Assembly (NCBI GenBank): GCA_002684655.1
Contig: NYVR01000076.1
Location: 104 to 64,103 of the forward strand
From: Planctomycetota bacterium
GTDB lineage: Bacteria; Planctomycetota; UBA1135; UBA2386
Reading direction: 5' to 3'
DNA: 64,000 nucleotides
In this document: piece after piece, positions 1 to 64,000 of the stretch
Layout: the number at the start of each line of letters is the position of its first letter
Position numbering within the stretch: position 1 is the stretch's first letter
Made by a program: the position numbers and the translations under genes
The notes under the pieces: generated by a model
Told to the model about the DNA's origin: nothing
The model's input: the letters and a program-made list of their open reading frames with translations, nothing else
The model's database searches: none

Positions 1-2
1 TC

Positions 3-1250
3 GTGCGCATGCCGCTTGAGGCGCGCGGCGCGCCGCGGCGTGATTACGTGCGGCCTGAGCACGGCGGCGCCGGCAAGAGCTGGCGCGTGATCGAGCCGCG
101 CTCGGTCGGCGACTGCACGGCCGTCGGCTATTACTTCGCGCAGCGGCTCCGGCGGCGTCTTGGGGTGCCGGTCGGCTTGGTCGACGTCTCTTGGGGCGGC
201 ACGCTCGCGCAGTTCTGGGTGTCCAAACCGAGGCTGCGCCAGATCGCGTCCGTCGCCCCGATGTTTGCGCAGTTCGAGGGGCAGCTTGCGAACTGGCTCG
301 AAGCCGGCGGCGAGCAGGGCGCGCAGCAGCGCTACGAGGCGGCCCTGGCAGCGTGGCAGCAGGCGCGCGCGGCGGCGGCAGAGGCCGGCGACAAGGCGCC
401 GAAGCAGCCGGGCCTTGGCCCCTATCAAGACCCTCGCACCAAGCGCCATCCGGGCGGCGGCTACGACGGCATGCTCGCGCCGCTGCGGGGTTTGACGGCG
501 CGCGGCGCGCTCTACTTCCAAGGAGAGAACAACTCGTTCGGTGACATGTATCTGCCCTTCCCCGACACCTACCCGGCGGTCGTCGCTGAGTGGCGTGAGC
601 TCTTCGGTCAGCCTGCGCTGCCGATCGGCCTGATCCAGATCGGCGGTTGGAGCACGCGTCGCTCCATGACCTATGACATGAACCACCACGCCAACGTGGT
701 GCGGGAGGTCCAGTTCGACACATGGCAGCGCACGCCCAATACGGGCCTCATCGTCACCTTTGACCTCAACTCGAACAGCAGCATCCACCCGGGTCACAAG
801 CGCCCGGTCGGTGAGCGTGCGGCTCGCTGGGCGCTCGCCGAGGTCTATCAGCAGCGTGGCCGTGACCAGCGACCGCTGCGTTGGCGTGGGCCGGTGTTCT
901 CGACGGCGGACGTCGACGGCGGGCAGGTCAAGGTCCGCTTCCAGGAAGGAACCGCCGACGGACTTCGGCTCGACAAGAACCAGGCGTCGGGCTTCTACGT
1001 CGCGGGCGAGGACCAGGTCTTCCACGTCGCCGAGGCGCGCGTCGTCGAGAAGACCGCGGTCGAGGTCTGGTGCGACGCGGTCGCGGCGCCGGTCGCGGTC
1101 CGCTACGCCTGGAGCAACCTGCCGCTCGGCAGCCTGATGAACGGGCGCGAGCTGCCTGCGTATCCTTTCCGCAGCGACGACTGGCCGCTGCGGCCGCACC
1201 GCTCGGACAGCAGCTACGTGCGCCGCGCGGCCGGTAAGGGCGGACGCTGA
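3..1250 (+). CDS. Sialate O-acetylesterase-like carbohydrate esterase (SASA/DUF303 type), 5'-truncated by the window edge
   Basis: The ORF is open to the window start. Family-like motifs VSWGGT, LYFQGENN and GLIQIGGW are present. The frame has a consistent high-GC3 coding signal. Confidence 0.55.
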   Translation: MRMPLEARGAPRRDYVRPEHGGAGKSWRVIEPRSVGDCTAVGYYFAQRLRRRLGVPVGLVDVSWGGTLAQFWVSKPRLRQIASVAPMFAQFEGQLANWLEAGGEQGAQQRYEAALAAWQQARAAAAEAGDKAPKQPGLGPYQDPRTKRHPGGGYDGMLAPLRGLTARGALYFQGENNSFGDMYLPFPDTYPAVVAEWRELFGQPALPIGLIQIGGWSTRRSMTYDMNHHANVVREVQFDTWQRTPNTGLIVTFDLNSNSSIHPGHKRPVGERAARWALAEVYQQRGRDQRPLRWRGPVFSTADVDGGQVKVRFQEGTADGLRLDKNQASGFYVAGEDQVFHVAEARVVEKTAVEVWCDAVAAPVAVRYAWSNLPLGSLMNGRELPAYPFRSDDWPLRPHRSDSSYVRRAAGKGGR

Positions 1251-1267
1251 GTCCGGCCGGTTCGTCC

Positions 1268-2539
1268 TCAGCGCGGCGGCGTGTCCCGATGAAGGTCGGC
1301 GAAGTCTAGGTAGTGCTCCCAGTCGGCGGGCGTCAGGTCGTGCTTGCCGGTGCGGACGTGGTAGCCGATTCGGCCGTGGGCCGGTTGGTCGAGCGCGGGC
1401 ATCTCCTCGGCGGGGAGGCCGTCGCCGCAGACGAGCCGGTAGACCGCGTCGGCGCCGCGCGCGGACAGGAACTCGCCAAGCGGGTCGGCCCAGCTGTCGA
1501 ACTGTGCGCTGGCCACGTAGACCGGCCGCGGGGCGCACAGCGCGAGCAGCAGGTGTTGGTCAACGGGCAGCGCGTCCTCGCGGCCGCCGTAGCTGCGGAA
1601 CCTCTTGCAGAACCAGTGCGGGAAGTTCTTGTTGATGACGGCGACGGTCTCGCCTTGCTTGCGTCGCGAGTAGGCCGCGCCGCCACATCCCGAGTTGTTC
1701 GAGATGATCATCCAAAAGCGTTGGTCCTGCGCGCCCGCCCAGAGCGCGGTTTTGCCGAGCCGCGAGTGGCCGAGGACCGCGGCGCGGGTCGCGTCGAAGT
1801 CCGCGTCTGCTTCGAGCGAGTCGAGGATCCTCGACAGCCCCCAGGCCCAGGCGCCGATCGCGCCCCAGGATTCGTCTCGTCGTTCGCCGTCGCCGTCGAA
1901 TGCGCCGTGGACGCCGTTGTCGAAGCCGTCGTCGAAGTCCGGGTCGAGGTCCCCGTAACAAGCGGTCACCAGCCCGTAGCCGCGACCGATGATCTGCTCG
2001 ACTGGCCAGCGTCCTGCGACGCCGCCTCGGCCCGCCTCGGTCGCGCGGTTGGCGTCGACGCCCAGCGCCTTGTTGTTGCGGACCCAGCAGGTCGCGACGC
2101 GGACGCCAGGGTCTGGGCTAACGGTGTGGTTCCCCTGGAAGTTCAGGGCGACGAACACGGGCGCGGGCCCCTGGCGTGTCTTCGGGAGGTAGGCGAGCAC
2201 CCGGACCGCGGCGTCACGGTCTGCGCCGTAGCGCAGGTCCCATTGCTTTCGCGTCGCGGCGCCGTCCAGCGCGTCCGCAGACGTGATGTGCTCGACGCGC
2301 GCGCGTTTGTCAGCCGGTGTGCGACCGTAGACTTCGGCGCGAAAGAGCTCGAGCACCTCAGGTCGACGCTGGTCGAACCATTGCGACGCGGACGTGACGG
2401 GCGCGCCGTCCTGCATCCGCAGCGGGTGCGGCTCGCAGGTCGGGGCCGCTTGGCCAGAGGTGGCGGCGCTGACGAGAAGCGTCAGGATCGTCGGGGTCGC
2501 GGTCTTCATAGGTGGGGCGCGAACGTATGCTCTACGCAC
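1268..2539 (-). CDS. CE15-type glucuronoyl esterase / acetylxylan-esterase-like alpha/beta hydrolase, secreted
   Basis: It has an N-terminal signal peptide (MKTATPTILTLLVSAATSGQA). The nucleophile-elbow motif LGHSRLGKTALWAGAQDQRF is typical of bacterial CE15. Confidence 0.6.
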   Translation of the reverse strand: MRRAYVRAPPMKTATPTILTLLVSAATSGQAAPTCEPHPLRMQDGAPVTSASQWFDQRRPEVLELFRAEVYGRTPADKRARVEHITSADALDGAATRKQWDLRYGADRDAAVRVLAYLPKTRQGPAPVFVALNFQGNHTVSPDPGVRVATCWVRNNKALGVDANRATEAGRGGVAGRWPVEQIIGRGYGLVTACYGDLDPDFDDGFDNGVHGAFDGDGERRDESWGAIGAWAWGLSRILDSLEADADFDATRAAVLGHSRLGKTALWAGAQDQRFWMIISNNSGCGGAAYSRRKQGETVAVINKNFPHWFCKRFRSYGGREDALPVDQHLLLALCAPRPVYVASAQFDSWADPLGEFLSARGADAVYRLVCGDGLPAEEMPALDQPAHGRIGYHVRTGKHDLTPADWEHYLDFADLHRDTPPR

Positions 2540-2726
2540 GAATGCGTATCCCGGCGGCCGCTGCGGACTTCACCGCGTGCAAGTGCGCCGATTATCGGGT
2601 CGTAACTACGCACAACAGCGCAGGAAGAAAAGGTGCAGGGTCTCTCTATGTAACGATCTTGAAACTGAACGACTGGTTTCGCGTTCCCTATCATCACCAA
2701 CGTCTCGTCGCCCGTCCTTGCCACCC

Positions 2727-3749
2727 ATGCCTGCTTCTTCCGGATCCCTGTATCTCTCCGTCTCGAGTCAACTGTTGGCCGGCTCCTCACCTGAGCAGGT
2801 CCTTCGTTCGCTCGCGCAGCAGCTCGAGCAGTCGCGCCCGCAGGCCTGCGTCAGCATCTGGATCTGGAAGGACGGCGCCCTGGGAGAGCGCCTCGTGCAC
2901 GGCGGCGCGGACGCTGCGGCCCTGTTCGTGGGGCTGCGGGCCTCTGGCTTGGACGACGTGGCCGGACCTGCAGCGATCGACGAAGCGCAGCCTGAGCGGG
3001 CGCTCTGTCTCGACGAGGTGGTCTCCGCGCCTTCCGCGCTGCTGGCCGGCGAGATCTCGAGGCTCGGCGTGCAGGCGGTCTACGCGGCGCCCATCTCGTT
3101 GAGCCAAGGCGCACGCGTCGGCGTCGTCTTGATCAGTGACGCGGGGTCGAAGCGGCCGGCAGCCGAAGCTAGCTGCGTCGCCGAGACCGGCGCGCGGCTG
3201 GCCAGCTTTGTGCTCCGCGCGGACGCGCCCGGGCGCGCGCTCAGCGGTGAGCGTCGCGAGGCCGAGTCGACGCGCAGCGAGCGGGTGCGCGCAGCGGATG
3301 AGCGGACGACGAAATCGGCGCAGATGAAGTCGGCGCAGATGAAGTTGGTGGCCGGGCGGTCCCAGCAGCTGCCCGCGCGCGTGCTCGTGGTGGAAGACGA
3401 CCCTGCTGTCGGCGACGTCATGCGTCGCTCGTTGACCGTCGAAGGATACGAGGTCGAGCTGGTGCCCGATCCGTTCCGTGGCTTGGAGCTGATCCGCTCC
3501 TCGCCCGCTGACTACGAGCTGCTGCTCGTGGACTACACGATGCCTGGGATCGATGGCTTGGAGCTGGCCGCGCGCGTCAGGTCCGGTGGCGTCGAAGTGC
3601 CGATCGTGATGATCAGCGGACTGGGTGAGGACCGCCTGCGCGCGGCGTCCGGCGCCGAAGCCGTAGACGCATTCGTCTCAAAACCGTTCACGCCGCAGGG
3701 GCTCCGCGATGCCATCGGCGATGCGCGCTGCCGTCGGTCGGCCTCGTAG
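2727..3749 (+). CDS. GAF-like domain plus receiver (REC) response regulator with no output domain
   Basis: The C-terminal REC has RVLVVEDDP...LLLVDYTMPGIDGLEL...ISGL...FVSKPF. The N-terminal ~170 aa look GAF-like. The start was trimmed to the ATG at 2727, because the upstream part of the tracked ORF overlaps the divergent esterase gene. Confidence 0.7.
   Translation: MPASSGSLYLSVSSQLLAGSSPEQVLRSLAQQLEQSRPQACVSIWIWKDGALGERLVHGGADAAALFVGLRASGLDDVAGPAAIDEAQPERALCLDEVVSAPSALLAGEISRLGVQAVYAAPISLSQGARVGVVLISDAGSKRPAAEASCVAETGARLASFVLRADAPGRALSGERREAESTRSERVRAADERTTKSAQMKSAQMKLVAGRSQQLPARVLVVEDDPAVGDVMRRSLTVEGYEVELVPDPFRGLELIRSSPADYELLLVDYTMPGIDGLELAARVRSGGVEVPIVMISGLGEDRLRAASGAEAVDAFVSKPFTPQGLRDAIGDARCRRSAS
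3315..3344 (+). repeat. Perfect 15-bp tandem duplication (tcggcgcagatgaag x2) inside the GAF-REC linker, encoding SAQMK-SAQMK
   Basis: Read directly from the sequence at 3315-3329 and 3330-3344. Confidence 0.9.
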
Positions 3750-3795
3750 GAGAGAAGAGACGCCACGCGCCGCTTCTTCGTGTCATGCTGTATTC

Positions 3796-4422
3796 GTGAA
3801 CGCCATCCGATACATCCGCGCGCTCGCGTGTTTGTCCGCTGTGCTGGTCGCGCTGTCGAGCGCGTCTTGCGGAAACAGCAGCGGTTCTGCGACCTTCGCT
3901 GGATTGAGCCCCGAGCTGCCGGCGCAGCTGCCGCTGGGTTCGGGCGGCGTAGCGATCGACATGTCCGGTATGTGGTCGATCGAGGACGCGGTGATTATCG
4001 AGTCCAACAGCGTCGCGCCGACGCCGCCTTTGAACGGGACGCTCTTTGAGATGGAGCCGACGCGGATCGCTGCCATCGGGGGGCTCAGCGTCGCGCCCTC
4101 AGATCTTGCGATCCTCGTCGGCGTGCCGTTAGTCAGCTACGTCAACGTGGTGGACTCGTCGACGGTGTTCTATGGGATCATCGTCGATCAACGCGCGAGC
4201 GGTGGTCTGCGCGTTGAGACGGCGTTGGCTGGCGGCTCGGTTGGGCCCGACACCATCTCGATAGAGGCCTATAACAGCACCCAAGCGCCGAACGAGGTCG
4301 TGCCTACGTTTACTCGCGCTCGCTATCGACTCGCTCGCGTCGCTGGGACGACGCCTCTGCTGCACAGACCAGAAGAGCTAGACTTCGTGGACTTCGTAAG
4401 TGTGGCGTTTGGCGACAACTGA
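3796..4422 (+). CDS. Hypothetical lipoprotein
   Basis: A lipobox-like signal (LACLSAVLVALSSASCG) follows a GTG at 3796. No recognisable family. The start is uncertain. Confidence 0.5.
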   Translation: MNAIRYIRALACLSAVLVALSSASCGNSSGSATFAGLSPELPAQLPLGSGGVAIDMSGMWSIEDAVIIESNSVAPTPPLNGTLFEMEPTRIAAIGGLSVAPSDLAILVGVPLVSYVNVVDSSTVFYGIIVDQRASGGLRVETALAGGSVGPDTISIEAYNSTQAPNEVVPTFTRARYRLARVAGTTPLLHRPEELDFVDFVSVAFGDN

Positions 4423-4550
4423 CCCTGCCTTCTCGATCTTCGGAGCAAGCCCGGCGGGAATTTTTTTGCGCGCATAATTTTTGTTGGCGAAGCATCCCGT
4501 TGGGTGAGCGTGAATCCACGCAGGCGCGGGCTACGATTCTCTGACGCGCA

Positions 4551-5519
4551 ATGGAAGTAATCACCCCCGTAGCCTGCTCTCTGGAGCAGGTAGAAGCTCT
4601 CCTGCAAAAGCCGCTGCTCGATCTCGTCTTTGAGGCGGCTGTGGTCCACCGTGAGCACCACGACCCCCGGCGTGTGCAGTGTTCGCAGCTGCTGTCGATC
4701 AAGACCGGCGGCTGCCCGGAGAACTGCGGCTACTGCTCTCAGAGCGCTCACCACAAGACCCCGGTCGATCGAGAGCCGCTGATGGACGTCGACCAGGTCC
4801 TCGCCGCGGCCAAGGCCGCATGCATGAACGGCGCAGAGCGCTTCTGTATGGGTGCAGCGTGGCGTTCGGTCCGCAAAGGCGAGCAGTTTGACCGCGTGCT
4901 GAAGATGATCCGCGGCGTCAAGGATCTCGGCATGGAGGCGTGCGTCACGTTGGGGATGCTCGACGAAGAGCAGGCGCATCAGCTGCGCGAGGCAGGGCTC
5001 GACTACTACAACCACAACCTCGACACGGGACGGTCGCACTACGACAAAGTGGTGACGACGCGTACCTACGATGACCGGCTCGAGACGATCGATAACGTGC
5101 GCAAGGCGGGGATCAACGTCTGCTGCGGCGGGATCCTGGGGCTCGGCGAGAAGCGCCGCGGCCGCGCCGAGCTCCTGCAGGAGCTCGCGAACCTAGACCC
5201 GCAACCAGAGTCCGTCCCGATTAACACGCTGGTTCAGGTCGAGGGCACGCCGATGGACGGGGCCGAGCAGCTCGACTGGACTGAGTTGGTGAGGACCGTC
5301 GCTGCCGCGCGGATCCTGATGCCGCTGACTGCTGTGCGGCTGTCGGCGGGCCGGACCGATCTTGACGAAGCCACGCAGGCGATGTGCTTCCTCGCTGGCG
5401 CGAACTCGATGTTCGTCGGCGACGAACTGCTCACGACTCCAAACCCGGCGCCTTCGACCGACGCGGCGCTGCTTCAAAAGCTCTCGATGAACGCGACGCC
5501 CAAGTGCGGGGGCGCGTAG
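4551..5519 (+). CDS. bioB: Biotin synthase (radical SAM)
   Basis: It carries the [11 protein letters not shown] radical-SAM CxxxCxxC motif. BioB-like sequence runs throughout ([24 protein letters not shown]). It is the first gene of the bio cluster. Confidence 0.9.
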
Positions 5520-5531
5520 GGCGCTTGATCG

Positions 5532-7349
5532 GTGACTGACCCTCGGCTCGATCACGAGCTGGAGCGATCGCTAGAGGCGCGCGCGCGGCGCGGGCTTAGG
5601 CGTGAGACGAAGCTCGACGGAGTCGTCCCTGGCGTCGACTTCGGCAGCAACGATTACCTCGGGCTCTCTCGAGACGGCGCGATCGCGTCCGCGCTCACCG
5701 CAGCCGCTGCGCATGGCGTCGGCGGTCGGTCGGCCCGCTTACTCGCGGGTGGATCGATCCTCCACGAAGAGTCCGAGCGCGCCTTCGCGCAGTGGCTCGG
5801 GTCAGAAGCTGCGCTGCTGTTCCCGTCCGGTTACCAAGCGAACATCGGGCTCGTCGGAGCCCTGGCCGGGCGCGGCGACGTGATTCTGTCGGACCGTGAC
5901 AACCACGCCTCGTTGATCGACGGCGCGAGGCTGTCGCGCGCGCGCGTAATCATTCACGACCACTGCGACCTCGGCGACCTGGAGCGCGCCCTCAAGTCGG
6001 CCGCGGGCGCCCGTCGTAAGTTGGTGCTGACCGAGGGCGTCTTCAGCATGCGCGGAGACCTCGCCCCGCTCGCGGAGATCGACCGGCTCTGTCGTCGTTA
6101 TGACGCGTGGCTGGTCGTGGACGAGGCGCACGCTGCAGGTCTGCTCGGCCCAGGCGGCGCCGGCGCGTGGGCCGCTGCAGGCATCGAAGGTGAGCACCGG
6201 CTGTGCGCCCGGCTGGTGACGTGCGGGAAGTCGCTGGGTGTCGCCGGCGCGTTCGTCGCGGGCAGCGACGTCCTACGTCGGCACCTCATCCACGCGGCGC
6301 GGTCGTTCCTGTTCACGACGGCCCCGCCGCCGCCTATCGCCGGCGCGCTGCTGGCTGCGGTCGAGCGGTGCCAAGCCGCTGACGATTTGCGGGCCGCGGC
6401 GCTGGGTAACGCGCGCCTGCTCGCCTCGTCGCTGGGTCTCCCCGAGCCCGCCGCGGCGATCGTGCCGTTTCCGGTGGGCGACAGCAGCGAAGCTGTAAGG
6501 CTCGCGAGCACGCTGCGCGATGCAGGCTTCTACGCGCCGGCCGTGCGACCGCCGACAGTGCCCGTCGAGTCAGCGGGTCTGCGGCTCGTCTGTCGCGCGG
6601 ACCAGACTTCAGCGCAGGTCGAGCAGCTGTCGGCCTTGTTGCGCGAGGCGCGATCGTCCGCGGTCCCTGCGCCCGCTCGTGCTCCTGCACAAGCCGAGGT
6701 CATGTGCGTCGCAGGCACCGACACGGACGTCGGCAAGACCGTGGTCAGCGCGCTGCTGATGCGCGCGGCGCAGCGCCTCGGGCACGCTCGATACTGGAAG
6801 CCGATCCAGACTGGTGACGATGATGACACGGCGACGGTCCAGGCTCTCAGCGGCGCGCCGGCGGACTCGCTGCTCTCGAACCACGCGTGGTTTCCGCTGC
6901 CGGCATCGCCCCACGAGGCCGCTGCGGCCGTCGGGCAACGCGTCGACCTCGGCGCGTTGGAGCGCGATTACAAGCGCCACCGCGCCGCCGCCGCCGACCT
7001 TCTGGTGGTCGAGTTCGCTGGCGGCCTCCACGTGCCGATTGACCTCGACCCTGCAGTCCTGCAGCTCGACTGGCTCACGCGCATGGACGCAGAGGTCGTG
7101 CTGGTGGCGCGCTCTGGCCTGGGGACGCTCAACCACACCCTGCTGTCCGTCGAGTCGCTGCGCGCGCGCGGTCTCAGCGTTCGCGCGCTGTTCCTGGTCG
7201 GCCCTCCGCATGCGAGCAACTTCCGGACGTTGCAGGCGCTGACAGGGGTCGCGCGCTGTTACGAGGTGCCGACCTTCAAGGACCTCTCGCCTGCCGCCCT
7301 CGACGATTGGCTCGACCGATATGACCTCGCGGATCTCCTGCATGTCTGA
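5532..7349 (+). CDS. bioF-bioD: Fused 8-amino-7-oxononanoate synthase (BioF, aa 1-~385) and dethiobiotin synthetase (BioD, aa ~391-605)
   Basis: The BioF part has GSNDYLGL, DEAHA and the PLP-lysine context TCGKSLG. The BioD part has the P-loop GTDTDVGKT, plus KPIQTG and VVEFAGGL. It is one uninterrupted reading frame. Confidence 0.8.
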   Translation: MTDPRLDHELERSLEARARRGLRRETKLDGVVPGVDFGSNDYLGLSRDGAIASALTAAAAHGVGGRSARLLAGGSILHEESERAFAQWLGSEAALLFPSGYQANIGLVGALAGRGDVILSDRDNHASLIDGARLSRARVIIHDHCDLGDLERALKSAAGARRKLVLTEGVFSMRGDLAPLAEIDRLCRRYDAWLVVDEAHAAGLLGPGGAGAWAAAGIEGEHRLCARLVTCGKSLGVAGAFVAGSDVLRRHLIHAARSFLFTTAPPPPIAGALLAAVERCQAADDLRAAALGNARLLASSLGLPEPAAAIVPFPVGDSSEAVRLASTLRDAGFYAPAVRPPTVPVESAGLRLVCRADQTSAQVEQLSALLREARSSAVPAPARAPAQAEVMCVAGTDTDVGKTVVSALLMRAAQRLGHARYWKPIQTGDDDDTATVQALSGAPADSLLSNHAWFPLPASPHEAAAAVGQRVDLGALERDYKRHRAAAADLLVVEFAGGLHVPIDLDPAVLQLDWLTRMDAEVVLVARSGLGTLNHTLLSVESLRARGLSVRALFLVGPPHASNFRTLQALTGVARCYEVPTFKDLSPAALDDWLDRYDLADLLHV

Positions 7350-8607
7350 CCTACCCAAGCGCGACACGCGCGTAACGTGGCACCCGTACACGCAGCACGG
7401 CGTCGAGGCGTCGCCGCTCCCAGTCGTTGGCGCGCGCGGCGCGTGGCTGGAGCTCGCGGACGGGCGCAAGCTGCTCGACGCGATCTCGTCTTGGTGGGCG
7501 ACGCTGCACGGGCACTCCGAGCCGACGCTCGTCGAGGCCATGCACGAGCAGGCCGCGCGCCTCGATCACGTGCTCTTCGCGGGTGCGACGCATGAGCCCG
7601 CCGTGCAGCTCGCCGAGGGGCTGCTCGAAGTCGTCCCCAAAGGGCTGTCGCGGGTGTTCTACTCCGACGACGGTTCCACGGCTGTCGAGGCTGGGATGAA
7701 GATGGTGCTGCAGTCCTGGGTGCACCGTCGCGAACCTGAACGGCGCGTCTTCGTCGCGCTGGAGGGGGCGTATCACGGCGACACCTTCGGCGCGATGGCC
7801 GCTGGTGATCCGGACCCTTTCTTCACCGCCTTCGCGCCGCTGATGTTCGAGGTTCGCAGGGTGCCTGCCGACGCTGGCGCGCTCGCGGACGCGCTCGACG
7901 AACTCGGCGGCCGCGCGGCGGGCTTCCTGCTCGAGCCTTTGCTGCAAGGCGCGGCCGGAATGAAGGTCATGTCCGAGGACTTCGTCCGCGATGCGCGCGC
8001 CCTGTGTACGGATCACGGCGTGCCGATGATCGCTGACGAGGTTATGACTGGCTTTGGCCGCACCGGCGCGTTGTTCGCCTGTGGTCGCGCTGGCATCACC
8101 CCGGACGTGCTCTGCCTCGCCAAGGGCCTCAGCGGCGGCATGCTGCCGCTCGCAGCGACCGTCGCGACCGAGGAGTTGTTTGAGTGCTTCTTGCACCACG
8201 AACGCTCCAGGTTTTTCCCGCACGGTCACACCTTCACCGCGAACCCGGTCGCGTGCGCGGTGGGCGTAGCGTCTTTGGAGCTGACGCTGCAGCGGGACGT
8301 CCCCGCGCGGCTCGAGATGATCGGCGCGCGCATTTACGACGAGTTACGTCCGCTAGAGGCGGACCCTCGCGTCCGCGATGTCCGACACCTAGGAGGCATG
8401 GCAGCGCTGGACCTCGTCGTGCCCGACGGCGACGCCGGCTATCTCTCTAGCCGCGCCCCGGAGATCCGCCGCGCGGCGGTCGAGAAGGGCGTGCTGCTGC
8501 GTCCGCTCGGGGACGTGCTGTACGCCCTGCCGCCCGCGTGCACCTCAGACGACGAGGCCGGTCGAATCGGGCAGACGATGTGCGCGCTCGTTGACGAGCT
8601 CTGCTAA
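7342..8607 (+). CDS. bioA: Adenosylmethionine-8-amino-7-oxononanoate aminotransferase
   Basis: Class-III aminotransferase motifs are present (WHPYTQ, SSWWATLHGH, IADEVMTGFGRTG, LAKGLSGG). The ATG at 7342 overlaps the bioF-bioD stop. An alternative ATG lies at 7321. Confidence 0.85.
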   Translation: MSDLPKRDTRVTWHPYTQHGVEASPLPVVGARGAWLELADGRKLLDAISSWWATLHGHSEPTLVEAMHEQAARLDHVLFAGATHEPAVQLAEGLLEVVPKGLSRVFYSDDGSTAVEAGMKMVLQSWVHRREPERRVFVALEGAYHGDTFGAMAAGDPDPFFTAFAPLMFEVRRVPADAGALADALDELGGRAAGFLLEPLLQGAAGMKVMSEDFVRDARALCTDHGVPMIADEVMTGFGRTGALFACGRAGITPDVLCLAKGLSGGMLPLAATVATEELFECFLHHERSRFFPHGHTFTANPVACAVGVASLELTLQRDVPARLEMIGARIYDELRPLEADPRVRDVRHLGGMAALDLVVPDGDAGYLSSRAPEIRRAAVEKGVLLRPLGDVLYALPPACTSDDEAGRIGQTMCALVDELC

Positions 8608-8669
8608 CGAGGCGCTGCGGGCAGGCACACCGTGGAGGTGACGCTCGCTGCAGGTCATGATGGGTCACG

Positions 8670-10169
8670 GTGAGCATGCGCCTAACGGACCTCTTCCTCG
8701 ATGCTGTGACGCGGCACTTTGAGCGCGTCGCGGTCGAGGTGCCGCCGGGTGAGGGGCGTCCAGAGCTGCAGCAGGTCTCTTACGGCGAGTTGGCGAGCAT
8801 GGCAGATCGCGTCCGCAGCGAGTGCGCTGCCTACGTGACGTCTGAGGTGCTGGTCGTGGTGATGTTGCCACGCGAGACAGCCTGGCTGTATGCCGCGCAG
8901 ATCGGCGTGATGTGGGCGGGCGCAGGCTATGTCTGCCTTGACGAGAGCTTCCCTGACGCGCACATCCTGCACGTTGTAGAGGACGCGTCAGCGGTCTGCG
9001 TCGTGACGGACCGGTCTCGTCGCTGTCGATTCGAAGGTGTCAATGTACCGATCGTCACGGTCGGCGACGACGGCCCACTCCCGTCCACGAGACCCGGTTC
9101 GTATACGCCTCCTCCTGAGTGGTGCACAGAGCGGAGCCTCGCCTACGCCATTTACACGTCGGGGACGACGGGGAAGCCCAAGGCCGTGTTGGTCGAGCAC
9201 CGCGGCGTTGTCAACCTGATCACGTCCGGCGTCGCGCGCTTCTCGGTCGGTGTCGAGGACCGGATGTCGCAGAACAGCTCGCCTGCATACGACTCGTCTC
9301 TGGAGGAGATCTGGTTAGCGCTGGCTGCGGGGGCGACCTTGGTGGTGATGGATGACGCCACGGTCCGCTCTGGACCAGACCTAGTCGCGTGGTTGCGTCG
9401 TGAGCGAGTGACGATCCTCTGCCCTCCGCCGACGCTGTTGCGAACCATGGGGTGCACATCACCCGCCGACGCCTTGCCAGAGCTCAGGATGTGCTACGTC
9501 GGCGGGGAAGCGCTGTCCGACGACCTCGCCGAGGTCTGGGGTGGTGCGCTCAGACTAGAGAACGGCTACGGACCGACGGAGTGCACGGTGACGGTCGTAC
9601 GCGGGCAGGTGCACCCAAATGAACCGGTGACCATTGGATCGCCGGTGCCTCCTCACGTCGCGCACGTCCTCGACGAGTCCTTGCAGCCCGTCGCGCCCGG
9701 TGAGGCGGGTGAGTTGTGCATCGCTGGGCCGGGTTTGGCGCGCGGATATCTCGGCAAACCTGACCTGACCGCGGAGCGCTTCCCCACCTTGCCAGGAATG
9801 GGGCGCGTGTATCGAACGGGCGACCTCGTCTCGGTCGATGCGCGTGGTCTGCTGCACTACCACGGCCGTATCGATGCGCAGGTGAAGGTGCGTGGCTACC
9901 GGATCGAGCTAGAGGCGATCGAGTCGGTGCTCGCGCGTTGTCCTGCGGTGCGCGAGGTCGCGGTCGTCGCGCAGGGTGAAGAGCCGGCCCGGTTCTTAGT
10001 CGCGCACGTAGCGCTGATCGACCCGTCGGCTCCACCGGATATCGCGGCGCTGCAGTCAGCCGTCGCGCATGAGCTGCCCAAGTACATGGTGCCGGCGCGG
10101 TTCGCGTGGATCGATCACTTGCCGCGCGCGGTCAGCGGCAAGGTGGCCCGTAAAATGCTCCCGGCCGTC
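8670..10169 (+). other. Adenylation domain of the Pls-type synthetase (aa 1-~500)
   Basis: Core motifs A3-A10 were read in order. The hand-derived specificity residues are D208 S209 E212 T255 Y276 G278 G299 V307 T308 K491. Confidence 0.75.
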
Positions 10170-12590
10170 GAGGTGGAGGATGTCGCTGAGACATACGCAG
10201 ACGACGGGTCGACCCTGTCGATCGTGCGCCGCGCGTTCGGGGAGGTCCTGGGCCTGCCGAGCAGTCAGCTCGCAGACGACGACGACTTTTTCGCCGTGGG
10301 CGGGAACTCCCTCCGCGCCGCAATGGTGGTGTCGAAGCTTCGTGGCCACCCCGAGCTTGAAAGCGTCGCTGTCCGCGACGTCTACCGCAGCCCAACGGTG
10401 AGCGGTCTGCTGAAGACCGCTGGCGCTCGCGCCGAGCTTGTTGGCCAGCGCGAGGTCGACGCGGCGGAGCACGGCTCCTCTAAGGGCAACCTAGTGTGGT
10501 TCACGTCGGTTCAGGTCGCCTACTTGTCCGTCGGGTTCGCGCTCGGCGCCGTCGTGGTCTGGGCGATGGTTGAGTATGTCCTGTACTGGTTCCTGACGTT
10601 CTCGCTGTCGACGCTGCTGTTCCTGCTGCCGTGGTTGATGACGGCGCTCTACGTTGCGTGGACGATCGTCACCACGACGACGGCGGTGTGTTTGAAGCGC
10701 GTCCTCATCGGCCGCTACTCGCCGGGCCGCACGCCGGCGTGGGGGCGAACCCGGCTCCGTCACTGGTTGGCGATCCGCGCGGCGCGGCTGATCCCCTGGG
10801 ATCTCGTCGAGGGGACCGAGCTCCAGGCGGTCATGCTGCGATTGCTCGGCGCCAAGGTTGGCAAGCGGGTGCACTTTCACCGGGGCGCAGCGTTGCACGT
10901 CGCTGGCTGGGACCTGCTGGAGATCGGCGACGACGTGACCCTCGGGCGAGACGTCGAGCTGGGGCTTTGCGAATTAGATGACGGTGACTTCGTCGTGGGC
11001 TCCGTCCGCATTGGTCACGGCGCGACGCTGGAGACGCGGTCCAGCGTTGGCCCCGACACTGTCATCGGAGACGGCGCGGTGCTGCGCCCGCTCAGTTTTG
11101 TTCCTGCTGGCGCGCGCGTCGCGCCAGGCGACGTCGTCGACGGCGTACCGGCGACGCCGACGGAGCCGCGCCCGTCGCCAGCGCCGTCGGCTCGGGCCCC
11201 TGGTCCGTCGCGCGCTTATCCATGGATCGTGATCACGTACCGGCTGTGCGCCGGCCCGCTCATGTGGATGCCCTGGGCGCTCTTGCTCTGGGTGCTCGCC
11301 GCGTGGGCTGGGATCGACAGCGACGTGATCCGCAACTGGCTCTTGGTGGACGGGCCGTCGTCCAGGCCCGTATTCTTCCTCGGGCTCGTTGGGCTGGCGG
11401 TAGCGGGTGTGCTGGCTACGCAGCTGCAGACAGCGCTGATGTTGCGCGCCCTGCCTAAAACACGCGCCGGGTCGTTTGGACGATGGACGCTCCGTTATTG
11501 GTGGGCCAGCGTTCGGATGAGCTGGCTGGAAGGCGCCGGCTCTTGGCTCTCTGGGACGTGGTTCTGGCCGCGGTGGCTGCGCCTCGCCGGCATGCGCGTC
11601 GCCGATGACGTCGAGGTCAGTTCGATCCACGACGTCCTCCCTGAGCGGACGTCGCTCGGAGGGCGTTCGTTTCTGGCCGACGGTATCTACCTGGGCGTCC
11701 CGCACGTGCACCGAGGCTGGGTCACGGTCGGAGACACTGCTCTCGGCGACGGGACGTTCTTGGGCAATCACGTGGTGATCGAGCAAGGGCAGCAACTCCC
11801 CGATGACTTGCTCCTCGGCGTCAGCACGGTCTCTGACGATCAGACGATGACGGCGGGCTCATCCTGGTTCGGCCTGCCGGCGTTTCGGTTGCCACAGCGC
11901 GAGATCGTCAAAGTCGATGAACGGCTGACCTACAAGCCAGGCGCGCTCCGCTTCGCCAACCGAATCTTTTGGGAGTCGTCTCGTTTCCTGTTGCCGATCT
12001 TGCCTGCTGCCATGGCGCTGTGGTGGTTTGATGCGTTCGTCGCCTACGGCTTCCTCGGGTCGGTCTGCGCGACCGCTGTGATCACCGTTTCGTTGCCGTT
12101 GATCGTCTTGCTCGCCAAGTGGGCGCTCCTAGGTCGCGTGCGGCCGGGCCAGCACGGCCTTTGGTCTAGCTGGGCGAGTCGGTGGGACTTCCACTACGTA
12201 ATGTGGCAGTTCTACGGCGGCGGGCTCTTGAGCGCGCTGGAGGGGACCTTGATCCTGCCTTGGTATCTACGAGCGATGGGTATGCGGATCGGCAAGCGGT
12301 GCGTGCTCGGCGACGGATTCGCGCAGGTCGTTGACCCGGATATGATCACGATCGAAGACGGCGCGACGGTGCACGCGCTATTTCAGGCGCACAGCTTCGA
12401 AGATCGGGTCCTCAAGATCGATTATGTCCGTCTGCGTGCGCGCTGCACGGTAGGTCGCGGCGCGGTCGTGCTCTACGGGGCTGACGTAGGTGAAGATTCG
12501 CACGTGATGCCCAACAGCGTGATCATGAAGCGGGAGCGCCTGCTGCCGCGGAGGCGATACGCAGGCGCGCCGACCGATTTGGTCTCGTAG
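8670..12590 (+). CDS. Pls-type single-module membrane NRPS: A domain, PCP, then three units of two TM helices plus a hexapeptide-repeat acyltransferase-like domain; putative homopoly(amino acid) synthetase
   Basis: A-domain cores: LAYAIYTSGTTGKPK, NGYGPTECT, GELCIAGPGLARGY, YRTGDLV, GRIDAQVKVRGYRIELEAIE, LPKYMVP, SGKVARK. The PCP has FFAVGGNSLRA. Three hydrophobic helix pairs alternate with three left-handed-beta-helix-like segments. No condensation or thioesterase domain is seen. Start is the GTG at 8670 or the ATG at 8676. Confidence 0.8.
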   Translation: MSMRLTDLFLDAVTRHFERVAVEVPPGEGRPELQQVSYGELASMADRVRSECAAYVTSEVLVVVMLPRETAWLYAAQIGVMWAGAGYVCLDESFPDAHILHVVEDASAVCVVTDRSRRCRFEGVNVPIVTVGDDGPLPSTRPGSYTPPPEWCTERSLAYAIYTSGTTGKPKAVLVEHRGVVNLITSGVARFSVGVEDRMSQNSSPAYDSSLEEIWLALAAGATLVVMDDATVRSGPDLVAWLRRERVTILCPPPTLLRTMGCTSPADALPELRMCYVGGEALSDDLAEVWGGALRLENGYGPTECTVTVVRGQVHPNEPVTIGSPVPPHVAHVLDESLQPVAPGEAGELCIAGPGLARGYLGKPDLTAERFPTLPGMGRVYRTGDLVSVDARGLLHYHGRIDAQVKVRGYRIELEAIESVLARCPAVREVAVVAQGEEPARFLVAHVALIDPSAPPDIAALQSAVAHELPKYMVPARFAWIDHLPRAVSGKVARKMLPAVEVEDVAETYADDGSTLSIVRRAFGEVLGLPSSQLADDDDFFAVGGNSLRAAMVVSKLRGHPELESVAVRDVYRSPTVSGLLKTAGARAELVGQREVDAAEHGSSKGNLVWFTSVQVAYLSVGFALGAVVVWAMVEYVLYWFLTFSLSTLLFLLPWLMTALYVAWTIVTTTTAVCLKRVLIGRYSPGRTPAWGRTRLRHWLAIRAARLIPWDLVEGTELQAVMLRLLGAKVGKRVHFHRGAALHVAGWDLLEIGDDVTLGRDVELGLCELDDGDFVVGSVRIGHGATLETRSSVGPDTVIGDGAVLRPLSFVPAGARVAPGDVVDGVPATPTEPRPSPAPSARAPGPSRAYPWIVITYRLCAGPLMWMPWALLLWVLAAWAGIDSDVIRNWLLVDGPSSRPVFFLGLVGLAVAGVLATQLQTALMLRALPKTRAGSFGRWTLRYWWASVRMSWLEGAGSWLSGTWFWPRWLRLAGMRVADDVEVSSIHDVLPERTSLGGRSFLADGIYLGVPHVHRGWVTVGDTALGDGTFLGNHVVIEQGQQLPDDLLLGVSTVSDDQTMTAGSSWFGLPAFRLPQREIVKVDERLTYKPGALRFANRIFWESSRFLLPILPAAMALWWFDAFVAYGFLGSVCATAVITVSLPLIVLLAKWALLGRVRPGQHGLWSSWASRWDFHYVMWQFYGGGLLSALEGTLILPWYLRAMGMRIGKRCVLGDGFAQVVDPDMITIEDGATVHALFQAHSFEDRVLKIDYVRLRARCTVGRGAVVLYGADVGEDSHVMPNSVIMKRERLLPRRRYAGAPTDLVS
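10212..10424 (+). other. Peptidyl carrier (thiolation) domain; the phosphopantetheine Ser547 codon is at 10308-10310
   Basis: The DDFFAVGGNSLRAAMVV motif is present. Confidence 0.7.
10485..12587 (+). other. Membrane region with three tandem soluble C-terminal domains (approx. aa 700-830, 940-1075 and 1160-1295) separated by TM helix pairs (approx. aa 608-680, 850-925 and 1100-1155)
   Basis: Hydrophobic stretches include VWFTSVQVAYLSVGFALGAVVVWAMV..., YPWIVITYRLCAGPLMWMPWALLLWVLAAWAG and FLLPILPAAMALWWFDAFVAYGFLGSVCATAVITVSLPLIVLLAKWALLG. Repeated motifs of the type G(M)R(I/V)G..V... IGD..T(L/V)G occur in each soluble segment. Confidence 0.65.
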
Positions 12591-12804
12591 TTCGAGCGGC
12601 GAGGCTGAGCTTGGAAGCGCCGTCGCGCCGAGCGCGCCCGCTCAACTGCAGCGCCGGTTGGGGACCAGCCGCGCCACGAAGATTCCCAGCAGCGCCCCTC
12701 CGGGGAGCGCGAGGGGAACCCCGAAGCGGCTCTGGAGCAGCCATCCTACGGTCGTCATTAGGGCCGCGACCGCGACCCGCCTTGGGGAGTTGAGCGCTCA
12801 GAGC

Positions 12805-13260
12805 ATGTCGTTTTGCCGGTGTATTGTCCGCGGCCGCGATTTGTTGCAGGGGGTTCGACGCATCCCGGCGCCTGCCTGGACGAATCGCTTCGGCGTGGTC
12901 GTTCGCAGCAAGATATGCGCCCGATGCGGTCGTTCCTTTGACTGGCGCAAGAAGTGGGAGGCGTGCTGGGACGAGGTGCGCTTCTGTAGCCAAAAGTGCC
13001 GCCGCAGCAGGCCTTCGGAGCTCGACGCCCGTCTAGAGCATGCCATCAGCACGCTGCTCGAGCGTCGCGCCGCCGGCGGCACGATCTGTCCGTCTGAGGC
13101 GGCGCGCGCCGTCGCAGACGATTGGCGTCCGTTGCTCGAGCGAACGCGTATGGCGGCCCGTCGGCTCGCGGCCCAAGGCGAGGTAGAGATCACGCAGGGC
13201 GGCCGTGTCGTTGACCCGGACACCGCGCGGGGCGCGGTCCGGATCCGACGCCGTCGATGA
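12805..13260 (+). CDS. DUF2256-like zinc-ribbon fused to a DUF3253-like domain
   Basis: The zinc-ribbon reads CARCGRSFDWRKKWEACWDEVRFCSQKCR. It is followed by ICPSEAARAV...WRPLLERTRMAARRLAAQGEVEITQGGRVVDP. The start is uncertain; the ATG at 12805 was chosen. Confidence 0.55.
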   Translation: MSFCRCIVRGRDLLQGVRRIPAPAWTNRFGVVVRSKICARCGRSFDWRKKWEACWDEVRFCSQKCRRSRPSELDARLEHAISTLLERRAAGGTICPSEAARAVADDWRPLLERTRMAARRLAAQGEVEITQGGRVVDPDTARGAVRIRRRR

Positions 13261-13272
13261 ATATGCGGCCGC

Positions 13273-13680
13273 TCAGGTCGCCCAGTGGAACGTGATCGGC
13301 GCGTCGATGTCCGGGTGCAAGCTCTTGTGCACCGGGCACGTGTGCGCGGCGCGCTCGAGGATCAGCTTCTCTTTGTCGCTGTAGGTGCCTTCGACCGTTA
13401 CGTCGACGGGCAAGCGTCCGATGCGTCGAGGCTCCGCGTTCATGTGCTTTCCGGCCGTCGCGCGGACCCCCTTCAGGTCGATTCCGCGCCGCTTCGCGAC
13501 GATGCCGAGCGTCGTCAGGATGCACGTCGCCACCGCAGTCGCGACGAGATCGGTGGGCGAGAAGTAGCGGCCCATGCCCATGTTGTCCTTGGGTGCGTCC
13601 GTTTGAATCGTGTGCTGGGACGGTTCGTGCACCGCGGTGCAGCAGAGATCGCCTTCATAGGTGGCTTGGATCGTGACCAT
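13273..13680 (-). CDS. OsmC/Ohr family protein
   Basis: The size is 135 aa. Typical OsmC sequence is present (FSPTDLVATAVATCILTTL...ERAAHTCPVHKSL). Confidence 0.75.
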   Translation of the reverse strand: MVTIQATYEGDLCCTAVHEPSQHTIQTDAPKDNMGMGRYFSPTDLVATAVATCILTTLGIVAKRRGIDLKGVRATAGKHMNAEPRRIGRLPVDVTVEGTYSDKEKLILERAAHTCPVHKSLHPDIDAPITFHWAT

Positions 13681-13698
13681 GCCAGCAGCGTAGCGGCC

Positions 13699-14574
13699 TC
13701 AGGGCTTCTTGGTCAGCAGTTCGTAGGCGCGTTGGATCGCGCGGAAGCGCTCGGTGGCCTCGCGTTGCGCGGCGTCGCCGAGGTTCGGCTGGGCGTCTGG
13801 GTGAAACTTCCGGACCAGTTCGCGGTGTCGCCGTCGGATCTGCGAGGCCGTCGCCTGCGCCGGCAAGCCGAGGACGGCGAGGGCGTCGACGCGGGCGTTG
13901 GCCGGGCGAGCGTCCTCGCGTTCACCGCGGCCGTGTCGCTGTCCGGAAAGAAACTGCGCGCGCGCGAGATGAAAGAGCATGCGCGCCCTGGGTTGCGGGA
14001 TGCCGAGCCCTTTCGCCACGTCGTGCAGGGCCGCGTGTTCGTCGGGGCGGAATTTCCCGTCGATGAACGTGACCATCGCGCACCAGCAGAACAAGGTGTC
14101 GAGCTCCGGTTCGTCCAGGCTGACGGCGATACGCGCTGCGAGCCCGACGCGGTCGTCGACCATGAGCGGCTGCCTCTCCCACGCCCTGATCTCGTGGTCG
14201 CTGACCGGGAATCGCGGCAGCAAGAACGTGCGCACGAGGTCCCGCTCACCCTGGCTGATCGGTCCATCGGACTGCGCGACGGCGAACAACAGATAGTAGA
14301 TGCGGCGCGGCAGCGACGCGCGTTGCCACGCTTGACGGGCAGCATCGCCCCACTCTTTGCGGGTCCGGTCGCGGTAGCTGAAGAGGCGCGTGATGGGGCC
14401 GATCGCCGTGAGCGCGATGTAGAACCCGACGAAGCCCAGCGCCATGGTCGCGAGGCCGAGCGGGTCCTTCAGCGGCACTATGCGGGGCACGACCCGGAGA
14501 CCTGCGGCCGCGAGAATGATGACGCCGAGCGTGAATCGGCCGAGCCAGAACTGCAGAGAAGAACGATCAGCCAT
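13699..14574 (-). CDS. DjlA-like membrane co-chaperone (two TM helices, TerB-like middle, C-terminal J domain)
   Basis: The C-terminal J domain contains HPD (ALAVLGLPAQATASQIRRRHRELVRKFHPD...AYELL). N-terminal hydrophobic helices are present. Confidence 0.7.
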   Translation of the reverse strand: MADRSSLQFWLGRFTLGVIILAAAGLRVVPRIVPLKDPLGLATMALGFVGFYIALTAIGPITRLFSYRDRTRKEWGDAARQAWQRASLPRRIYYLLFAVAQSDGPISQGERDLVRTFLLPRFPVSDHEIRAWERQPLMVDDRVGLAARIAVSLDEPELDTLFCWCAMVTFIDGKFRPDEHAALHDVAKGLGIPQPRARMLFHLARAQFLSGQRHGRGEREDARPANARVDALAVLGLPAQATASQIRRRHRELVRKFHPDAQPNLGDAAQREATERFRAIQRAYELLTKKP

Positions 14575-14633
14575 TGCCGACGGGTTCGAACGCTACGCAA
14601 TCGTCGGCGCCGGCGCGATCCCCGGTCGCTGAG

Positions 14634-15521
14634 TCACGCACGTTGCGCGAAGAAGACGCTGCCGACCACCAAGGCGATGCCGGCGAGGCTCCACGTCCCG
14701 GGTATCTGCCCGAACAACAGCGCGCCGAAGGCCATCGCGAACGCGATCTGTAAGTAGCCGACGGAGATCGCCTTGCCTGCGCGCTCTCGCGCGAGCCCCT
14801 TGGTGAGGGCCAACTGTGCCACCTGCGTCGCTGCGCCCACGCCCAGCAGCAGCAGCCAGCCCTGCAGATCGGGCGGGACCCATTCGGCGATCGCGAATGG
14901 CAGGCTGACAGGCACCGAGATCGCCGGGAAGTAGAAGACGACCAGGATCGGCGGCTCGGTCTCGCCGAGCTTTCGGACAGAGACATAGGCGAACGACGCG
15001 AGCAGCGCGCCTGCGACGCCGACGGCGACGTAGGTCCAGGAGATGCCCGTCGCCGCGGCGTCGCCGCCGAATAAGGCCGCTGGCTGCGCGATCAGGATCA
15101 CCCCTGCGAACGCGAGCGCCATGCCCAGCAGCACGCGGCGCTCGAGACGTTCGCCCAGCCACAGCGAGGCGACGACCGCAGTCAGGACAGGGCTGATGTG
15201 GTGGATGACGGTTGCTTCGGCGAGCGGCAGGTGAATGACGGCCGCGTAGAAGCAGATGAATCCGCCAGAGCCGAAGACGCCGCGGAGGACGAGCAGGCGG
15301 TTATTCTCGCCCCAGGGCGGCTGCTTGGCGCGGACGAGGCCGACGGTGCTCAACGCCAGCGTGACGACGGCGCGCGCCAGTACGATCTGCATGGTAGGCA
15401 GGCCGCGTTCGGCCGCGAGCTTGACCAGCAGGGCCATCACCGCGAACCAGAACGCAGCTTGGACCATGTAGCCGATCCCTCCGCTACGGTGTTCTGCAGG
15501 CGAACGCCCGGGGTTGTTCAA
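14634..15521 (-). CDS. EamA/DMT-family permease
   Basis: It has about 10 hydrophobic helices in two repeated halves. The sequence style is typical of EamA. Confidence 0.7.
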   Translation of the reverse strand: MNNPGRSPAEHRSGGIGYMVQAAFWFAVMALLVKLAAERGLPTMQIVLARAVVTLALSTVGLVRAKQPPWGENNRLLVLRGVFGSGGFICFYAAVIHLPLAEATVIHHISPVLTAVVASLWLGERLERRVLLGMALAFAGVILIAQPAALFGGDAAATGISWTYVAVGVAGALLASFAYVSVRKLGETEPPILVVFYFPAISVPVSLPFAIAEWVPPDLQGWLLLLGVGAATQVAQLALTKGLARERAGKAISVGYLQIAFAMAFGALLFGQIPGTWSLAGIALVVGSVFFAQRA

Positions 15522-16483
15522 CGTAGCTTGGCTGGATCGAAGCCGAGGGTGTTCGCCAGCGCGGCGATGCGCGCGGCGGTTAGTTCGTCTGCGTCGCTTG
15601 GGGCGCAGAGCACTACGTCGCCGCCTTCAGGGAGCAGCCTGCGGACGGCTGCCGCGGCGGCGCGCGCTACCGCGGCGGGTGGGCAGCCGATGCGGCAGGT
15701 GTCGTGATCCTCTCGGAGCAAGGGGTCAAGGACGATCACGGCGGCGGGGCCGTCGGGCGCGTCGCGGACGGCCCGCTGTGCCGCGGCGGTCTCTCGTGGA
15801 TCGCTGGTGGTCAGGAGGAGCGCGCCGGCGCCGCGTTCGACGGCTGCCGTTGCTGATGCCGGCTCGAAGAGCTCAAGCGTCGGTCGGCGGCTAGCTGCCG
15901 CGCGCACGTCCTCGACAGCGCCCTGCTGCGCGTCTGTTGGCTGCGCCGACGCGAGCAAGGCCACTTTACGGACAGTCGTGGCCGCGGTGGGGCGTGGGCC
16001 GGCGCTGGTGGGTTGGCTGCGCAGCAGCGCGAAGATGGCGTCGGCTGGTCCCGCGGTCGTCGCGCCGCCGGCCGCGCGGTTGGCCTTCGTCCAAGTGCGC
16101 GCGCCGAGTTCGTAGCGGGCGTTGGTCGGCTGGGTGCCTTGGCACGCGAGCAGCGCTAGATCGACACCGGCGCTAGCTCCCGTTGGCGCCTCGACGCAGA
16201 CGTCGGGCATCGGACCGTCACCAGGGCGCGCGCCGACGACGATCAAAAACGGGCTTTGATCGCGGCCTGCGGCGGCGACGGCGCCGAGCGTGGGCGCGAT
16301 GCCGCAGTCGACGGCGATCACGAGCGTCGCCTCGGGGTGCTCGCGCAGCGTCGCGCCGAGATCCGTTGGTGCGCACGCGGCTACGGCGCGGAGACCGCCT
16401 TCATCACCAGCTGCGCGTTTCGGCTGCCCGCAGCCTGTCCACGCGCAGGCGAGCAGCAGCAGAAGACCTCGCGAGCGCATCAT
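15518..16483 (-). CDS. Hypothetical lipoprotein, possibly with a periplasmic-binding-protein-like fold
   Basis: It has a lipobox (LLLLACAWTGCG). Its stop overlaps the EamA start by 4 bp. No firm family assignment. Confidence 0.45.
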   Translation of the reverse strand: MMRSRGLLLLLACAWTGCGQPKRAAGDEGGLRAVAACAPTDLGATLREHPEATLVIAVDCGIAPTLGAVAAAGRDQSPFLIVVGARPGDGPMPDVCVEAPTGASAGVDLALLACQGTQPTNARYELGARTWTKANRAAGGATTAGPADAIFALLRSQPTSAGPRPTAATTVRKVALLASAQPTDAQQGAVEDVRAAASRRPTLELFEPASATAAVERGAGALLLTTSDPRETAAAQRAVRDAPDGPAAVIVLDPLLREDHDTCRIGCPPAAVARAAAAAVRRLLPEGGDVVLCAPSDADELTAARIAALANTLGFDPAKLR

Positions 16484-16534
16484 CGCAGATGATCATGGCG
16501 CGCAGTTTGGCCGCTGCAACGATGCAGGTGCAGC

Positions 16535-17566
16535 TCAGCGGATCGGCGTCGCGAAGAACGTGACGACCGCGGCAGCGACGTGCGCGGGCTGTAGGCGGCT
16601 GGGGCGAAGTTCACGCGTCGTCTGGCCACCCGCTGGTTCGCACCAGGGGCCGAAATACAGCTGAGGTGTGGGCGTATCGGGAGGGTCTGCGTGCCAGCTC
16701 GCGCCGTCGTGCTCGGGCTCACGTCGCCGCAGCGCGTCTCGGAGCGGGCGCAGGTCTCTGCGTTGCGGCGGGCGGGTCGTTAAGAGCTCACACCAACTCT
16801 CTATGCGGTCGTGGTAGCAGTAGAGAAAGCCGGCCGCGCTGTCGTGGACGTGTAGGACACGGAACGCGCCTGCTAAGGTGTCGAGAGTTATGCGGTGTAG
16901 AGGTGTGGTTGTCGTGACCGTGCTCAGGCCGACGTCGCATCGGATGTCACGTTGGATGGCGCCGCGTAGGGCGCTGTCGATCTCTTGCTGCACCGTGGAC
17001 ATCTCTGCTTCGTAGAGGTCTCGGTAGCCGCCGGTGTTTTCGATCACAGACTCAGCGTTCTCCAGCAGCCACTGGTAACGCGCGAGCGTCAGCTGCTGCT
17101 CGTTGGTGACGCTGCGGAACGCGCCCGCGACCGGGGATCCTGGCCGTGCAAGGTGCTGGACGATGCGATCGATGGCGAAGCCGCGCCAGGTGTGCCAGAC
17201 GCCGAAGCAGCCAACGCCGGCGGCCGAGAGCAGGATGTCTTCGTAACGGCAGGCGACATCGGGCCGCAACACGGCCAGCAAGGCCGCGAAGCCGTCGGTT
17301 GTGTAGTGCCCGTCGACGACATGGTCGGTGTTCGCCAAGAACGCTCGCTGCTCGTCCGGGCAGGCGCGCGCGAAGCGCAGCGCGATCGCGGCGCTGAGGT
17401 CGGCTCGCCATGCCAGGGGCGTGCGGTTGCCGGGCCGCTGCGACAGATTCGGTCCGGCGGCTGCCACGCCGTCAACCGAGAGCGGAGAGGTTTGAGATCC
17501 GGTTGAACCGGGCTCCACCAGGGCGAGTTTCGATGCCGGGCTTCCCTGGGGCGTCGAAGAGATCAT
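16535..17566 (-). CDS. Hypothetical protein
   Basis: The frame has a high-GC3 coding signal. The start was trimmed to the ATG at 17566 because the tracked ORF runs into the tRNA gene. No recognisable family. Confidence 0.45.
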   Translation of the reverse strand: MISSTPQGSPASKLALVEPGSTGSQTSPLSVDGVAAAGPNLSQRPGNRTPLAWRADLSAAIALRFARACPDEQRAFLANTDHVVDGHYTTDGFAALLAVLRPDVACRYEDILLSAAGVGCFGVWHTWRGFAIDRIVQHLARPGSPVAGAFRSVTNEQQLTLARYQWLLENAESVIENTGGYRDLYEAEMSTVQQEIDSALRGAIQRDIRCDVGLSTVTTTTPLHRITLDTLAGAFRVLHVHDSAAGFLYCYHDRIESWCELLTTRPPQRRDLRPLRDALRRREPEHDGASWHADPPDTPTPQLYFGPWCEPAGGQTTRELRPSRLQPAHVAAAVVTFFATPIR

Positions 17567-17694
17567 GGGCCGCCGGCATGGACCGAGGAAAATCCGCGTC
17601 CAATCTCGGATCGCGACGAAGAGACATCTGATCGCACGGCCCGCAAGGGCACACACGAGCGGTCCCTTCGAAACGAGAGAGCGAAGAGTGGCTT

Positions 17695-17732
17695 CGGCCG
17701 GCGGGGGTGTGAGCCCGCCGGCCGATTTTTTT
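17695..17732 (+). terminator. Intrinsic terminator with no upstream plus-strand CDS
   Basis: A perfect 11-bp GC stem pairs cggccggcggg (17695-17705) with cccgccggccg (17714-17724) around an 8-nt loop. It is followed by A and T7 (17726-17732). Confidence 0.7.
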
Positions 17733-17789
17733 AGCCCCGCCGTGTCGTTTAAGCCAGCCGCCAACGCCTGAATTGCGCCAGAGAATGGC

Positions 17790-17817
17790 TTGCAAACCGC
17801 CCTGGGACAGGTAGCTT
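17790..17817 (+). promoter_or_regulatory. Possible sigma70-type promoter for the tRNA gene
   Basis: TTGCAA (17790-17795), a 16-nt spacer, then TAGCTT (17812-17817), about 20 nt upstream of the mature tRNA 5' end. Motif match only. Confidence 0.3.
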
Positions 17818-17836
17818 CCCCGGCCCCCAACGGCGT

Positions 17837-17912
17837 GGGGACGTAGCTCAATTGGTAGAGTCCCGGACTGTCTATCCGGTGGTTGCGGGTTCGATCCCCG
17901 TCGTCCTCGCCA
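17837..17912 (+). tRNA. tRNA, apparent anticodon GUC (Asp), 76 nt with encoded CCA
   Basis: The cloverleaf was folded by hand. The acceptor stem pairs GGGGACG with CGTCCTC. The D arm is GCTC-AATTGGTA-GAGT. The anticodon stem pairs CCGGA with TCCGG around the loop CTGTCTA. The T arm is GCGGG-TTCGATC-CCCGT, with discriminator G73 and CCA. Confidence 0.8.
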
Positions 17913-17917
17913 ACAAA

Positions 17918-17954
17918 GCCCTCTGGAGCGCTGCTCCGGAGGGCTTTTTCTTTT
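17918..17954 (+). terminator. Intrinsic terminator of the tRNA gene
   Basis: An 11-bp stem pairs gccctctggag with ctccggagggc (one G-U pair) around a 5-nt loop. It is followed by TTTTTCTTTT. Confidence 0.8.
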
Positions 17955-18381
17955 CGAGCCGAGCGCGCGCGTGTGGCCCGCGGGATGATTTGTCATCGCC
18001 CCAGAAAGGGATCCGCCCGAGGCGAAATTTGTCATCTCGCCGCAGCAGCAGGAGGCCTGCCCGGTCCGCAAGCAGGCGGGGCATTTTGGCTGTCATAAAC
18101 GCGATGGTCTTGCCGTCGGGCGACCGCGGCCAGTCGTGACCGCGCGTCGCAGCGCGCGCGATCCGGTGTGGCGCCCAGGCAGAGGGCCTCACCGCCGGGG
18201 TCTTACGAAGTCTGCGGCGCCGAGTCCCTGCTGCAGCCGCAGGCGCCATCGCGGGCGCTCTGACGAGCCGCGCGGCTCGTCGGGACGCTCCCGGAACGAC
18301 ATCTGAGGTAAAGGCAGGCGCGGATCTGACCGATCTCCGCTGTGGGCTGGGAGATCCGTCCCAGCAAGAAGGACACCTGCG

Positions 18382-19608
18382 ATGCCGCTAAAGATCGACG
18401 ATTTGTTGCGCGCCATGGTCCACAGCGGGGCCTCGGACATGCACCTGAAAGCCGGCAGCGCGCCGGGCTTCCGCGTTGACGGCGAGATGCACCCGCAAGC
18501 GGCTTTCGGGACGTTGGCGCCCGCTGCTACCGCGGAACTAGCGCGCCAGATCATGTCCGATGAGCAGTGGGAGCGGTTCCTCGACGACAAGGACATCGAC
18601 TTTTCGTACGCCGTGCCCGATTGCGCCCGCTTTCGGGTCAACGCGCTCCACCAGCGCAACTCGGTCGCCGTCGTGGTCAGGCAGATCCCCGACCAGATCC
18701 CGGACCACAAGCAGCTGCAGCTGCCGCAGATCACGCTCGATCTCGCGTCCAAGCCGCGCGGCTTGGTGCTGGTGACCGGTCCGACGGGGTCAGGTAAGTC
18801 GACCACGCTCGCGGCGATGATCGACTACATCAACCAGACCGAGTCCGGCCACATCCTGACGATGGAGGACCCGCTCGAGTTCGTGCATAAGGACAAGCGG
18901 TGCTTCGTCACGCAGCGGCAGATCGGCCAGGACTGCGCTTCGTTCCGCGAGGGCCTCCGCCGCGCGCTGCGTCAGGATCCGGACGTCATCTTGATCGGTG
19001 AGATGCGCGACCTGGAGACGATCTCGATGGCCATCTCGGCGGCAGAGACCGGACACTTGGTGTTCGGGACGCTGCACACGACCAGCGCGATCTCGACCGT
19101 CGATCGCATCATTGACGTCTTCCCGACCGACGCGCAGCAACAGGTCCGCGTCCAGATGGCGTCTACGCTGCAGGGCGTGATCTCGCAGACGCTGGTTCCC
19201 AAGGTCGGCGGCGGCCGCGTCGCGGCCCGCGAGGTCCTCGTCGGCACGGACGCCGTTCGTTCGCTGATCCGAGAGGGCAAGTCTGCGCAGCTGCTAAACC
19301 TGATGCAGACGGGCAAGCAGTACGGGATGACCACGCTGGAAGACGAGCTGCTCACAGCATGTAGCCAGGGTTTGATCGCGCCGGATGACGCCGTAGCCAA
19401 GGCCAACCGCCCAGATGACGTTCGCCGACGACTCGGGGCTGCGCCTCAAGCTCAGCGTGAGCCCGCCGCTAGCGCGCCGCGGGCCGGCGCCGGGCGGGCC
19501 GCAGATTCCGGGGTAGCGTCAACGGGTGCGCCGCGTCCGCGTCTCAGCGGGGTGGTCGGCGGGGCCCGTCCGTCGGGCATCGGCGCGCGCGGGCCGCGCG
19601 GGCGCTGA
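18382..19608 (+). CDS. pilT: Type IV pilus retraction ATPase PilT with a ~60-aa Arg/Ala/Gly-rich C-terminal extension
   Basis: Walker A is GPTGSGKSTT. Other PilT motifs are ILTMEDPLEF, ILIGEMRDLETI, AETGHLVFGTLHT and AVRSLIREGK. The RBS aagaagga lies upstream. Confidence 0.85.
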   Translation: MPLKIDDLLRAMVHSGASDMHLKAGSAPGFRVDGEMHPQAAFGTLAPAATAELARQIMSDEQWERFLDDKDIDFSYAVPDCARFRVNALHQRNSVAVVVRQIPDQIPDHKQLQLPQITLDLASKPRGLVLVTGPTGSGKSTTLAAMIDYINQTESGHILTMEDPLEFVHKDKRCFVTQRQIGQDCASFREGLRRALRQDPDVILIGEMRDLETISMAISAAETGHLVFGTLHTTSAISTVDRIIDVFPTDAQQQVRVQMASTLQGVISQTLVPKVGGGRVAAREVLVGTDAVRSLIREGKSAQLLNLMQTGKQYGMTTLEDELLTACSQGLIAPDDAVAKANRPDDVRRRLGAAPQAQREPAASAPRAGAGRAADSGVASTGAPRPRLSGVVGGARPSGIGARGPRGR

Positions 19609-19618
19609 CCGCTGCGCC

Positions 19619-19963
19619 TCAGGCGGGGTCTCTCAGCGGTGGGAACGCGTGCTGCCCTTCGACGAGCGGCAGCGGCTTGTCCCAGGTGACGTCGCTGAGA
19701 CGTAGCTCCCGATAGAGGTGCGGGAACAAGTCGCCGCCGCGCGAAGGTTCCCAGCGCAGCGCGGCGCCGAGTTGGGTGGCCTGCAGGGCGAGCAGGTGCA
19801 GATCCTGGACCCCTTCGAAGTGCTTCTGCGCGGTCTCAACGACCTGCGCTGCGGTAGACAGATGGACGAAGCCGTCGGCGACGTCGACAGGCGCTCCGGC
19901 GATGGCGTGGTCACGCTGTAGCGCAACCCACTCTGCGGACCGCAGGATCTTGTAGACGAGCAT
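19619..19963 (-). CDS. DUF952 family protein
   Basis: The 114-aa protein starts MLVYKILRSAEWVALQ and contains DGFVHLSTAAQVVETAQKHF, both typical of DUF952. The start was trimmed from the 237-aa tracked ORF. Confidence 0.7.
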   Translation of the reverse strand: MLVYKILRSAEWVALQRDHAIAGAPVDVADGFVHLSTAAQVVETAQKHFEGVQDLHLLALQATQLGAALRWEPSRGGDLFPHLYRELRLSDVTWDKPLPLVEGQHAFPPLRDPA

Positions 19964-20089
19964 GAGGGCCGATGATCGCACCTCTGCGCCCGCGATCCAC
20001 GGTCGCATCGTGTGCTGCCCCAAGCGCGACGTGGTCGGTGCAAAAATCCGCATCCGGCGGGGGCCGGGATTCGTAGCCTGTCTCGCCCG

Positions 20090-22312
20090 ATGTCCGTGCT
20101 CCTCGTCCGTTTGCTGCTGCTCGCCTTGGCCGCCGGCGTCGCGACGACGCAGCAAGAGCGGACGCGGCGCACGTGCCGCGTCGGGCGCGTCGAGGTCCAG
20201 CATGCGCCAGCGATCGACGCGCGGCTCGACGAGCCTTGCTGGCAAGACGCCCCCGAGCTGGGAGAACTGGTCATGGTCGAGCCGTGGCTCGGCCGCAAGC
20301 CAACGGAGCAGACCGTGGTCAAGATGCTCCACGACCGCAACAACCTATATCTCGGGGTCTGGTGCGAGCAGGATCCGGCGACGATCCGCGCGACGCAGCG
20401 CGTGCGCGACGCCCGTCTAGACCCTGACGACCGCATCGAGTTGCTGTTTGACCCGTTCGAGAATCGGCGGACGGCGTATTTCTTCCAAATCGGCGCGGGC
20501 GGCTCGCTGGGCGACGCGATCGTCTCGGCGAACGGGGCGCGCTTCAATAAGCCATGGGACGCGCTCTGGCGGGGTCGCGCGCGTGTAACCGACGACGGCT
20601 GGGTCGCCGAGCTGGCGATCCCGTTCCGCAGCATCCCGCGCAAAGCAGGCGCGTCATCCTGGGGCTTCAACCTGAGGCGCGTGATACGCGACCGCAACGA
20701 GGAGTTTCAATGGGACAACCCCAGCCAGGCGGTGTCGTTCTTTCGGATCAGCGAGCTGGGGACGATGCAGGGGCTCGGGCAGGTCGACGCTGGGATCGGC
20801 TTGGAGATCGTCCCTTATTTCGCCAGTGGCCTGACCCGTGATCGCGCCGCTGCAAGCTCCGATTGGGACTTTGACCCGAACGTTGGCGGCGAGGTCTATT
20901 ACCGCGTCCTGCCGTCTTTGACCTTGGCTACGACGGTGCTGACGGACTTCGCCCAGACGGAGAACGATGGCCGGCAGATCAACCTCAACCGGTTCCCGCT
21001 GTTCTTCCCTGAGAAGCGCGACTTCTTCCTCGATGGCGAGAGCTACTACACGTTCGGCTCGCAGTTCGCCGGCGGCACACGCTTCTTGCCGTACTTTACG
21101 CGGCGGATCGGCCTGATCGACGGCGCCCCGGTCCCAATCCTCTGGGGGGTCAAGCTGCAGGGTGAAGCAGGCCCGTTCGAGGTCGGGATCCTCGACGTCC
21201 AGGTCGACGGTACATCCGGCACGAGCAAGGAGAACCTCGCCGTCTCCCGCGTGAAGTATGCGCTCGGAGAGCAGACGACGGTCGGCGTGATTGGGACCAA
21301 CGGGGATCCGCAGAGCGGCGGCACCAACTCGGTGTTCGGCGTCGACTTCTATCACCGGATCCCGGAGTTCCTCGGGGATATGGATTTGCAGATCAACATC
21401 GACGCGGTCGGATCGACCGGTAATCAGGTCCGCACGGTCGGATCCAGCGGCGCGCTGGTCGACGACGACGGCGAGGCGTTTGGCGTCGACCTGCAGGCAC
21501 GCGGCCAGGAATGGAGCGCGCAGGCCGGCACGCGGTGGGTGTCTGATGACTTTGACCCGGCGCTCGGCTTCGTCTCGCGGCGCGGCATCCGGCAGTCCGA
21601 GCTCGAGATCGGCTATCGGCCCCGTGTCGCGCCAGGCAGCGCAGTGCGCCGCTACCTGTTTGAAGCGAGCGTGCGCCGCGCGGAGCGCTGGGACGGCGAG
21701 CCGCAGGAGGTGCGTTACCGCCTCGATGAGCTCGGCATACAGTTTCAGAACGACGATCGGATCACCTTCTCGATCGACCGACGCCTCGAGCGCGTCTTCG
21801 ATGACTTCGACCTCTTTGAACGAGCTGGTGAGCAGCCGCGCGCGACGGTGCGCGAAGGTGATTACTGGAACACTCGTTCGACGCTACGCTTTAGCGCTAG
21901 CGAGGCGCGAGCGGTGAGCGGCGAGGCGCGGATCGGCCGCGGAGACTTCTTCGGCGGCGAAAGCACGACCGGCTCGGTCGAGGTCGACTGGCGCGCGACC
22001 CAGCTGCTGCAGCTGGGCCTCGAATACCGCTCAACGGACGTGGACCTCGGCGACGACGGCAGCTTCACCACCCACATCGCCTCCAGCACGGTCGACCTGT
22101 TCTTCTCTCCCGAGCTCAGCGTGCGCAACCTGATGCAGTACGACAATGAGTCGAACGCGATCGGGTGGCAGAGCCGGTTGCGGTGGATCTATGAGCCTGG
22201 TCGGGAGTTCTTCTTCGTGCTCGGGACCACGTGGCAGCGCACCGAAGACGAGTCGATCATCCCGACGGATCAGGCGCTCAACGTAAAGATCGCCCACACG
22301 CTGCGGTTCTAG
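20090..22312 (+). CDS. Secreted CBM9-like / DUF5916-type protein
   Basis: It has a signal peptide (MSVLLVRLLLLALAAGVATTQQ). The N-terminal motif IDARLDEPCWQDA...MLHDRNNLYLGV is followed by a long beta-rich C-terminal region. Confidence 0.55.
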   Translation: MSVLLVRLLLLALAAGVATTQQERTRRTCRVGRVEVQHAPAIDARLDEPCWQDAPELGELVMVEPWLGRKPTEQTVVKMLHDRNNLYLGVWCEQDPATIRATQRVRDARLDPDDRIELLFDPFENRRTAYFFQIGAGGSLGDAIVSANGARFNKPWDALWRGRARVTDDGWVAELAIPFRSIPRKAGASSWGFNLRRVIRDRNEEFQWDNPSQAVSFFRISELGTMQGLGQVDAGIGLEIVPYFASGLTRDRAAASSDWDFDPNVGGEVYYRVLPSLTLATTVLTDFAQTENDGRQINLNRFPLFFPEKRDFFLDGESYYTFGSQFAGGTRFLPYFTRRIGLIDGAPVPILWGVKLQGEAGPFEVGILDVQVDGTSGTSKENLAVSRVKYALGEQTTVGVIGTNGDPQSGGTNSVFGVDFYHRIPEFLGDMDLQINIDAVGSTGNQVRTVGSSGALVDDDGEAFGVDLQARGQEWSAQAGTRWVSDDFDPALGFVSRRGIRQSELEIGYRPRVAPGSAVRRYLFEASVRRAERWDGEPQEVRYRLDELGIQFQNDDRITFSIDRRLERVFDDFDLFERAGEQPRATVREGDYWNTRSTLRFSASEARAVSGEARIGRGDFFGGESTTGSVEVDWRATQLLQLGLEYRSTDVDLGDDGSFTTHIASSTVDLFFSPELSVRNLMQYDNESNAIGWQSRLRWIYEPGREFFFVLGTTWQRTEDESIIPTDQALNVKIAHTLRF

Positions 22313-22777
22313 CGCTGCAGCTTGTTGGTCCGTGCGTCGGCGCGCCGCTCGAGAGCAGCTGGCGTGAACATCTCCCGCATCCTCTGGGAGCGATCGTCGT
22401 GGGCCTAAGTCTGCTGCCGGTGATGGATGCGGCGCTTCGACGTGGCCATGGATCCGTAGGCAGGGTCGGTTGCCTGCGATGGTTACGGGCGCGCCTTCCC
22501 GAACGCGGACGTTGGTTAGAGCGCTGCGGTCCGATCGTGCCCGCGCGAGAGCAGCTTGCGAGGTGTTCGTTGCGCCGAAAGTCTCGCGCCGACACCCCCT
22601 CCCATCCGGATAGACGGGTTGACGTCCCGCCCGCGCCAACGGGTGTTGCCGTCGCCGGGTCTGAGGCGAACAGGCGCAGCAAGGACGCACCTATCGTCTA
22701 GGCGCAGCCAAGCGGCGTGCCCGCGTCGGAACGGCATATACTTCAGCATCGCGCGCGGGGCCGCGCGGACACCACCG

Positions 22778-23830
22778 ATGCGATTCCTACTCATGTCCTG
22801 GTTGTTGGCGACCGCGGCGACCGCGCAGTCCGTCGTTGTCGACGCGCCGAGCATTCCCTTTCCGACAAATCTCGACCGCCCCTTTGGCGGAGGCGTTGGG
22901 CGCTATCAGCAGTGGTACAGCGCCAATCCGACGCTCGCGGGCAGCATCATGGAGCCGATGCGGCTCACCCAAGTCGAGTTTCTGTGCGGTTCGAACAACG
23001 GCCAGGCGCCGCAACCGGTGACCGTCGATTGCGAGGTGCTCATCGGGCACGGCAAGTTCTCGGGTGTCTTCGGCCTCTTCGACAACAACTGGGACGAGGC
23101 GCCGGCGCAGGTCTTTGGCCCTGCTTCGCTGTCGCTGACCGTGGGACCGCAGGGCTCGGTGGCCTGCACCATCCCGTTCTCGTCTGCCTTCACTTGGGAC
23201 CGCTTCCGCCCGGTCCTGCTGGAAATCCGCATCACGGGGAACAGCCAGAACAATCAGTCATTCTTCTTCAACAACGCCGGCACGACGCAGCTGATCGGGC
23301 AAACCTCGCGCGTCTACAACAGCAACAGCGCCGGCGCAGTCAGCGGCGCGGTGCAGCAGGGGTGGGGCATGGTGACGCGGTTCACAGCACGGCCGGGCGT
23401 GATGCTCGAGTTCGGCGCTGGCTGTCCTTGTCAGGGCAACATCGTCCCGCAGAACTCTGCCGACCAGATCGCGTCTCCTGGGATCACGTGGGTCAATCGT
23501 CTGACCAGCGCGCCGTCGCAGCGAACCGCTTTTTGGGTGTTCGGCGACGACGCCCAAGCGCCGTATCCCATCGACCTTACCCCGTTGTTTGGCTTGCCCC
23601 CGGGCACCTGCAGATTGTTCATGAACCCGGTTACGGTCATGGGCGCAACGACGGTTGGAGGCGGCGCGGGCACGGGGCAGGCGCAGGTGTCGATCTTGAC
23701 GCCCGGAGCCACTGGTTACGTGGGCGCGTCGGTCTACACGCAATGGGTGGTCTTCGATCCACTGTCGATCAATAGTTTCCTGTGCGCGACGCCAGCGCTC
23801 TGGACGATCGTCGCGCCGATTGGTGGCTAG
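22778..23830 (+). CDS. Hypothetical secreted protein: a jelly-roll-like domain plus the recurrent Cys-module
   Basis: It has a signal peptide (MRFLLMSWLLATAATAQS). It looks homologous to the C-terminal ~300 aa of the 49185-51077 protein. Confidence 0.6.
   Translation: MRFLLMSWLLATAATAQSVVVDAPSIPFPTNLDRPFGGGVGRYQQWYSANPTLAGSIMEPMRLTQVEFLCGSNNGQAPQPVTVDCEVLIGHGKFSGVFGLFDNNWDEAPAQVFGPASLSLTVGPQGSVACTIPFSSAFTWDRFRPVLLEIRITGNSQNNQSFFFNNAGTTQLIGQTSRVYNSNSAGAVSGAVQQGWGMVTRFTARPGVMLEFGAGCPCQGNIVPQNSADQIASPGITWVNRLTSAPSQRTAFWVFGDDAQAPYPIDLTPLFGLPPGTCRLFMNPVTVMGATTVGGGAGTGQAQVSILTPGATGYVGASVYTQWVVFDPLSINSFLCATPALWTIVAPIGG
23408..23827 (+). other. Recurrent secreted-protein module, copy 1 (C-terminal)
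   Basis: EFGAGCPCQG...ITWVNRLTSAPSQRTAFWVFG...PLFGLPPGTCRLFMNP...GASVYTQWVVFDP...ALWTIV. Confidence 0.55.
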
Positions 23831-24055
23831 CAGCGCTGATCGCGCACCCGATCTCGTCGGATAAACCATGCGCGCGAAGGGCAGCTATCTACGCTGTCAC
23901 CGGCGCTTTCTTCGCGAGGCTGCGTTGGCGACAGGAAGCACGTCGGTCGACGGGAAAGCGCGGCTATGCTGATCTGTTGGTTCCGTACGAAGCAGCGCGA
24001 AACGTCTCGCGGCAACGGCAGCGGACACCACCAACCAGGAACCTCCTACAGAATC

Positions 24056-25057
24056 ATGATCTCTAATGTGACCCGATTCCTCGTCGCCGTCAGCTTGGCG
24101 CTGACCGTTGTTCCCGCGCAGCGCGAAGATGCTCCCGACCGTGCTGCGCTCGAGCGCCGCATGGCAGAGTCGGATGCAGCCCAGCGGCATGAGCGGATGG
24201 TCGTCATGATCGAGAAGCTCGCCTCGGGCGAACTCAACGCCTCGCAGCGCGAGCGTTGCAAGCGCGAGCTGCTCGAGATGATCGGCGACGAGCGCCGATC
24301 GCTCAGGCGAATGGCTCGGCGAGACCAGGGCCGCGAAGCGCGCGATCACGAAGAGCACGATCACGAAGAGCACGAGCACGAGGAGCGCGACCACGACGAG
24401 CATGGCCACGATGAGGGTGGTCAGCGTGTCCGCGAACATGAAGAGCACGTCGTGAGAGAGCGCGAGCACGAGGAGCACGGGCACCTTGAGCGTGAGCGTG
24501 AAGAGCATTGGGTGCGCGAGCGAGAGCACGAAGAGCGCGGACGTCGTGAACGTCAACGTGAGGAGCGTTGGGTTCGCGAGCGTGAGCAACACGCGCATGG
24601 TCATCACGAACATGAGCACCACGAGCGTGAGCACGAAGAGCGTGAGCACCACGAGCGTGAGCACGAAGAGCGTGAGCACCACGAGCGCGAGCACGAAGAG
24701 CGTGAGCACCACGAGCGCGAGCACGAAGAGCGTGAGCACCGCGAGCGTGAGCACGAAGAGCGTGAGCGCCGCGATCGTGATCACGAAGAGCGGGAGCACC
24801 ACGAGCGCGAGCACCACGAGCGTGAAGAGCACGGGTACATGCAAGAGATGGGTCGAGTCGCTGAAGAGCTCTTCGAGGCGCTGGAAGAGATGCGCGGGCA
24901 ACTCAACGCCCTTCGCGAGCACGTGCACGAGCTCCAACAAGCGCTCGAAGGGCGAGGAGGAGAGCGTCGCCAGGGTCGTCGTGGCGGTGCCGAGCGACGC
25001 GGCCCAGAGGCGCGGCAGCAGCGTCGCCGCGCCCCGTCGTCACGCCGTCGTCGGTGA
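24056..25057 (+). CDS. Secreted His/Glu/Arg-rich repeat protein, possibly a periplasmic metal-binding or chaperone-like protein
   Basis: It has a signal peptide (MISNVTRFLVAVSLALTVVPAQ). A helical N-terminal segment is followed by ~200 aa of HE(E/H)RE-type repeats. The helical C-terminus ends in an Arg-rich tail. Confidence 0.65.
   Translation: MISNVTRFLVAVSLALTVVPAQREDAPDRAALERRMAESDAAQRHERMVVMIEKLASGELNASQRERCKRELLEMIGDERRSLRRMARRDQGREARDHEEHDHEEHEHEERDHDEHGHDEGGQRVREHEEHVVREREHEEHGHLEREREEHWVREREHEERGRRERQREERWVREREQHAHGHHEHEHHEREHEEREHHEREHEEREHHEREHEEREHHEREHEEREHREREHEERERRDRDHEEREHHEREHHEREEHGYMQEMGRVAEELFEALEEMRGQLNALREHVHELQQALEGRGGERRQGRRGGAERRGPEARQQRRRAPSSRRRR
24614..24832 (+). 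repeat. In-frame tandem array of about 7 copies of a 30-bp unit (gagcaccacgagcgtgagcacgaagagcgt), encoding EHHEREHEER
   Basis: Units were read at 24614, 24644, 24674, 24704, 24734, 24764 and 24794. The first four are nearly identical and the later ones are degenerate. Confidence 0.85.
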
Positions 25058-25059
25058 GG

Positions 25060-25917
25060 TCAGCGCGACTTTGCTGCGGCGATCTCGGCTGCGGTCAGGT
25101 CTCTGCCGAAAGGGTCGGCCTCACCCGCTCGTAGCCGGCGGAGCACCGTTGCAGCGAACAGGTTCGCGGGGTTGGTCTTTACGGCGCGGCCGAGCCACGC
25201 GACGGCCTCTTGTTGCTGGCCGAGCTGATGACAGGCCATGCCGGCAAACATTTGTGATCGGTCGTCGCGCTCGTCCTTCGCCGCGAGTTGGAAGTGTTCC
25301 AGCGCGGCTTGAGCGTCGTGGCCGAAGAGCCTGGGCGAGAGCAGCTTCTTGATGCCCAGCGCAAACTGAACGTCCGCGGCGGCTTCGTCGCGCTGTGAGG
25401 CAGAGTCCAAGGCTTTGCTAACAGCGTGGGTCAGGCGCAGCGCAGAGAGCAGCCCGGTGATCTGTCGGCTCAGCAACATCGCTTCCACGCAGTAAAGGGA
25501 CGCTGAGTCGTCGCCGCGGATCCTGGCCTGTTCGACAGCCTCCAGACCCTCCCGCAGATCTGAAGCGAAATCGGGGGGCAGCTCGTCAAAGGCAGGTTCG
25601 CCGACTCGTATGCCGCGCGTGAGGATGCGCTGTTGCGCGCTCTCCAAGTGTGCCTCGGCGAGCCGGTGCCACGCCCAAGCGTCGGTCGGTGCTTCTTGGG
25701 TCCGTTTGCGCGCCCCGGCGACCACCTCTTCGACCCTCGCGTGTAGGTAGCTCCGTCTAGCGCTCACCAGGGCTTCGCCCAGGGCTGCGGCCGCGTCGCT
25801 CTCGACCGCTGGAGCAGCGGGCGAGGCCTCGCTGCTCTCCGCAGAGAGCTGAGACCACGCGGAGGCGCTGACGCCGACAGCGGCGGCTGCGATGAGGATT
25901 GCCAGGGTGCGGCGCAT
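25060..25917 (-). CDS. Secreted TPR-like helical repeat protein
   Basis: It has a signal peptide (MRRTLAILIAAAAVGVSASAWSQ). The composition is all-helical, with TPR-like segments near the C-terminus. Confidence 0.5.
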   Translation of the reverse strand: MRRTLAILIAAAAVGVSASAWSQLSAESSEASPAAPAVESDAAAALGEALVSARRSYLHARVEEVVAGARKRTQEAPTDAWAWHRLAEAHLESAQQRILTRGIRVGEPAFDELPPDFASDLREGLEAVEQARIRGDDSASLYCVEAMLLSRQITGLLSALRLTHAVSKALDSASQRDEAAADVQFALGIKKLLSPRLFGHDAQAALEHFQLAAKDERDDRSQMFAGMACHQLGQQQEAVAWLGRAVKTNPANLFAATVLRRLRAGEADPFGRDLTAAEIAAAKSR

Positions 25918-26120
25918 CGAAGTGGGCAGGTCACGTCCGCTTATACGTTGCAGCGGGCGACGACGAAGGTGGACGAGAATATACGCGCCGTCGATTTCAA
26001 CGCCATGGGCACGCCGCGCGCGCGTCTGCCCGCCGAATTCGTAGACAAGTCGACGTCAGGTTGGCCTACTTTCATCGGTTCCTCGTTTCGCTGACCACGT
26101 AATCGCTTCGCGTCCAACTC

Positions 26121-26834
26121 TTGCGCCTTTTCGCCATCAGTGATCTGCACCTGAGCCTCGGCGTCGACAAGCCGATGGACATCTTTGGTGAGCAATGGGT
26201 CAACCACGCCGACAGGATGCGCGAGGCATGGGACGACATGGTCGGTGCCGAGGACTGGGTGCTCGTAGGCGGCGATATCTCATGGGGACTGAACCTCGCG
26301 CAGGCGCAGCCCGACCTCGACTGGCTGTGCGCTCGTCCGGGTCAAAAGATCCTCATCAAGGGCAACCACTGCACCTGGTGGCAGTCACGCGCCAAGGTTG
26401 AGCGCGCGCTGGACGACTCGGTGCGCTTGTTGCACAACAACGCGGTTCAGATGACGGACGGGACGGTGGTCGTAGGAACTCGACTCTGGGACCCGCCCGA
26501 AGCGCCGTGGGCCGACGACAAGGCTGAGGTGGTCTTTGCCAGGGAGCTAGAACGGCTCAAGCTCTCCGTCGCGGCCGGCAAGAAGCTCGGCGGATGCGTC
26601 GCCGGCGGTCAACGAACGATCGCGTTGGTTCATTATCCGCCGCGCTACTCGGACGGTCGAGAGACCGAAGCGGTCGGAATCCTGCGCGATGCATGTGTCC
26701 AGGCGTGCGTCTACGGCCACTTGCACGGCAAAGACCATAAATACGGATTCCAGGGAGAGTCCGGCGGCATCGACTTCTACCTCGCATCGGTGGACGCGAT
26801 CGACTTTCGCCCGATTGTCATCGACCTCGACTGA
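26121..26834 (+). CDS. Metallophosphoesterase (calcineurin-like)
   Basis: Motifs AISDLH, GGDISW, KGNHC, VHYPP and YGHLHG occur in order. The start is a TTG. Confidence 0.7.
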   Translation: MRLFAISDLHLSLGVDKPMDIFGEQWVNHADRMREAWDDMVGAEDWVLVGGDISWGLNLAQAQPDLDWLCARPGQKILIKGNHCTWWQSRAKVERALDDSVRLLHNNAVQMTDGTVVVGTRLWDPPEAPWADDKAEVVFARELERLKLSVAAGKKLGGCVAGGQRTIALVHYPPRYSDGRETEAVGILRDACVQACVYGHLHGKDHKYGFQGESGGIDFYLASVDAIDFRPIVIDLD

Positions 26835-26896
26835 GCGCGATCGCGACTAAGAGAGCCGCGGGGTGCGGTCCTTTCGGCTTTGCGACCTCGTCATTG

Positions 26897-27472
26897 TCAG
26901 CTGTCGATGCGCCCCGCGAGCCGGCGGCGGAGGCCTCGGCGCTGGCCGTTTAGCTCAATCGTGACGGTGAAATGCTTGCCGCCACGGTCCCTCACCAGGA
27001 CCTGCCAATGCTCGTCGCCGGAAGTGGCAGACACGATCTCGACGCGTTCGACGAAGCTGCCGCACTTTAGAGCCGTCGCTAGCACGGGCTTTGGGGCCTC
27101 CGTGATCGGGAGCGTTCGGCGCTGTTCAAGCACGTCTCCATCCGCGGTGACGAACAGCGAGCGATCGTGGGGCGTCGGTTTCATGAACCTCTTCTCGACG
27201 CGGTAGCCTCGCCCGCGCGCGTTTCGTTCGCTCGCGCAGAAGAGCAGCGTTCCGCCCGGCGCCATCTCTTCGCAGGTGCGCCGCGCAGCTGCCGGCATCG
27301 CGCGGAAGTCGACTGGGCTAGCGAGCGCCACGATCTCATCCCCGGATATGGTGATGCGCGTCGGCGCGTCGTCCGACGATTCGGCGATGAGATGTGAGGT
27401 GGTCGGGCCGTTGACTTCCGCACCTGCGCACCCAGCCACCGAGAACAGCAACACACATAGGGTCCGCCGCAT
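26897..27472 (-). CDS. Hypothetical lipoprotein
   Basis: It has a lipobox (LLFSVAGCAG). No recognisable family. Confidence 0.5.
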   Translation of the reverse strand: MRRTLCVLLFSVAGCAGAEVNGPTTSHLIAESSDDAPTRITISGDEIVALASPVDFRAMPAAARRTCEEMAPGGTLLFCASERNARGRGYRVEKRFMKPTPHDRSLFVTADGDVLEQRRTLPITEAPKPVLATALKCGSFVERVEIVSATSGDEHWQVLVRDRGGKHFTVTIELNGQRRGLRRRLAGRIDS

Positions 27473-27562
27473 GCCGTCACTGTGCGAATCTGCGAGGTAT
27501 AGGGCAAGGAACCATCTCTGGCCTTGTTTCCGGCGTTCGCCTGCTCAGACTGTTTGCCTCAA

Positions 27563-28186
27563 ATGATCAGCCAACCGTTCGAAGAACTCGTTCAATCTCT
27601 GGCGGCAAAGACGCCAACCCCTGGCGGTGGGGCGGCTGCGGCCATGGCCGGGTGCATGGGCACGTCCCTGTTCCTGATGACCGTCCGCTTCTCTCAGGGC
27701 AAGAAGGCCAACGTCGACAGAGAAGATGACCTCGCTCAGGCCGAAGGCGCGTTGCAGAAGCACCTGGAGGAGCTGCTGCCGATGGGCGAGCGCGACTGCC
27801 GAGCCTTCGATCTGGTCTCTGCCGCCTTCCGCATGCCCAAGGATTCCGACGAGGATAAGGCCGCGCGTTCGGCAGCGATTCAGGAGTCTATGGTCGGCGC
27901 GATGCTCGTCCCGGAGCAGACGCAGAACATGATCCGCGACGTCTTCGTGACCATGGACAAAGTCAGCGGCTGCATCGGTAAGTCGATCGCAAGTGACCTC
28001 GCGTCGGGCGCGGCGCTGCTGCTCGCTGGAGCGGAGGGCGCGTTCCTCAACGTCCGCATCAACGCCGCGGAGCTAAAAGATCGGCAGCTCGCTGAAGCGA
28101 CCATGGCCCGGGCGACCGCCGTCAGGGACGAGATCCGTAGCCAGCAGGGCGCCGTCGCCGCTGCCGTCGATAGGATGCTCGGATGA
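27563..28186 (+). CDS. Cyclodeaminase/cyclohydrolase family protein (FTCD C-terminal-like)
   Basis: The N-terminal signature is LAAKTPTPGGGAAAAMAGCMGTSLFLM. The size is about 207 aa. Confidence 0.7.
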   Translation: MISQPFEELVQSLAAKTPTPGGGAAAAMAGCMGTSLFLMTVRFSQGKKANVDREDDLAQAEGALQKHLEELLPMGERDCRAFDLVSAAFRMPKDSDEDKAARSAAIQESMVGAMLVPEQTQNMIRDVFVTMDKVSGCIGKSIASDLASGAALLLAGAEGAFLNVRINAAELKDRQLAEATMARATAVRDEIRSQQGAVAAAVDRMLG

Positions 28187-29727
28187 GCCGTCGCGCCCCG
28201 TTGTTGCTGTGCATCCTCGACGGCTTCGGCGACGCGCCGGACGGCCCCGGGAACGCGATCAGCCAAGCTGGACCGAAGTGCTTCTACAGCCTGCGCGAGC
28301 GCTACCCTTCGACCCAGCTCTCGGCTAGCGGCGAGGACGTCGGCTTGCCTAGCGGTCTGATGGGCAACAGCGAGGTCGGCCACCTCAACATCGGCGCTGG
28401 GCGTGTGGTCTACCAAGACATCACACGCATCGACCGCGCGATCAAAGACGGGCGCTTCGCCGAGAACGAAGCGCTCCGATCCGCGTTCGCGCACGTCGCA
28501 AAAACAGGTGGAGTGCTGCATCTTTTCGGCCTCGTCTCGGACGGGGGCGTGCACAGCAGCGACCGCCACCTGCGCGCGCTGCTTGAGCTCGCAAAGTCCG
28601 AAGGGCTCACCGGTGAGCGCGTCTTGCTGCACGCGTTCCTCGACGGCCGTGACACGCGGCCGCGCTCTGCACACGGCTACATCGAGACCACCGAGGAGTG
28701 GATGGATGAGCTCGGCGTAGGCCGGATCGCCACCGTCATGGGTCGATACTTCGCGATGGATCGCGATAAGCGCTGGGAGCGCGTCCAGCTGGCATACGAC
28801 GCGCTGACGATCGGCCTAGGGTCGTCAGCAGCGACGGCGCGAGCGGCGGTCGATCAGGCGTATGAGCGGGGCGAGAACGACGAGTTCGTCAAGCCGACGG
28901 TCATCGGTTCGCGAGAGCAAGGGCGCGTGCGCACGGATGACGCAGTCCTGTTCTTTAACTTTAGGTCTGACCGAGCGCGGCAGCTCACCGAGTCGTTTGT
29001 CAGTCACGACTTCTCGGCCTTCTCGCGAACCTCCTTCCCCGTGGTGCATTTCGTCACGATGACGCGATACCGCGACGACTTTCCGTGTCCGATCGCGTTC
29101 CCGCCTCAGAGCATGGAGAACACGCTCGCGCAGGTCCTCAGCGCGGCAGGTTTGAAGCAGCTGCGGATCGCGGAGACAGAGAAGTACGCGCACGTGACCT
29201 TCTTTTTCTCTGGCGGTGAAGAGGGCGAGGCTGACGGAGAGCATCGAATTTTGGTGCCTAGCCCGAAGGTCGCGACTTACGACATGCAGCCCGAGATGTC
29301 GGCCGAGCAGGTGACGGAGTCCCTGCTCAAGGCGCTCGCGTCTGATGATCGTCCGGACGTCACCATCTTGAACTTCGCGAACACCGACATGGTCGGCCAC
29401 ACTGGCGTCATGTCTGCAGCGATCACGGCGGTGCAGACCGTGGACAAGTGCCTTGAGCGGGTCGTCAAGGCTGTGCACGAGCTCGGCGGGACCGCGATCG
29501 TCACGGCCGATCACGGCAACATCGAACAGATGATCGATCCAGTGACCGGCGGCGTGCACACTGCACACACCACCAACTTGGTGCCGCTGATCGCGTGCTC
29601 CGACGCTCTAATCGGGCGTAAGCTCAAGCCGCGCGGTCGCCTCTGCGACATCGCGACGACGATGCTGTCGCTGCTGGGCGTGCCGAAACCCGCGGAGATG
29701 GAAGGGCTCGACCTCCTAGAGCCGTGA
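28183..29727 (+). CDS. gpmI: 2,3-bisphosphoglycerate-independent phosphoglycerate mutase
   Basis: Motifs LCILDGFG, GNSEVGHLNIGAGR, SDGGVHS, NFANTDMVGHTG and TADHGN are present. The ATGA start overlaps the upstream stop. Confidence 0.9.
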   Translation: MSRRAPLLLCILDGFGDAPDGPGNAISQAGPKCFYSLRERYPSTQLSASGEDVGLPSGLMGNSEVGHLNIGAGRVVYQDITRIDRAIKDGRFAENEALRSAFAHVAKTGGVLHLFGLVSDGGVHSSDRHLRALLELAKSEGLTGERVLLHAFLDGRDTRPRSAHGYIETTEEWMDELGVGRIATVMGRYFAMDRDKRWERVQLAYDALTIGLGSSAATARAAVDQAYERGENDEFVKPTVIGSREQGRVRTDDAVLFFNFRSDRARQLTESFVSHDFSAFSRTSFPVVHFVTMTRYRDDFPCPIAFPPQSMENTLAQVLSAAGLKQLRIAETEKYAHVTFFFSGGEEGEADGEHRILVPSPKVATYDMQPEMSAEQVTESLLKALASDDRPDVTILNFANTDMVGHTGVMSAAITAVQTVDKCLERVVKAVHELGGTAIVTADHGNIEQMIDPVTGGVHTAHTTNLVPLIACSDALIGRKLKPRGRLCDIATTMLSLLGVPKPAEMEGLDLLEP

Positions 29728-31097
29728 GAGCTGGCGCCGAGAGCATAGTACGGATCGCGTGCGCGTATGTGGCGTTCGCCGCGTCGGCGGTCGCCCAGGA
29801 CCGGGTTCATGAACAAATCGCCGCGGCCGTAGCGGAGGTCGACGCTGGTCGTATCGAGGCGACCGTCCGCAAGCTGTGCAGCTTTGGGACGCGGCACATA
29901 CTCTCGCGGACGGACAGCGACACCGAGGGAGCCGGCGCAGCGCGTCGTTGGTTGAAGGCGGCGTATGAGGAGATCGCTGCGACCAGCGACGGCCGCATGA
30001 CGGTGCGCTTTCAAGAGGCCGTCCTGCCCTGTCTGCGGAGCGGGATGCCGCGTCAGGTCAAGGTCGTCAACGTGGTAGCGACGCTGCGGGGTGCATCAGA
30101 CCCTGGACGAGCCTATGTCGTGGGCGGGCACTATGATTCTCGCAACAGCGATGGCGCGGACGGCGAAGGCGCAGCACCTGGTGCGGTCGATGACGCCTCG
30201 GGAACTGCGGTCGCGCTGGAGGCCGCGCGCGTCTTGGCGTCGCGGCGCGTCGCCGCGACGATCTTGTTTGTAGCCTACGACGGCGAAGAGCAGGGTTTGC
30301 TCGGGTCAAAGGTCCACGCGCAATCCCTCGCTGATGAGGGTGTCGACGTCGACGGCATGATCACATGTGACATCGTAGGCAACACCACGGGGATGGACGG
30401 TGAGACCTATGACGGCTACGTGCGTTGCTTCAGCTACGCCCCGACCGGCAACGACAGCTTCGGTCGTAGCATGGCGCGCGCGGTCAGCCGCGCGGGTCGC
30501 CGATACGTCGATGGCTTCGACGTCAAGCTGATCTACCGCGGCGACCGCTACGGTCGCGGCGGCGATCACAGGTCGTTCTTTGACCAGGGGTTCCCCGCGG
30601 TTCGCCTGACCGAGCCGCGTGAGGACTTCTCTCGCCAGCACCAGAACGTGCGCCCGCGAAACGGCGTTCCTTACGGTGACCTGCCGGACTACGCCGACTT
30701 CGGCTACTCGGCGCAGGTCGCGCGGGTCGCGGTCGCGACGTTGTTCGAGCTTGCGTCGGCGCCGCCGCCGCCGCTCGTCAGCGTTGCTAGGCTCGCGCGT
30801 GACGCCTACGACACCGAGCTAGTCTTCCAGCTTCCGGACGGCGTCACCCGCTGTGAGTTTGTCTGGCGCGAGACGACGGAGGCAGACTGGACTCACGTGA
30901 TGTCCATGGCTGAGGTTGGCGCCGTGGCCGGTAGAGGTGGACGCATGCTGGCGCGCATGCCAGGCGTCTGTCTCGACGATGTCGTCGTCGGCGTCCGCGC
31001 GATCTCAGCGGCTGGCGCCCGGAGCCGCGTCGCCACCCCTCCCGAGCCCGATCGCTTCGCGCAACGGCCACGGAGTAGTACGCGCAGGGGGAAGTAG
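29724..31097 (+). CDS. M28-family metallopeptidase
   Basis: Motifs GGHYDS, DDASGTAVALE and AYDGEEQGLLGS are present. The GTGA start overlaps the gpmI stop. Confidence 0.7.
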   Translation: MRAGAESIVRIACAYVAFAASAVAQDRVHEQIAAAVAEVDAGRIEATVRKLCSFGTRHILSRTDSDTEGAGAARRWLKAAYEEIAATSDGRMTVRFQEAVLPCLRSGMPRQVKVVNVVATLRGASDPGRAYVVGGHYDSRNSDGADGEGAAPGAVDDASGTAVALEAARVLASRRVAATILFVAYDGEEQGLLGSKVHAQSLADEGVDVDGMITCDIVGNTTGMDGETYDGYVRCFSYAPTGNDSFGRSMARAVSRAGRRYVDGFDVKLIYRGDRYGRGGDHRSFFDQGFPAVRLTEPREDFSRQHQNVRPRNGVPYGDLPDYADFGYSAQVARVAVATLFELASAPPPPLVSVARLARDAYDTELVFQLPDGVTRCEFVWRETTEADWTHVMSMAEVGAVAGRGGRMLARMPGVCLDDVVVGVRAISAAGARSRVATPPEPDRFAQRPRSSTRRGK

Positions 31098-31124
31098 GAC
31101 CGCTGAGCCGCTACCATTTCGCGC

Positions 31125-33797
31125 ATGACGGCCGCTATACGTCGATATGGATTGGTCCCTGTTCCGTGGTTGGTGTTGCTCGCCGCATGCGCGGGCGACG
31201 GCAGCGACATCGGCCCGAGGCTTCCGCGCATCCCGGACAAAAGCTCCAAGGTGCTGCTGTTCGACGACGACAACCAAGGCGTGGTGTCGGCGACGGTCGC
31301 GCTGGCGGGGTCTACGACGAGCGCCCTTACGGGGCGGAACGGACGCGGTGACTTTCTGGCGACGCCTCGTGGTCGCCTGCTGTTCGACGTTGACCCTTCG
31401 TGGGCCGCGGCGACCGCCGGAGACACGTTGGGTGGCTACCGGGTGGCGCTAACGGTAACTGGCCCCGACGCGCCGACGCCGTTGCATGTCCCGCAGCTGC
31501 CGGACTCGGCGAGCGCCGTCGTCAACGTCGGCTTGCAGACAACTGCTACCACGATCTCGTCCGCTCACGGCGCCCTCGCCGTGGCCTCAGGTGTGTCCAT
31601 CTCCGTCGAGGGCGTCACCGAAACGACGCGCTTGTCTCTAGGAGAGCTCTCGGCGGAGCACTTGCCTGGCGACGTTCCTTCGAGCGGTGTCGGGACGCGA
31701 CTTTTTGGACGCGGCTTCTACGTTGCGCCGCTGGGCGCCTCATTCTCCGCCGGCCTCGACCTCGACGTCGAAGACGACATCCGCGCCACCACGCTGGGCG
31801 CAGAGCTGTTCTGGCTCGACGACCAATCGGGAGAGTGGATCATCGTCGGCGTCGCGACGGCATCGGCAGGGCGGTTGACAGCGTCGGGCGTGATCGAGCG
31901 CGGGGGCCTCTATGCGTTCGGGGTGATCGTGGAGGACGTGCGGAGCGTTGAAGGCCGCGTCGTTGACGTCGAGGGCCTGCCAGTCCCTGACGTGATGGTC
32001 ACAGTTGATCAGCGACACACGACGACGGCTTCAAACGGGACGTTCTTCTTGGACGGCGTCGCAGAGACGTACGGCAACGGCGATCTGCGTGACGCACCGC
32101 TCGAGCTCTATGCGGGTGGCAGTTGGTTGCCTGTGATCACGAGTCTGACCGTCTCGGGATCGTCTCCGACGATCGACGTCGGCGATGTCGAACTCGACAC
32201 GGTGCGCGCAGGGAGCGTGCGCGTTCAGCAGGTCTTGCGAGCGCGCGCCGACGGATTCCAGCCGGCGCGTCTCAGCTCGGTGATCGGTGAGGTGGCGCTG
32301 TCCCAGATGAGCGACGCCAATGGTCAGGTGACCTTCGAGGACGTCCCGTCGGGCTACTTTGGCTTCCAGGAGGGGCGCCGCCAAAACGATCGGAGAGTGT
32401 ATTACGGCCAGGAGGTCGGCTTCCTGGAGTTCGGCAGGAGGTGGCTCGACAGCTACCAGTTCTTGTTTGATCGTCCTTGGTTCCAGGGGACGCGCAGCAC
32501 CCGCGGCTATATCTGTGATCGGGTCGGCGGCGGCCCGGTTGAGTTCGCTAACCTCGTGAAGGGTGACACAGCGGACGCCGGCTACATCGGCGAGACGAGG
32601 GAGACGGGACAGCTCTTCGGTGAGCGCGGCTTCAAGCGGCGGGCTACGGCGACGTTACGGACCGAGCGAGAAGGCGTCGCCATCACGCACGGGTTTACGG
32701 TCGCGCTGCCCCGATCAGATCACCAGGAGTTCCCGATGCGGCGTGTTCTTCGTCGTCCGCTAGGAAACTTTGAACGCCACGGCTACGTGACGGGATCCGT
32801 AACCGGAACGACGCCGGGCAGCAGCTACGACACGCGCGTGACGAGGCGGATGACGCGCCAGGAGCTCTGGGATGCAGTCGTCGAAGGCGCCCCGATGTCA
32901 TCAACGTTTCCGGTCGATATCGCTGTGGGGCCGACGCAGAGCGGCTTTCGCGTTGGGTTGCCCGTCGCGGGCGGGAACATCGCCGTCGTTGAATTGGCGG
33001 ACAACAACGGCAAAGACCGTCTCGAGAAGTACGCGGTGCTCGCGGACGTTCGTGACGGGCTTGTTGAGGGGGCGAACCTGACGCTCGATGACCCAGTTCC
33101 CTTGGTCGCCTCGACGCAGTTTGTCTTGCAGGACGCCCTGGCGGCGGCGCCGGCTGAGGTCGATGCGACGAGTCTGGAGCTTTCGATCGGGCAGGAGGTC
33201 GACGGTGCAGGGGTCGTCGATGTAGCCCGCCGCGTCGACGGCTCCATATCGCTGACAGGCGACGACCTGGAGTTGGCGCTGCCGCCGCTGTCTTTGGGCG
33301 AGCGATGGATCCTTTTGCTTGGCGGCGAGTCGACGTCTGCGGACGTGACCTCCTCCCATTACTCCATGATCGACGTTGAGGGCGCTACGACCACAGGCTT
33401 CGCGTTTCGTCCGTTCCCGACGCTCACGGCGCCAGCTGCTGGTGCGACCGTCGCCGCGTCGGGGTTCGACGTCGAGTTCTCGCTACCTGTAGGCTGCCTT
33501 GGCGGCAAGATCGAGCTCTACTCGGAGGGCGCGGGCAGCGAGGACACGTTGATCTGGGAGGTCCTCGTTCCGCCGGATGAACTGGACTTCCGATTTGTTC
33601 AGCTGCCGGCTGAGGCGGAGACTCCGCTCCTCGCCAACCGCACCTACACGCTCAAGGTCAGCGCTTGGTTTGGAACGGTGGACATCTTTACGCCGAACGT
33701 CTACGGCGATTTCGTCGCTTTCGCCCAGTCGATCGCGCCGGTCGAGGGCGGCGTCCGTCAGGTCACGACGAGGTCGATCGAGATCCAGACCAACTGA
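31125..33797 (+). CDS. Large lipoprotein with at least one carboxypeptidase-regulatory-like domain
   Basis: It has a lipobox (LVLLAACAG). The segment VEGRVVDVEGLPVPDVMVTVD...NGTFFLDGV is present. The rest is unassigned. Confidence 0.55.
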   Translation: MTAAIRRYGLVPVPWLVLLAACAGDGSDIGPRLPRIPDKSSKVLLFDDDNQGVVSATVALAGSTTSALTGRNGRGDFLATPRGRLLFDVDPSWAAATAGDTLGGYRVALTVTGPDAPTPLHVPQLPDSASAVVNVGLQTTATTISSAHGALAVASGVSISVEGVTETTRLSLGELSAEHLPGDVPSSGVGTRLFGRGFYVAPLGASFSAGLDLDVEDDIRATTLGAELFWLDDQSGEWIIVGVATASAGRLTASGVIERGGLYAFGVIVEDVRSVEGRVVDVEGLPVPDVMVTVDQRHTTTASNGTFFLDGVAETYGNGDLRDAPLELYAGGSWLPVITSLTVSGSSPTIDVGDVELDTVRAGSVRVQQVLRARADGFQPARLSSVIGEVALSQMSDANGQVTFEDVPSGYFGFQEGRRQNDRRVYYGQEVGFLEFGRRWLDSYQFLFDRPWFQGTRSTRGYICDRVGGGPVEFANLVKGDTADAGYIGETRETGQLFGERGFKRRATATLRTEREGVAITHGFTVALPRSDHQEFPMRRVLRRPLGNFERHGYVTGSVTGTTPGSSYDTRVTRRMTRQELWDAVVEGAPMSSTFPVDIAVGPTQSGFRVGLPVAGGNIAVVELADNNGKDRLEKYAVLADVRDGLVEGANLTLDDPVPLVASTQFVLQDALAAAPAEVDATSLELSIGQEVDGAGVVDVARRVDGSISLTGDDLELALPPLSLGERWILLLGGESTSADVTSSHYSMIDVEGATTTGFAFRPFPTLTAPAAGATVAASGFDVEFSLPVGCLGGKIELYSEGAGSEDTLIWEVLVPPDELDFRFVQLPAEAETPLLANRTYTLKVSAWFGTVDIFTPNVYGDFVAFAQSIAPVEGGVRQVTTRSIEIQTN

Positions 33798-35068
33798 TGC
33801 GCGCGCCGACGGTATGGATCTGCGCTTGCGCGGCGACGGCCGCTTGCGTTTGGCAGCCCGCGCCCCTCTCGGTCGCTGACCAGCTCTTGTTGGGGGCCAC
33901 AGCCTTGCGGTCTGGGCGACTGGCCGACGCTCGCGAACTGATCGATGGCGCGAGGGATCGTGATCCGTCGAGTGTGACCGCGGCGCAGTGGAGCGGGCAG
34001 CTCGCAGACCTGCTGTGGCAGGACGACCTATCGATTCGAGAGCGCATGTCGGCGGTGCGGTTGGCGCGGGCTGCAAGGCGCGAAGACTTGGTCGCAGAGC
34101 TTCGCGGTCAGCTCGGCGATCAACTGTTCCGGGCCGGTCGGTGGGGCGAGAGCTCTACGTCGCTCTTGGCGGGCGCGCGTGGCGTCCAGGAAGAGCGACG
34201 CCGGGCCTTCGCCGTCGTGGCTGCATCGCTGCCCTACGTGCGCAAATTTTCGGGACCGCTCCTGACAGAGCGTCCGCTGCAGCTCGGCCAAGTGCCGGAG
34301 TTCATCTGTCATAGCAAGGACAAGAAGCGGGCTTTTGCGATCGACACGGGCACCTCGATGACCACCGTCGCGTCGAGCTTCGCGTCCGAGCTCGGGGTCC
34401 GCAGTAGGCGGCCTGCGGGAGCGGCGCTCGACGGTCAGGGACGGCGCCTTCCGGTCGAGATTGGCCTCCTGCCGCAATTTGGGATCGGCAGCGTCGAGGT
34501 CGGCGCGGTGCCAGTAATGGTCGTCGCGGACAGTGCGCTGCAGCTTCGTGATCTTCACGGGGGCGCGGAGCGCGCGCCGCGGGGCGTGTTGGGGTTGGAC
34601 CTGATAGGCGCATGTCGCCTGACGATTGATCCAGAGCGAGGAGGGGTCGTGCTGGCCGTCTCGCAGGGGCTACCTGTAGAGCGCTCCGTTCAGTGCGCGC
34701 GGGTCGAGGGCCGGTGCCTGGTGCCCGTGATCGTCGAGGGGGCGCAGCTCTGGTTTGTTCTCGACCCCGGCGCGAGCCATTCTAGCTTGACGAGCAGCGG
34801 GCTCGCGCGCATCGCCGGCGGGCGTGAGCGCGCTGCCGCGGCGTTCCGCAGGGTCAGGACTGTGGGCGGCGGGGTCGTCGCCGTGAGAGAGCTTCGGGGC
34901 ATCGTCCTGCGCTGTTCGGAGGCGCGCTTCCTTCAGGTGACGCTGCCGATCGTTGACCGCGGCCATTCAGATTTTTTTCCTGTACATGGCGTCATCGGTA
35001 TCGACCTATTGAGCAGGTGTCGCGTCACCCTGGATCGCGGTCGGGCGCGCCTGACCGCGGCTGGTTGA
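33797..35068 (+). CDS. Secreted protein with two retropepsin-like (clan AA) aspartic protease domains
   Basis: The first domain has FAIDTGTSMTTV (DTG). The second has FVLDPGASHSSLT (DPG). The ATG overlaps the upstream TGA (TGATG). Confidence 0.5.
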   Translation: MRAPTVWICACAATAACVWQPAPLSVADQLLLGATALRSGRLADARELIDGARDRDPSSVTAAQWSGQLADLLWQDDLSIRERMSAVRLARAARREDLVAELRGQLGDQLFRAGRWGESSTSLLAGARGVQEERRRAFAVVAASLPYVRKFSGPLLTERPLQLGQVPEFICHSKDKKRAFAIDTGTSMTTVASSFASELGVRSRRPAGAALDGQGRRLPVEIGLLPQFGIGSVEVGAVPVMVVADSALQLRDLHGGAERAPRGVLGLDLIGACRLTIDPERGGVVLAVSQGLPVERSVQCARVEGRCLVPVIVEGAQLWFVLDPGASHSSLTSSGLARIAGGRERAAAAFRRVRTVGGGVVAVRELRGIVLRCSEARFLQVTLPIVDRGHSDFFPVHGVIGIDLLSRCRVTLDRGRARLTAAG

Positions 35069-35100
35069 TGCGCTGACTCAAAGCTGGCTACAAGGTAACT

Positions 35101-36090
35101 ATGCCTCCGATAGAGCGAGTCCCTACAGCATGCCTTTCAGACGCGGTCGCCAGGATCGCGGACGACGGGGTGCTGACCTGTTGTAACGCGCCGATGACGG
35201 CTTGGCTCGGCGCTGCCCGGCTCAGCCTTGACGCGCTGCCGCTCGACGCAGATCAGCGTGCAGAGCTTGCCGAAGGTGCCGTCGTGGTCGTGCATGAGGG
35301 CGCTGCATCCATGGAGCTGAGGCGTCACCTCGTCGACGGGGAGGCGTGGCTCACGGCGCGCGACGTCACCGACCGCGAGCGGCTGGCGGCGACGCTGTTG
35401 GCCACGATCCGCAGCCGATCCCTCGCGGAGATCGCGGCAAGCCTATCTCACGACATGAACAACCAACTGAGCTCTGCGCTCGCGCTATGTGCTGAGCTGA
35501 GCGTGCACGCGCAGGATGAGGAGGACATCCGGTGTATTCGCGACGTTGAGCGGGGGACCAAGATCGGAGCGACAGCGTTCGGCGCCCTCGCCCGCATGCT
35601 GACGCAGGCGCCGGCGCGTCGCAGCCGCGTCGATGTCACAGAAGCGCTAGACGAGGTCATGGCGATCGTCTCGAAGGTGTTCCAGCAGAACGGCGTCCCG
35701 CTCCAGGTAAACGTCGCGGAGGCGCTGCCAGAGGTTCGGGTGGTGCTGGTGGACGTGGTGCACTCGATGGCCTCGGTGCTCCGCGCGGTCGCGGCGCTGT
35801 CTCCTGCGGAGGTCGCCGTCAGCGCCGATATGCGACCTGCCGACATGGCTCGCCGCGCTGATGTCGTCATCGAGGTCTGCGCGCGCGGCGTCGAATCGGC
35901 GCAGGCGGCCGCTTACGGCCGGGCATTCCAAGCTGAAGCTGGGAGCTTGCGCGAACTCGCCCAGAGCCCGAGCGCTGATCAGGCCTTGCCCGTCGCCTCA
36001 TTCCTCCAGCGACGCTTCGGTGGTGATCTGGCGACCTCATCGAGCGGCGACCGACTGACGCTTGTTTTCTCCTTTCCGGTCGCGCGCTGA
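35101..36090 (+). CDS. Cytoplasmic histidine-kinase-like protein with an apparently degenerate ATPase domain
   Basis: The H-box is IAASLSHDMNNQLSSAL. I found no recognisable N, G1 (DxGxG) or G2 (GxGxGL) boxes in the C-terminal part. Confidence 0.5.
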   Translation: MPPIERVPTACLSDAVARIADDGVLTCCNAPMTAWLGAARLSLDALPLDADQRAELAEGAVVVVHEGAASMELRRHLVDGEAWLTARDVTDRERLAATLLATIRSRSLAEIAASLSHDMNNQLSSALALCAELSVHAQDEEDIRCIRDVERGTKIGATAFGALARMLTQAPARRSRVDVTEALDEVMAIVSKVFQQNGVPLQVNVAEALPEVRVVLVDVVHSMASVLRAVAALSPAEVAVSADMRPADMARRADVVIEVCARGVESAQAAAYGRAFQAEAGSLRELAQSPSADQALPVASFLQRRFGGDLATSSSGDRLTLVFSFPVAR

Positions 36091-36104
36091 CGGCGCGGCC
36101 AAGC

Positions 36105-38102
36105 TCAATCGCCGTCACGCATAGCGGAGGCTGCGCGGGCGCCCGCGGCCATGGTGCGCGCGCGGTCGTCATCAAAGGGCTGGCCGCCGAAGCGGACCTC
36201 CTGATAGGCGGCGAAGGCAGCGCGCACGTCGGGGGCGGCTCGCCCCGCGGCTTCCAGATGGTCCGCGAAGCTCTCCAAGGTCTGGCCGTGGGTTCGGCGG
36301 TAGCCGGCCTTGGCCAGCGCCCTCATGAGCTTCTGCAGCGCTCGTCGCACCTTTGGGGTGGCCTGCGAAGCAGCGAGCTTCGGTCGCTTGGGCGCGCGGC
36401 GAGGGAGGACCGCGAACAGCAGCGTCAGCAACAGCGCGCTCGGCAAGAGCCACGGCGCCTTGATCGCGTCAGCGACAGTCCGTAGCGCGGGTGCGTAGAA
36501 CGTGTCGTCGGCGTCTGCGGTGAGCTCATTCGTTTCAGCGGCTCGCTGCGCAGCGGGCACGCTGCGCCCGCGCCCTGATGGTGGAGTAGGGTCGAAGATC
36601 TGGAAGCCGCGCCTCGCGATAGGGATCTCCACCCAAGCATGAGCATGTTGCGAGCCATAGATGCGCGCTCCTGATCCGTCGGGGCTGGCCTCCCCGCCGT
36701 AGAGTCCTACACCGATACGGCACGGAATATCTCGCATGCGAAGCATCAACGCTGCGGCGGACGCGAAGTGCATGCAGTAGCCGTGTCGGTCGTCTTCGGC
36801 GAACAAGAAGTTCTCTAGCTCTTGGGAGAATGGACCGGAAGGCGTGCTGCGTTCATAACGACAGCGATCGGCGAGCCCCGCAGCGATCGCTGCCATCGCC
36901 TGTCGCGGGTCGCGCCCGACGCCCCATTCGTTGAGGAGCGCTTCATATGGCGCGCGGTCGAGGCCTTTGGGGAGCTGGGTCAGCTCGCGGACGTCCGCGC
37001 GTCGTTCGATCGCGGCGCGCGCTGGCAGCGGCGGGAACTCCAGCCACGTCACCGTATAAGGAGCGGCGTTTTGGCCTAGCGGACGGATCCATTCCCGCGC
37101 CGGATCGACGGTGAGCCCTTCGATGCCGCGAAGCCTAGTGGTGTGTGGCGGCAGGAATACGAACTTCGACGCGCCCGCGTAGCGCTCGAGCTGCAGGGTG
37201 TGCACGGTGGCGCGCGGTTCGCTGCGCCAGAAGACGTGCCCATCGGGCTCCGACTGCGGGCGGACTTGGAGCGGCCCGATCTCCCATCGGCGTAGACCCG
37301 CGACGGCGAAGAAGCCGCAACGCAGGTAGAGCGCCGGCGTGACAGCGTCGTCGAGGTCCGCTGCGCGAACCAGTCGCTCGCCTTCGAGCTCCGACAGGAC
37401 ACCGCCGGCCCCGTCGAATGAGAATGTGTCGTCGAGACCAATTTCTATGCGACTGCTGGCGCGCGACTTGTCGCGCTGGTCCTCGGACTCGTTGACGCGG
37501 CTTGGCGAAGGTAGGCAGGTGATCGCGCGATCGACGGCGACTGCCGAGAGCACACACAATAAGCACAGCGAGATGCTCGCGCCGACATCCTGCAGGCGGC
37601 GCGGCTGCCCGCGGCGGCCTGTGGCGGCGACGCTATAGCTCCTGAGCAGCGTCGCGGCGTGCAGGCTAAGGAACGAAGTGACGACGTAGCCGGCGAGGAG
37701 CCAGACCCGCAGCCCATCCAGGATGATCCCGACCAGCAAGACGCAGAGGCTCAAGAACAACGCGAGCGACGGGTCCCGATCGTGATTCCGAGTGGTCGCG
37801 AAGGCCAGTGGCGGCAGGATCGTGCACGAGAGCGCCGCGGCTCGCGTCATGGGACCGACCAGCTCCAGGGCGGACCAACACGCGGTCGCTTGTAGCGTCA
37901 CAGCGAGCAGGGCCCTGCCCCACGGCGAGTCGGATAAGCGCGACCAGCACCCCAGCACAGCGCCGGGCAGCGTGAACGCCAGCAGCCACGGTAGCGGGAG
38001 GTCGCCGCGTGGCAGGCTGGCCAACGCGAGGGCCGTTGTCGACAAGACGGCCGCCGTCGCTAGCTGGCGGAGCCTGCGCGGCGCGCGGTCAGGTGAGGTC
38101 AT
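36105..38102 (-). CDS. Transglutaminase-like membrane protein (TgpA type)
   Basis: The N-terminal region is multi-TM. The catalytic core has GYCMHFASAAALMLR (Cys), HAWVEI (His) and FDPT (Asp). A C-terminal TM and a helical tail follow. Confidence 0.75.
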   Translation of the reverse strand: MTSPDRAPRRLRQLATAAVLSTTALALASLPRGDLPLPWLLAFTLPGAVLGCWSRLSDSPWGRALLAVTLQATACWSALELVGPMTRAAALSCTILPPLAFATTRNHDRDPSLALFLSLCVLLVGIILDGLRVWLLAGYVVTSFLSLHAATLLRSYSVAATGRRGQPRRLQDVGASISLCLLCVLSAVAVDRAITCLPSPSRVNESEDQRDKSRASSRIEIGLDDTFSFDGAGGVLSELEGERLVRAADLDDAVTPALYLRCGFFAVAGLRRWEIGPLQVRPQSEPDGHVFWRSEPRATVHTLQLERYAGASKFVFLPPHTTRLRGIEGLTVDPAREWIRPLGQNAAPYTVTWLEFPPLPARAAIERRADVRELTQLPKGLDRAPYEALLNEWGVGRDPRQAMAAIAAGLADRCRYERSTPSGPFSQELENFLFAEDDRHGYCMHFASAAALMLRMRDIPCRIGVGLYGGEASPDGSGARIYGSQHAHAWVEIPIARRGFQIFDPTPPSGRGRSVPAAQRAAETNELTADADDTFYAPALRTVADAIKAPWLLPSALLLTLLFAVLPRRAPKRPKLAASQATPKVRRALQKLMRALAKAGYRRTHGQTLESFADHLEAAGRAAPDVRAAFAAYQEVRFGGQPFDDDRARTMAAGARAASAMRDGD

Positions 38103-39172
38103 GCTGGCGCCTCCTCGACGACCGTCGCTTCCCCAGGGAGCATCTGCAGCTCTGGTGCGTCTGCGAAGCCACCGGCGGCGATCCAGTACGATTGCGTCAT
38201 GCCGTCGAGTTCAGCGACGGTCTCTGCTGGCACGACGACGTGAGGCGAAAGGTTCGCCTCAGCTAGCAGCATCATGAGCTCGGCCCGACGCGCTGGGCCG
38301 TCGACGTCGATGAGTTCGGGGGTCGAGTCGATCAGCAGCAGGCGGACGCGCGCGCCTCGCCGCAGCAGCTCCTCGACGAGGGTCGCGCAGGCGCCGAGGC
38401 TCCATTCGCACCGGCGCAGGCCTCGGCCGCGCGGCGTGCCCGGCGCGCGCCGCAGGTCGAGCACGACGCCTACCGAGGTCGGCGTCCTGCCGCGCGTTGT
38501 GCGCCGTACGAGCGCGCCGAGCGTGGCGCTGCGCAGGGCGTGTACAGCGCGGGCGTCCTCGTCCATGTTGTGTTCGCGTAAAGCATAAAACTCTGGACCA
38601 CTCCGCAGGGATCGATCGACCGGCGCGGTCTCCACGTCGGCGCCAGCTTCGAGCAGGTCAGCTCGTAGCGTGACGCGCGCAGGCTCGGTGATCAACGTTG
38701 CCGCAGCGCTCACTATGGAGCGCGAAGCGAACATCCCCAGCGGCCACTCGGACTCCAGCACGAACACCCGTTCAATGATGTGGCTACGGACCATGCTGCG
38801 CTGCCGGAGTTCGACCCGCTGCGGCTGGAACGGAGTCAGCGTCGGGAGCAGGGCAGGGAGCTCGTTACGCATCGAGCGTGGCTCGTGCAGTCGACAGTGT
38901 CGGAGCGGACGACGACCGCGGTGTTCGATCAAGATCTGCTCGGTGTAGAGCGCACCGGCCATGGTCGTCCGCGGCGCCAGATGGACGGCGGTGAGGTGAA
39001 GTCGGCGCTGCTTGGCGACGAAGTCGACGATCACGGGCGCGGTTAGGAGCGCTGCGGCGATTCGGGCGTCCTCTTCTCCTCCAAGCCAAGCGGCGCCGCC
39101 TGTTAAGGCTGCCAGCCAAAGCACGACCTTCCCGCGCGGGGTTAGTTCGAGCGAACTGTTTGGGGTCGCCAT
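38099..39172 (-). CDS. DUF58-family protein
   Basis: It lies between MoxR and the transglutaminase, with a 4-bp overlap. It has N-terminal TM helices and a DUF58-like segment (FYALREHNMDEDARAVHA). Confidence 0.6.
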   Translation of the reverse strand: MATPNSSLELTPRGKVVLWLAALTGGAAWLGGEEDARIAAALLTAPVIVDFVAKQRRLHLTAVHLAPRTTMAGALYTEQILIEHRGRRPLRHCRLHEPRSMRNELPALLPTLTPFQPQRVELRQRSMVRSHIIERVFVLESEWPLGMFASRSIVSAAATLITEPARVTLRADLLEAGADVETAPVDRSLRSGPEFYALREHNMDEDARAVHALRSATLGALVRRTTRGRTPTSVGVVLDLRRAPGTPRGRGLRRCEWSLGACATLVEELLRRGARVRLLLIDSTPELIDVDGPARRAELMMLLAEANLSPHVVVPAETVAELDGMTQSYWIAAGGFADAPELQMLPGEATVVEEAPA

Positions 39173-39183
39173 GGTCGCGCGGG

Positions 39184-40122
39184 TCAGTCGGGCAGTCGCA
39201 TGCCGGCGAGCAAGTCCTCAAGCAGCGCGTCCGTGTTCGCACCTGCGCGCGCCGTCAGCCGGTGCGACCAGGCAGCCACGATGAGCGCGCGCAGGTCGTC
39301 GGGGACCACGAAGTCGCGTCCGCGCACAAACGCTCTGGCGCGGCATGCACGGTGCAGCGCCTGCGCGCCACGTGTGCTGACACCTTGGATGAAATCGTTC
39401 GAAGTGCGCGTGCGGTTGGCGAGCTCCACCACGAACGCGACGAGCTCGCGGTCGCAACGAACGGCGTCGATCGCGTCGCGCGCGGACAGCAGGTCATCAG
39501 ATGTGGCTACGGGCTCGAGCTTGTCGGCCATGCGGTGGCCGTCTTCTCTGCCGACGACGTCGACTTCGAACTCTGGATCCAGGTGGCCTAGCTCGATCCG
39601 TAGCAGGAAGCGATCGAGCTGGTTGTCTGGGAGCATGTAAGTCCCAGCGGCGGTCAGCGGGTTCTGTGTCGCGATCACGAAGAAAGGGTCTGGGAGCGCG
39701 TAGGTCTCCCGGTCCACCGTGACACGTCGCTCGGCCATGCACTCTAGCAGCGCTGACTGCGTGCGCGGCGGGGTGCGGTTGAGCTCGTCGGCCATCAGCA
39801 CCGACGTGAACACTGGGCCCTCGCGGAAGGTGAGTTCGCCCGTTCGCGGGTGGTAGATCTGGGCGCCGATCAGGTCGCTGGGCAGCAGGTCGGCTGTGCA
39901 CTGGATCCGCTGGAACGGCAGGTCTAGGGACAGCGCGAGGCTTCGCGCCATGAGCGTCTTGCCGACGCCAGGCAGGTCTTCGACGAGGAGGTGTCCGCCG
40001 GCGAACAGCGTGATCACCGCCAACTCGATGGCGTCTTGTTTGCCGTGTACAGTTCTGCCAACGGCGTCGATCAGCTTGCTTGCTAGGGGGTTCATTCGCT
40101 GTTCCGTGTGCGGCTCGGCCAT
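39184..40122 (-). CDS. MoxR-family AAA+ ATPase
   Basis: Motifs HLLVEDLPGVGKT, LMADELNRTPPRTQSALLE and VIATQNP are present. Confidence 0.85.
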   Translation of the reverse strand: MAEPHTEQRMNPLASKLIDAVGRTVHGKQDAIELAVITLFAGGHLLVEDLPGVGKTLMARSLALSLDLPFQRIQCTADLLPSDLIGAQIYHPRTGELTFREGPVFTSVLMADELNRTPPRTQSALLECMAERRVTVDRETYALPDPFFVIATQNPLTAAGTYMLPDNQLDRFLLRIELGHLDPEFEVDVVGREDGHRMADKLEPVATSDDLLSARDAIDAVRCDRELVAFVVELANRTRTSNDFIQGVSTRGAQALHRACRARAFVRGRDFVVPDDLRALIVAAWSHRLTARAGANTDALLEDLLAGMRLPD

Positions 40123-40219
40123 GCTAGCACCGTAGTTGCCTCAGGGAAGCGAGGCCGGGCTGCTCCGACGACGTCGCGGTTCGCTGGCGTGGGTGGCGCG
40201 CCGTCGTTACCGTTCGTGC

Positions 40220-41458
40220 GTGAGCGAAGTCCTGGTTGCCAAGTTCCATGCCCGTGGTCATCTGATCGACAGCGGGTTGCTCTCAGATGCAATGGAGGCG
40301 GTGCACGCAGGCGGAGCCAGCTACGAGATCTCACGCCTGGAGATTGGTCGCCGCCGCGCCGACGACAGCGACGTCGAGCTGGAGGTGACGGCGCCGGATC
40401 GCGAGGCGCTGGATAGGGTGCGGGCCGATCTAATGTCGCTCGGGCTCAGCGAGGTCGAGACCGCCGACGCTGTGTGGGAGATCGTCGAGATGGACGGGAC
40501 GGCACCGGAAGGCTTTTACTCGACGACAAACCTCGTGACCCACGCGCGCATCGACGGCCGCTGGGTTGAAGTCGAGCGCCAGCGCATGGACGCCGTCATC
40601 GCAGACACCGGGGACGGTGTCCCGACCTGTATCAAGCTGCGCGACCTCAGGGTCGGCACACGCTGCATCGTCGGCTTCGCCGGAATCCGCGTTACGCCGC
40701 ACACGACCCGAAAGCGGCAGCAGGGGAAGTTCGCGTTCATGCAGGGTGGCGTCAGCTCGGAGCGTCGGCTGGCTGCGCAGGTCGAAGAGGTCGCCGATGC
40801 CTGGCGGCGCGTCCGCGCCGAAGGCCGCAAGGTCGTTCTCGTCGCGGGGCCTGTGGTCGTGCACGTCGGCGCTGCGCCGACGCTCGCAGCCATCGTCGAG
40901 GCTGGACACGTCGACGGCATCCTCAGCGGCAACGCGCTCGCCGTACATGACATCGAGGTCGCGCTATACGGCACCAGCCTCGGTGTAGAGCTGGCGACGG
41001 GTCGACCGGCGGTCCACGGTCACATGCACCACATGCGCGCGATCAACGCGATACGGCGATCGGGCAGCATTCCAGCAGCCGTCGCGGACGGCACGTTGAA
41101 GTCGGGCGTCATGCGAGCGTGCGTCAAGGCGGGCGTCCCTTATTGCCTCGCGGGGTCGATCCGCGACGACGGGCCGCTCCCGGACACCGAGATGGAGCTG
41201 ATCGCGGCGCAAGCTGGCTACGCTGAGATCCTCCAGGGCGCCGGCATGGTCATCATCCTCAGCTCTATGCTTCATGGGATCGGGACCGGGAACATGATCG
41301 CAGCCGACGTTTTGACGGTCTGCGTCGACATCCACCCAGCGGTCGTGAGCAAGCTCAGCGACAGGGGCTCTGCGCAGAGCCAAGGCATCGTTACAGACGT
41401 CGGCGCATTCCTTCACGCCGTCGCGGCCGAGCTCGGCGTTCCGCCCCCAGCGTCCTGA
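40220..41458 (+). CDS. LOR/SDH-domain (TIGR00300-like) protein, possibly an ornithine cyclodeaminase / ornithine-ammonia cyclase type enzyme
   Basis: The N-terminus reads VLVAKFHARGHLIDSGLLSDAM. The size (~410 aa) and overall similarity to this family are judged from memory. The start is uncertain; the GTG at 40220 was chosen. Confidence 0.45.
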   Translation: MSEVLVAKFHARGHLIDSGLLSDAMEAVHAGGASYEISRLEIGRRRADDSDVELEVTAPDREALDRVRADLMSLGLSEVETADAVWEIVEMDGTAPEGFYSTTNLVTHARIDGRWVEVERQRMDAVIADTGDGVPTCIKLRDLRVGTRCIVGFAGIRVTPHTTRKRQQGKFAFMQGGVSSERRLAAQVEEVADAWRRVRAEGRKVVLVAGPVVVHVGAAPTLAAIVEAGHVDGILSGNALAVHDIEVALYGTSLGVELATGRPAVHGHMHHMRAINAIRRSGSIPAAVADGTLKSGVMRACVKAGVPYCLAGSIRDDGPLPDTEMELIAAQAGYAEILQGAGMVIILSSMLHGIGTGNMIAADVLTVCVDIHPAVVSKLSDRGSAQSQGIVTDVGAFLHAVAAELGVPPPAS

Positions 41459-41508
41459 GGGCGTCTGCGCGCTACGGGAAGTGGGCGCCTTCTGCCGATG
41501 AGGGCCTT

Positions 41509-42624
41509 GTGATCGGATCGTTGGTATGCCTTGGCCTCGTCGCCTCGTCGCTGAGCGTGTCGGCAGGCGCGCAGGAGCGCGGGCGAGACGCAGCTGCGCC
41601 ACGCGGTCCGCAGCCGCAGGTCGTGTTGTCCGCTGCGGCAGACACGCTACCCCTCTGCGACTACGGCCTCGGCGACGGCGGCGTCCGCAGCTCTCGCGAC
41701 GGATTGCGCCTTCGCGCGCGGGGCGAGGCGGTCACGCCGGGAGGCGTCGAGGTCGCGTGCCGAGCGGTCGGAGTGAAGCTGTCTTTTCCTTCGGGGTGCG
41801 AGCTCTTAGTCGCGCCGGACGGTGGCTTGCACCTTCGCAGCGGCGAGGTCGCGGGCCCGTTCCCGGCGGGCGTCGAGCTGTTGTTGGGTGACGGAAGTCG
41901 GGTGCAAGTCTCGCTCGTATCCGGCGGCAAGCGTCGGCTGCGCGCGGTCTCGATCGTCGACGGCGATCAATGTCTACAGCTGTGGCGCCGCGGACAGGCC
42001 GCCGCGCGATCTGCGAGGCCTAGTCATTGGGCGGGCGTCCGTTTGTCCTGCTGCGGCGGAGGCGGTGATGTCTATCGACCGATCGCTGTCGGCGCGTTGG
42101 TCACGCTTGAGCGGGTGCTCGTTCGTGACGATCGCCGCGACGTCACGCCGCCTGAGCGGCTCGTGCTGTTGACTCAGCCGCTGTTGGAATCTCTGCAGCG
42201 CCTACCGCGGCAGCACCGCGACACCGAGCAGCGCGTGCGAAGCGCCGTCGCGGCGGTGGCAGCGGTCGCCGAGCGTGGGCAGGCGGTCTTTCCGCACGGG
42301 TCTGGGCTCCACCGCGTCCGCCGTGACCGCGCGCGCTGGTCGCTAGCCGGCGGCTTCGAACTGCAGCTCGCCCTCGAGGGGCCGCTGTGGCCCAGGCTGC
42401 AGCTGTTCGCCGGGCGAAGCATCTCGCCGCTGGTCGAGTGGACGGTCGGTAGCGCAGGCGCGGTGTATCTCTCTAACCCGAACCCCGCCCAGCTAGGCAA
42501 GCGCTGGCATGGGAACGGCACGCGTATGCCGCGGGCGGTCCCCGGCCTCCAGGCGCGTGAGCACCTGGAAGAGCGGAGGCGGGCGATCGGCGTGTTACGT
42601 CGCGTCGAGCGTGCGCGCGGCTGA
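41509..42624 (+). CDS. Hypothetical secreted protein
   Basis: It has a signal peptide (MIGSLVCLGLVASSLSVSAGAQ) from a GTG start. No recognisable family. Confidence 0.45.
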   Translation: MIGSLVCLGLVASSLSVSAGAQERGRDAAAPRGPQPQVVLSAAADTLPLCDYGLGDGGVRSSRDGLRLRARGEAVTPGGVEVACRAVGVKLSFPSGCELLVAPDGGLHLRSGEVAGPFPAGVELLLGDGSRVQVSLVSGGKRRLRAVSIVDGDQCLQLWRRGQAAARSARPSHWAGVRLSCCGGGGDVYRPIAVGALVTLERVLVRDDRRDVTPPERLVLLTQPLLESLQRLPRQHRDTEQRVRSAVAAVAAVAERGQAVFPHGSGLHRVRRDRARWSLAGGFELQLALEGPLWPRLQLFAGRSISPLVEWTVGSAGAVYLSNPNPAQLGKRWHGNGTRMPRAVPGLQAREHLEERRRAIGVLRRVERARG

Positions 42625-42812
42625 CGTTGCGCGAGGTCATCGCTCGGCAGCGGAGCAAAGATCGCGACGATTCGACATCAGCGGTTCATGGCGCCGGCCT
42701 GTAACCTCAGGCTCTTCGTCACTTCGTGAGCGGAGGTGGGGTCGCCTGCGACTTGCCGCGGTCCTGTCAAGCGTGACGGAGCGTCCGCGCCTGCCCTGCT
42801 GTAGCTACAGGG

Positions 42813-43775
42813 CTAGCGTCGCTCTTGTTTGGATCTGTGAGCCTTCTTGGCGCCGTGCTCGCGCAGCGCAGCGGTCACCGCGTCGTCGTCCTGGTCCATC
42901 TTCAGCAGCGCGTCCAGCGCCGCGCGTGTCTTGGTTGCGCCGATCGCGAGCAAGACCATGCGGCGATCCTCGGGCTTGGCGAGGTTGCGCAAGCGACGGC
43001 TGAGCACGTCAGCCGCGCGCTCGCCGTGCAGGACCTTGCTGATGCGACCGACGCAGCGGGCGTAGCGAGCGTCGGTGACAGGCCCCAGGGACACCGCGAG
43101 CGCCGCCACGAGTCCTTCGAGTCGCTGCTCGCCGCACAGCGTCGCGAGCGCGATCTTGTAGTCGATGTCGTCGACTTCCCCGGTCGCGCGCGCCATCAGC
43201 TGGTTCCAGTTGACGGCGGCGAGCTTGCCGCGCAAATCCCCGCGCTCAGCGAGGTAGCGCGTCGCCTCGGTCCGTATCTTGGCGTGACCGTTGATCGCGA
43301 GGTCTACGAGCGCCGTCGCCGTGACCCCCGGCGAAACGCCTCGGTCGCTCGCCGCCAGCACGCGCGCGAAGCGAGCGATCGGGTCGGCCTCACGGTCGGC
43401 GCCGATCAGCGGGTGGCTGCCAGGCCAACCGACCAACTTGAAGTAGGGGGCGCCGCTGCTCGGCAAGCCGAGGCGCGCAGCGGCGACGCTGGCGTCCTGC
43501 AGGCAGAACAGCCGCGACTGCCGCGGGGTCGGTCGATTGTGTAGCGACAGCTTGGGCCAGTCGATGACGGTGACGGCGCGGTCTCCGTCTACGCCTCTGA
43601 TCGCCTCCAGCACCTGCACCCTGTGTAGCGCTAACGCGTCTCCCACGAGCTGCTTGCCGACCTGCCGGCCGATGATGAGGGCGTCGGCGTCGACGACGCC
43701 TTTGCGGAGGCTCTGGCTCGAAGCGGTCGCGGCCAGCGTGAGCGCAGCGCACAGAACAAAGAAGAGTCTGGTCAT
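42813..43775 (-). CDS. Hypothetical secreted protein with a helical-repeat (HEAT-like) C-terminal half
   Basis: It has a signal peptide (MTRLFFVLCAALTLAATASSQ). Its start shares one base with the upstream stop (TGATG). Confidence 0.5.
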   Translation of the reverse strand: MTRLFFVLCAALTLAATASSQSLRKGVVDADALIIGRQVGKQLVGDALALHRVQVLEAIRGVDGDRAVTVIDWPKLSLHNRPTPRQSRLFCLQDASVAAARLGLPSSGAPYFKLVGWPGSHPLIGADREADPIARFARVLAASDRGVSPGVTATALVDLAINGHAKIRTEATRYLAERGDLRGKLAAVNWNQLMARATGEVDDIDYKIALATLCGEQRLEGLVAALAVSLGPVTDARYARCVGRISKVLHGERAADVLSRRLRNLAKPEDRRMVLLAIGATKTRAALDALLKMDQDDDAVTAALREHGAKKAHRSKQERR

Positions 43776-45574
43776 CAGTTGCCGTAGAAGACCTGCTCTC
43801 GCAAGTAGGCCTTGTTGAGGGTGTTGAACTGCGTCGCGCTGCTGGTCGCGCTCGTGAACGAGAGGGACGGGCTCATCAGGTTGGTCGCGCCCGACGGGAA
43901 CAGGCTGACGTTGCGGATGTGTCCGTTGGCGGAGCCAGGGAAGTTGACGTTGTCGTCACCATAGAGGCCTACGGGCATCGGGCCGTTGGTGACGAGGCCT
44001 ACCGAGTGGCCGCACTCGTGCGCCACGACGGTCGCGATGAAGCGGGCGAGCGCGCTGAGGGCGTCGTCGATCTCGTCTGCGCGCGCGTCGCTGAGGTTGC
44101 CGAGGAGGCGCAGTCCGTCCTGCCCGTCGTCGCCGATCGGCACGCCGCTTAGCGACGGGATGAACGGCCCGAACGTCAATCGGAAGTTGCTGGACGAAGG
44201 GGGCCCCATGCCGGCGTCGAAGATCGTGTGGAGGAACACCCCTAAGCGCTCGGTGCCGCTCAGGTCCGTGATCGTGTTGTTGTTCTGGGTCGTGTTCGAC
44301 GGGTCGAAGATCGCGAGCCCGAGCACGCCGGCGGTGCTGCTCTGCCCTGCGATGCTGATAGCCGAGTAGCCGATGGAGTTGTAGGCGACGCTGACCTCAT
44401 CGGGGCCGAAGCTGCCCGGCGGCTGCGTAAGGGTGAAGCTGATCTTGGCGCCGTCGTGGAGCGTCGCGAGCCTGTTTAGTAGGTCCCCCTTGAGACGGTT
44501 CAAGACGACCGCGTTGCTGTCCGCGCTGCCCTGCACGTTGCCGATGGGCGCCTCGCTGAGGACCCCTACGACGGCGAGCAGGTCTTCGAAGTCACTGTTG
44601 CCGTTGGGGCCGGCGATGACATCGACGGAGCGTCCGCCCGGTGTCGCTGAGGTCGCATAGGACTCAAGGTCGCGCGAGAAGTCGAGGAACCAGACTTGGC
44701 TGGGGTTGACCGTTGTCTCGAAGGGCTGCAACGGCGGGCTGAAGGGTCTCACCGTGAACGCGAACTCGGTCGGCGTCGATGAGAGCCCGCTCACGTCGGC
44801 GACGATGACCGTCAGCGTGACGGCCCCTTGCGGGAACTGCACGCTCGCCGGGACGCGATACGTCGCCGCCGCGTTGGTGGCGAGGACTTCAGTCAGCAGC
44901 GGCGCCAGGTTGGTTCCAGCAAGCTGGGTGCCCAGGCTGGTTGAGACGGCCACGTCGGCCGTGATGACGGTCTGTGAGGTCGAGATCGCGGTGTTGTCGG
45001 CGTAGGCGAGGTCGATCGTCCAGCCGTTGGTTGGCACCTGCAGTGTGCCCCCGGCGAGTCCCGTTCCGTTCAGCTCGTCGTCGATATCGGCGATCGTGAC
45101 TTGGTTAACGGTCGGCGGGCTACCGTCGCTCGACGCGATGGTCACGGGGTCGCCGCCCGCTTGCGGCGCGGTGTCTGGGCCGCCGACGACGTCGTTGCCG
45201 CTGCTCATGCGAATCGTCGAAGCACCGAGGGTGAGGGCCACGCCGGCGCCCAGGATGACGCCGATCGAGTTGGGGCTGAGCTGCTGCGGTGACTCGCCGA
45301 CTTCACCCAGTGCGTCGCCCGCGACGAGGTCGACATCATCGTCCGTCAGCAGTTGGTTCGGAACGAGCGATACGGGGCGCGAGAACGCCAAAACCAGCGT
45401 GTCTCCAGCGCTAGGAGGCGCGCCGCCGTTGGCGACCGACGCTGCGACGATCACGGGCGCGGCGCTGCTGTTGCTTCCTCCTCCTCCTCCTCCTCCTCCG
45501 CCGCAGCTCGCGGCGAAGACCAGCAGGGAGGCGCTTAGAAACTGCCGATGCGAGAGGCGCTGCGTTCTGATCAT
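43775..45574 (-). CDS. Lipoprotein zinc metalloprotease (HExxH) with a poly-Gly linker after the lipobox
   Basis: The lipobox and linker read LVFAASCGGGGGGGGGSNS. The C-terminal catalytic motif is VVAHECGHSVGL. Confidence 0.55.
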   Translation of the reverse strand: MIRTQRLSHRQFLSASLLVFAASCGGGGGGGGGSNSSAAPVIVAASVANGGAPPSAGDTLVLAFSRPVSLVPNQLLTDDDVDLVAGDALGEVGESPQQLSPNSIGVILGAGVALTLGASTIRMSSGNDVVGGPDTAPQAGGDPVTIASSDGSPPTVNQVTIADIDDELNGTGLAGGTLQVPTNGWTIDLAYADNTAISTSQTVITADVAVSTSLGTQLAGTNLAPLLTEVLATNAAATYRVPASVQFPQGAVTLTVIVADVSGLSSTPTEFAFTVRPFSPPLQPFETTVNPSQVWFLDFSRDLESYATSATPGGRSVDVIAGPNGNSDFEDLLAVVGVLSEAPIGNVQGSADSNAVVLNRLKGDLLNRLATLHDGAKISFTLTQPPGSFGPDEVSVAYNSIGYSAISIAGQSSTAGVLGLAIFDPSNTTQNNNTITDLSGTERLGVFLHTIFDAGMGPPSSSNFRLTFGPFIPSLSGVPIGDDGQDGLRLLGNLSDARADEIDDALSALARFIATVVAHECGHSVGLVTNGPMPVGLYGDDNVNFPGSANGHIRNVSLFPSGATNLMSPSLSFTSATSSATQFNTLNKAYLREQVFYGN

Positions 45575-46265
45575 GCGGTTGTGGCCAAGTGGGCTTCGTG
45601 GGCGGGGGATCGCTGCATACGAGCTGGCGCGGCCTCGCCTCGCACCCTCGATGCTGGCGGTCGTTCGCTGCAGCGATCCTCGCGGCGGGGCTGGGAGCGA
45701 GCGGACGAGGCGGTCAGCTCGCTACGTGCAGGGCGTCGGCAGCGGCCAGAACCGAAGCTCCTGAGTTGGGCATGCATGGTGTTGGCGACGGGGCCGGTGT
45801 TGATACCGGTGACACCTTCGCCCTTGCATGTTGGCGCATCTTGCGAGCGCAGGCCAGTGTCAGGCCGCCGCTGGCGATCTCCAGCCTCGGCTTTGACGAG
45901 CAGCACGGGTTGTTTTCGTCGTGACCCGCGAGAGGTGGCGGCGCCTCACGTCTTGTTCTCGTCGACGATGACGACGCGCAGATCGATTTCGTCGACGGCA
46001 TCGAGGGATCGTCTCGGCGGTTCTCGGCGGGGCAGCGGACGGCTGGGGGCGCCGCCCGCGCGGGCCACGTCTTTGCGGCGAGTGTTGGGAACGACCGCAC
46101 CGTCAAGAGCTCGCTCGTTTGGCTCGACATGCGATGGTGAGGAAACGCCGTTGGCATCGTCGTCCCCGGTGATGTCTCAGTCCTAACTCAACTCACCGTA
46201 TAGGGATACCGAAAACTCTCAGGCGGGGGGAACGCTCCCGCGCTCGCAACTGGGACATACAGCGG

Positions 46266-47195
46266 ATGATGAAGCTAGCGGTCGGAAAGGTCATCGATGG
46301 ATACCGGATCACGCGATTCCTCGGGCGCGGAGGCTTTGCCTCTGTGTATCTCGCCGAGCACGAGGAGACGGGATCGAAGGTGGCGCTCAAGGTCGGCGGG
46401 ATCTCTGGAGGAGGCCGGCAGGTTACGAGGCTGCTGGAGGTCACGTCCCGCCGGAGCGCGGACGGGATCAGCCCCGACGAGCTCCCGGCAGAGGCGGTCT
46501 TCTTCGAGTCCGGGGGTGTTCGCATCGACCTGTTCGACGAACAGGAGGTCGAGACCTTGCTGCGTAACGAGGGCGAACTGCTTGAGCGCTGTGACCACGA
46601 AAACCTTGTGCGGGTCAGGGACCGGCTGACCGTCGACGGCAGTCCGGTGCTGGTGCTGGACTACGTCCGCGGCAAGACGCTTCGGGAGAAGATCCGCAGC
46701 CTCGAGGGGATCCACCTGAACTGGTTCCTCGCGATCGTGCGCGCGATGAAGTCGCTCAGCGCCAACGGCTCATTGGCCTATCACGGCGACCTCAAGCCGG
46801 AGAACATCATCGTCAAGCCTAGCGGGAAGGTCGTCATGCTCGACCCAGCGATGCGGGACGAGGATCACAACGTTGTGACGACGACGCCGCACTACAACCC
46901 GCTACTGTTGACCGACAGCAAGGCAGACGTAATGGCGATCGGGGTCATGATCTACGAGATCTTGACGGGCACGCTGCCGTTCGACGAGGTGCCGTGGGAG
47001 TACGCGGGCTCGCAGAGCGGCGGGGAGACGCACCGCCTGTCATTGAGCTACTTCTTCAGCTACACGCGACCGAGCGAGCTCAACCCCAAGACGCCCGAGG
47101 AGCTAGAGCGCATCGTCTATCGCTGCATCACGGTGCGCGACTACGGCCTCGACGAGCTGCAGGCAGACCTCGAGGCCTTCATCAGCAAGGCCTAA
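46266..47195 (+). CDS. Stand-alone atypical Ser/Thr protein kinase-like protein
   Basis: The Gly-loop is GRGGFASV, the beta3 lysine is in VALKV, and the catalytic loop is HGDLKPENI (non-RD). LDP replaces DFG. A ~45-aa insert follows the beta3 lysine. Confidence 0.6.
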   Translation: MMKLAVGKVIDGYRITRFLGRGGFASVYLAEHEETGSKVALKVGGISGGGRQVTRLLEVTSRRSADGISPDELPAEAVFFESGGVRIDLFDEQEVETLLRNEGELLERCDHENLVRVRDRLTVDGSPVLVLDYVRGKTLREKIRSLEGIHLNWFLAIVRAMKSLSANGSLAYHGDLKPENIIVKPSGKVVMLDPAMRDEDHNVVTTTPHYNPLLLTDSKADVMAIGVMIYEILTGTLPFDEVPWEYAGSQSGGETHRLSLSYFFSYTRPSELNPKTPEELERIVYRCITVRDYGLDELQADLEAFISKA

Positions 47196-47395
47196 ACCGC
47201 GCGGCGGTCGGGCAAGACACCCGGGCTGCCGCCGCCATCACCCAGCGTGAACGTCGCGCGCTCGCGCGCTGCATCAATTACGCGCGCCGCCCTCCCCGTG
47301 TTACGGGACGTTGGGCCTGCCCCCGTTGACCGCTGTTCGCGATATGGACTACCTTTGAAGGTGCCCCGTTACCCCGCGCCCCACCTGCGCCTTCC

Positions 47396-49057
47396 ATGAT
47401 CAGTCTCCTGCCCGTGTTGACCTGCGCGGGATTGTCGGGTGCTCCCGCGGACCTCGCGGCCGCACACCGCCCGCCCGCGGCTTTCCACCAGATCGCCTTC
47501 GTCTCGGACCCGCTCTCGCACGGGACGGTCGGAGACGGCCTGCTTTCGTTGAACGAGGCGATCCGGCTGCATAACGGGACCCTGGACGTAGCGCTCCTGT
47601 CGCTCGCTGAACAGAACCAGGTCAGCCTGTTGCCGGGCTCGGTCACGACCGACGTCACGTGGATCGAGATCGACTCGGAAGCGATCCCGACGATCACGCT
47701 CCAGCAGGACCTCGAGTCGATCGTGAACACGCCGTTCGGTCTGTTCATCCGCGGATCGGGCAGCCGCGTAAACCTGGACCTCAGCGCGCCGGGCGTGACC
47801 CGTGGCATCCACTCGACCAGCAGCAGCCTGATCGTCCAAGGGCTCGGTTTCGTCGGCGGCGTCGCGGGCCTTGAGGTCGTCCAAGCGGACGCGACCGGCC
47901 AGCCTGGATGTACGGTGATCCGCTGCAAGTTTGAGAACCTCTCGCAGTTCGGCGTGCGCGTCGAAGGCACCCTGCCCGGTGGAGTCGGCAGGCTGATCGT
48001 CGAGGACAGCACCTTCGTCAACGTCTCGGACGCGCTCGTGTTCGACGAGAGCCCCGCGGGGCGCACCACGATCTTCGAAGCGCGGGACGTGCGCATGGAG
48101 GGGGTCGTCGACGGCTTTGACTTTGACTGTGGCGGCGGCGGCACGGCGCGGTTCACCATGGATCGCTGCGTCGTGGAGGCCTCGGCGACGGGCTTGGACG
48201 TCGCCGCGCCGGCGGTCAACGGACGCTCGATGTTGGTCGAGGGCACGCACCTCCGCGTGCGCGCGCCGCTTTGCGCCAGGATCGACGGCGCCGCAGACAC
48301 GGTCCTGTGGGCGAACGGGTCGATGTGGAGCTTGCTCGCGCCGGCGGGAGGTACAGCGCTGCAGCTCGGCGGCGTCGGGCAACAGGTCTACGGTGATCTG
48401 CGCGAGCTTCGCTGCGAGGGTGACGTCGCGATCGCCGCCGGCGGGGCGCCGTTGCCGCTGCAGATCCGCAACATGCGCGCCCGCGACGGCGCCGTCGCGC
48501 TGTCGACGCAGCCTGGGCAGTCCTTGACGGTGAGCGAGTCACGCTTCATCGACTGCGACGTCGACAGCGTCGGCACAGGTGCGGTCGGCTTGAACAACTC
48601 GAGCTTCGAGGGCGGCTCGGTCGGGGCGTCGACGCCCGCCGGTCTGCTTCAGGCTGACGGCTGCTTCTTGCCGACGCCGGGGCCCGGCGTCGTCGTGACG
48701 TCGGCGTTGGCGCAGGCGCACCTCGGCTCGCTGGACCCGCTGCAGGACGACGTTTCTTTGGGCGGTACGCTGCAGCTTCAGCTGGACTTGCCAGCGGGCC
48801 TCGTCGGAGCCGTCGCGCTGGGCGCGGTCCCGCAGTTCCTGCCGCTGGCGCCCGCGCCGTTCTACCTCTACGTCGATCCTGCCGGGGTTTTCTTCCTGCC
48901 TGGTCTTTATAGCGGCCAGCAGGTCGCCTCGTGGCAGGCACCCATCCAGCCGCTCCTCTACGGCGCGCAGCTGGTCGTTCAGGCCGTGGTGCTGCCGATC
49001 GGGATCCAGGCGCCGCCCATTCAATTCCCGCCTGGTTGGCGCTTGGAGCTTCGCTGA
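47396..49057 (+). CDS. Secreted right-handed beta-helix repeat protein ending in the recurrent module
   Basis: Repetitive ~25-aa beta-helix-like segments are present. The N-terminal signal or lipobox reads LLPVLTCAG. Confidence 0.5.
   Translation: MISLLPVLTCAGLSGAPADLAAAHRPPAAFHQIAFVSDPLSHGTVGDGLLSLNEAIRLHNGTLDVALLSLAEQNQVSLLPGSVTTDVTWIEIDSEAIPTITLQQDLESIVNTPFGLFIRGSGSRVNLDLSAPGVTRGIHSTSSSLIVQGLGFVGGVAGLEVVQADATGQPGCTVIRCKFENLSQFGVRVEGTLPGGVGRLIVEDSTFVNVSDALVFDESPAGRTTIFEARDVRMEGVVDGFDFDCGGGGTARFTMDRCVVEASATGLDVAAPAVNGRSMLVEGTHLRVRAPLCARIDGAADTVLWANGSMWSLLAPAGGTALQLGGVGQQVYGDLRELRCEGDVAIAAGGAPLPLQIRNMRARDGAVALSTQPGQSLTVSESRFIDCDVDSVGTGAVGLNNSSFEGGSVGASTPAGLLQADGCFLPTPGPGVVVTSALAQAHLGSLDPLQDDVSLGGTLQLQLDLPAGLVGAVALGAVPQFLPLAPAPFYLYVDPAGVFFLPGLYSGQQVASWQAPIQPLLYGAQLVVQAVVLPIGIQAPPIQFPPGWRLELR
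48656..49054 (+). other. Recurrent secreted-protein module, copy 2 (C-terminal, most divergent)
   Basis: DGCFLPTPGPG...GGTLQLQLDLPAGLVGAVALGAV...PFYLYVDPAGVFFLP...YGAQLVVQAVVL...WRLEL. Confidence 0.4.
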
Positions 49058-49130
49058 TTGACGACGCGCCGTAAGGGCCGCCGCGAACACGCTCGCCGTG
49101 TGTTCGGACGCGGTGCGCTACGATGAACTA

Positions 49131-49139
49131 CCCCCCCCC
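49131..49139 (+). repeat. C9 homopolymer tract 46 bp upstream of the signal-peptide start codon of the next gene
   Basis: Read directly from the sequence: a-ccccccccc-g at 49130-49140. Confidence 0.9.
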
Positions 49140-49184
49140 GAATCTTTCGACTTGCTGCGTCGCGCAGACCGCGTGACGGCACCC

Positions 49185-51077
49185 ATGCACATGATGAGAA
49201 CACTGCTCGCGTCCGGTCTCCTCGCCGCGTCGCTCTGCGCCCAGGGTGTCAACTGCACCTTGCTCGGCACGTTCAACAACCACGGACCGTTCAACGACAT
49301 CTGGGGCTACGCGGCGCCCAACGGCGACGAGTATGCGCTGCTGCTGACGACCACAGGCACGGTCGTCGTCGACATCACCAACCCGGGCAACCCGATCGAG
49401 CGCGGGTGGTTCCCGTATGGCGCGTCGACGTGGCGCGACTGCCGCACCTACGGCTCTTACGCCTACGTCGTGACCGACGACGACCCAGGCGTCCAGATCA
49501 TCGACCTGAGCAACCCCAACAGCCCAGTGGACCTGGGCCTGTTCGGCACCTCGGTGACCAACAACGCCCATAACATCTGCATCGACACCGGCACCGGCCG
49601 ATTGTACCTCGCCGGGACCAACGTCGGCACGCCCGTGTGGGACCTCACCAGCAACCCGACCAACCCCACCTTTGTCGGCAGCGCGGGGCCAAGCGGGAGC
49701 AGCAACTACTACCACGACATCTGCGTCGAGAACGGCTACTTCTACGGCTCGATGATCTACAACGGCGAGCTCCGCATATCGGATGTGTCGACGTTCCCGC
49801 CGACGGTCCTCAGCAACACGTCGACGCCGAGCAACTTCACGCACCACGCCTGGCCGAACGCCGCCGGCACGCTCTGCGTGACGGCGGACGAGGTGACCGG
49901 CGGCAGGCTGCGGGTGTTCGACATCACCGACAAGTCGAACCCGATCGGGCTCGACAGCTACACGCCCAACCCGAACTCGATCCCGCACAACTGCTTCATC
50001 CTCGGCGACCGCGCCCACGTGAGCTGGTACACCGAGGGGTACCGCCTGATCGACCTCAGCGACCCGACCAACCTCGTCGAGGTCGCGTCTTACGACACGT
50101 GGCCGGGTTCTTCTGGGGGCGGCAATGGCTGTTGGGGCGTCTATCCGTTTTTGCCTTCGGGCAACGTCATCCTCTCGGATCGCTCGACGGGCCTCTACAT
50201 CGTGCGCCCCAGCGAGGCGTCGTTCGACAACTTCGGCCAAGGCTGCCCCGGCTCGGTGACCATCCCTTGCCCACAGCTCAACCCCAACGGCGGCACGCTC
50301 GAGGGCGACACCCGCGACAACGAATACTGCTACGAGGCGTTCACCGCCGACCCGATCAGCGTTTCTTCGGTGGAGTTCTTCACGCAGACCACGGGCGGCA
50401 CGCTGACGCGTCCGGTCCAAATCTACCCCGACGCGAACGGCGGCCCCGCCAGCACGCCGATCGCGACGACCTCTGTCGTCATTGGTCCGACCGCGCAGTT
50501 CTACACAGCGACCTTTAGCAGCCCAGTGCCTGTGTCGGGCACCTTCTACGTGGGCTTGGACAGCAGCTCGAACAACGTCGTGCTGTGTTCGCTGACCAAT
50601 GGGACGTCGGGGGACGGCTACTGGCGAGACATCCCGAACGGGGCGGCGAGCTGGATCCTCTCGGGCCTGATCAACAACCCGTCCTTCCGGGTCAACTGCG
50701 CTCCGGGCTCGAGCCTGGTCCCGGTCTTAGGCAACAACGGCCTCCCGAACCTGGGTTCGAACTACACGGTCACCCTGGAAGACGCGGTCCCGCAGGCGTT
50801 CAGCGTGTTCGTCTCGGGGCTCTCAGATTCCTCGTTCAACGGGCTGCCGCTGCCGTTCGGGATCCCTGGCGCGCCCGGCTGTGATCTGTTGGTCGCTCCA
50901 GACGTCACGCAGCTGTTCACGACCAACGCCAACGGCGAGGCGAGCGCGCCGTTCTCGGTCCCGCCGTCTACCGCAAACATCGGCCTCTTCGTCTATCACC
51001 AGTGGGTGGTATCCGACCCGATCAACGCGGTCGGGCTGGTCGTCTCGGAAGCGGGCCGGGCGACGATCGACTTCTGA
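49185..51077 (+). CDS. Secreted LVIVD-repeat / choice-of-anchor-B-like beta-propeller protein with a jelly-roll-like domain and the recurrent module
   Basis: It has a signal peptide (MHMMRTLLASGLLAASLCAQG). LVIVD-type repeats are present (YAYVVTDDDPGVQIIDLSNP, LYLAGTNVGTPVWDLT, ...). Confidence 0.55.
   Translation: MHMMRTLLASGLLAASLCAQGVNCTLLGTFNNHGPFNDIWGYAAPNGDEYALLLTTTGTVVVDITNPGNPIERGWFPYGASTWRDCRTYGSYAYVVTDDDPGVQIIDLSNPNSPVDLGLFGTSVTNNAHNICIDTGTGRLYLAGTNVGTPVWDLTSNPTNPTFVGSAGPSGSSNYYHDICVENGYFYGSMIYNGELRISDVSTFPPTVLSNTSTPSNFTHHAWPNAAGTLCVTADEVTGGRLRVFDITDKSNPIGLDSYTPNPNSIPHNCFILGDRAHVSWYTEGYRLIDLSDPTNLVEVASYDTWPGSSGGGNGCWGVYPFLPSGNVILSDRSTGLYIVRPSEASFDNFGQGCPGSVTIPCPQLNPNGGTLEGDTRDNEYCYEAFTADPISVSSVEFFTQTTGGTLTRPVQIYPDANGGPASTPIATTSVVIGPTAQFYTATFSSPVPVSGTFYVGLDSSSNNVVLCSLTNGTSGDGYWRDIPNGAASWILSGLINNPSFRVNCAPGSSLVPVLGNNGLPNLGSNYTVTLEDAVPQAFSVFVSGLSDSSFNGLPLPFGIPGAPGCDLLVAPDVTQLFTTNANGEASAPFSVPPSTANIGLFVYHQWVVSDPINAVGLVVSEAGRATIDF
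50691..51074 (+). other. Recurrent secreted-protein module, copy 3 (C-terminal)
   Basis: VNCAPGSSLVPVLGNNGLPNLGSNYTVTLEDAVPQAFSVFVSG...LPLPFGIPGAPGCDLLVAPD...GLFVYHQWVVSDP...RATIDF. Confidence 0.55.
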
Positions 51078-51129
51078 GGAGCAGCGGCAGCGCCGGACCG
51101 TCGACGCCTGCGTCGACGCATGCGCGGCG

Positions 51130-51732
51130 CTAAACGACGAACGGCCGCTTGTCCGCCTTGTCGTCGCTCTGCCGGATCTGCAGCTTGCTGACCTTGCCGG
51201 TGTCGGGGTCGAAGACGTTCACCGCGTCGAGGTCTCTGCCGTAGACGTGCAGGGAGATCGCCTGCTTGTCGCTGGTGTTGCCGATCCGGTGGATCTCCTC
51301 GTGCGGGGGCAACAGGTAGGAGACGCCGCCCTGCACGACGTCCATGCTGCGTCCCTTCGTCAGGTCGCAGAAGTCGGGGCGCGAGCCGTCGTCGAGCCGT
51401 TGGTATGCGTGCTCTTCGAGCGCGTTCTCGACCATCCCCATGATGCCCCAGCATGAGTGGTCGTGGATCGGGGTCTCTTGTCCGGGTTGCCAAACCAGCG
51501 CGAGCACCAGGAAGCGACCGAGCGGATCCCGGTGCAGCATGTGCCGCGTGTAGCGGTCGGGGTCGCCGACGCGATGGTCGTCTTGCAGCCAGCTGCCTTC
51601 GGCGCACAGCTCCTTGGTGGCCCGCGACAGCTTGCGGATGATCACCTTGTCGGGCGCGCGCTGCTCCAGGAGCTGTTCGATCTTGTGAACGTAGCCCCGG
51701 AAGCGGTCGTCGGATGGGGAAGCTGTGGACAT
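51130..51732 (-). CDS. Cysteine-dioxygenase-type cupin family protein
   Basis: The cupin motif is PIHDHSCWGIMGMVENALEE...IHRIGN. The start was trimmed to the ATG at 51732; the upstream part of the 347-aa tracked ORF is not protein-like. Confidence 0.55.
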   Translation of the reverse strand: MSTASPSDDRFRGYVHKIEQLLEQRAPDKVIIRKLSRATKELCAEGSWLQDDHRVGDPDRYTRHMLHRDPLGRFLVLALVWQPGQETPIHDHSCWGIMGMVENALEEHAYQRLDDGSRPDFCDLTKGRSMDVVQGGVSYLLPPHEEIHRIGNTSDKQAISLHVYGRDLDAVNVFDPDTGKVSKLQIRQSDDKADKRPFVV

Positions 51733-51828
51733 CTCGTGCAGGCTCGGGAAGATGACGCTCGGCCGTCCGTCAAAGCCGGTGGAACATTCTATCCGCTCGG
51801 CGCCACGAGGCCAATCCGGTGCTCCGTC

Positions 51829-53247
51829 ATGTATTTCGTGCGACCCATCCATACGACCCTCCCGCTGCTTGGCCTCTTCCTGCTGGCAGGTTGCTCCACC
51901 GGCTCGGTCCTCGAGCAGAGCCAAGCGGCCGAGCGCAGGGGCGACTGGCAGCGCGCCTTCTCCGTGATCAACGAGGAGTATCAGGCGCAGTCCGAGCAGG
52001 GCGCCGTCGACGAGACGCTGGCCCAGCGGCACGAGCGCCTCAAGCGCGAGGCGCTGCGTGACCGCGCCCAGACGCTCATCTTCCGCGAGCGGGAAGACGA
52101 GGCGATGGCGCTGCTGGACGAGCTCGCGTCGTTGGACCCGGACTTCCGCGACCTCGAGAAGCTGCGGCTCCACGCCAAACGCAAGCAGGCCAAAGCGCTG
52201 GCGGACGCCGGCGACAGGCTGCTCTCCGAGCAGGAGTTCCAGCTCGCGATGGAAAAATATCTAGAGAGTCAGCGGGTCGACGCGACCCTAGACTTCGCCG
52301 CGACGGGGATCGAGCGCGTCAAAGAGGAGTTGGCGCGGATGGACGCGGTCGCGCAGCGGCAGTTCTTGCAGGCGGTGCGCAAGTATCCAGAGTTCCGCCA
52401 CGTCGAGGTGGCGTGGCACGCCGACGCAGTGATCCGTAACTCTCCGGATCTCGAAGACGAGCGGCGCGCGAACGCGCTGCGGCTGCGTGACCAAGCTCGC
52501 GTCGAGCGGGCCCGCGCGACCTTCGCGGAGGCCAAGGCGTCCGCTGACGAAGACAAGTTCGGCGCGGCCCTGGTGCTCTACCGACAAGCGCTGCAGCTAG
52601 ACCCGGAGTTTGAGGAGGCCAAGGTCGGGGTCGACGAGATGAACGAAGAGCTGGCGGCCCTCGGACTGATCGAGTCGGCGCAGCTGATCATGCGCAACGG
52701 CGGCTTCGAGAAGGCGCGAGAGATGCTGAAGCAGGCGTTCGAGATGTCGCAGCTGTCGCGGGGTGCCATCAGCGAGCTGATGATCGAGAACCGGCGCTTG
52801 CAGGCCGGCGCTGAATACCGGGCGGCGCGGGACTTCGAGGTGATGGGCAAGAAGGCAGAGGCCGTCGCAGCCTTCGAGGCGCTGCTCGCGAAGTGGCCGG
52901 ACGGTTTCGAAGACGAAGCCGCGCGCATCGACGCGCTGAAGATCGACATCGCTGGCGCTGCCGCCGAGTGGCAGGCTGCGCTGGACGCCGAAGCCGCTGG
53001 AGACCTGGAAAAAGCCATCGGCCACTATCGAGACGCGCAGCGCTTCTACAAGGCGTGGCGCGACGCGGACGCTGAGATCGCGAGGATCCAGCGCGCGCTC
53101 TCAGGCGAGGGCGAAGAGCCTGCCGAAGGCGAGGAGCCGACGACGGGCGAGGCGCCGGCCGGCGCCGAGGAGCCGACTGGCGGCCAGAAGCCTGCGGGCG
53201 GCCAGGCACCTTCTGGCGGCGATCAGGGCGGTCGAGCGCGCTGCTGA
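51829..53247 (+). CDS. TPR-repeat lipoprotein with an acidic Pro/Gly-rich C-terminal tail
   Basis: It has a lipobox (LGLFLLAGCSTG) and TPR-like helices. The tail contains GEGEEPAEGEEPTTGEAPAGAEEPTGGQKPAGGQAPSGG. Confidence 0.6.
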   Translation: MYFVRPIHTTLPLLGLFLLAGCSTGSVLEQSQAAERRGDWQRAFSVINEEYQAQSEQGAVDETLAQRHERLKREALRDRAQTLIFREREDEAMALLDELASLDPDFRDLEKLRLHAKRKQAKALADAGDRLLSEQEFQLAMEKYLESQRVDATLDFAATGIERVKEELARMDAVAQRQFLQAVRKYPEFRHVEVAWHADAVIRNSPDLEDERRANALRLRDQARVERARATFAEAKASADEDKFGAALVLYRQALQLDPEFEEAKVGVDEMNEELAALGLIESAQLIMRNGGFEKAREMLKQAFEMSQLSRGAISELMIENRRLQAGAEYRAARDFEVMGKKAEAVAAFEALLAKWPDGFEDEAARIDALKIDIAGAAAEWQAALDAEAAGDLEKAIGHYRDAQRFYKAWRDADAEIARIQRALSGEGEEPAEGEEPTTGEAPAGAEEPTGGQKPAGGQAPSGGDQGGRARC

Positions 53248-53283
53248 TCCGGTTCGGCGGATGGATCGTGGCATAATCGCCAC

Positions 53284-55149
53284 GTGCGCGCGCTCTCGTT
53301 AGCAAGCCGGTTCCTGATCACCCTGGTGGTGTCGGCCGTCTTGCCGCTGTTGCTCTACGGGTGGTTCTCGCTGCTCGGCATGCGGGATCAGATCGACGAG
53401 CAGGTGGTGCGCGTGTTCCTGCCGCAGCTCGCCGCAGACTACGCGCAGAAGATCGAGACGAGGCTTGAGCGCACGGACCAAGCCTGCGCGATCGTCCGGG
53501 AGCTGTCGCGTCGCGTGCTGGACACGCCGCTCGATCAGCGCGACGGCGAGCTGGCAGCGTTTGGCGAGCAGGTCGAGTTGATCCCGGACCTGCTCAGCGA
53601 GTTCCTCGACCTGCTGCTGCTGGCGGACTCCGAAGGCGACGTCGTCTTCTGGCAGGACGGTCGGCGCCTCGACCCGAACGCTCACCAGCGACGCGCGGAG
53701 TTGATCCCAGAAAGCGTCGCGGAGGAGTCGTGGTTCCGCGAAGCGCAGCGAGAGCGCGGCGTACACTATTTGCCGTGGGGTCGGTCTCCGTATCTGCACC
53801 GGGGAATGGATTACCGCTCGATGGACCCCGGCAGCCATCACTTGGGCGTCGCGATGGACGTGCCCATGGGCGACGGACACTCTGGCGTGCTGTTCGCGCT
53901 GATCCGCTGGTCCGAGGTGCAGGCCGTGATCGACGAGGCGCGGGCGGTGCTCATCGAAGAAGCCGGACTGGCCTCGGCGCAGGTCTTCGTCGTCGGCCGC
54001 GACGGCGTCGTCCAAGCGCACACGGACCGGGCGCGCTACGGGTTGATGCTTAAGCCCGCCGAGCTCGGCCAGCGGCTCGCGGACGCGGAGGCCTTCGGCC
54101 GCTGCGAGTCCGTCCGCGACGACGGCGTCGCTTTGCGCGTCGGGTTCGCGCCTGGCGGCGGCGACAGCGCTCGCGCGTTCGTGATGGGAGTGGCGGTCCC
54201 GGAGGACGAACTGTTCGCAGCCAGCGATGACTTCGAGCGGGTGCTATTGCTCGCGATCATCGTATCGATCATCGTGCTGGTGGCGTGGTCGCTGGCGGCT
54301 TCGCGCGCGATCACGGCGCCGGTCAAGTCGTTGGTGCAGGCGACGCGCAAGATCGCCGGCGGCGACCTACAGGTCGCGGTGCCCGAGCGCGGCGGCCCAG
54401 AGCTGGGCGAACTCGCGGCGGCCTTCAACTTGATGGCTCACGAACTCGCTGTCGGTCGTGATCGGCTCGCGCACGCCGAGCGTGACCAAGCCTGGGCCGA
54501 GATGGCGCGGCAGGGCGCGCACGAGGTCAAGAACCCGCTGCAGCCGATGCGGATGACTGCGCAGCTCTTGCAGCGCGCGCGCGCCGAGGAGGACCCCCGC
54601 GCAGAGCAGGTGGCGGAGCGCCTCGCGCGAACGGTCATCGAGCAAACCGAAGCGCTCGATCGCATCGCGAGCGACTTCCGCTCGTTCGCAGGGGTCGCGC
54701 CCGCCCAGCGCTCCGACGTGACGGTAGACGCGTGGCTGCAAGCGCTGCGCGACCAGACCGCCCGCCTCTTCGCGGACAAGCAGTTGACGTTGACCTTCGC
54801 AGGCGCCGCTGGCGACGCCGTGGTGTCGATCGAGCAGGAGTCGATGGCGCGGGTGTTTGTCAACCTCGTCCAGAACGCGATCGAGGCTGCGACGGAGCCC
54901 GTGATTGTCGAACTGGGTTCGCGTCGAGAGGGCGACCACGTCGTGATCGATGTCGTGGACAACGGCCCAGGCGTGCCCGCGGAGGTCCGCGAGAAGCTCT
55001 TCGATCCATACTTTACGACCAAGACGTCGGGCACGGGGCTGGGCCTCGCGATCTGCCGCCGCCTCTTAGACGTGCAGGGCGGCAAGATCCGCCTGGAGTC
55101 AACCCGCCCTGGGGAGACGCGGTTCGTCATCGAGCTCCCGATCGCCTGA
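53284..55149 (+). CDS. Sensor histidine kinase (periplasmic sensor domain, HAMP, HisKA, HATPase)
   Basis: The HAMP region is ITAPVKSLVQATRKIAGGDLQV. The H-box is GAHEVKNPLQPM. G1 is VVDNGPGVP and G2 is GTGLGLAICRR. Confidence 0.8.
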   Translation: MRALSLASRFLITLVVSAVLPLLLYGWFSLLGMRDQIDEQVVRVFLPQLAADYAQKIETRLERTDQACAIVRELSRRVLDTPLDQRDGELAAFGEQVELIPDLLSEFLDLLLLADSEGDVVFWQDGRRLDPNAHQRRAELIPESVAEESWFREAQRERGVHYLPWGRSPYLHRGMDYRSMDPGSHHLGVAMDVPMGDGHSGVLFALIRWSEVQAVIDEARAVLIEEAGLASAQVFVVGRDGVVQAHTDRARYGLMLKPAELGQRLADAEAFGRCESVRDDGVALRVGFAPGGGDSARAFVMGVAVPEDELFAASDDFERVLLLAIIVSIIVLVAWSLAASRAITAPVKSLVQATRKIAGGDLQVAVPERGGPELGELAAAFNLMAHELAVGRDRLAHAERDQAWAEMARQGAHEVKNPLQPMRMTAQLLQRARAEEDPRAEQVAERLARTVIEQTEALDRIASDFRSFAGVAPAQRSDVTVDAWLQALRDQTARLFADKQLTLTFAGAAGDAVVSIEQESMARVFVNLVQNAIEAATEPVIVELGSRREGDHVVIDVVDNGPGVPAEVREKLFDPYFTTKTSGTGLGLAICRRLLDVQGGKIRLESTRPGETRFVIELPIA

Positions 55150-55344
55150 ACCTCTCCCCTTGTGCGGGCGCTTCGATACGTTCTCCGTGCATCGCGGCCG
55201 CAACCGCGCTCTCTTCGCGGGCGAAATGCCTGGACGGGTGGTCACAGATTCGTCGCAAGCGCCCCTGGGGGCGATTGATCGACAGGCGAAGCACACCGCA
55301 GGCCACTGCTCGCTGCCCCCGCTCCTCACACTCCCTGTGCTCTG

Positions 55345-58300
55345 ATGCAGCAACGACCTGCCGTATTTATCGTCCTCACGCTGCTCCTCGCGGTCGCCGC
55401 CGTTTACGGGCTGCTAGGGCTCGGCGGCGCCTCCGCCCCTTCCGCGCCGGCGACCATCACGGACGAGGCCGCGTCCGGTGACGCGCTGCCGTCACGCGGT
55501 GCGCTGCCTGCGTCTACGGGACAGAGCGACGCAGTGACGCTCGAGCGTGCAGCCGCGGGCGGCCTGACCGCTACCACGGGCGTGCGCGGCGTGGTCGTCG
55601 ACGCCAAATCCGGCCAGCCACTGGGCGGGGTCGAGGTGATCGCGGTCAAGGATCAGCCCTCGTTCGCGCCTGTGGTTGACAGGTTCCGTGGTCTCTTCCA
55701 GGACGGCATGTTTGTCGACACTCGCGCGACGCGGCGTGAGCTGGGGAGGACGGTCAGCAATCCGGACGGCAGCTTCGAGATCCTGGGCGTCGCGCCGGGT
55801 CGTTTGTTCCTGGACGGTCGCAGCGACGGCTGGTTTGTGCGCACGCCTGCGTCGGCGCGGATCGCGCGCGGCGAGGTCGTCGAAGGCGTCGAGCTGCGCG
55901 CGTCGCCGGGCGGCCGCTTGCGCGGCATCGTGATCGGCGCCGACGGCGCGCCGTCTCCCGGCGCAAGCGTCAATGTGCGCCCGGGGCTCAACGCGTTTCT
56001 CGGGCAGATCACCGAACGTCAATATCGCTGGCTCGACACGGTCACCGACGACCAGGGTCGCTTCGACATACCGGGCGTGCCTGCCGGCGAAGGCTACACC
56101 GTCTCGGTGACAGCGCCGTCGGTCGCGTTGGAGGAGGTCCACGGCGTCTCCGTGCGCGCGGGCGAGGTCACCGCGCTGACGGTGCAGGCGCATCAAGGCG
56201 CGATTGTTGAGGGGCGCGTATTGGACCCGGACGGCGAGCCTGTCGGAGGCGCTAGCGTCGCGATGGTCTACCTGGACCTGAGCCGCGTGCTGTTCTCTGC
56301 GGACGGCCGCTCTGAGCCGTTGGTCACGGACGCGGACGGCCGCTTCCGGCTGGAGCACGTCGCCGCAGGCCGCGTCGCGATGGTGGCAGCAGCCGACGAC
56401 GTCGCGCCCAGCAACATCGCGGAGTTGGCCGTCGTCGACGGCGGCGTTTACGACGACGTGCTGCTGCAGCTCGGCGTGGGCGAGGCCGTCGCTGGCGTCG
56501 TGGTCGACGACCGCGACCAGCCGGTCGCCGGCGCGGAGGTCGAAGTGCGCCCGTTCGAGCGCCCCAACGACCCGCAGTTCCTCAAGATGATGCTGAAGGT
56601 CAGGCGCGTCGCCACGACGACTGATGCGACCGGTCGCTTCGAGGTGCGTGGGATGACCGGGGAGCGCTTGGTCATTCAGGCCAGTAAGCGCGGCTATACC
56701 ACCGCGGTCGCGTCCGGCGTCGAGCTTGACGACCCTGAGATCGTCGTGCGCGTGCAGCGCGGCGTGACGATTCGCGGGCGCGTCGTCGTGGCCGACGGTG
56801 ACGAACAGAAACCGGTCGCGCGCTTTCGGGTCGACACCCGCAGCCGCGAGGTGCCGAAGAACGAAGACGGCGAGGTCGTCGCGGTCGGAGAGGAGTCCGG
56901 TCGACGGCGTTGGCGCGGCCGCGGCCGTGGCGGGCCGCCTTGGGAGCAGGGCCGGCGTAAGCGAACGCAGCAGATGCCTGAGGGCATGACGATGGCGAAC
57001 CGCACCGGCGACGGCAACTGGCGCGAGGTCAAGTCCGACGCTGGGCGCTTCGAACTCACCGGGATCCCGCCAGGCCGCATCCGGCTGCGCGTGCGCGCTG
57101 ACGGCTTCCTGTCTCCCGACAGCCAGACCATCGACCTGCAGCCGGGCGGCGTCAGCGACGAGCTGTTGTTCGTCTGCGGCGGCGGCGAGTCCGTCGTTGG
57201 GCGGGTCGTCGACACCAGCGGCGCGCCGGTCAGCGACGCGCAGGTCACCGCCTACAAGGAAGACCGAGGCGATGGCCGGCGCAGCGGCCTGCGCGCGATG
57301 TTCAAGGTTGACCCCGAGGACTTCGACTTCCTCGCGCTCTCTACGAGTCAGCGAACGGCGCTCAGCGACTCCAAGGGCCAGTTCACGGTCGCCGCGCTCT
57401 CGCCGGGCGATTATCGCTTCACGGCGCGGCACCCAGACCTCGCCAAGGCGTCCACGAAGGACGTCGCTATCCAGGCCGGCGTCGACACCCCGCCCGTCGA
57501 GATCGTCATCGACGCCGGCGGCGCTGTCGAAGGCACCGTGACCGGGCTCGGGATGCGCCCGCTCACCAACGCGCTGATGGTCGCCTTCAGCCTGCAGGCA
57601 GGATCGATGCGCAGCGGCACCACCGATCAGCGCGGCTACTACAAGATCGACGGCCTCCCGCCGGGTCAGTATGTGGTGTTTAAGTCACGGCTCGACGAGC
57701 GCGCCGACAACATCCCGCTCGACCTGATGAGCAACATGCGCCTCAAGACGGTCACCGTGCGGCGCGGCAAGACCGCGCGGCTTGACGTGCACGATGAGGG
57801 CGAGGACGGGGTGCGCATCTACGGGACTGTCCGCGAGAACGGCGAGCCCGTCCCGCGCGCGTTGATCTCGCTTCTAGGCAGCGATCGTGAGGGGCTGCTC
57901 GGTATGGGCATCCGCGCCAACGCTGCGGACATGAACGGGCGCTACGAATTGATCGGGATCAAGCCCGGCGATTACGTCATGCAGGTGACGCGCTTCCAAG
58001 GCCAGCCGGTGCAGACGACGTTCGAGATCGAGGTCCCCGAGGACGTGCGCGACTACCCGTTTGAGGTCCAGCTGCCTACGAGCACCCTCCGAGGCGTCGT
58101 CCTTGACAGCAGAGGCGAGCCGGTCGAGGGCATCCGCGTGACGTTAGGCAGCGAGGACAGCGGGTTGTCGGACCAGGGCGGACTCGTCGGGATGATCGCG
58201 CAGAACGGCTTGAGCCAAGCGCGCACGGACGAGCGGGGTGCGTTCGAGATGAAGTCGATCTCTGCAGGCACCTACCGTCTCACCGCCGGCGCGAAGGGCC

Positions 58301-59055
58301 CGGGCGGTCCGCGGCGTCGACCGCGCGACGGCGAGACGCTCTACGGCGAAGGCCGCCTCGACGGCGTGATCGTAGACGGCGTCACGGAGGTCTCGGGTCT
58401 CGTCGTCACGGTCCCGCTCGCAGGGTCGATCACGGGGATCGTCACGGACGGATCCAACATGCCCGTCGCGAACGCCGAGATCGCCTACGTAGACAACAAC
58501 CGCGAGCGCCGTCGTCGCAGCGGTAACCCCCTCATCGACATGCTCGGCGCGTCCCGTCCGGTCCGGACGGGTGAGGACGGTCGGTTTGAGATTAAGGGGC
58601 TCACGCCCGGCGAATACACGCTACGCGTCGAGAGCGAGGCGCTGGAGGCAGGCAAGCTCGACGACGTCGTCGTGCAGCAGGAGCTGCCCACAGAGGTGCA
58701 GCTGCGCGTTGTGCGTGGCGCGACCTTGCGCGTGCGCGCGACGAACGTCGATAAGCAACAGATCCCGCTGGGCAACATCACCTTGCTCGACGGCAAGGGC
58801 AAGCCAGTGGTCAGCGGGCTCTCGACGTTCACGATCATGAGGCGGCTGATGTCGCGGCGTGACAAGGTGGAGAACTCGGGTTGGTATGAGTTCGGCAGCG
58901 TGCCGCCAGACACCTACACCGCGGTCCTCAGGGAGAAGGGCAAGGAGGACATCCGCATCGTGCGTACCATCCGCGACGGTGAGAAGGTCGAGTGGGACAT
59001 CGACGTCGGCCTCGAGTTGGAAGCCCGCGGTCGCGCGCGACAAGGCGGCAAGTAA
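55345..59055 (+). CDS. Giant secreted protein with about 11 carboxypeptidase-regulatory-like domains
   Basis: It has an N-terminal signal/anchor. A ~90-aa unit recurs with the pattern (V/L)xGxVxDxxGxPVxGAxV...TDxxGRFE(I/L)xG(L/I)xPGxYxL. Confidence 0.65.
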   Translation: MQQRPAVFIVLTLLLAVAAVYGLLGLGGASAPSAPATITDEAASGDALPSRGALPASTGQSDAVTLERAAAGGLTATTGVRGVVVDAKSGQPLGGVEVIAVKDQPSFAPVVDRFRGLFQDGMFVDTRATRRELGRTVSNPDGSFEILGVAPGRLFLDGRSDGWFVRTPASARIARGEVVEGVELRASPGGRLRGIVIGADGAPSPGASVNVRPGLNAFLGQITERQYRWLDTVTDDQGRFDIPGVPAGEGYTVSVTAPSVALEEVHGVSVRAGEVTALTVQAHQGAIVEGRVLDPDGEPVGGASVAMVYLDLSRVLFSADGRSEPLVTDADGRFRLEHVAAGRVAMVAAADDVAPSNIAELAVVDGGVYDDVLLQLGVGEAVAGVVVDDRDQPVAGAEVEVRPFERPNDPQFLKMMLKVRRVATTTDATGRFEVRGMTGERLVIQASKRGYTTAVASGVELDDPEIVVRVQRGVTIRGRVVVADGDEQKPVARFRVDTRSREVPKNEDGEVVAVGEESGRRRWRGRGRGGPPWEQGRRKRTQQMPEGMTMANRTGDGNWREVKSDAGRFELTGIPPGRIRLRVRADGFLSPDSQTIDLQPGGVSDELLFVCGGGESVVGRVVDTSGAPVSDAQVTAYKEDRGDGRRSGLRAMFKVDPEDFDFLALSTSQRTALSDSKGQFTVAALSPGDYRFTARHPDLAKASTKDVAIQAGVDTPPVEIVIDAGGAVEGTVTGLGMRPLTNALMVAFSLQAGSMRSGTTDQRGYYKIDGLPPGQYVVFKSRLDERADNIPLDLMSNMRLKTVTVRRGKTARLDVHDEGEDGVRIYGTVRENGEPVPRALISLLGSDREGLLGMGIRANAADMNGRYELIGIKPGDYVMQVTRFQGQPVQTTFEIEVPEDVRDYPFEVQLPTSTLRGVVLDSRGEPVEGIRVTLGSEDSGLSDQGGLVGMIAQNGLSQARTDERGAFEMKSISAGTYRLTAGAKGPGGPRRRPRDGETLYGEGRLDGVIVDGVTEVSGLVVTVPLAGSITGIVTDGSNMPVANAEIAYVDNNRERRRRSGNPLIDMLGASRPVRTGEDGRFEIKGLTPGEYTLRVESEALEAGKLDDVVVQQELPTEVQLRVVRGATLRVRATNVDKQQIPLGNITLLDGKGKPVVSGLSTFTIMRRLMSRRDKVENSGWYEFGSVPPDTYTAVLREKGKEDIRIVRTIRDGEKVEWDIDVGLELEARGRARQGGK

Positions 59056-60461
59056 TGCGCGCGTGGTCGCTGCTCGTCTACTCGGTGCTCGTCTCGACCC
59101 CTGTCGTGACCGCGCAAGGAGACCGCCACGAGATCGGCCTGCGGCTCCGCTCTTTTGAGCGATCGCTCGCCGAGGTAGAGGATCTCGGACGACGCGACGC
59201 GGCGTTCGTCGAGCTCGAGCGCGCGGTCCAGGCCTTCTTTGGCTTAGATATGAAGCGCGTCGCTGCGTCCATCGACGCTGCGACGCTCGCGCTCGAGGGA
59301 CGCGCGCCGCCGCCGGTCGAGCGTTACGCGCGGAGCCTGCAGCTGCGGCTCGGGAGGCGGCTCGTGGACGCGCGCGGCGGCAAGCTGTCGATCGAGGTGC
59401 GTCGTCTCTTCGAGGTCGAGGACGCGCCAGCGCCTACGCCTGAGCTGACGGTGGCGTGGCGCCTGCACTCCGAAGGCCGCTGGTCCCGCCGCGTCGTGGG
59501 CGAGCTGCCGGAGGTCTTCGAGTTCGACCTCGAGGCGCTGCCGGCCGGTGACCACGTCCTCCGTTGGTCGATCGCTGATGGTGCGCGAGTCCTCGTCGAG
59601 CGCGAGATGGCGTTCGCCGCGGCTACGGACCTCGACGGGCGGCTCGCGGCGGTCGGCGCTGCGGCGGACGCCGCGAAGAAGATCGCGCCGCGGTCCATCG
59701 AGTCGCTGACGCTCGCCTCGCTCAAGAGCCTGCTGCGCACGACGCAGCGGCGAACGGCCTACGAGACAGAGCTGCACGGCGCCGCGCTGCTCGACGAGGC
59801 CGAGCTCCTCGCTCGATGGGTGACGAGCGATCGCAGCGCGCGCGTCTATGGTCGAGAGCGGCCGGGGTCTTTTCGCGTGCGCGTGCCCGTCGGCGAGCGC
59901 GCTGTCTCCTGTCGCCTGTTTGCGCCGGACGTCGCCGACGGCGAGCGCCCGATCGTCGTGGCGCTGCACGGCGCCGGCGGCAGCGAGAACCTGTTCTTTG
60001 ACGGCTACGGCGACGGTTTGTGCGTCGAGCTGGCGCGGCAGCGCGGGTGGTTCGTGGTCGCGCCGCGCAACGGGATGGGTTTCGTCGATTGCGCGGGGCT
60101 CGTCGACGCGCTGTCCGAGCGCTTCTCGATCGCGCGCGGCCAGGTGTTCGTCGTCGGGCATTCCATGGGCGCGATGCAGGCGGTCAGCAACGTCTCGCGG
60201 ACGCCGGGTCGGTTCCGCGCGGTCGCGCCGATCGCCGGCGGCGGGCGCGTCACACGGGGCGATGAGCTCATGTCGGTGCCGTTCTTCGTCAGCGCTGGCG
60301 CGCGCGACTTCGGTCGAAGCGGCGCAAAGGGTCTGCATCGGCAGCTGATGGCGGCAGGCGTGGACTCAAGCTGGCGGCTGTATCCTTCGGTTGAGCACCT
60401 CGCCGTCGTGCAGGTGGCGCTGCCGGATGTGTTTGAGTTCTTTGACGAGCACGCGCGCTGA
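59055..60461 (+). CDS. Secreted alpha/beta hydrolase (esterase/depolymerase-like) with an unassigned N-terminal ~260 aa
   Basis: It has a signal peptide (MRAWSLLVYSVLVSTPVVTAQG). The hydrolase motifs are VVALHGAGGS and the nucleophile elbow VVGHSMGA. The ATG overlaps the upstream TAA (TAATG). Confidence 0.55.
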   Translation: MRAWSLLVYSVLVSTPVVTAQGDRHEIGLRLRSFERSLAEVEDLGRRDAAFVELERAVQAFFGLDMKRVAASIDAATLALEGRAPPPVERYARSLQLRLGRRLVDARGGKLSIEVRRLFEVEDAPAPTPELTVAWRLHSEGRWSRRVVGELPEVFEFDLEALPAGDHVLRWSIADGARVLVEREMAFAAATDLDGRLAAVGAAADAAKKIAPRSIESLTLASLKSLLRTTQRRTAYETELHGAALLDEAELLARWVTSDRSARVYGRERPGSFRVRVPVGERAVSCRLFAPDVADGERPIVVALHGAGGSENLFFDGYGDGLCVELARQRGWFVVAPRNGMGFVDCAGLVDALSERFSIARGQVFVVGHSMGAMQAVSNVSRTPGRFRAVAPIAGGGRVTRGDELMSVPFFVSAGARDFGRSGAKGLHRQLMAAGVDSSWRLYPSVEHLAVVQVALPDVFEFFDEHAR

Positions 60462-60574
60462 GTCGGTCGCCTCTGAGCGCTGCACACATCGAACGCTGCG
60501 GCTCGTCGATCGCTGTTGCGCTCAGCCGTGCGAACGCCGCGCTGCGGCTAGACTCTGCGCAGGCTCAGCAGACA

Positions 60575-62668
60575 ATGACCTGCATGCCCATCGCGCGCAC
60601 CGTGACGTCCTTCCTCGCCGGCGTCTTGTTGATGGCGGCGAACGCCGCGGCGACGTGGTCGATCGTGGTCGTCGATCTCGTCACCGGAGAAGTCGCCGTA
60701 GGGATCGCGACGTGCCTCACCGGCTTTGACCTGCGTCCCAGCACCGTGGTGGTTGTTCCTGGGCGAGGCGCGGCGGCGGCGCAGTCCTTCGTCGGCCCGT
60801 TATCGCTGCGGCAGTTGATCCGAGATGGATTTTTGACGGGCGACAGCGCCGCCCAGATTCTGCAGGCGCTGGCCAACGCGGACGGCGGTCATCAGTCGCG
60901 ACAGTACGGCATCGTTAGCCTCACCGGGGGCGAAGAGACGTTCACGGGCACCGGCGCCGGCGCGTGGGCCGGTGGCGTGGTCGGGCAGAGCGGCAACCTG
61001 CGCTACGCGATCCAGGGCAACATCTTGACCGGTCAGCCGGTAGTCACCGCAGCCGAACAGGCGCTCGTGACGACCCCCGGCGGCCTCCCCGACAAGCTGA
61101 TGGCGGCGATGGAGGCGGCCCGCGCGATGGGCGGCGACGGCCGGTGCTCATGCTCGCAGTTCTCGCCGACGGCCTGCGGCTCGCCGCCGCCGAGCTTCAA
61201 CAAGTCTTCGCACATCGCGCTGATGATCGTCAGTCGTCCGTCGGATGTAGACGCGCCCTGCGGCGCCGCGCTCGGGTGCGGCGCTGGGGACTACTGGCTG
61301 GACTTGAACGTCGCGAACCAACCTGCCAGCGCGCCCGACCCGGTGTTGACGCTGCAGGGTCTATTCCAGACGTGGAAGCAGAGCCAGGTCGGTCGCCCGG
61401 ACCACTATGCGTCGACGGCCACCGTCACCAACTCGGTCATCCGGGCTAACGGGCTGGACGAGGCGGTGGTCAACGTCGAACTGCGTGACGCCCAGAACAA
61501 TCCGCTCGGCAACAGCCTGCCGCTCGACGTGCAGCTCAGCGCGGACAGCACCGTCGCCGACGTCGTCTTCAGCCCGGTGAGCGCGCTCCCTGACGGGACC
61601 TACGAGTTCACCGTTCGCGGCGCCCTGCGGGCGGGGACGGCGGCGCTCGACATCTCGGTGACCGATACGCGCGGGCGCGTCGGGATCTGGCCGCGGCCGG
61701 TCGTCACGCTCGAGGACATGTTCGGGGCGTGCGGCGCGGGCGCGGTCCCGGACGGCCAGGGCGGCGCGCTGACAGCGCTGAAGGTGAACGGCAGCGGCGG
61801 CGTCGACCGCGTCGTCGAGGTCGGGTTCAGCCAGCCGTTTTCTTTGACGCTGTCTGCGCCCGTCGTCTCGACCCCGGCGTTCCCCGTAGGCATGTTCGCG
61901 CTCTGGGCGCACGCGGGGATCCCTGCGGCTGGCGCGACGCTGCCCCTCGGGGCCGCTCCTAACGCGCTCTGCTTTACGCCGTCGCCGCTGTTAGCGGGTG
62001 CGCCTACAGCGTTGGTCGCTGACTCATTTGGGCTGGGGTCGCCGGTGTTCGCTGCGCCTGCGCCGTTCACCTTGAGCGTGCCCGGGCTCCCGGTCTTGCT
62101 CGACGCCGTGCTCCAAGGCGCGGTGGTGGTGGATGCGCAGGGGACGTTCGCTGCGACCAACGCGGTCTTCCTGCGGATCCAGTCGTTGCCGCCGCCGGTG
62201 ATCACGAGCGTCAGCCCATTCGCGCCTGCGGCTGGCCAACTGGTGACCGTTGCGGGGTCCGCGTTCGCGCCCGGCATCGCGGCCGCGATTGACGGTGTCC
62301 TTGTCCCGTTGACCTACATCTCGCCGAGCTTGGTGTCGTTCACCATGCCTGCGGGCGCGTCCTGTGACGCGACGCTCGTGCTGGGCAACCCCGGCGGGTC
62401 GTCGGACGCGACGCCGCTGAACGGCTCGCCGACGATCACCAACTTGCCGTTCTCCTCCGGCCCGGCGGCAGGCGGCAACACCTTCATCGTCATCGGTCAG
62501 AACCTCGCCGGCTGCACCGTGACGGTGGGCGGGAGCCCGCTCGTCCCGATCGCGCAGACGGCCGTTTCGATCGTCGGCAGCGTGCCGCCCGGGTCGCCGG
62601 GCCCGGCGGCGGTCGTGATCACCAGCCCCTCGGGGTGCCAGACGACGGGCACCTACACCTATCAGTAG
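60575..62668 (+). CDS. Secreted multidomain protein: DUF1028 (Ntn-hydrolase-like), Big-like domain, recurrent module, then two IPT/TIG domains
   Basis: The signal peptide ends ANAAA and is followed by TWSIVVVDLVTGEVAVGIATC (DUF1028-like start). The IPT-like segments are ITSVSPFAPAAGQLVTVAGSAF and ITNLPFSSGPAAGGNTFIVIGQNL. Confidence 0.55.
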   Translation: MTCMPIARTVTSFLAGVLLMAANAAATWSIVVVDLVTGEVAVGIATCLTGFDLRPSTVVVVPGRGAAAAQSFVGPLSLRQLIRDGFLTGDSAAQILQALANADGGHQSRQYGIVSLTGGEETFTGTGAGAWAGGVVGQSGNLRYAIQGNILTGQPVVTAAEQALVTTPGGLPDKLMAAMEAARAMGGDGRCSCSQFSPTACGSPPPSFNKSSHIALMIVSRPSDVDAPCGAALGCGAGDYWLDLNVANQPASAPDPVLTLQGLFQTWKQSQVGRPDHYASTATVTNSVIRANGLDEAVVNVELRDAQNNPLGNSLPLDVQLSADSTVADVVFSPVSALPDGTYEFTVRGALRAGTAALDISVTDTRGRVGIWPRPVVTLEDMFGACGAGAVPDGQGGALTALKVNGSGGVDRVVEVGFSQPFSLTLSAPVVSTPAFPVGMFALWAHAGIPAAGATLPLGAAPNALCFTPSPLLAGAPTALVADSFGLGSPVFAAPAPFTLSVPGLPVLLDAVLQGAVVVDAQGTFAATNAVFLRIQSLPPPVITSVSPFAPAAGQLVTVAGSAFAPGIAAAIDGVLVPLTYISPSLVSFTMPAGASCDATLVLGNPGGSSDATPLNGSPTITNLPFSSGPAAGGNTFIVIGQNLAGCTVTVGGSPLVPIAQTAVSIVGSVPPGSPGPAAVVITSPSGCQTTGTYTYQ
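61718..62182 (+). other. Recurrent secreted-protein module, copy 4 (internal, followed by IPT domains)
   Basis: MFGACGAGAVPDGQGG...FSQPFSLTLSAPVVSTPAFPVGMFALWAHAG...LPLGAAPNALCFTPSPLL...LDAVLQGAVVVDAQGTFAATNAVFLRI. Confidence 0.5.
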
Positions 62669-64000
62669 ACGCTGGGGCTGCAGCCGCTCGTCGCGGCGCG
62701 CCATCGGCTGGGGCGCCGCGACGTCGGCGCCAGGTCGCGTTCGATCCGCCAGAACCCCTTGGCGAAGGGCTCGCCGCGGGTGATCCACGCGACGTCCTCG
62801 GCCGAGAGGCCGTAGGCGTCGGCGACCACGACGTCGACGCGCGTCTGGAGCGCGCGCCGCTCCTCAGGGTCGCGCGCCGGGGCGCGTGCGGCGCACCAGC
62901 CCTCGCGGGCGGCGTGATCCCAGAGCGGCGCGCTCCATGTCGTCGTCGCGCACAGCCGCAGGGCGAGCCGCGCGAGCTCGTCCTGGGCGGCGGCTGACAG
63001 CGGCGGCAGGGCGCAGTCCGTCAACACGAAGCGGTTGAGGTTGGTGCCGCTGAGGCGCATGCGCAGCGCCCAGTCGAACGGCAGCGACGCGATCGCGGCG
63101 GCAGCTGCGGCGAGGTCCCGGACCGGTTGGGTCGAACCCTCGGCGGGCGCGAGCACGCCGACGGAGTTGCCGCACGGCACATCGGGCAGCAGGCACGCGA
63201 TGGCGGTGCGCTCGTTCGTCGCGTTAGACAGGGCGCGGAGCCCGACGCGCGCGGGCGGTCGAGCCGCCGCTGCGCGGCGCCACGGCCCGGCTTCGACTAG
63301 GTAGAGCGGCCGCAGCTCGTCTGCATCATGCGGCGCGCGCCAACGGGTCTTATGTCCGACGCCGCGGTCATGTGCGCCGGCGTTGGCGTCGAGGTCGTAG
63401 ATCATCGCGCCCTGCGTGAGCGGCAGCAGGTCGGGCCTGTCCTCGGCGCGCCACACGCCGTCTGGTTCACCGGCGTAGCCGTCTGACTCGGCTCGCTCAC
63501 GCAGCACGAAGCGGTCTTTGTCCGAGGTCATGTTGAAGTCTCCCTGTCGCCACGTCAGCAGCCCCCCGGCGCCAAGCATCGGTCGCCCGACGCGCTGAAT
63601 GCGCCGCAGCAGGTCGAGGTCTCGGTGGTCCTCGACCTCCACGAGTGTGCCAGCGTTCGGGCTCAGCTCGCGGATGACCGCGCGCGGGTACTCGCAATGA
63701 TCAGGCCGCTCTGTCTGCCAACCTTCAACCGAGGTGCGGCTGAACGCAGCGCGCACGCTTTCGGTGCGCCCCCCCTTCGTCGCGATCACGACGCCGAATC
63801 GGTAGCGGCTGTCGATGTCGAAGATGCGCTCGCGGTTTTCGAATCCGTAGAGCCACTCCCATCGGCACTCGTCGAGCAGCATTTCGCGCAGCTGCGCGGC
63901 GTCCCGGTCGAACCACATGCTCGCCGGCAGGATGATCCCGAGCCGCCCGCCCGGGCGGAGTAACCGGTGCGCGCGCTCAAGGAACAGCCGGTAAGTGAAG
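62662..64000 (-). CDS. N6-adenine DNA methyltransferase (Eco57I / type IIG-like family), C-terminal part; the N-terminus lies beyond the window
   Basis: The frame stays open upstream of the tracked Met to the window edge. It reads ...FTYRLFLERAHRLLRPGGRLGIILPASMWFD, which is typical of the region after the catalytic motif in this methyltransferase family. A ~400-aa C-terminal domain is unassigned. Confidence 0.55.
   Translation of the reverse strand, partial: FTYRLFLERAHRLLRPGGRLGIILPASMWFDRDAAQLREMLLDECRWEWLYGFENRERIFDIDSRYRFGVVIATKGGRTESVRAAFSRTSVEGWQTERPDHCEYPRAVIRELSPNAGTLVEVEDHRDLDLLRRIQRVGRPMLGAGGLLTWRQGDFNMTSDKDRFVLRERAESDGYAGEPDGVWRAEDRPDLLPLTQGAMIYDLDANAGAHDRGVGHKTRWRAPHDADELRPLYLVEAGPWRRAAAARPPARVGLRALSNATNERTAIACLLPDVPCGNSVGVLAPAEGSTQPVRDLAAAAAAIASLPFDWALRMRLSGTNLNRFVLTDCALPPLSAAAQDELARLALRLCATTTWSAPLWDHAAREGWCAARAPARDPEERRALQTRVDVVVADAYGLSAEDVAWITRGEPFAKGFWRIERDLAPTSRRPSRWRAATSGCSPSVY

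Follow-up and report, generated by a model that had tools for sequence, protein, structure and literature searches.

A planctomycete single-module NRPS-like enzyme of the Pls/PosA type, a candidate cationic polymer synthetase

PosA of Acinetobacter baumannii (delta-poly-L-ornithine) and Pls of Streptomyces albulus (epsilon-poly-L-lysine) are cationic homo-poly(amino acid) (CHPA) synthetases. In both, an adenylation (A) and a carrier (T) domain, with no condensation (C) or thioesterase (TE) domain, precede six membrane helices in three pairs and three beta-helix units that are predicted to form a pseudo-trimer. CHPA synthetases conserve Asp and Glu at positions 1 and 3 of the specificity code as a pair that binds cations (PMC10522769). 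Two proteins with the same A-T-terminal domain architecture and a different code are OFZ39577.1 (Bdellovibrionales bacterium) and WP_072382105.1 (Novosphingobium sp.) (PMC10522769). Patel and Gulick (2023) found that a Bdellovibrionales A domain with that code activated L-arginine modestly and, unlike Pls and PosA, rejected Lys and Orn, as well as Dab and Dap; the authors suggested that its real substrate may be a larger analogue (PMC10522769).

We analyzed a 64,000-nucleotide stretch of DNA from a Planctomycetota bacterium (the window) that encodes an enzyme resembling PosA and Pls in domain order, in its three helix pairs and beta-helix units, and in the Asp and Glu at code positions 1 and 3. 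We give about an even chance to the explanation that we prefer: a functional inner-membrane-anchored, single-module NRPS-like CHPA (Pls/PosA-type) synthetase of an orphan clade with the code DSECYGGVTK, acting by the mechanism proposed below.

The synthetase gene and its adenylation and carrier domains

We found that the synthetase gene is intact and that its A domain is under purifying selection. The ORF (8670-12590, + strand) encodes 1306 aa from a GTG at 8670 in a single uninterrupted frame, with no frameshifts or internal stops. The true start is probably the ATG at 8676, giving 1304 aa, because the N-terminus M-[R/T]-L-T-D-L-F is conserved in the two closest orthologs (L001 and L003). dN/dS was about 0.14 against an ortholog with 78% identity, and 0.14-0.25 in both halves of the gene against three orthologs. 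A frameshifted or inactive A domain, marking a pseudogene, would have refuted the earlier note; the sequence shows neither. We found no evidence of decay, and a decaying or inactive gene is effectively ruled out by the intact frame, the catalytic motifs and carrier serine, the dN/dS of 0.14 and the retention of family-invariant residues.

Pfam identified AMP-binding (aa 13-361, E 2e-63), AMP-binding_C (aa 417-491), PP-binding (aa 519-581) and Hexapep in the ORF, and no Condensation or Thioesterase domain even at E<=0.1. The domain order is A, T, and then three copies of a unit made of two transmembrane helices and a left-handed beta-helix (LbH). The A domain (aa 13-491; 8706-10142, + strand; PF00501, E 2e-63; PF13193) scored 352.9 bits on TIGR01733, above the NCBIfam cut-off of 317.4. 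Its core motifs were intact (A3 YTSGTTGKPK, A5 NGYGPTE, A7 YRTGD, A8 GRIDAQVKVRGYR, A10 PRAVSGK). Pfam, NCBIfam and the core motifs thus agreed with the earlier description of a complete A domain and a carrier without C or TE. The carrier domain (aa 519-581; 10224-10412, + strand; PF00550, E 2.9e-9) contains the predicted phosphopantetheine-attachment residue Ser547 in GGNSL (10308-10310, + strand), which is invariant in relatives; G544, G545, S547 and L548 were invariant in 16 of them.

We read the specificity code by alignment to the GrsA-PheA pocket segment. The substrate-pocket stretch (9291-9593, + strand) supplied D208, S209, E212, C251, Y276, G278, G299, V307 and T308, and K491 (10140-10142, + strand) is the tenth position, giving D-S-E-C-Y-G-G-V-T-K. 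The extraction was validated on a Dab-cluster enzyme as positive control, which read D-F-E.... Besides the window synthetase, 63 of 80 related loci encode DSECYGGVT. The full window code is the one given for OFZ39577.1 and WP_072382105.1 (PMC10522769), which come from other phyla. What links the window enzyme to the assayed homolog is this 10-residue code, and by this analogy its probable substrate is arginine or another cationic amino acid like it. The proposed substrate of adenylation is an alpha-amino acid whose side chain is long and cationic; Asp208 would hold its alpha-amine and Glu212 the positive charge of the side chain. L-arginine has the best support, and a related cationic analogue may be used instead.

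A known polymer (epsilon-poly-L-lysine, delta-poly-L-ornithine, poly-Dab or poly-Dap) would fit the shared architecture and the Asp and Glu that all CHPA synthetases have in the first and third code positions. However, such a product is unlikely, because the same-code homolog activated L-arginine modestly and was no more active with any of the four diamino acids (PMC10522769). Code position 2, which determines chain length, is Ser in the window enzyme, versus Ala (Lys), Met (Orn) or Phe (Dap/Dab), the last as in the DFE... control; Gly replaces Thr304 of PosA. In addition, no Dab, Dap or Lys supply genes were found near the synthetase. The adjoining aminotransferase is BioA (475 bits on TIGR00508, cut-off 405); the L082 cluster, by contrast, has a DABA transaminase and an aspartate kinase. 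We see little prospect for any of these four polymers.

Family position and the membrane-embedded C-terminal domain

In an end-to-end, collinear alignment of about 1,300 aa, the synthetase shared 31-32% identity with three Pls/PosA enzymes named by PGAP, in keeping with the earlier assignment of the A-T-(TM2-LbH)x3 layout to the Pls/PosA type. Identity to PGAP-named family members was about 25-32%. Between the C-terminal domains of the clade and those of the named enzymes it was 25-29%, and the clade forms a deep branch. An anticipated match to TIGR02353 was present (aa 633-1301 against model positions 19-694 of 695, E 2.2e-103), but at 346.9 bits it fell below the curated trusted cut-off (NCBI) of 423.1 bits. 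Five other clade members tested were also under the cut-off (clade range 347-377 bits), versus 550-629 bits for named Pls/PosA proteins. Because the window enzyme and these five members fall short of the cut-off, functional divergence of the clade from Pls/PosA is possible.

Relatives numbered more than 555, from at least eight phyla and including cultured actinomycetes; cultured carriers are Kutzneria, Lentzea, Amycolatopsis and Streptomyces sp. NBC_00060. The synthetase sits in a distinct clade that is widespread and biochemically orphan and has DSECYGGVTK as its defining code. The literature already knows this clade: its exact code is printed and a same-code A domain was assayed (PMC10522769). 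In the papers that we examined, we found no report of a product for any clade member; the putative product is a homopolymer.

Hydropathy delineated hydrophobic segments in three pairs, in accord with the six helices expected. They belong to three repeat units, each delimited by hydropathy, internal BLASTP and an AlphaFold2 (AF2) model. Unit 1 (10467-11216, + strand), also marked by a Hexapep match at aa 779-810, comprises TM1 (10491-10592), TM2 (10605-10706) and beta-helix 1 (10917-11162). Unit 2 (11217-11942, + strand) comprises TM3 (11217-11306), TM4 (11367-11450) and beta-helix 2 (11649-11870), and unit 3 (11943-12587, + strand) comprises TM5 (~11979-12044), TM6 (~12051-12125) and beta-helix 3 (12345-12584). 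In a positive-inside check, K/R-rich stretches follow each TM pair (6, 5 and 3 K/R), as expected if every soluble part lies on the cytoplasmic side.

The three units matched one another in BLASTP (E 6e-5 to 3e-3, 23-26% identity). The AF2 model of aa 575-1306 (pLDDT 92, pTM 0.90) gave each repeat the order long helices, strand, two helices, beta-helix, in agreement with the published PosA model. In repeat 3, both hydrophobic segments lie inside one 45-residue helical stretch of the model, which does not separate TM5 from TM6; that boundary was placed by hydropathy alone. The threefold repeat described earlier was upheld by BLASTP and AF2, but not its soluble-domain size of ~130 aa: the soluble units are about 150-170 aa and the beta-helices within them about 75-85 aa.

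The best PDB fold matches of the C-terminal model were trimeric hexapeptide acyltransferases. Each window beta-helix superposed on such LbH enzymes (maltose and galactoside O-acetyltransferases, serine acetyltransferase) with a target TM-score of about 0.5-0.59, and sequence matches were weak. A conserved His is likewise present, in a family-wide Q-x-H-x-x-E-D-R motif found by family alignment in repeat unit 3 (aa 1239-1246; 12384-12407, + strand). Q1239, H1241, E1244, D1245 and R1246 are among 67 residues that do not vary between the clade and three named Pls/PosA proteins, and the window synthetase keeps every one of them. In contrast to the LbH acyltransferases, the window enzyme has three non-identical beta-helices in one membrane-anchored chain, and its acyl donor would be a carrier-protein thioester, not acyl-CoA.

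In the mechanism that we infer, which extends to loading, iterative transfer, linkage type and export, the aminoacyl group would be loaded as a thioester onto the Ser547 phosphopantetheine. The C-terminal domain, with its three left-handed beta-helices as a pseudo-trimer on six membrane helices, would pass it to the amine of a free acceptor, first a monomer and then the growing oligomer. Iterative transfer would end in release of a short polycationic peptide.

Partner genes and alternative products

Because guanidino groups are poorly nucleophilic in isopeptide polymerization, a polymer of arginine would have to be alpha-linked or use another acceptor. The lack of a good second nucleophile in arginine is also consistent with an aminoacyl-transferase that passes the T-bound cationic amino acid once to a non-self acceptor. 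This acceptor might be an envelope glycan, a lipid head group or a polyamine, and the enzyme would then act in the manner of Dlt or MprF-type charge modification and not of Pls. The deep branching of the clade and its scores below the TIGR02353 cut-off point the same way, as does a partner domain. Among 75 judgeable loci, 17 encode a synthetase with a fused multi-pass domain of the HGSNAT_cat/DUF418/Acyl_transf_3-like kind, and 4 further loci encode this domain in the next gene (fused or adjacent, 21/75). The HGSNAT-like family is associated with trans-membrane acyl transfer. However, on Rhodococcus pLRE138 such a partner comes after a bona fide Pls/PosA gene as well, and is therefore no marker of different chemistry. 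Moreover, the window and about one third of the loci lack such a partner, and the 67 family-wide invariant residues are kept. We consider single transfer unlikely.

The second partner is a small BurB-like SET-domain gene (PF00856). In about 41 of 76 judgeable loci it directly precedes the synthetase on the same strand, and its end lies no more than about 16 nt from where the synthetase starts; coupled loci include 21 of 22 from actinomycetes and the 69%-identical L002. This translational coupling of a SET gene to a thiotemplate enzyme recalls BurB and BurA of the Burkholderia bur pathway, a SET-domain Met S-methyltransferase and a sulfonium-loading A domain. BurB converts free L-Met into the sulfonium amino acid SMM by methylation (PMC12542666), and the sulfonium acid derived in that pathway is loaded by an A domain whose pocket holds an acidic residue (PMC7496086). 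The monomer might thus be a non-proteinogenic "onium" or N-methylated cationic amino acid, such as S-methyl-L-methionine, supplied by the SET methyltransferase; in the window's organism this gene would sit elsewhere in the genome.

A profile of 25 SET partners matched BurB (PDB 9l4t; E 1.3e-19, 73 bits) better than the best histone methyltransferase (2.4e-12, 50 bits). The clade also shares with BurA an acidic pocket residue for a cationic substrate, keeping Asp and Glu, with Gly and Thr in place of the hydrogen-bonding Thr and Ser of PosA. The "modest" L-Arg activity of the assayed homolog (PMC10522769) suggests, by analogy, a point against arginine itself.

In contrast, the A domain of BurA lacks the alpha-amine-binding Asp that the clade keeps, and the alpha-amine is the sole nucleophile of SMM. 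The SET partners differ from BurB at several active-site-proximal positions: they keep the canonical N-H-S-C motif and have a near-invariant Trp at BurB Ser88 and an 11-residue insertion, so that their substrate may differ from that of BurB. No SET gene was found within the 64-kb window or beside the synthetases of L001 and L003, although all three share one code. Optional tailoring therefore fits better than obligatory monomer supply, and we regard an onium monomer as quite unlikely.

Host and gene neighborhood

The window shares synteny with a MAG from the Planctomycetota (BioA 88%, synthetase 78%, PilT-like 84%), and the three closest synthetase orthologs are all planctomycete. The host thus belongs to the planctomycetes and not to the myxobacteria; the "Myxococcota-like" context of the earlier note does not hold. 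Its statement that no polymer hydrolase adjoins the synthetase does, as we found none there.

NCBIfam profiles identified a biotin operon upstream (4551-8607, + strand), with bioB (4551-5519; TIGR00433, 394 bits), a bioF-bioD fusion (5532-7349; TIGR00858 and TIGR00347) and bioA (7321-8607). The synthetase follows on the same strand after 62-68 nt (about 13 nt in L001), and might as end gene of a bioB-bioFD-bioA operon be functionally tied to biotin metabolism. The order is kept in the window, L001 and L003, but in these only (3/81 loci), a single planctomycete lineage; elsewhere the upstream neighbor is a SET gene or an unrelated gene. With no apparent chemical rationale for it, we consider a biotin link highly improbable. 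Downstream lies a DUF2256+DUF3253 gene (12658-13260, + strand; Pfam), which had no counterpart in L001-L004 and is possibly co-transcribed with the synthetase.

Domain organisation and integrity of the synthetase

The synthetase is encoded by a single ORF of 1306 aa from a GTG (8670..12590, + strand). The N-terminus of the two nearest orthologs reads M-[R/T]-L-T-D-L-F, and the true start is therefore probably the ATG at 8676, two codons inside the GTG ORF. Pfam searches matched AMP-binding (aa 13-361), AMP-binding_C (417-491), PP-binding (519-581) and Hexapep, and no condensation (PF00668) or thioesterase (PF00975) domain was detected in the protein at E<=0.1. Adenylation (A) and carrier (T) domains without condensation or thioesterase domains are a feature of synthetases that make cationic homo-poly(amino acids) (CHPAs) (PMC8506220, PMC10522769). 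The amino-acid adenylation domain passed the NCBIfam threshold and has the complete set of A-domain core motifs. The carrier serine, Ser547 (GGNSL), did not vary among relatives.

Kyte-Doolittle hydropathy identified three pairs of hydrophobic segments, giving six predicted transmembrane (TM) helices. An AlphaFold2 (AF2) model of aa 575-1306, built from a 61-sequence alignment (pLDDT 92, pTM 0.90), placed long helices at these positions, with TM5 and TM6 not separated. Each TM pair is followed by a K/R-rich stretch (6, 5 and 3 K/R, with 0-1 acidic residues), and the loops between paired helices are either short or acidic. This positive-inside pattern is consistent with all soluble parts lying on the cytoplasmic side, together with the A and T domains.

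We found that the three soluble units (C1-C3) are similar to one another (pairwise BLASTP E 6e-5 to 3e-3). In the model, each repeat runs from long helices through a strand and two helices to a beta-helix, the same order of elements as in the published model of PosA, the delta-poly-L-ornithine synthetase. Foldseek matched single repeats alone, to trimeric hexapeptide (LbH) acyltransferases, and neither sequence nor fold searches found a solved polymerisation domain in the PDB. The repeat BLASTP, Hexapep and AF2/Foldseek results together give the three-unit, left-handed beta-helix arrangement of CHPA synthetases. An earlier note on this DNA had read an A-T-(TM2-C)x3 layout from the sequence and expected six helices. 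The layout is borne out by the Pfam A and T domains, the three hydropathy pairs and the three beta-helix repeats of the model; the helix number follows from the hydropathy pairs, with which the model and the positive-inside pattern agree apart from TM5/TM6.

The gene is intact and under purifying constraint. There were no stops or frameshifts in the ORF, and dN/dS was 0.14, 0.25 and 0.23 against orthologs that are 78%, 69% and 70% identical, with similar values for the A-T part and the membrane part. Sixty-seven residues are invariant across three named (PGAP-named) Pls/PosA enzymes and members of the DSECYGGVTK clade, an orphan branch of homologs named after its A-domain specificity code. All 67 are present here, including the motif Q1239-x-H1241-x-x-E-D-R in repeat 3. 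The intact ORF, the low dN/dS and the retained residues refute the idea of a dead gene, to which we give hardly any chance; a pseudogene was one of the findings that, according to the earlier note, would overturn its reading.

Placement in the family and in the genome

We found that the synthetase is related to, and distinct from, the characterised Pls/PosA enzymes (epsilon-poly-L-lysine and delta-poly-L-ornithine synthetases). It aligned collinearly over ~1,300 aa, at 31-32% identity, with three proteins named 'Pls/PosA family non-ribosomal peptide synthetase' by PGAP. The anticipated match to TIGR02353 (NRPS_term_dom) was present, with aa 633-1301 covering model positions 19-694/695 (E 2.2e-103), yet the score of 346.9 bits was below the NCBI curated cut-off of 423.1. 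On sequence comparison, homology to TIGR02353 is certain, and we do not grant equivalog status. Five further members of the clade, drawn from four phyla, scored 354-377 bits, compared to 550-629 bits for the three named Pls/PosA proteins, so the shortfall is systematic across the clade members tested. In accord with these low scores, the clade member L081:6907-10926, which is plasmid-borne in Streptomyces, carries no annotation beyond 'amino acid adenylation domain-containing protein'. We presume that antiSMASH-style mining would probably label the window's gene as a NAPAA (non-alpha poly-amino-acid) cluster.

One homolog search used the C-terminal 707 aa as query. A scan of species-representative genomes gave more than 555 relatives, and a search through all of 1.84 billion cluster representatives gave 405 at E<=1e-30. 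The best-scoring ~55-70 of these 405 (clusters at 50% identity) fall in the DSECYGGVTK clade, which is set off from the rest by a gap in bit score from ~380 to ~270 among full-length matches. The synthetase is 45-78% identical to clade members and 25-32% identical to the named Pls/PosA proteins; for the C-terminal domains, identity was 45-66% inside the clade and 25-29% to these outgroups. By these comparisons, the clade forms a coherent group that branches deeply as sister to the characterised enzymes, and it is large and of broad phylogenetic spread. With the full protein as query, the A-T half matched LgrA in the PDB with E 3e-123, compared to E 1e-52 for the A domain of Pls (7wew). Because LgrA-type NRPS modules match far better than 7wew, the A-T part of the clade would seem to lack specific kinship to that of Pls.

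The gene context had been described as Myxococcota-like, and this label is wrong. The three best relatives, at loci from other genomes, are all in Planctomycetota MAGs (L001, 78%; L003, 70%; L002, 69%), and the window shares synteny with L001 (BioA 88%, PilT-like ATPase 84%, DUF5916 protein 80%).

Upstream of the synthetase on the + strand, equivalog models identified a biotin operon of bioB, a bioF-bioD fusion and bioA. The fusion (605 aa, 5532-7349, +) joins BioF (8-amino-7-oxononanoate synthase) to BioD (dethiobiotin synthase), and the L003 fusion is 71% identical to it. The order of bio operon and synthetase recurs in L001 and L003 alone; we therefore treat the adjacency as lineage-specific synteny, and a biotin-linked role for the synthetase is highly improbable. 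The class-III aminotransferase upstream was considered as a supplier of diaminobutyrate (Dab) or ornithine and ruled out, as it scores above the equivalog threshold for BioA and belongs to the bioB-bioFD-bioA operon.

Downstream on the same strand is a DUF2256/DUF3253 gene that is not conserved, and beyond it are convergent OsmC-like, TerB-DnaJ and EamA genes on the opposite strand. The EamA transporter gene lies 2 kb downstream, and the syntenic L001 lacks a counterpart of it. A 490-aa ORF (13285-14757, +) was rejected as an accessory gene; it is low in complexity, has no Pfam or PDB match and is an antisense artefact of the real OsmC-like (13273-13680, -) and TerB+DnaJ (13699-14574, -) genes. 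Likewise, the ORF at 1313-2605 (+) is an antisense artefact of high-GC DNA, opposite a glucuronyl-esterase-like gene (1268-2539, -).

No other secondary-metabolism-like genes were seen within the 64-kb window. A promoter and terminator scan gave 0 promoters, and terminators were no commoner than in shuffled sequence. The sole RNA gene found with Rfam was a tRNA-Asp (GTC) (17837-17912, +), which abuts the start of an opposite-strand DUF6687 gene. A 1236-aa protein (55345-59055, +) contains at least 7 CarboxypepD_reg (transthyretin-like) repeats and is flanked by large surface or secreted proteins (LVIVD repeats; DUF1028+TIG). Such proteins are typical planctomycete content.

Substrate pocket

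We extracted the specificity code by aligning the pocket segment to that of GrsA-PheA, using a reference segment that gives the known DAWTIAAIC code. The code in the window is D208 S209 E212 C251 Y276 G278 G299 V307 T308 K491. D208 and E212 put Asp and Glu at code positions 1 and 3, where in CHPA synthetases these residues bind the alpha-amine and the side-chain cation (PMC10522769). The nine-residue code DSECYGGVT was common to 64/81 sequences examined, including that of the window, and the others differ at 1-4 positions. The positive control came from a plasmid of Streptomyces sp. NBC_01527 (L082:1859-8578), where genes for a DABA transaminase and an aspartate kinase come after a Pls/PosA gene in what seems to be a poly-diaminobutyrate cluster complete in itself. 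This Pls/PosA gene has the code DFECLSAVT (D-F-E...), and Phe at code position 2 is the signature given to diaminopropionate (Dap) and Dab enzymes (PMC10522769).

Enzymes of this kind are known, and the precise subtype has already been noted and partly assayed (PMC10522769). The same 10-letter code was printed, with the substrate marked unknown, for OFZ39577.1 (Bdellovibrionales) and a Novosphingobium protein (Patel & Gulick, PMC10522769). The expressed Bdellovibrionales A domain was no more active with the four diamino acids known as substrates and was modestly activated with L-arginine, and the authors raised the idea that a larger analogue fit for polymerisation might be the true substrate (PMC10522769). 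Our tblastn comparison to the codon-optimised Bdello_A DNA, an OCR text with indels, gave fragmented ~35% alignments with in-frame stops and no reliable identity value. The published assay of an A domain with the same code disfavours a diamino-acid substrate; it is the one biochemical datum on the clade, from its sole assayed member, which prefers arginine, and it points away from every known monomer. The conserved pocket of the clade fits no known monomer. The candidate with the strongest support is arginine or another long cationic amino acid like it. A known polymer (of Lys, Orn, Dab or Dap) is therefore a quite improbable product, given a code identical to that of a domain without raised diamino-acid activity. 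Our literature search for later work on the clade, its code string or a SET/Pls association found nothing beyond PMC10522769.

We hold with moderate confidence that the synthetase uses a Pls-like mechanism. The A domain would adenylate a cationic alpha-amino acid, most probably arginine, and the aminoacyl group would be loaded as a thioester on Ser547. The membrane-anchored beta-helix pseudo-trimer would then pass it repeatedly to the amine of a free acceptor, producing a short polycation. The main weak point of this mechanism is a chemical one. Because arginine lacks a good second nucleophile, the linkage might be alpha, or the monomer might be another, or the acceptor might not be the monomer.

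Recurrent partner genes and candidate products

We found that a small SET-domain gene frequently precedes the synthetase gene at related loci. A gene for a SET protein (PF00856) of 160-200 aa, on the same strand and ending no more than ~16 nt from the synthetase start, was present at ~41/76 loci with enough upstream sequence to judge (L002, L005-L009, L018, L020, L024, L028, L033, L034, L038, L039, L041, L042, L044-L047, L050, L052, L055, L056, L058, L060-L062, L064-L066, L068, L070, L072, L073, L075 and L078). The coupling spans five phyla, with 21/22 actinomycetes, 3/3 Verrucomicrobiota, 12/29 planctomycetes and 2/14 Acidobacteriota, and the SET ORF ends at ~9900-9990 in most loci. An apparent 'SET_other' class was an artefact of stop-to-stop coordinates, as gene positions showed. 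Judged from its position, the SET gene is coupled in translation to the synthetase gene that follows it. The 64-kb window, by contrast, contained no SET gene at any point.

A profile of 25 SET proteins matched BurB (PDB 9l4t) with E 1.3e-19; the best histone methyltransferase, a histone lysine methyltransferase, was 7 orders of magnitude behind (2.4e-12). BurB is a small bacterial SET enzyme that S-methylates L-methionine in its free form, giving S-methylmethionine, a sulfonium amino acid (PMC12542666), and in the native bur pathway an A domain devoted to this task, with an acidic residue in its pocket, loads the derived sulfonium acid (PMC7496086). The relationship to BurB and the tight gene coupling might indicate that the monomer is a SET-derived onium or methylated amino acid, e.g., S-methylmethionine, and the pocket, which holds an acidic pair without the hydrogen-bonding side chains of PosA, is compatible with this. 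However, the code is identical with or without a SET gene, which fits optional tailoring better, and the partner SET family differs from BurB near the active site. We consider a SET-derived monomer unlikely.

The second recurrent partner is a multi-pass membrane domain resembling HGSNAT_cat/DUF418/Acyl_transf_3, found at 21/75 judgeable loci. It is fused at the synthetase C-terminus (~aa 1320-1700) in 17 (L005-L013, L015, L025, L026, L033, L036, L042, L055 and L071) and is the next gene in 4 (L002, L003, L004 and L078). Planctomycetes account for 18 of the 21 carriers, including L002 and L003. By tblastn, the window contained no match to this clade feature. These fusions, together with the deep divergence of the clade, could point to an aminoacyl-transferase that makes a single transfer onto an envelope or other acceptor. 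Against this, a gene of the same kind (L084:6030-7265) follows a true, PGAP-named Pls/PosA gene on the Rhodococcus erythropolis plasmid pLRE138, and the HGSNAT-like domain is thus a family-wide accessory. A single-transfer enzyme is doubtful, if somewhat less so than an onium-specific one; these two are the serious alternatives to the Pls-like mechanism. On pLRE138, a BPL-N-domain gene precedes the HGSNAT-domain gene.

Approximately 1/3 of judgeable loci have neither a SET nor an HGSNAT-like gene. The window is among these, and its copy is a plain stand-alone version without accessory genes. No neighbour families other than SET and HGSNAT recurred across phyla at the related loci. In the literature searched, we found no report of an association of either SET or HGSNAT genes with the synthetase.

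Pls-type enzymes make epsilon-polylysine, a food preservative, and other antimicrobial polycations. To our knowledge, all characterised members polymerise a diamino acid. We tentatively suggest, as a possibility well short of the Pls-like mechanism itself, that the clade makes an undescribed natural polycation, for example a poly- or oligo-arginine-type peptide or an onium polymer (S-methylmethionine via the BurB-like SET protein). Such a monomer lacks a second amine, so the pseudo-trimer would need to make alpha-peptide bonds or use other non-isopeptide chemistry. If so, the Pls paradigm would reach past diamino acids, and the product could be a new class of natural polycation. Knowing the product would tell whether the chemistry of single-module, membrane-embedded polymerases also covers cationic amino acids other than diamino acids, and the recurrent couplings to BurB-like SET and HGSNAT genes are concrete experimental handles. 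The planctomycete of the window is not itself tractable, but several carriers of the clade are cultured actinomycetes, which makes the question open to experiment. The plasmid-borne Streptomyces clade member L081:6907-10926 (46% identical, same code) lies on a 220-kb linear plasmid of Streptomyces sp. NBC_00060, a cultured, tractable carrier, and on three near-identical plasmids (H2-H4), where it adjoins a run of hypothetical genes.
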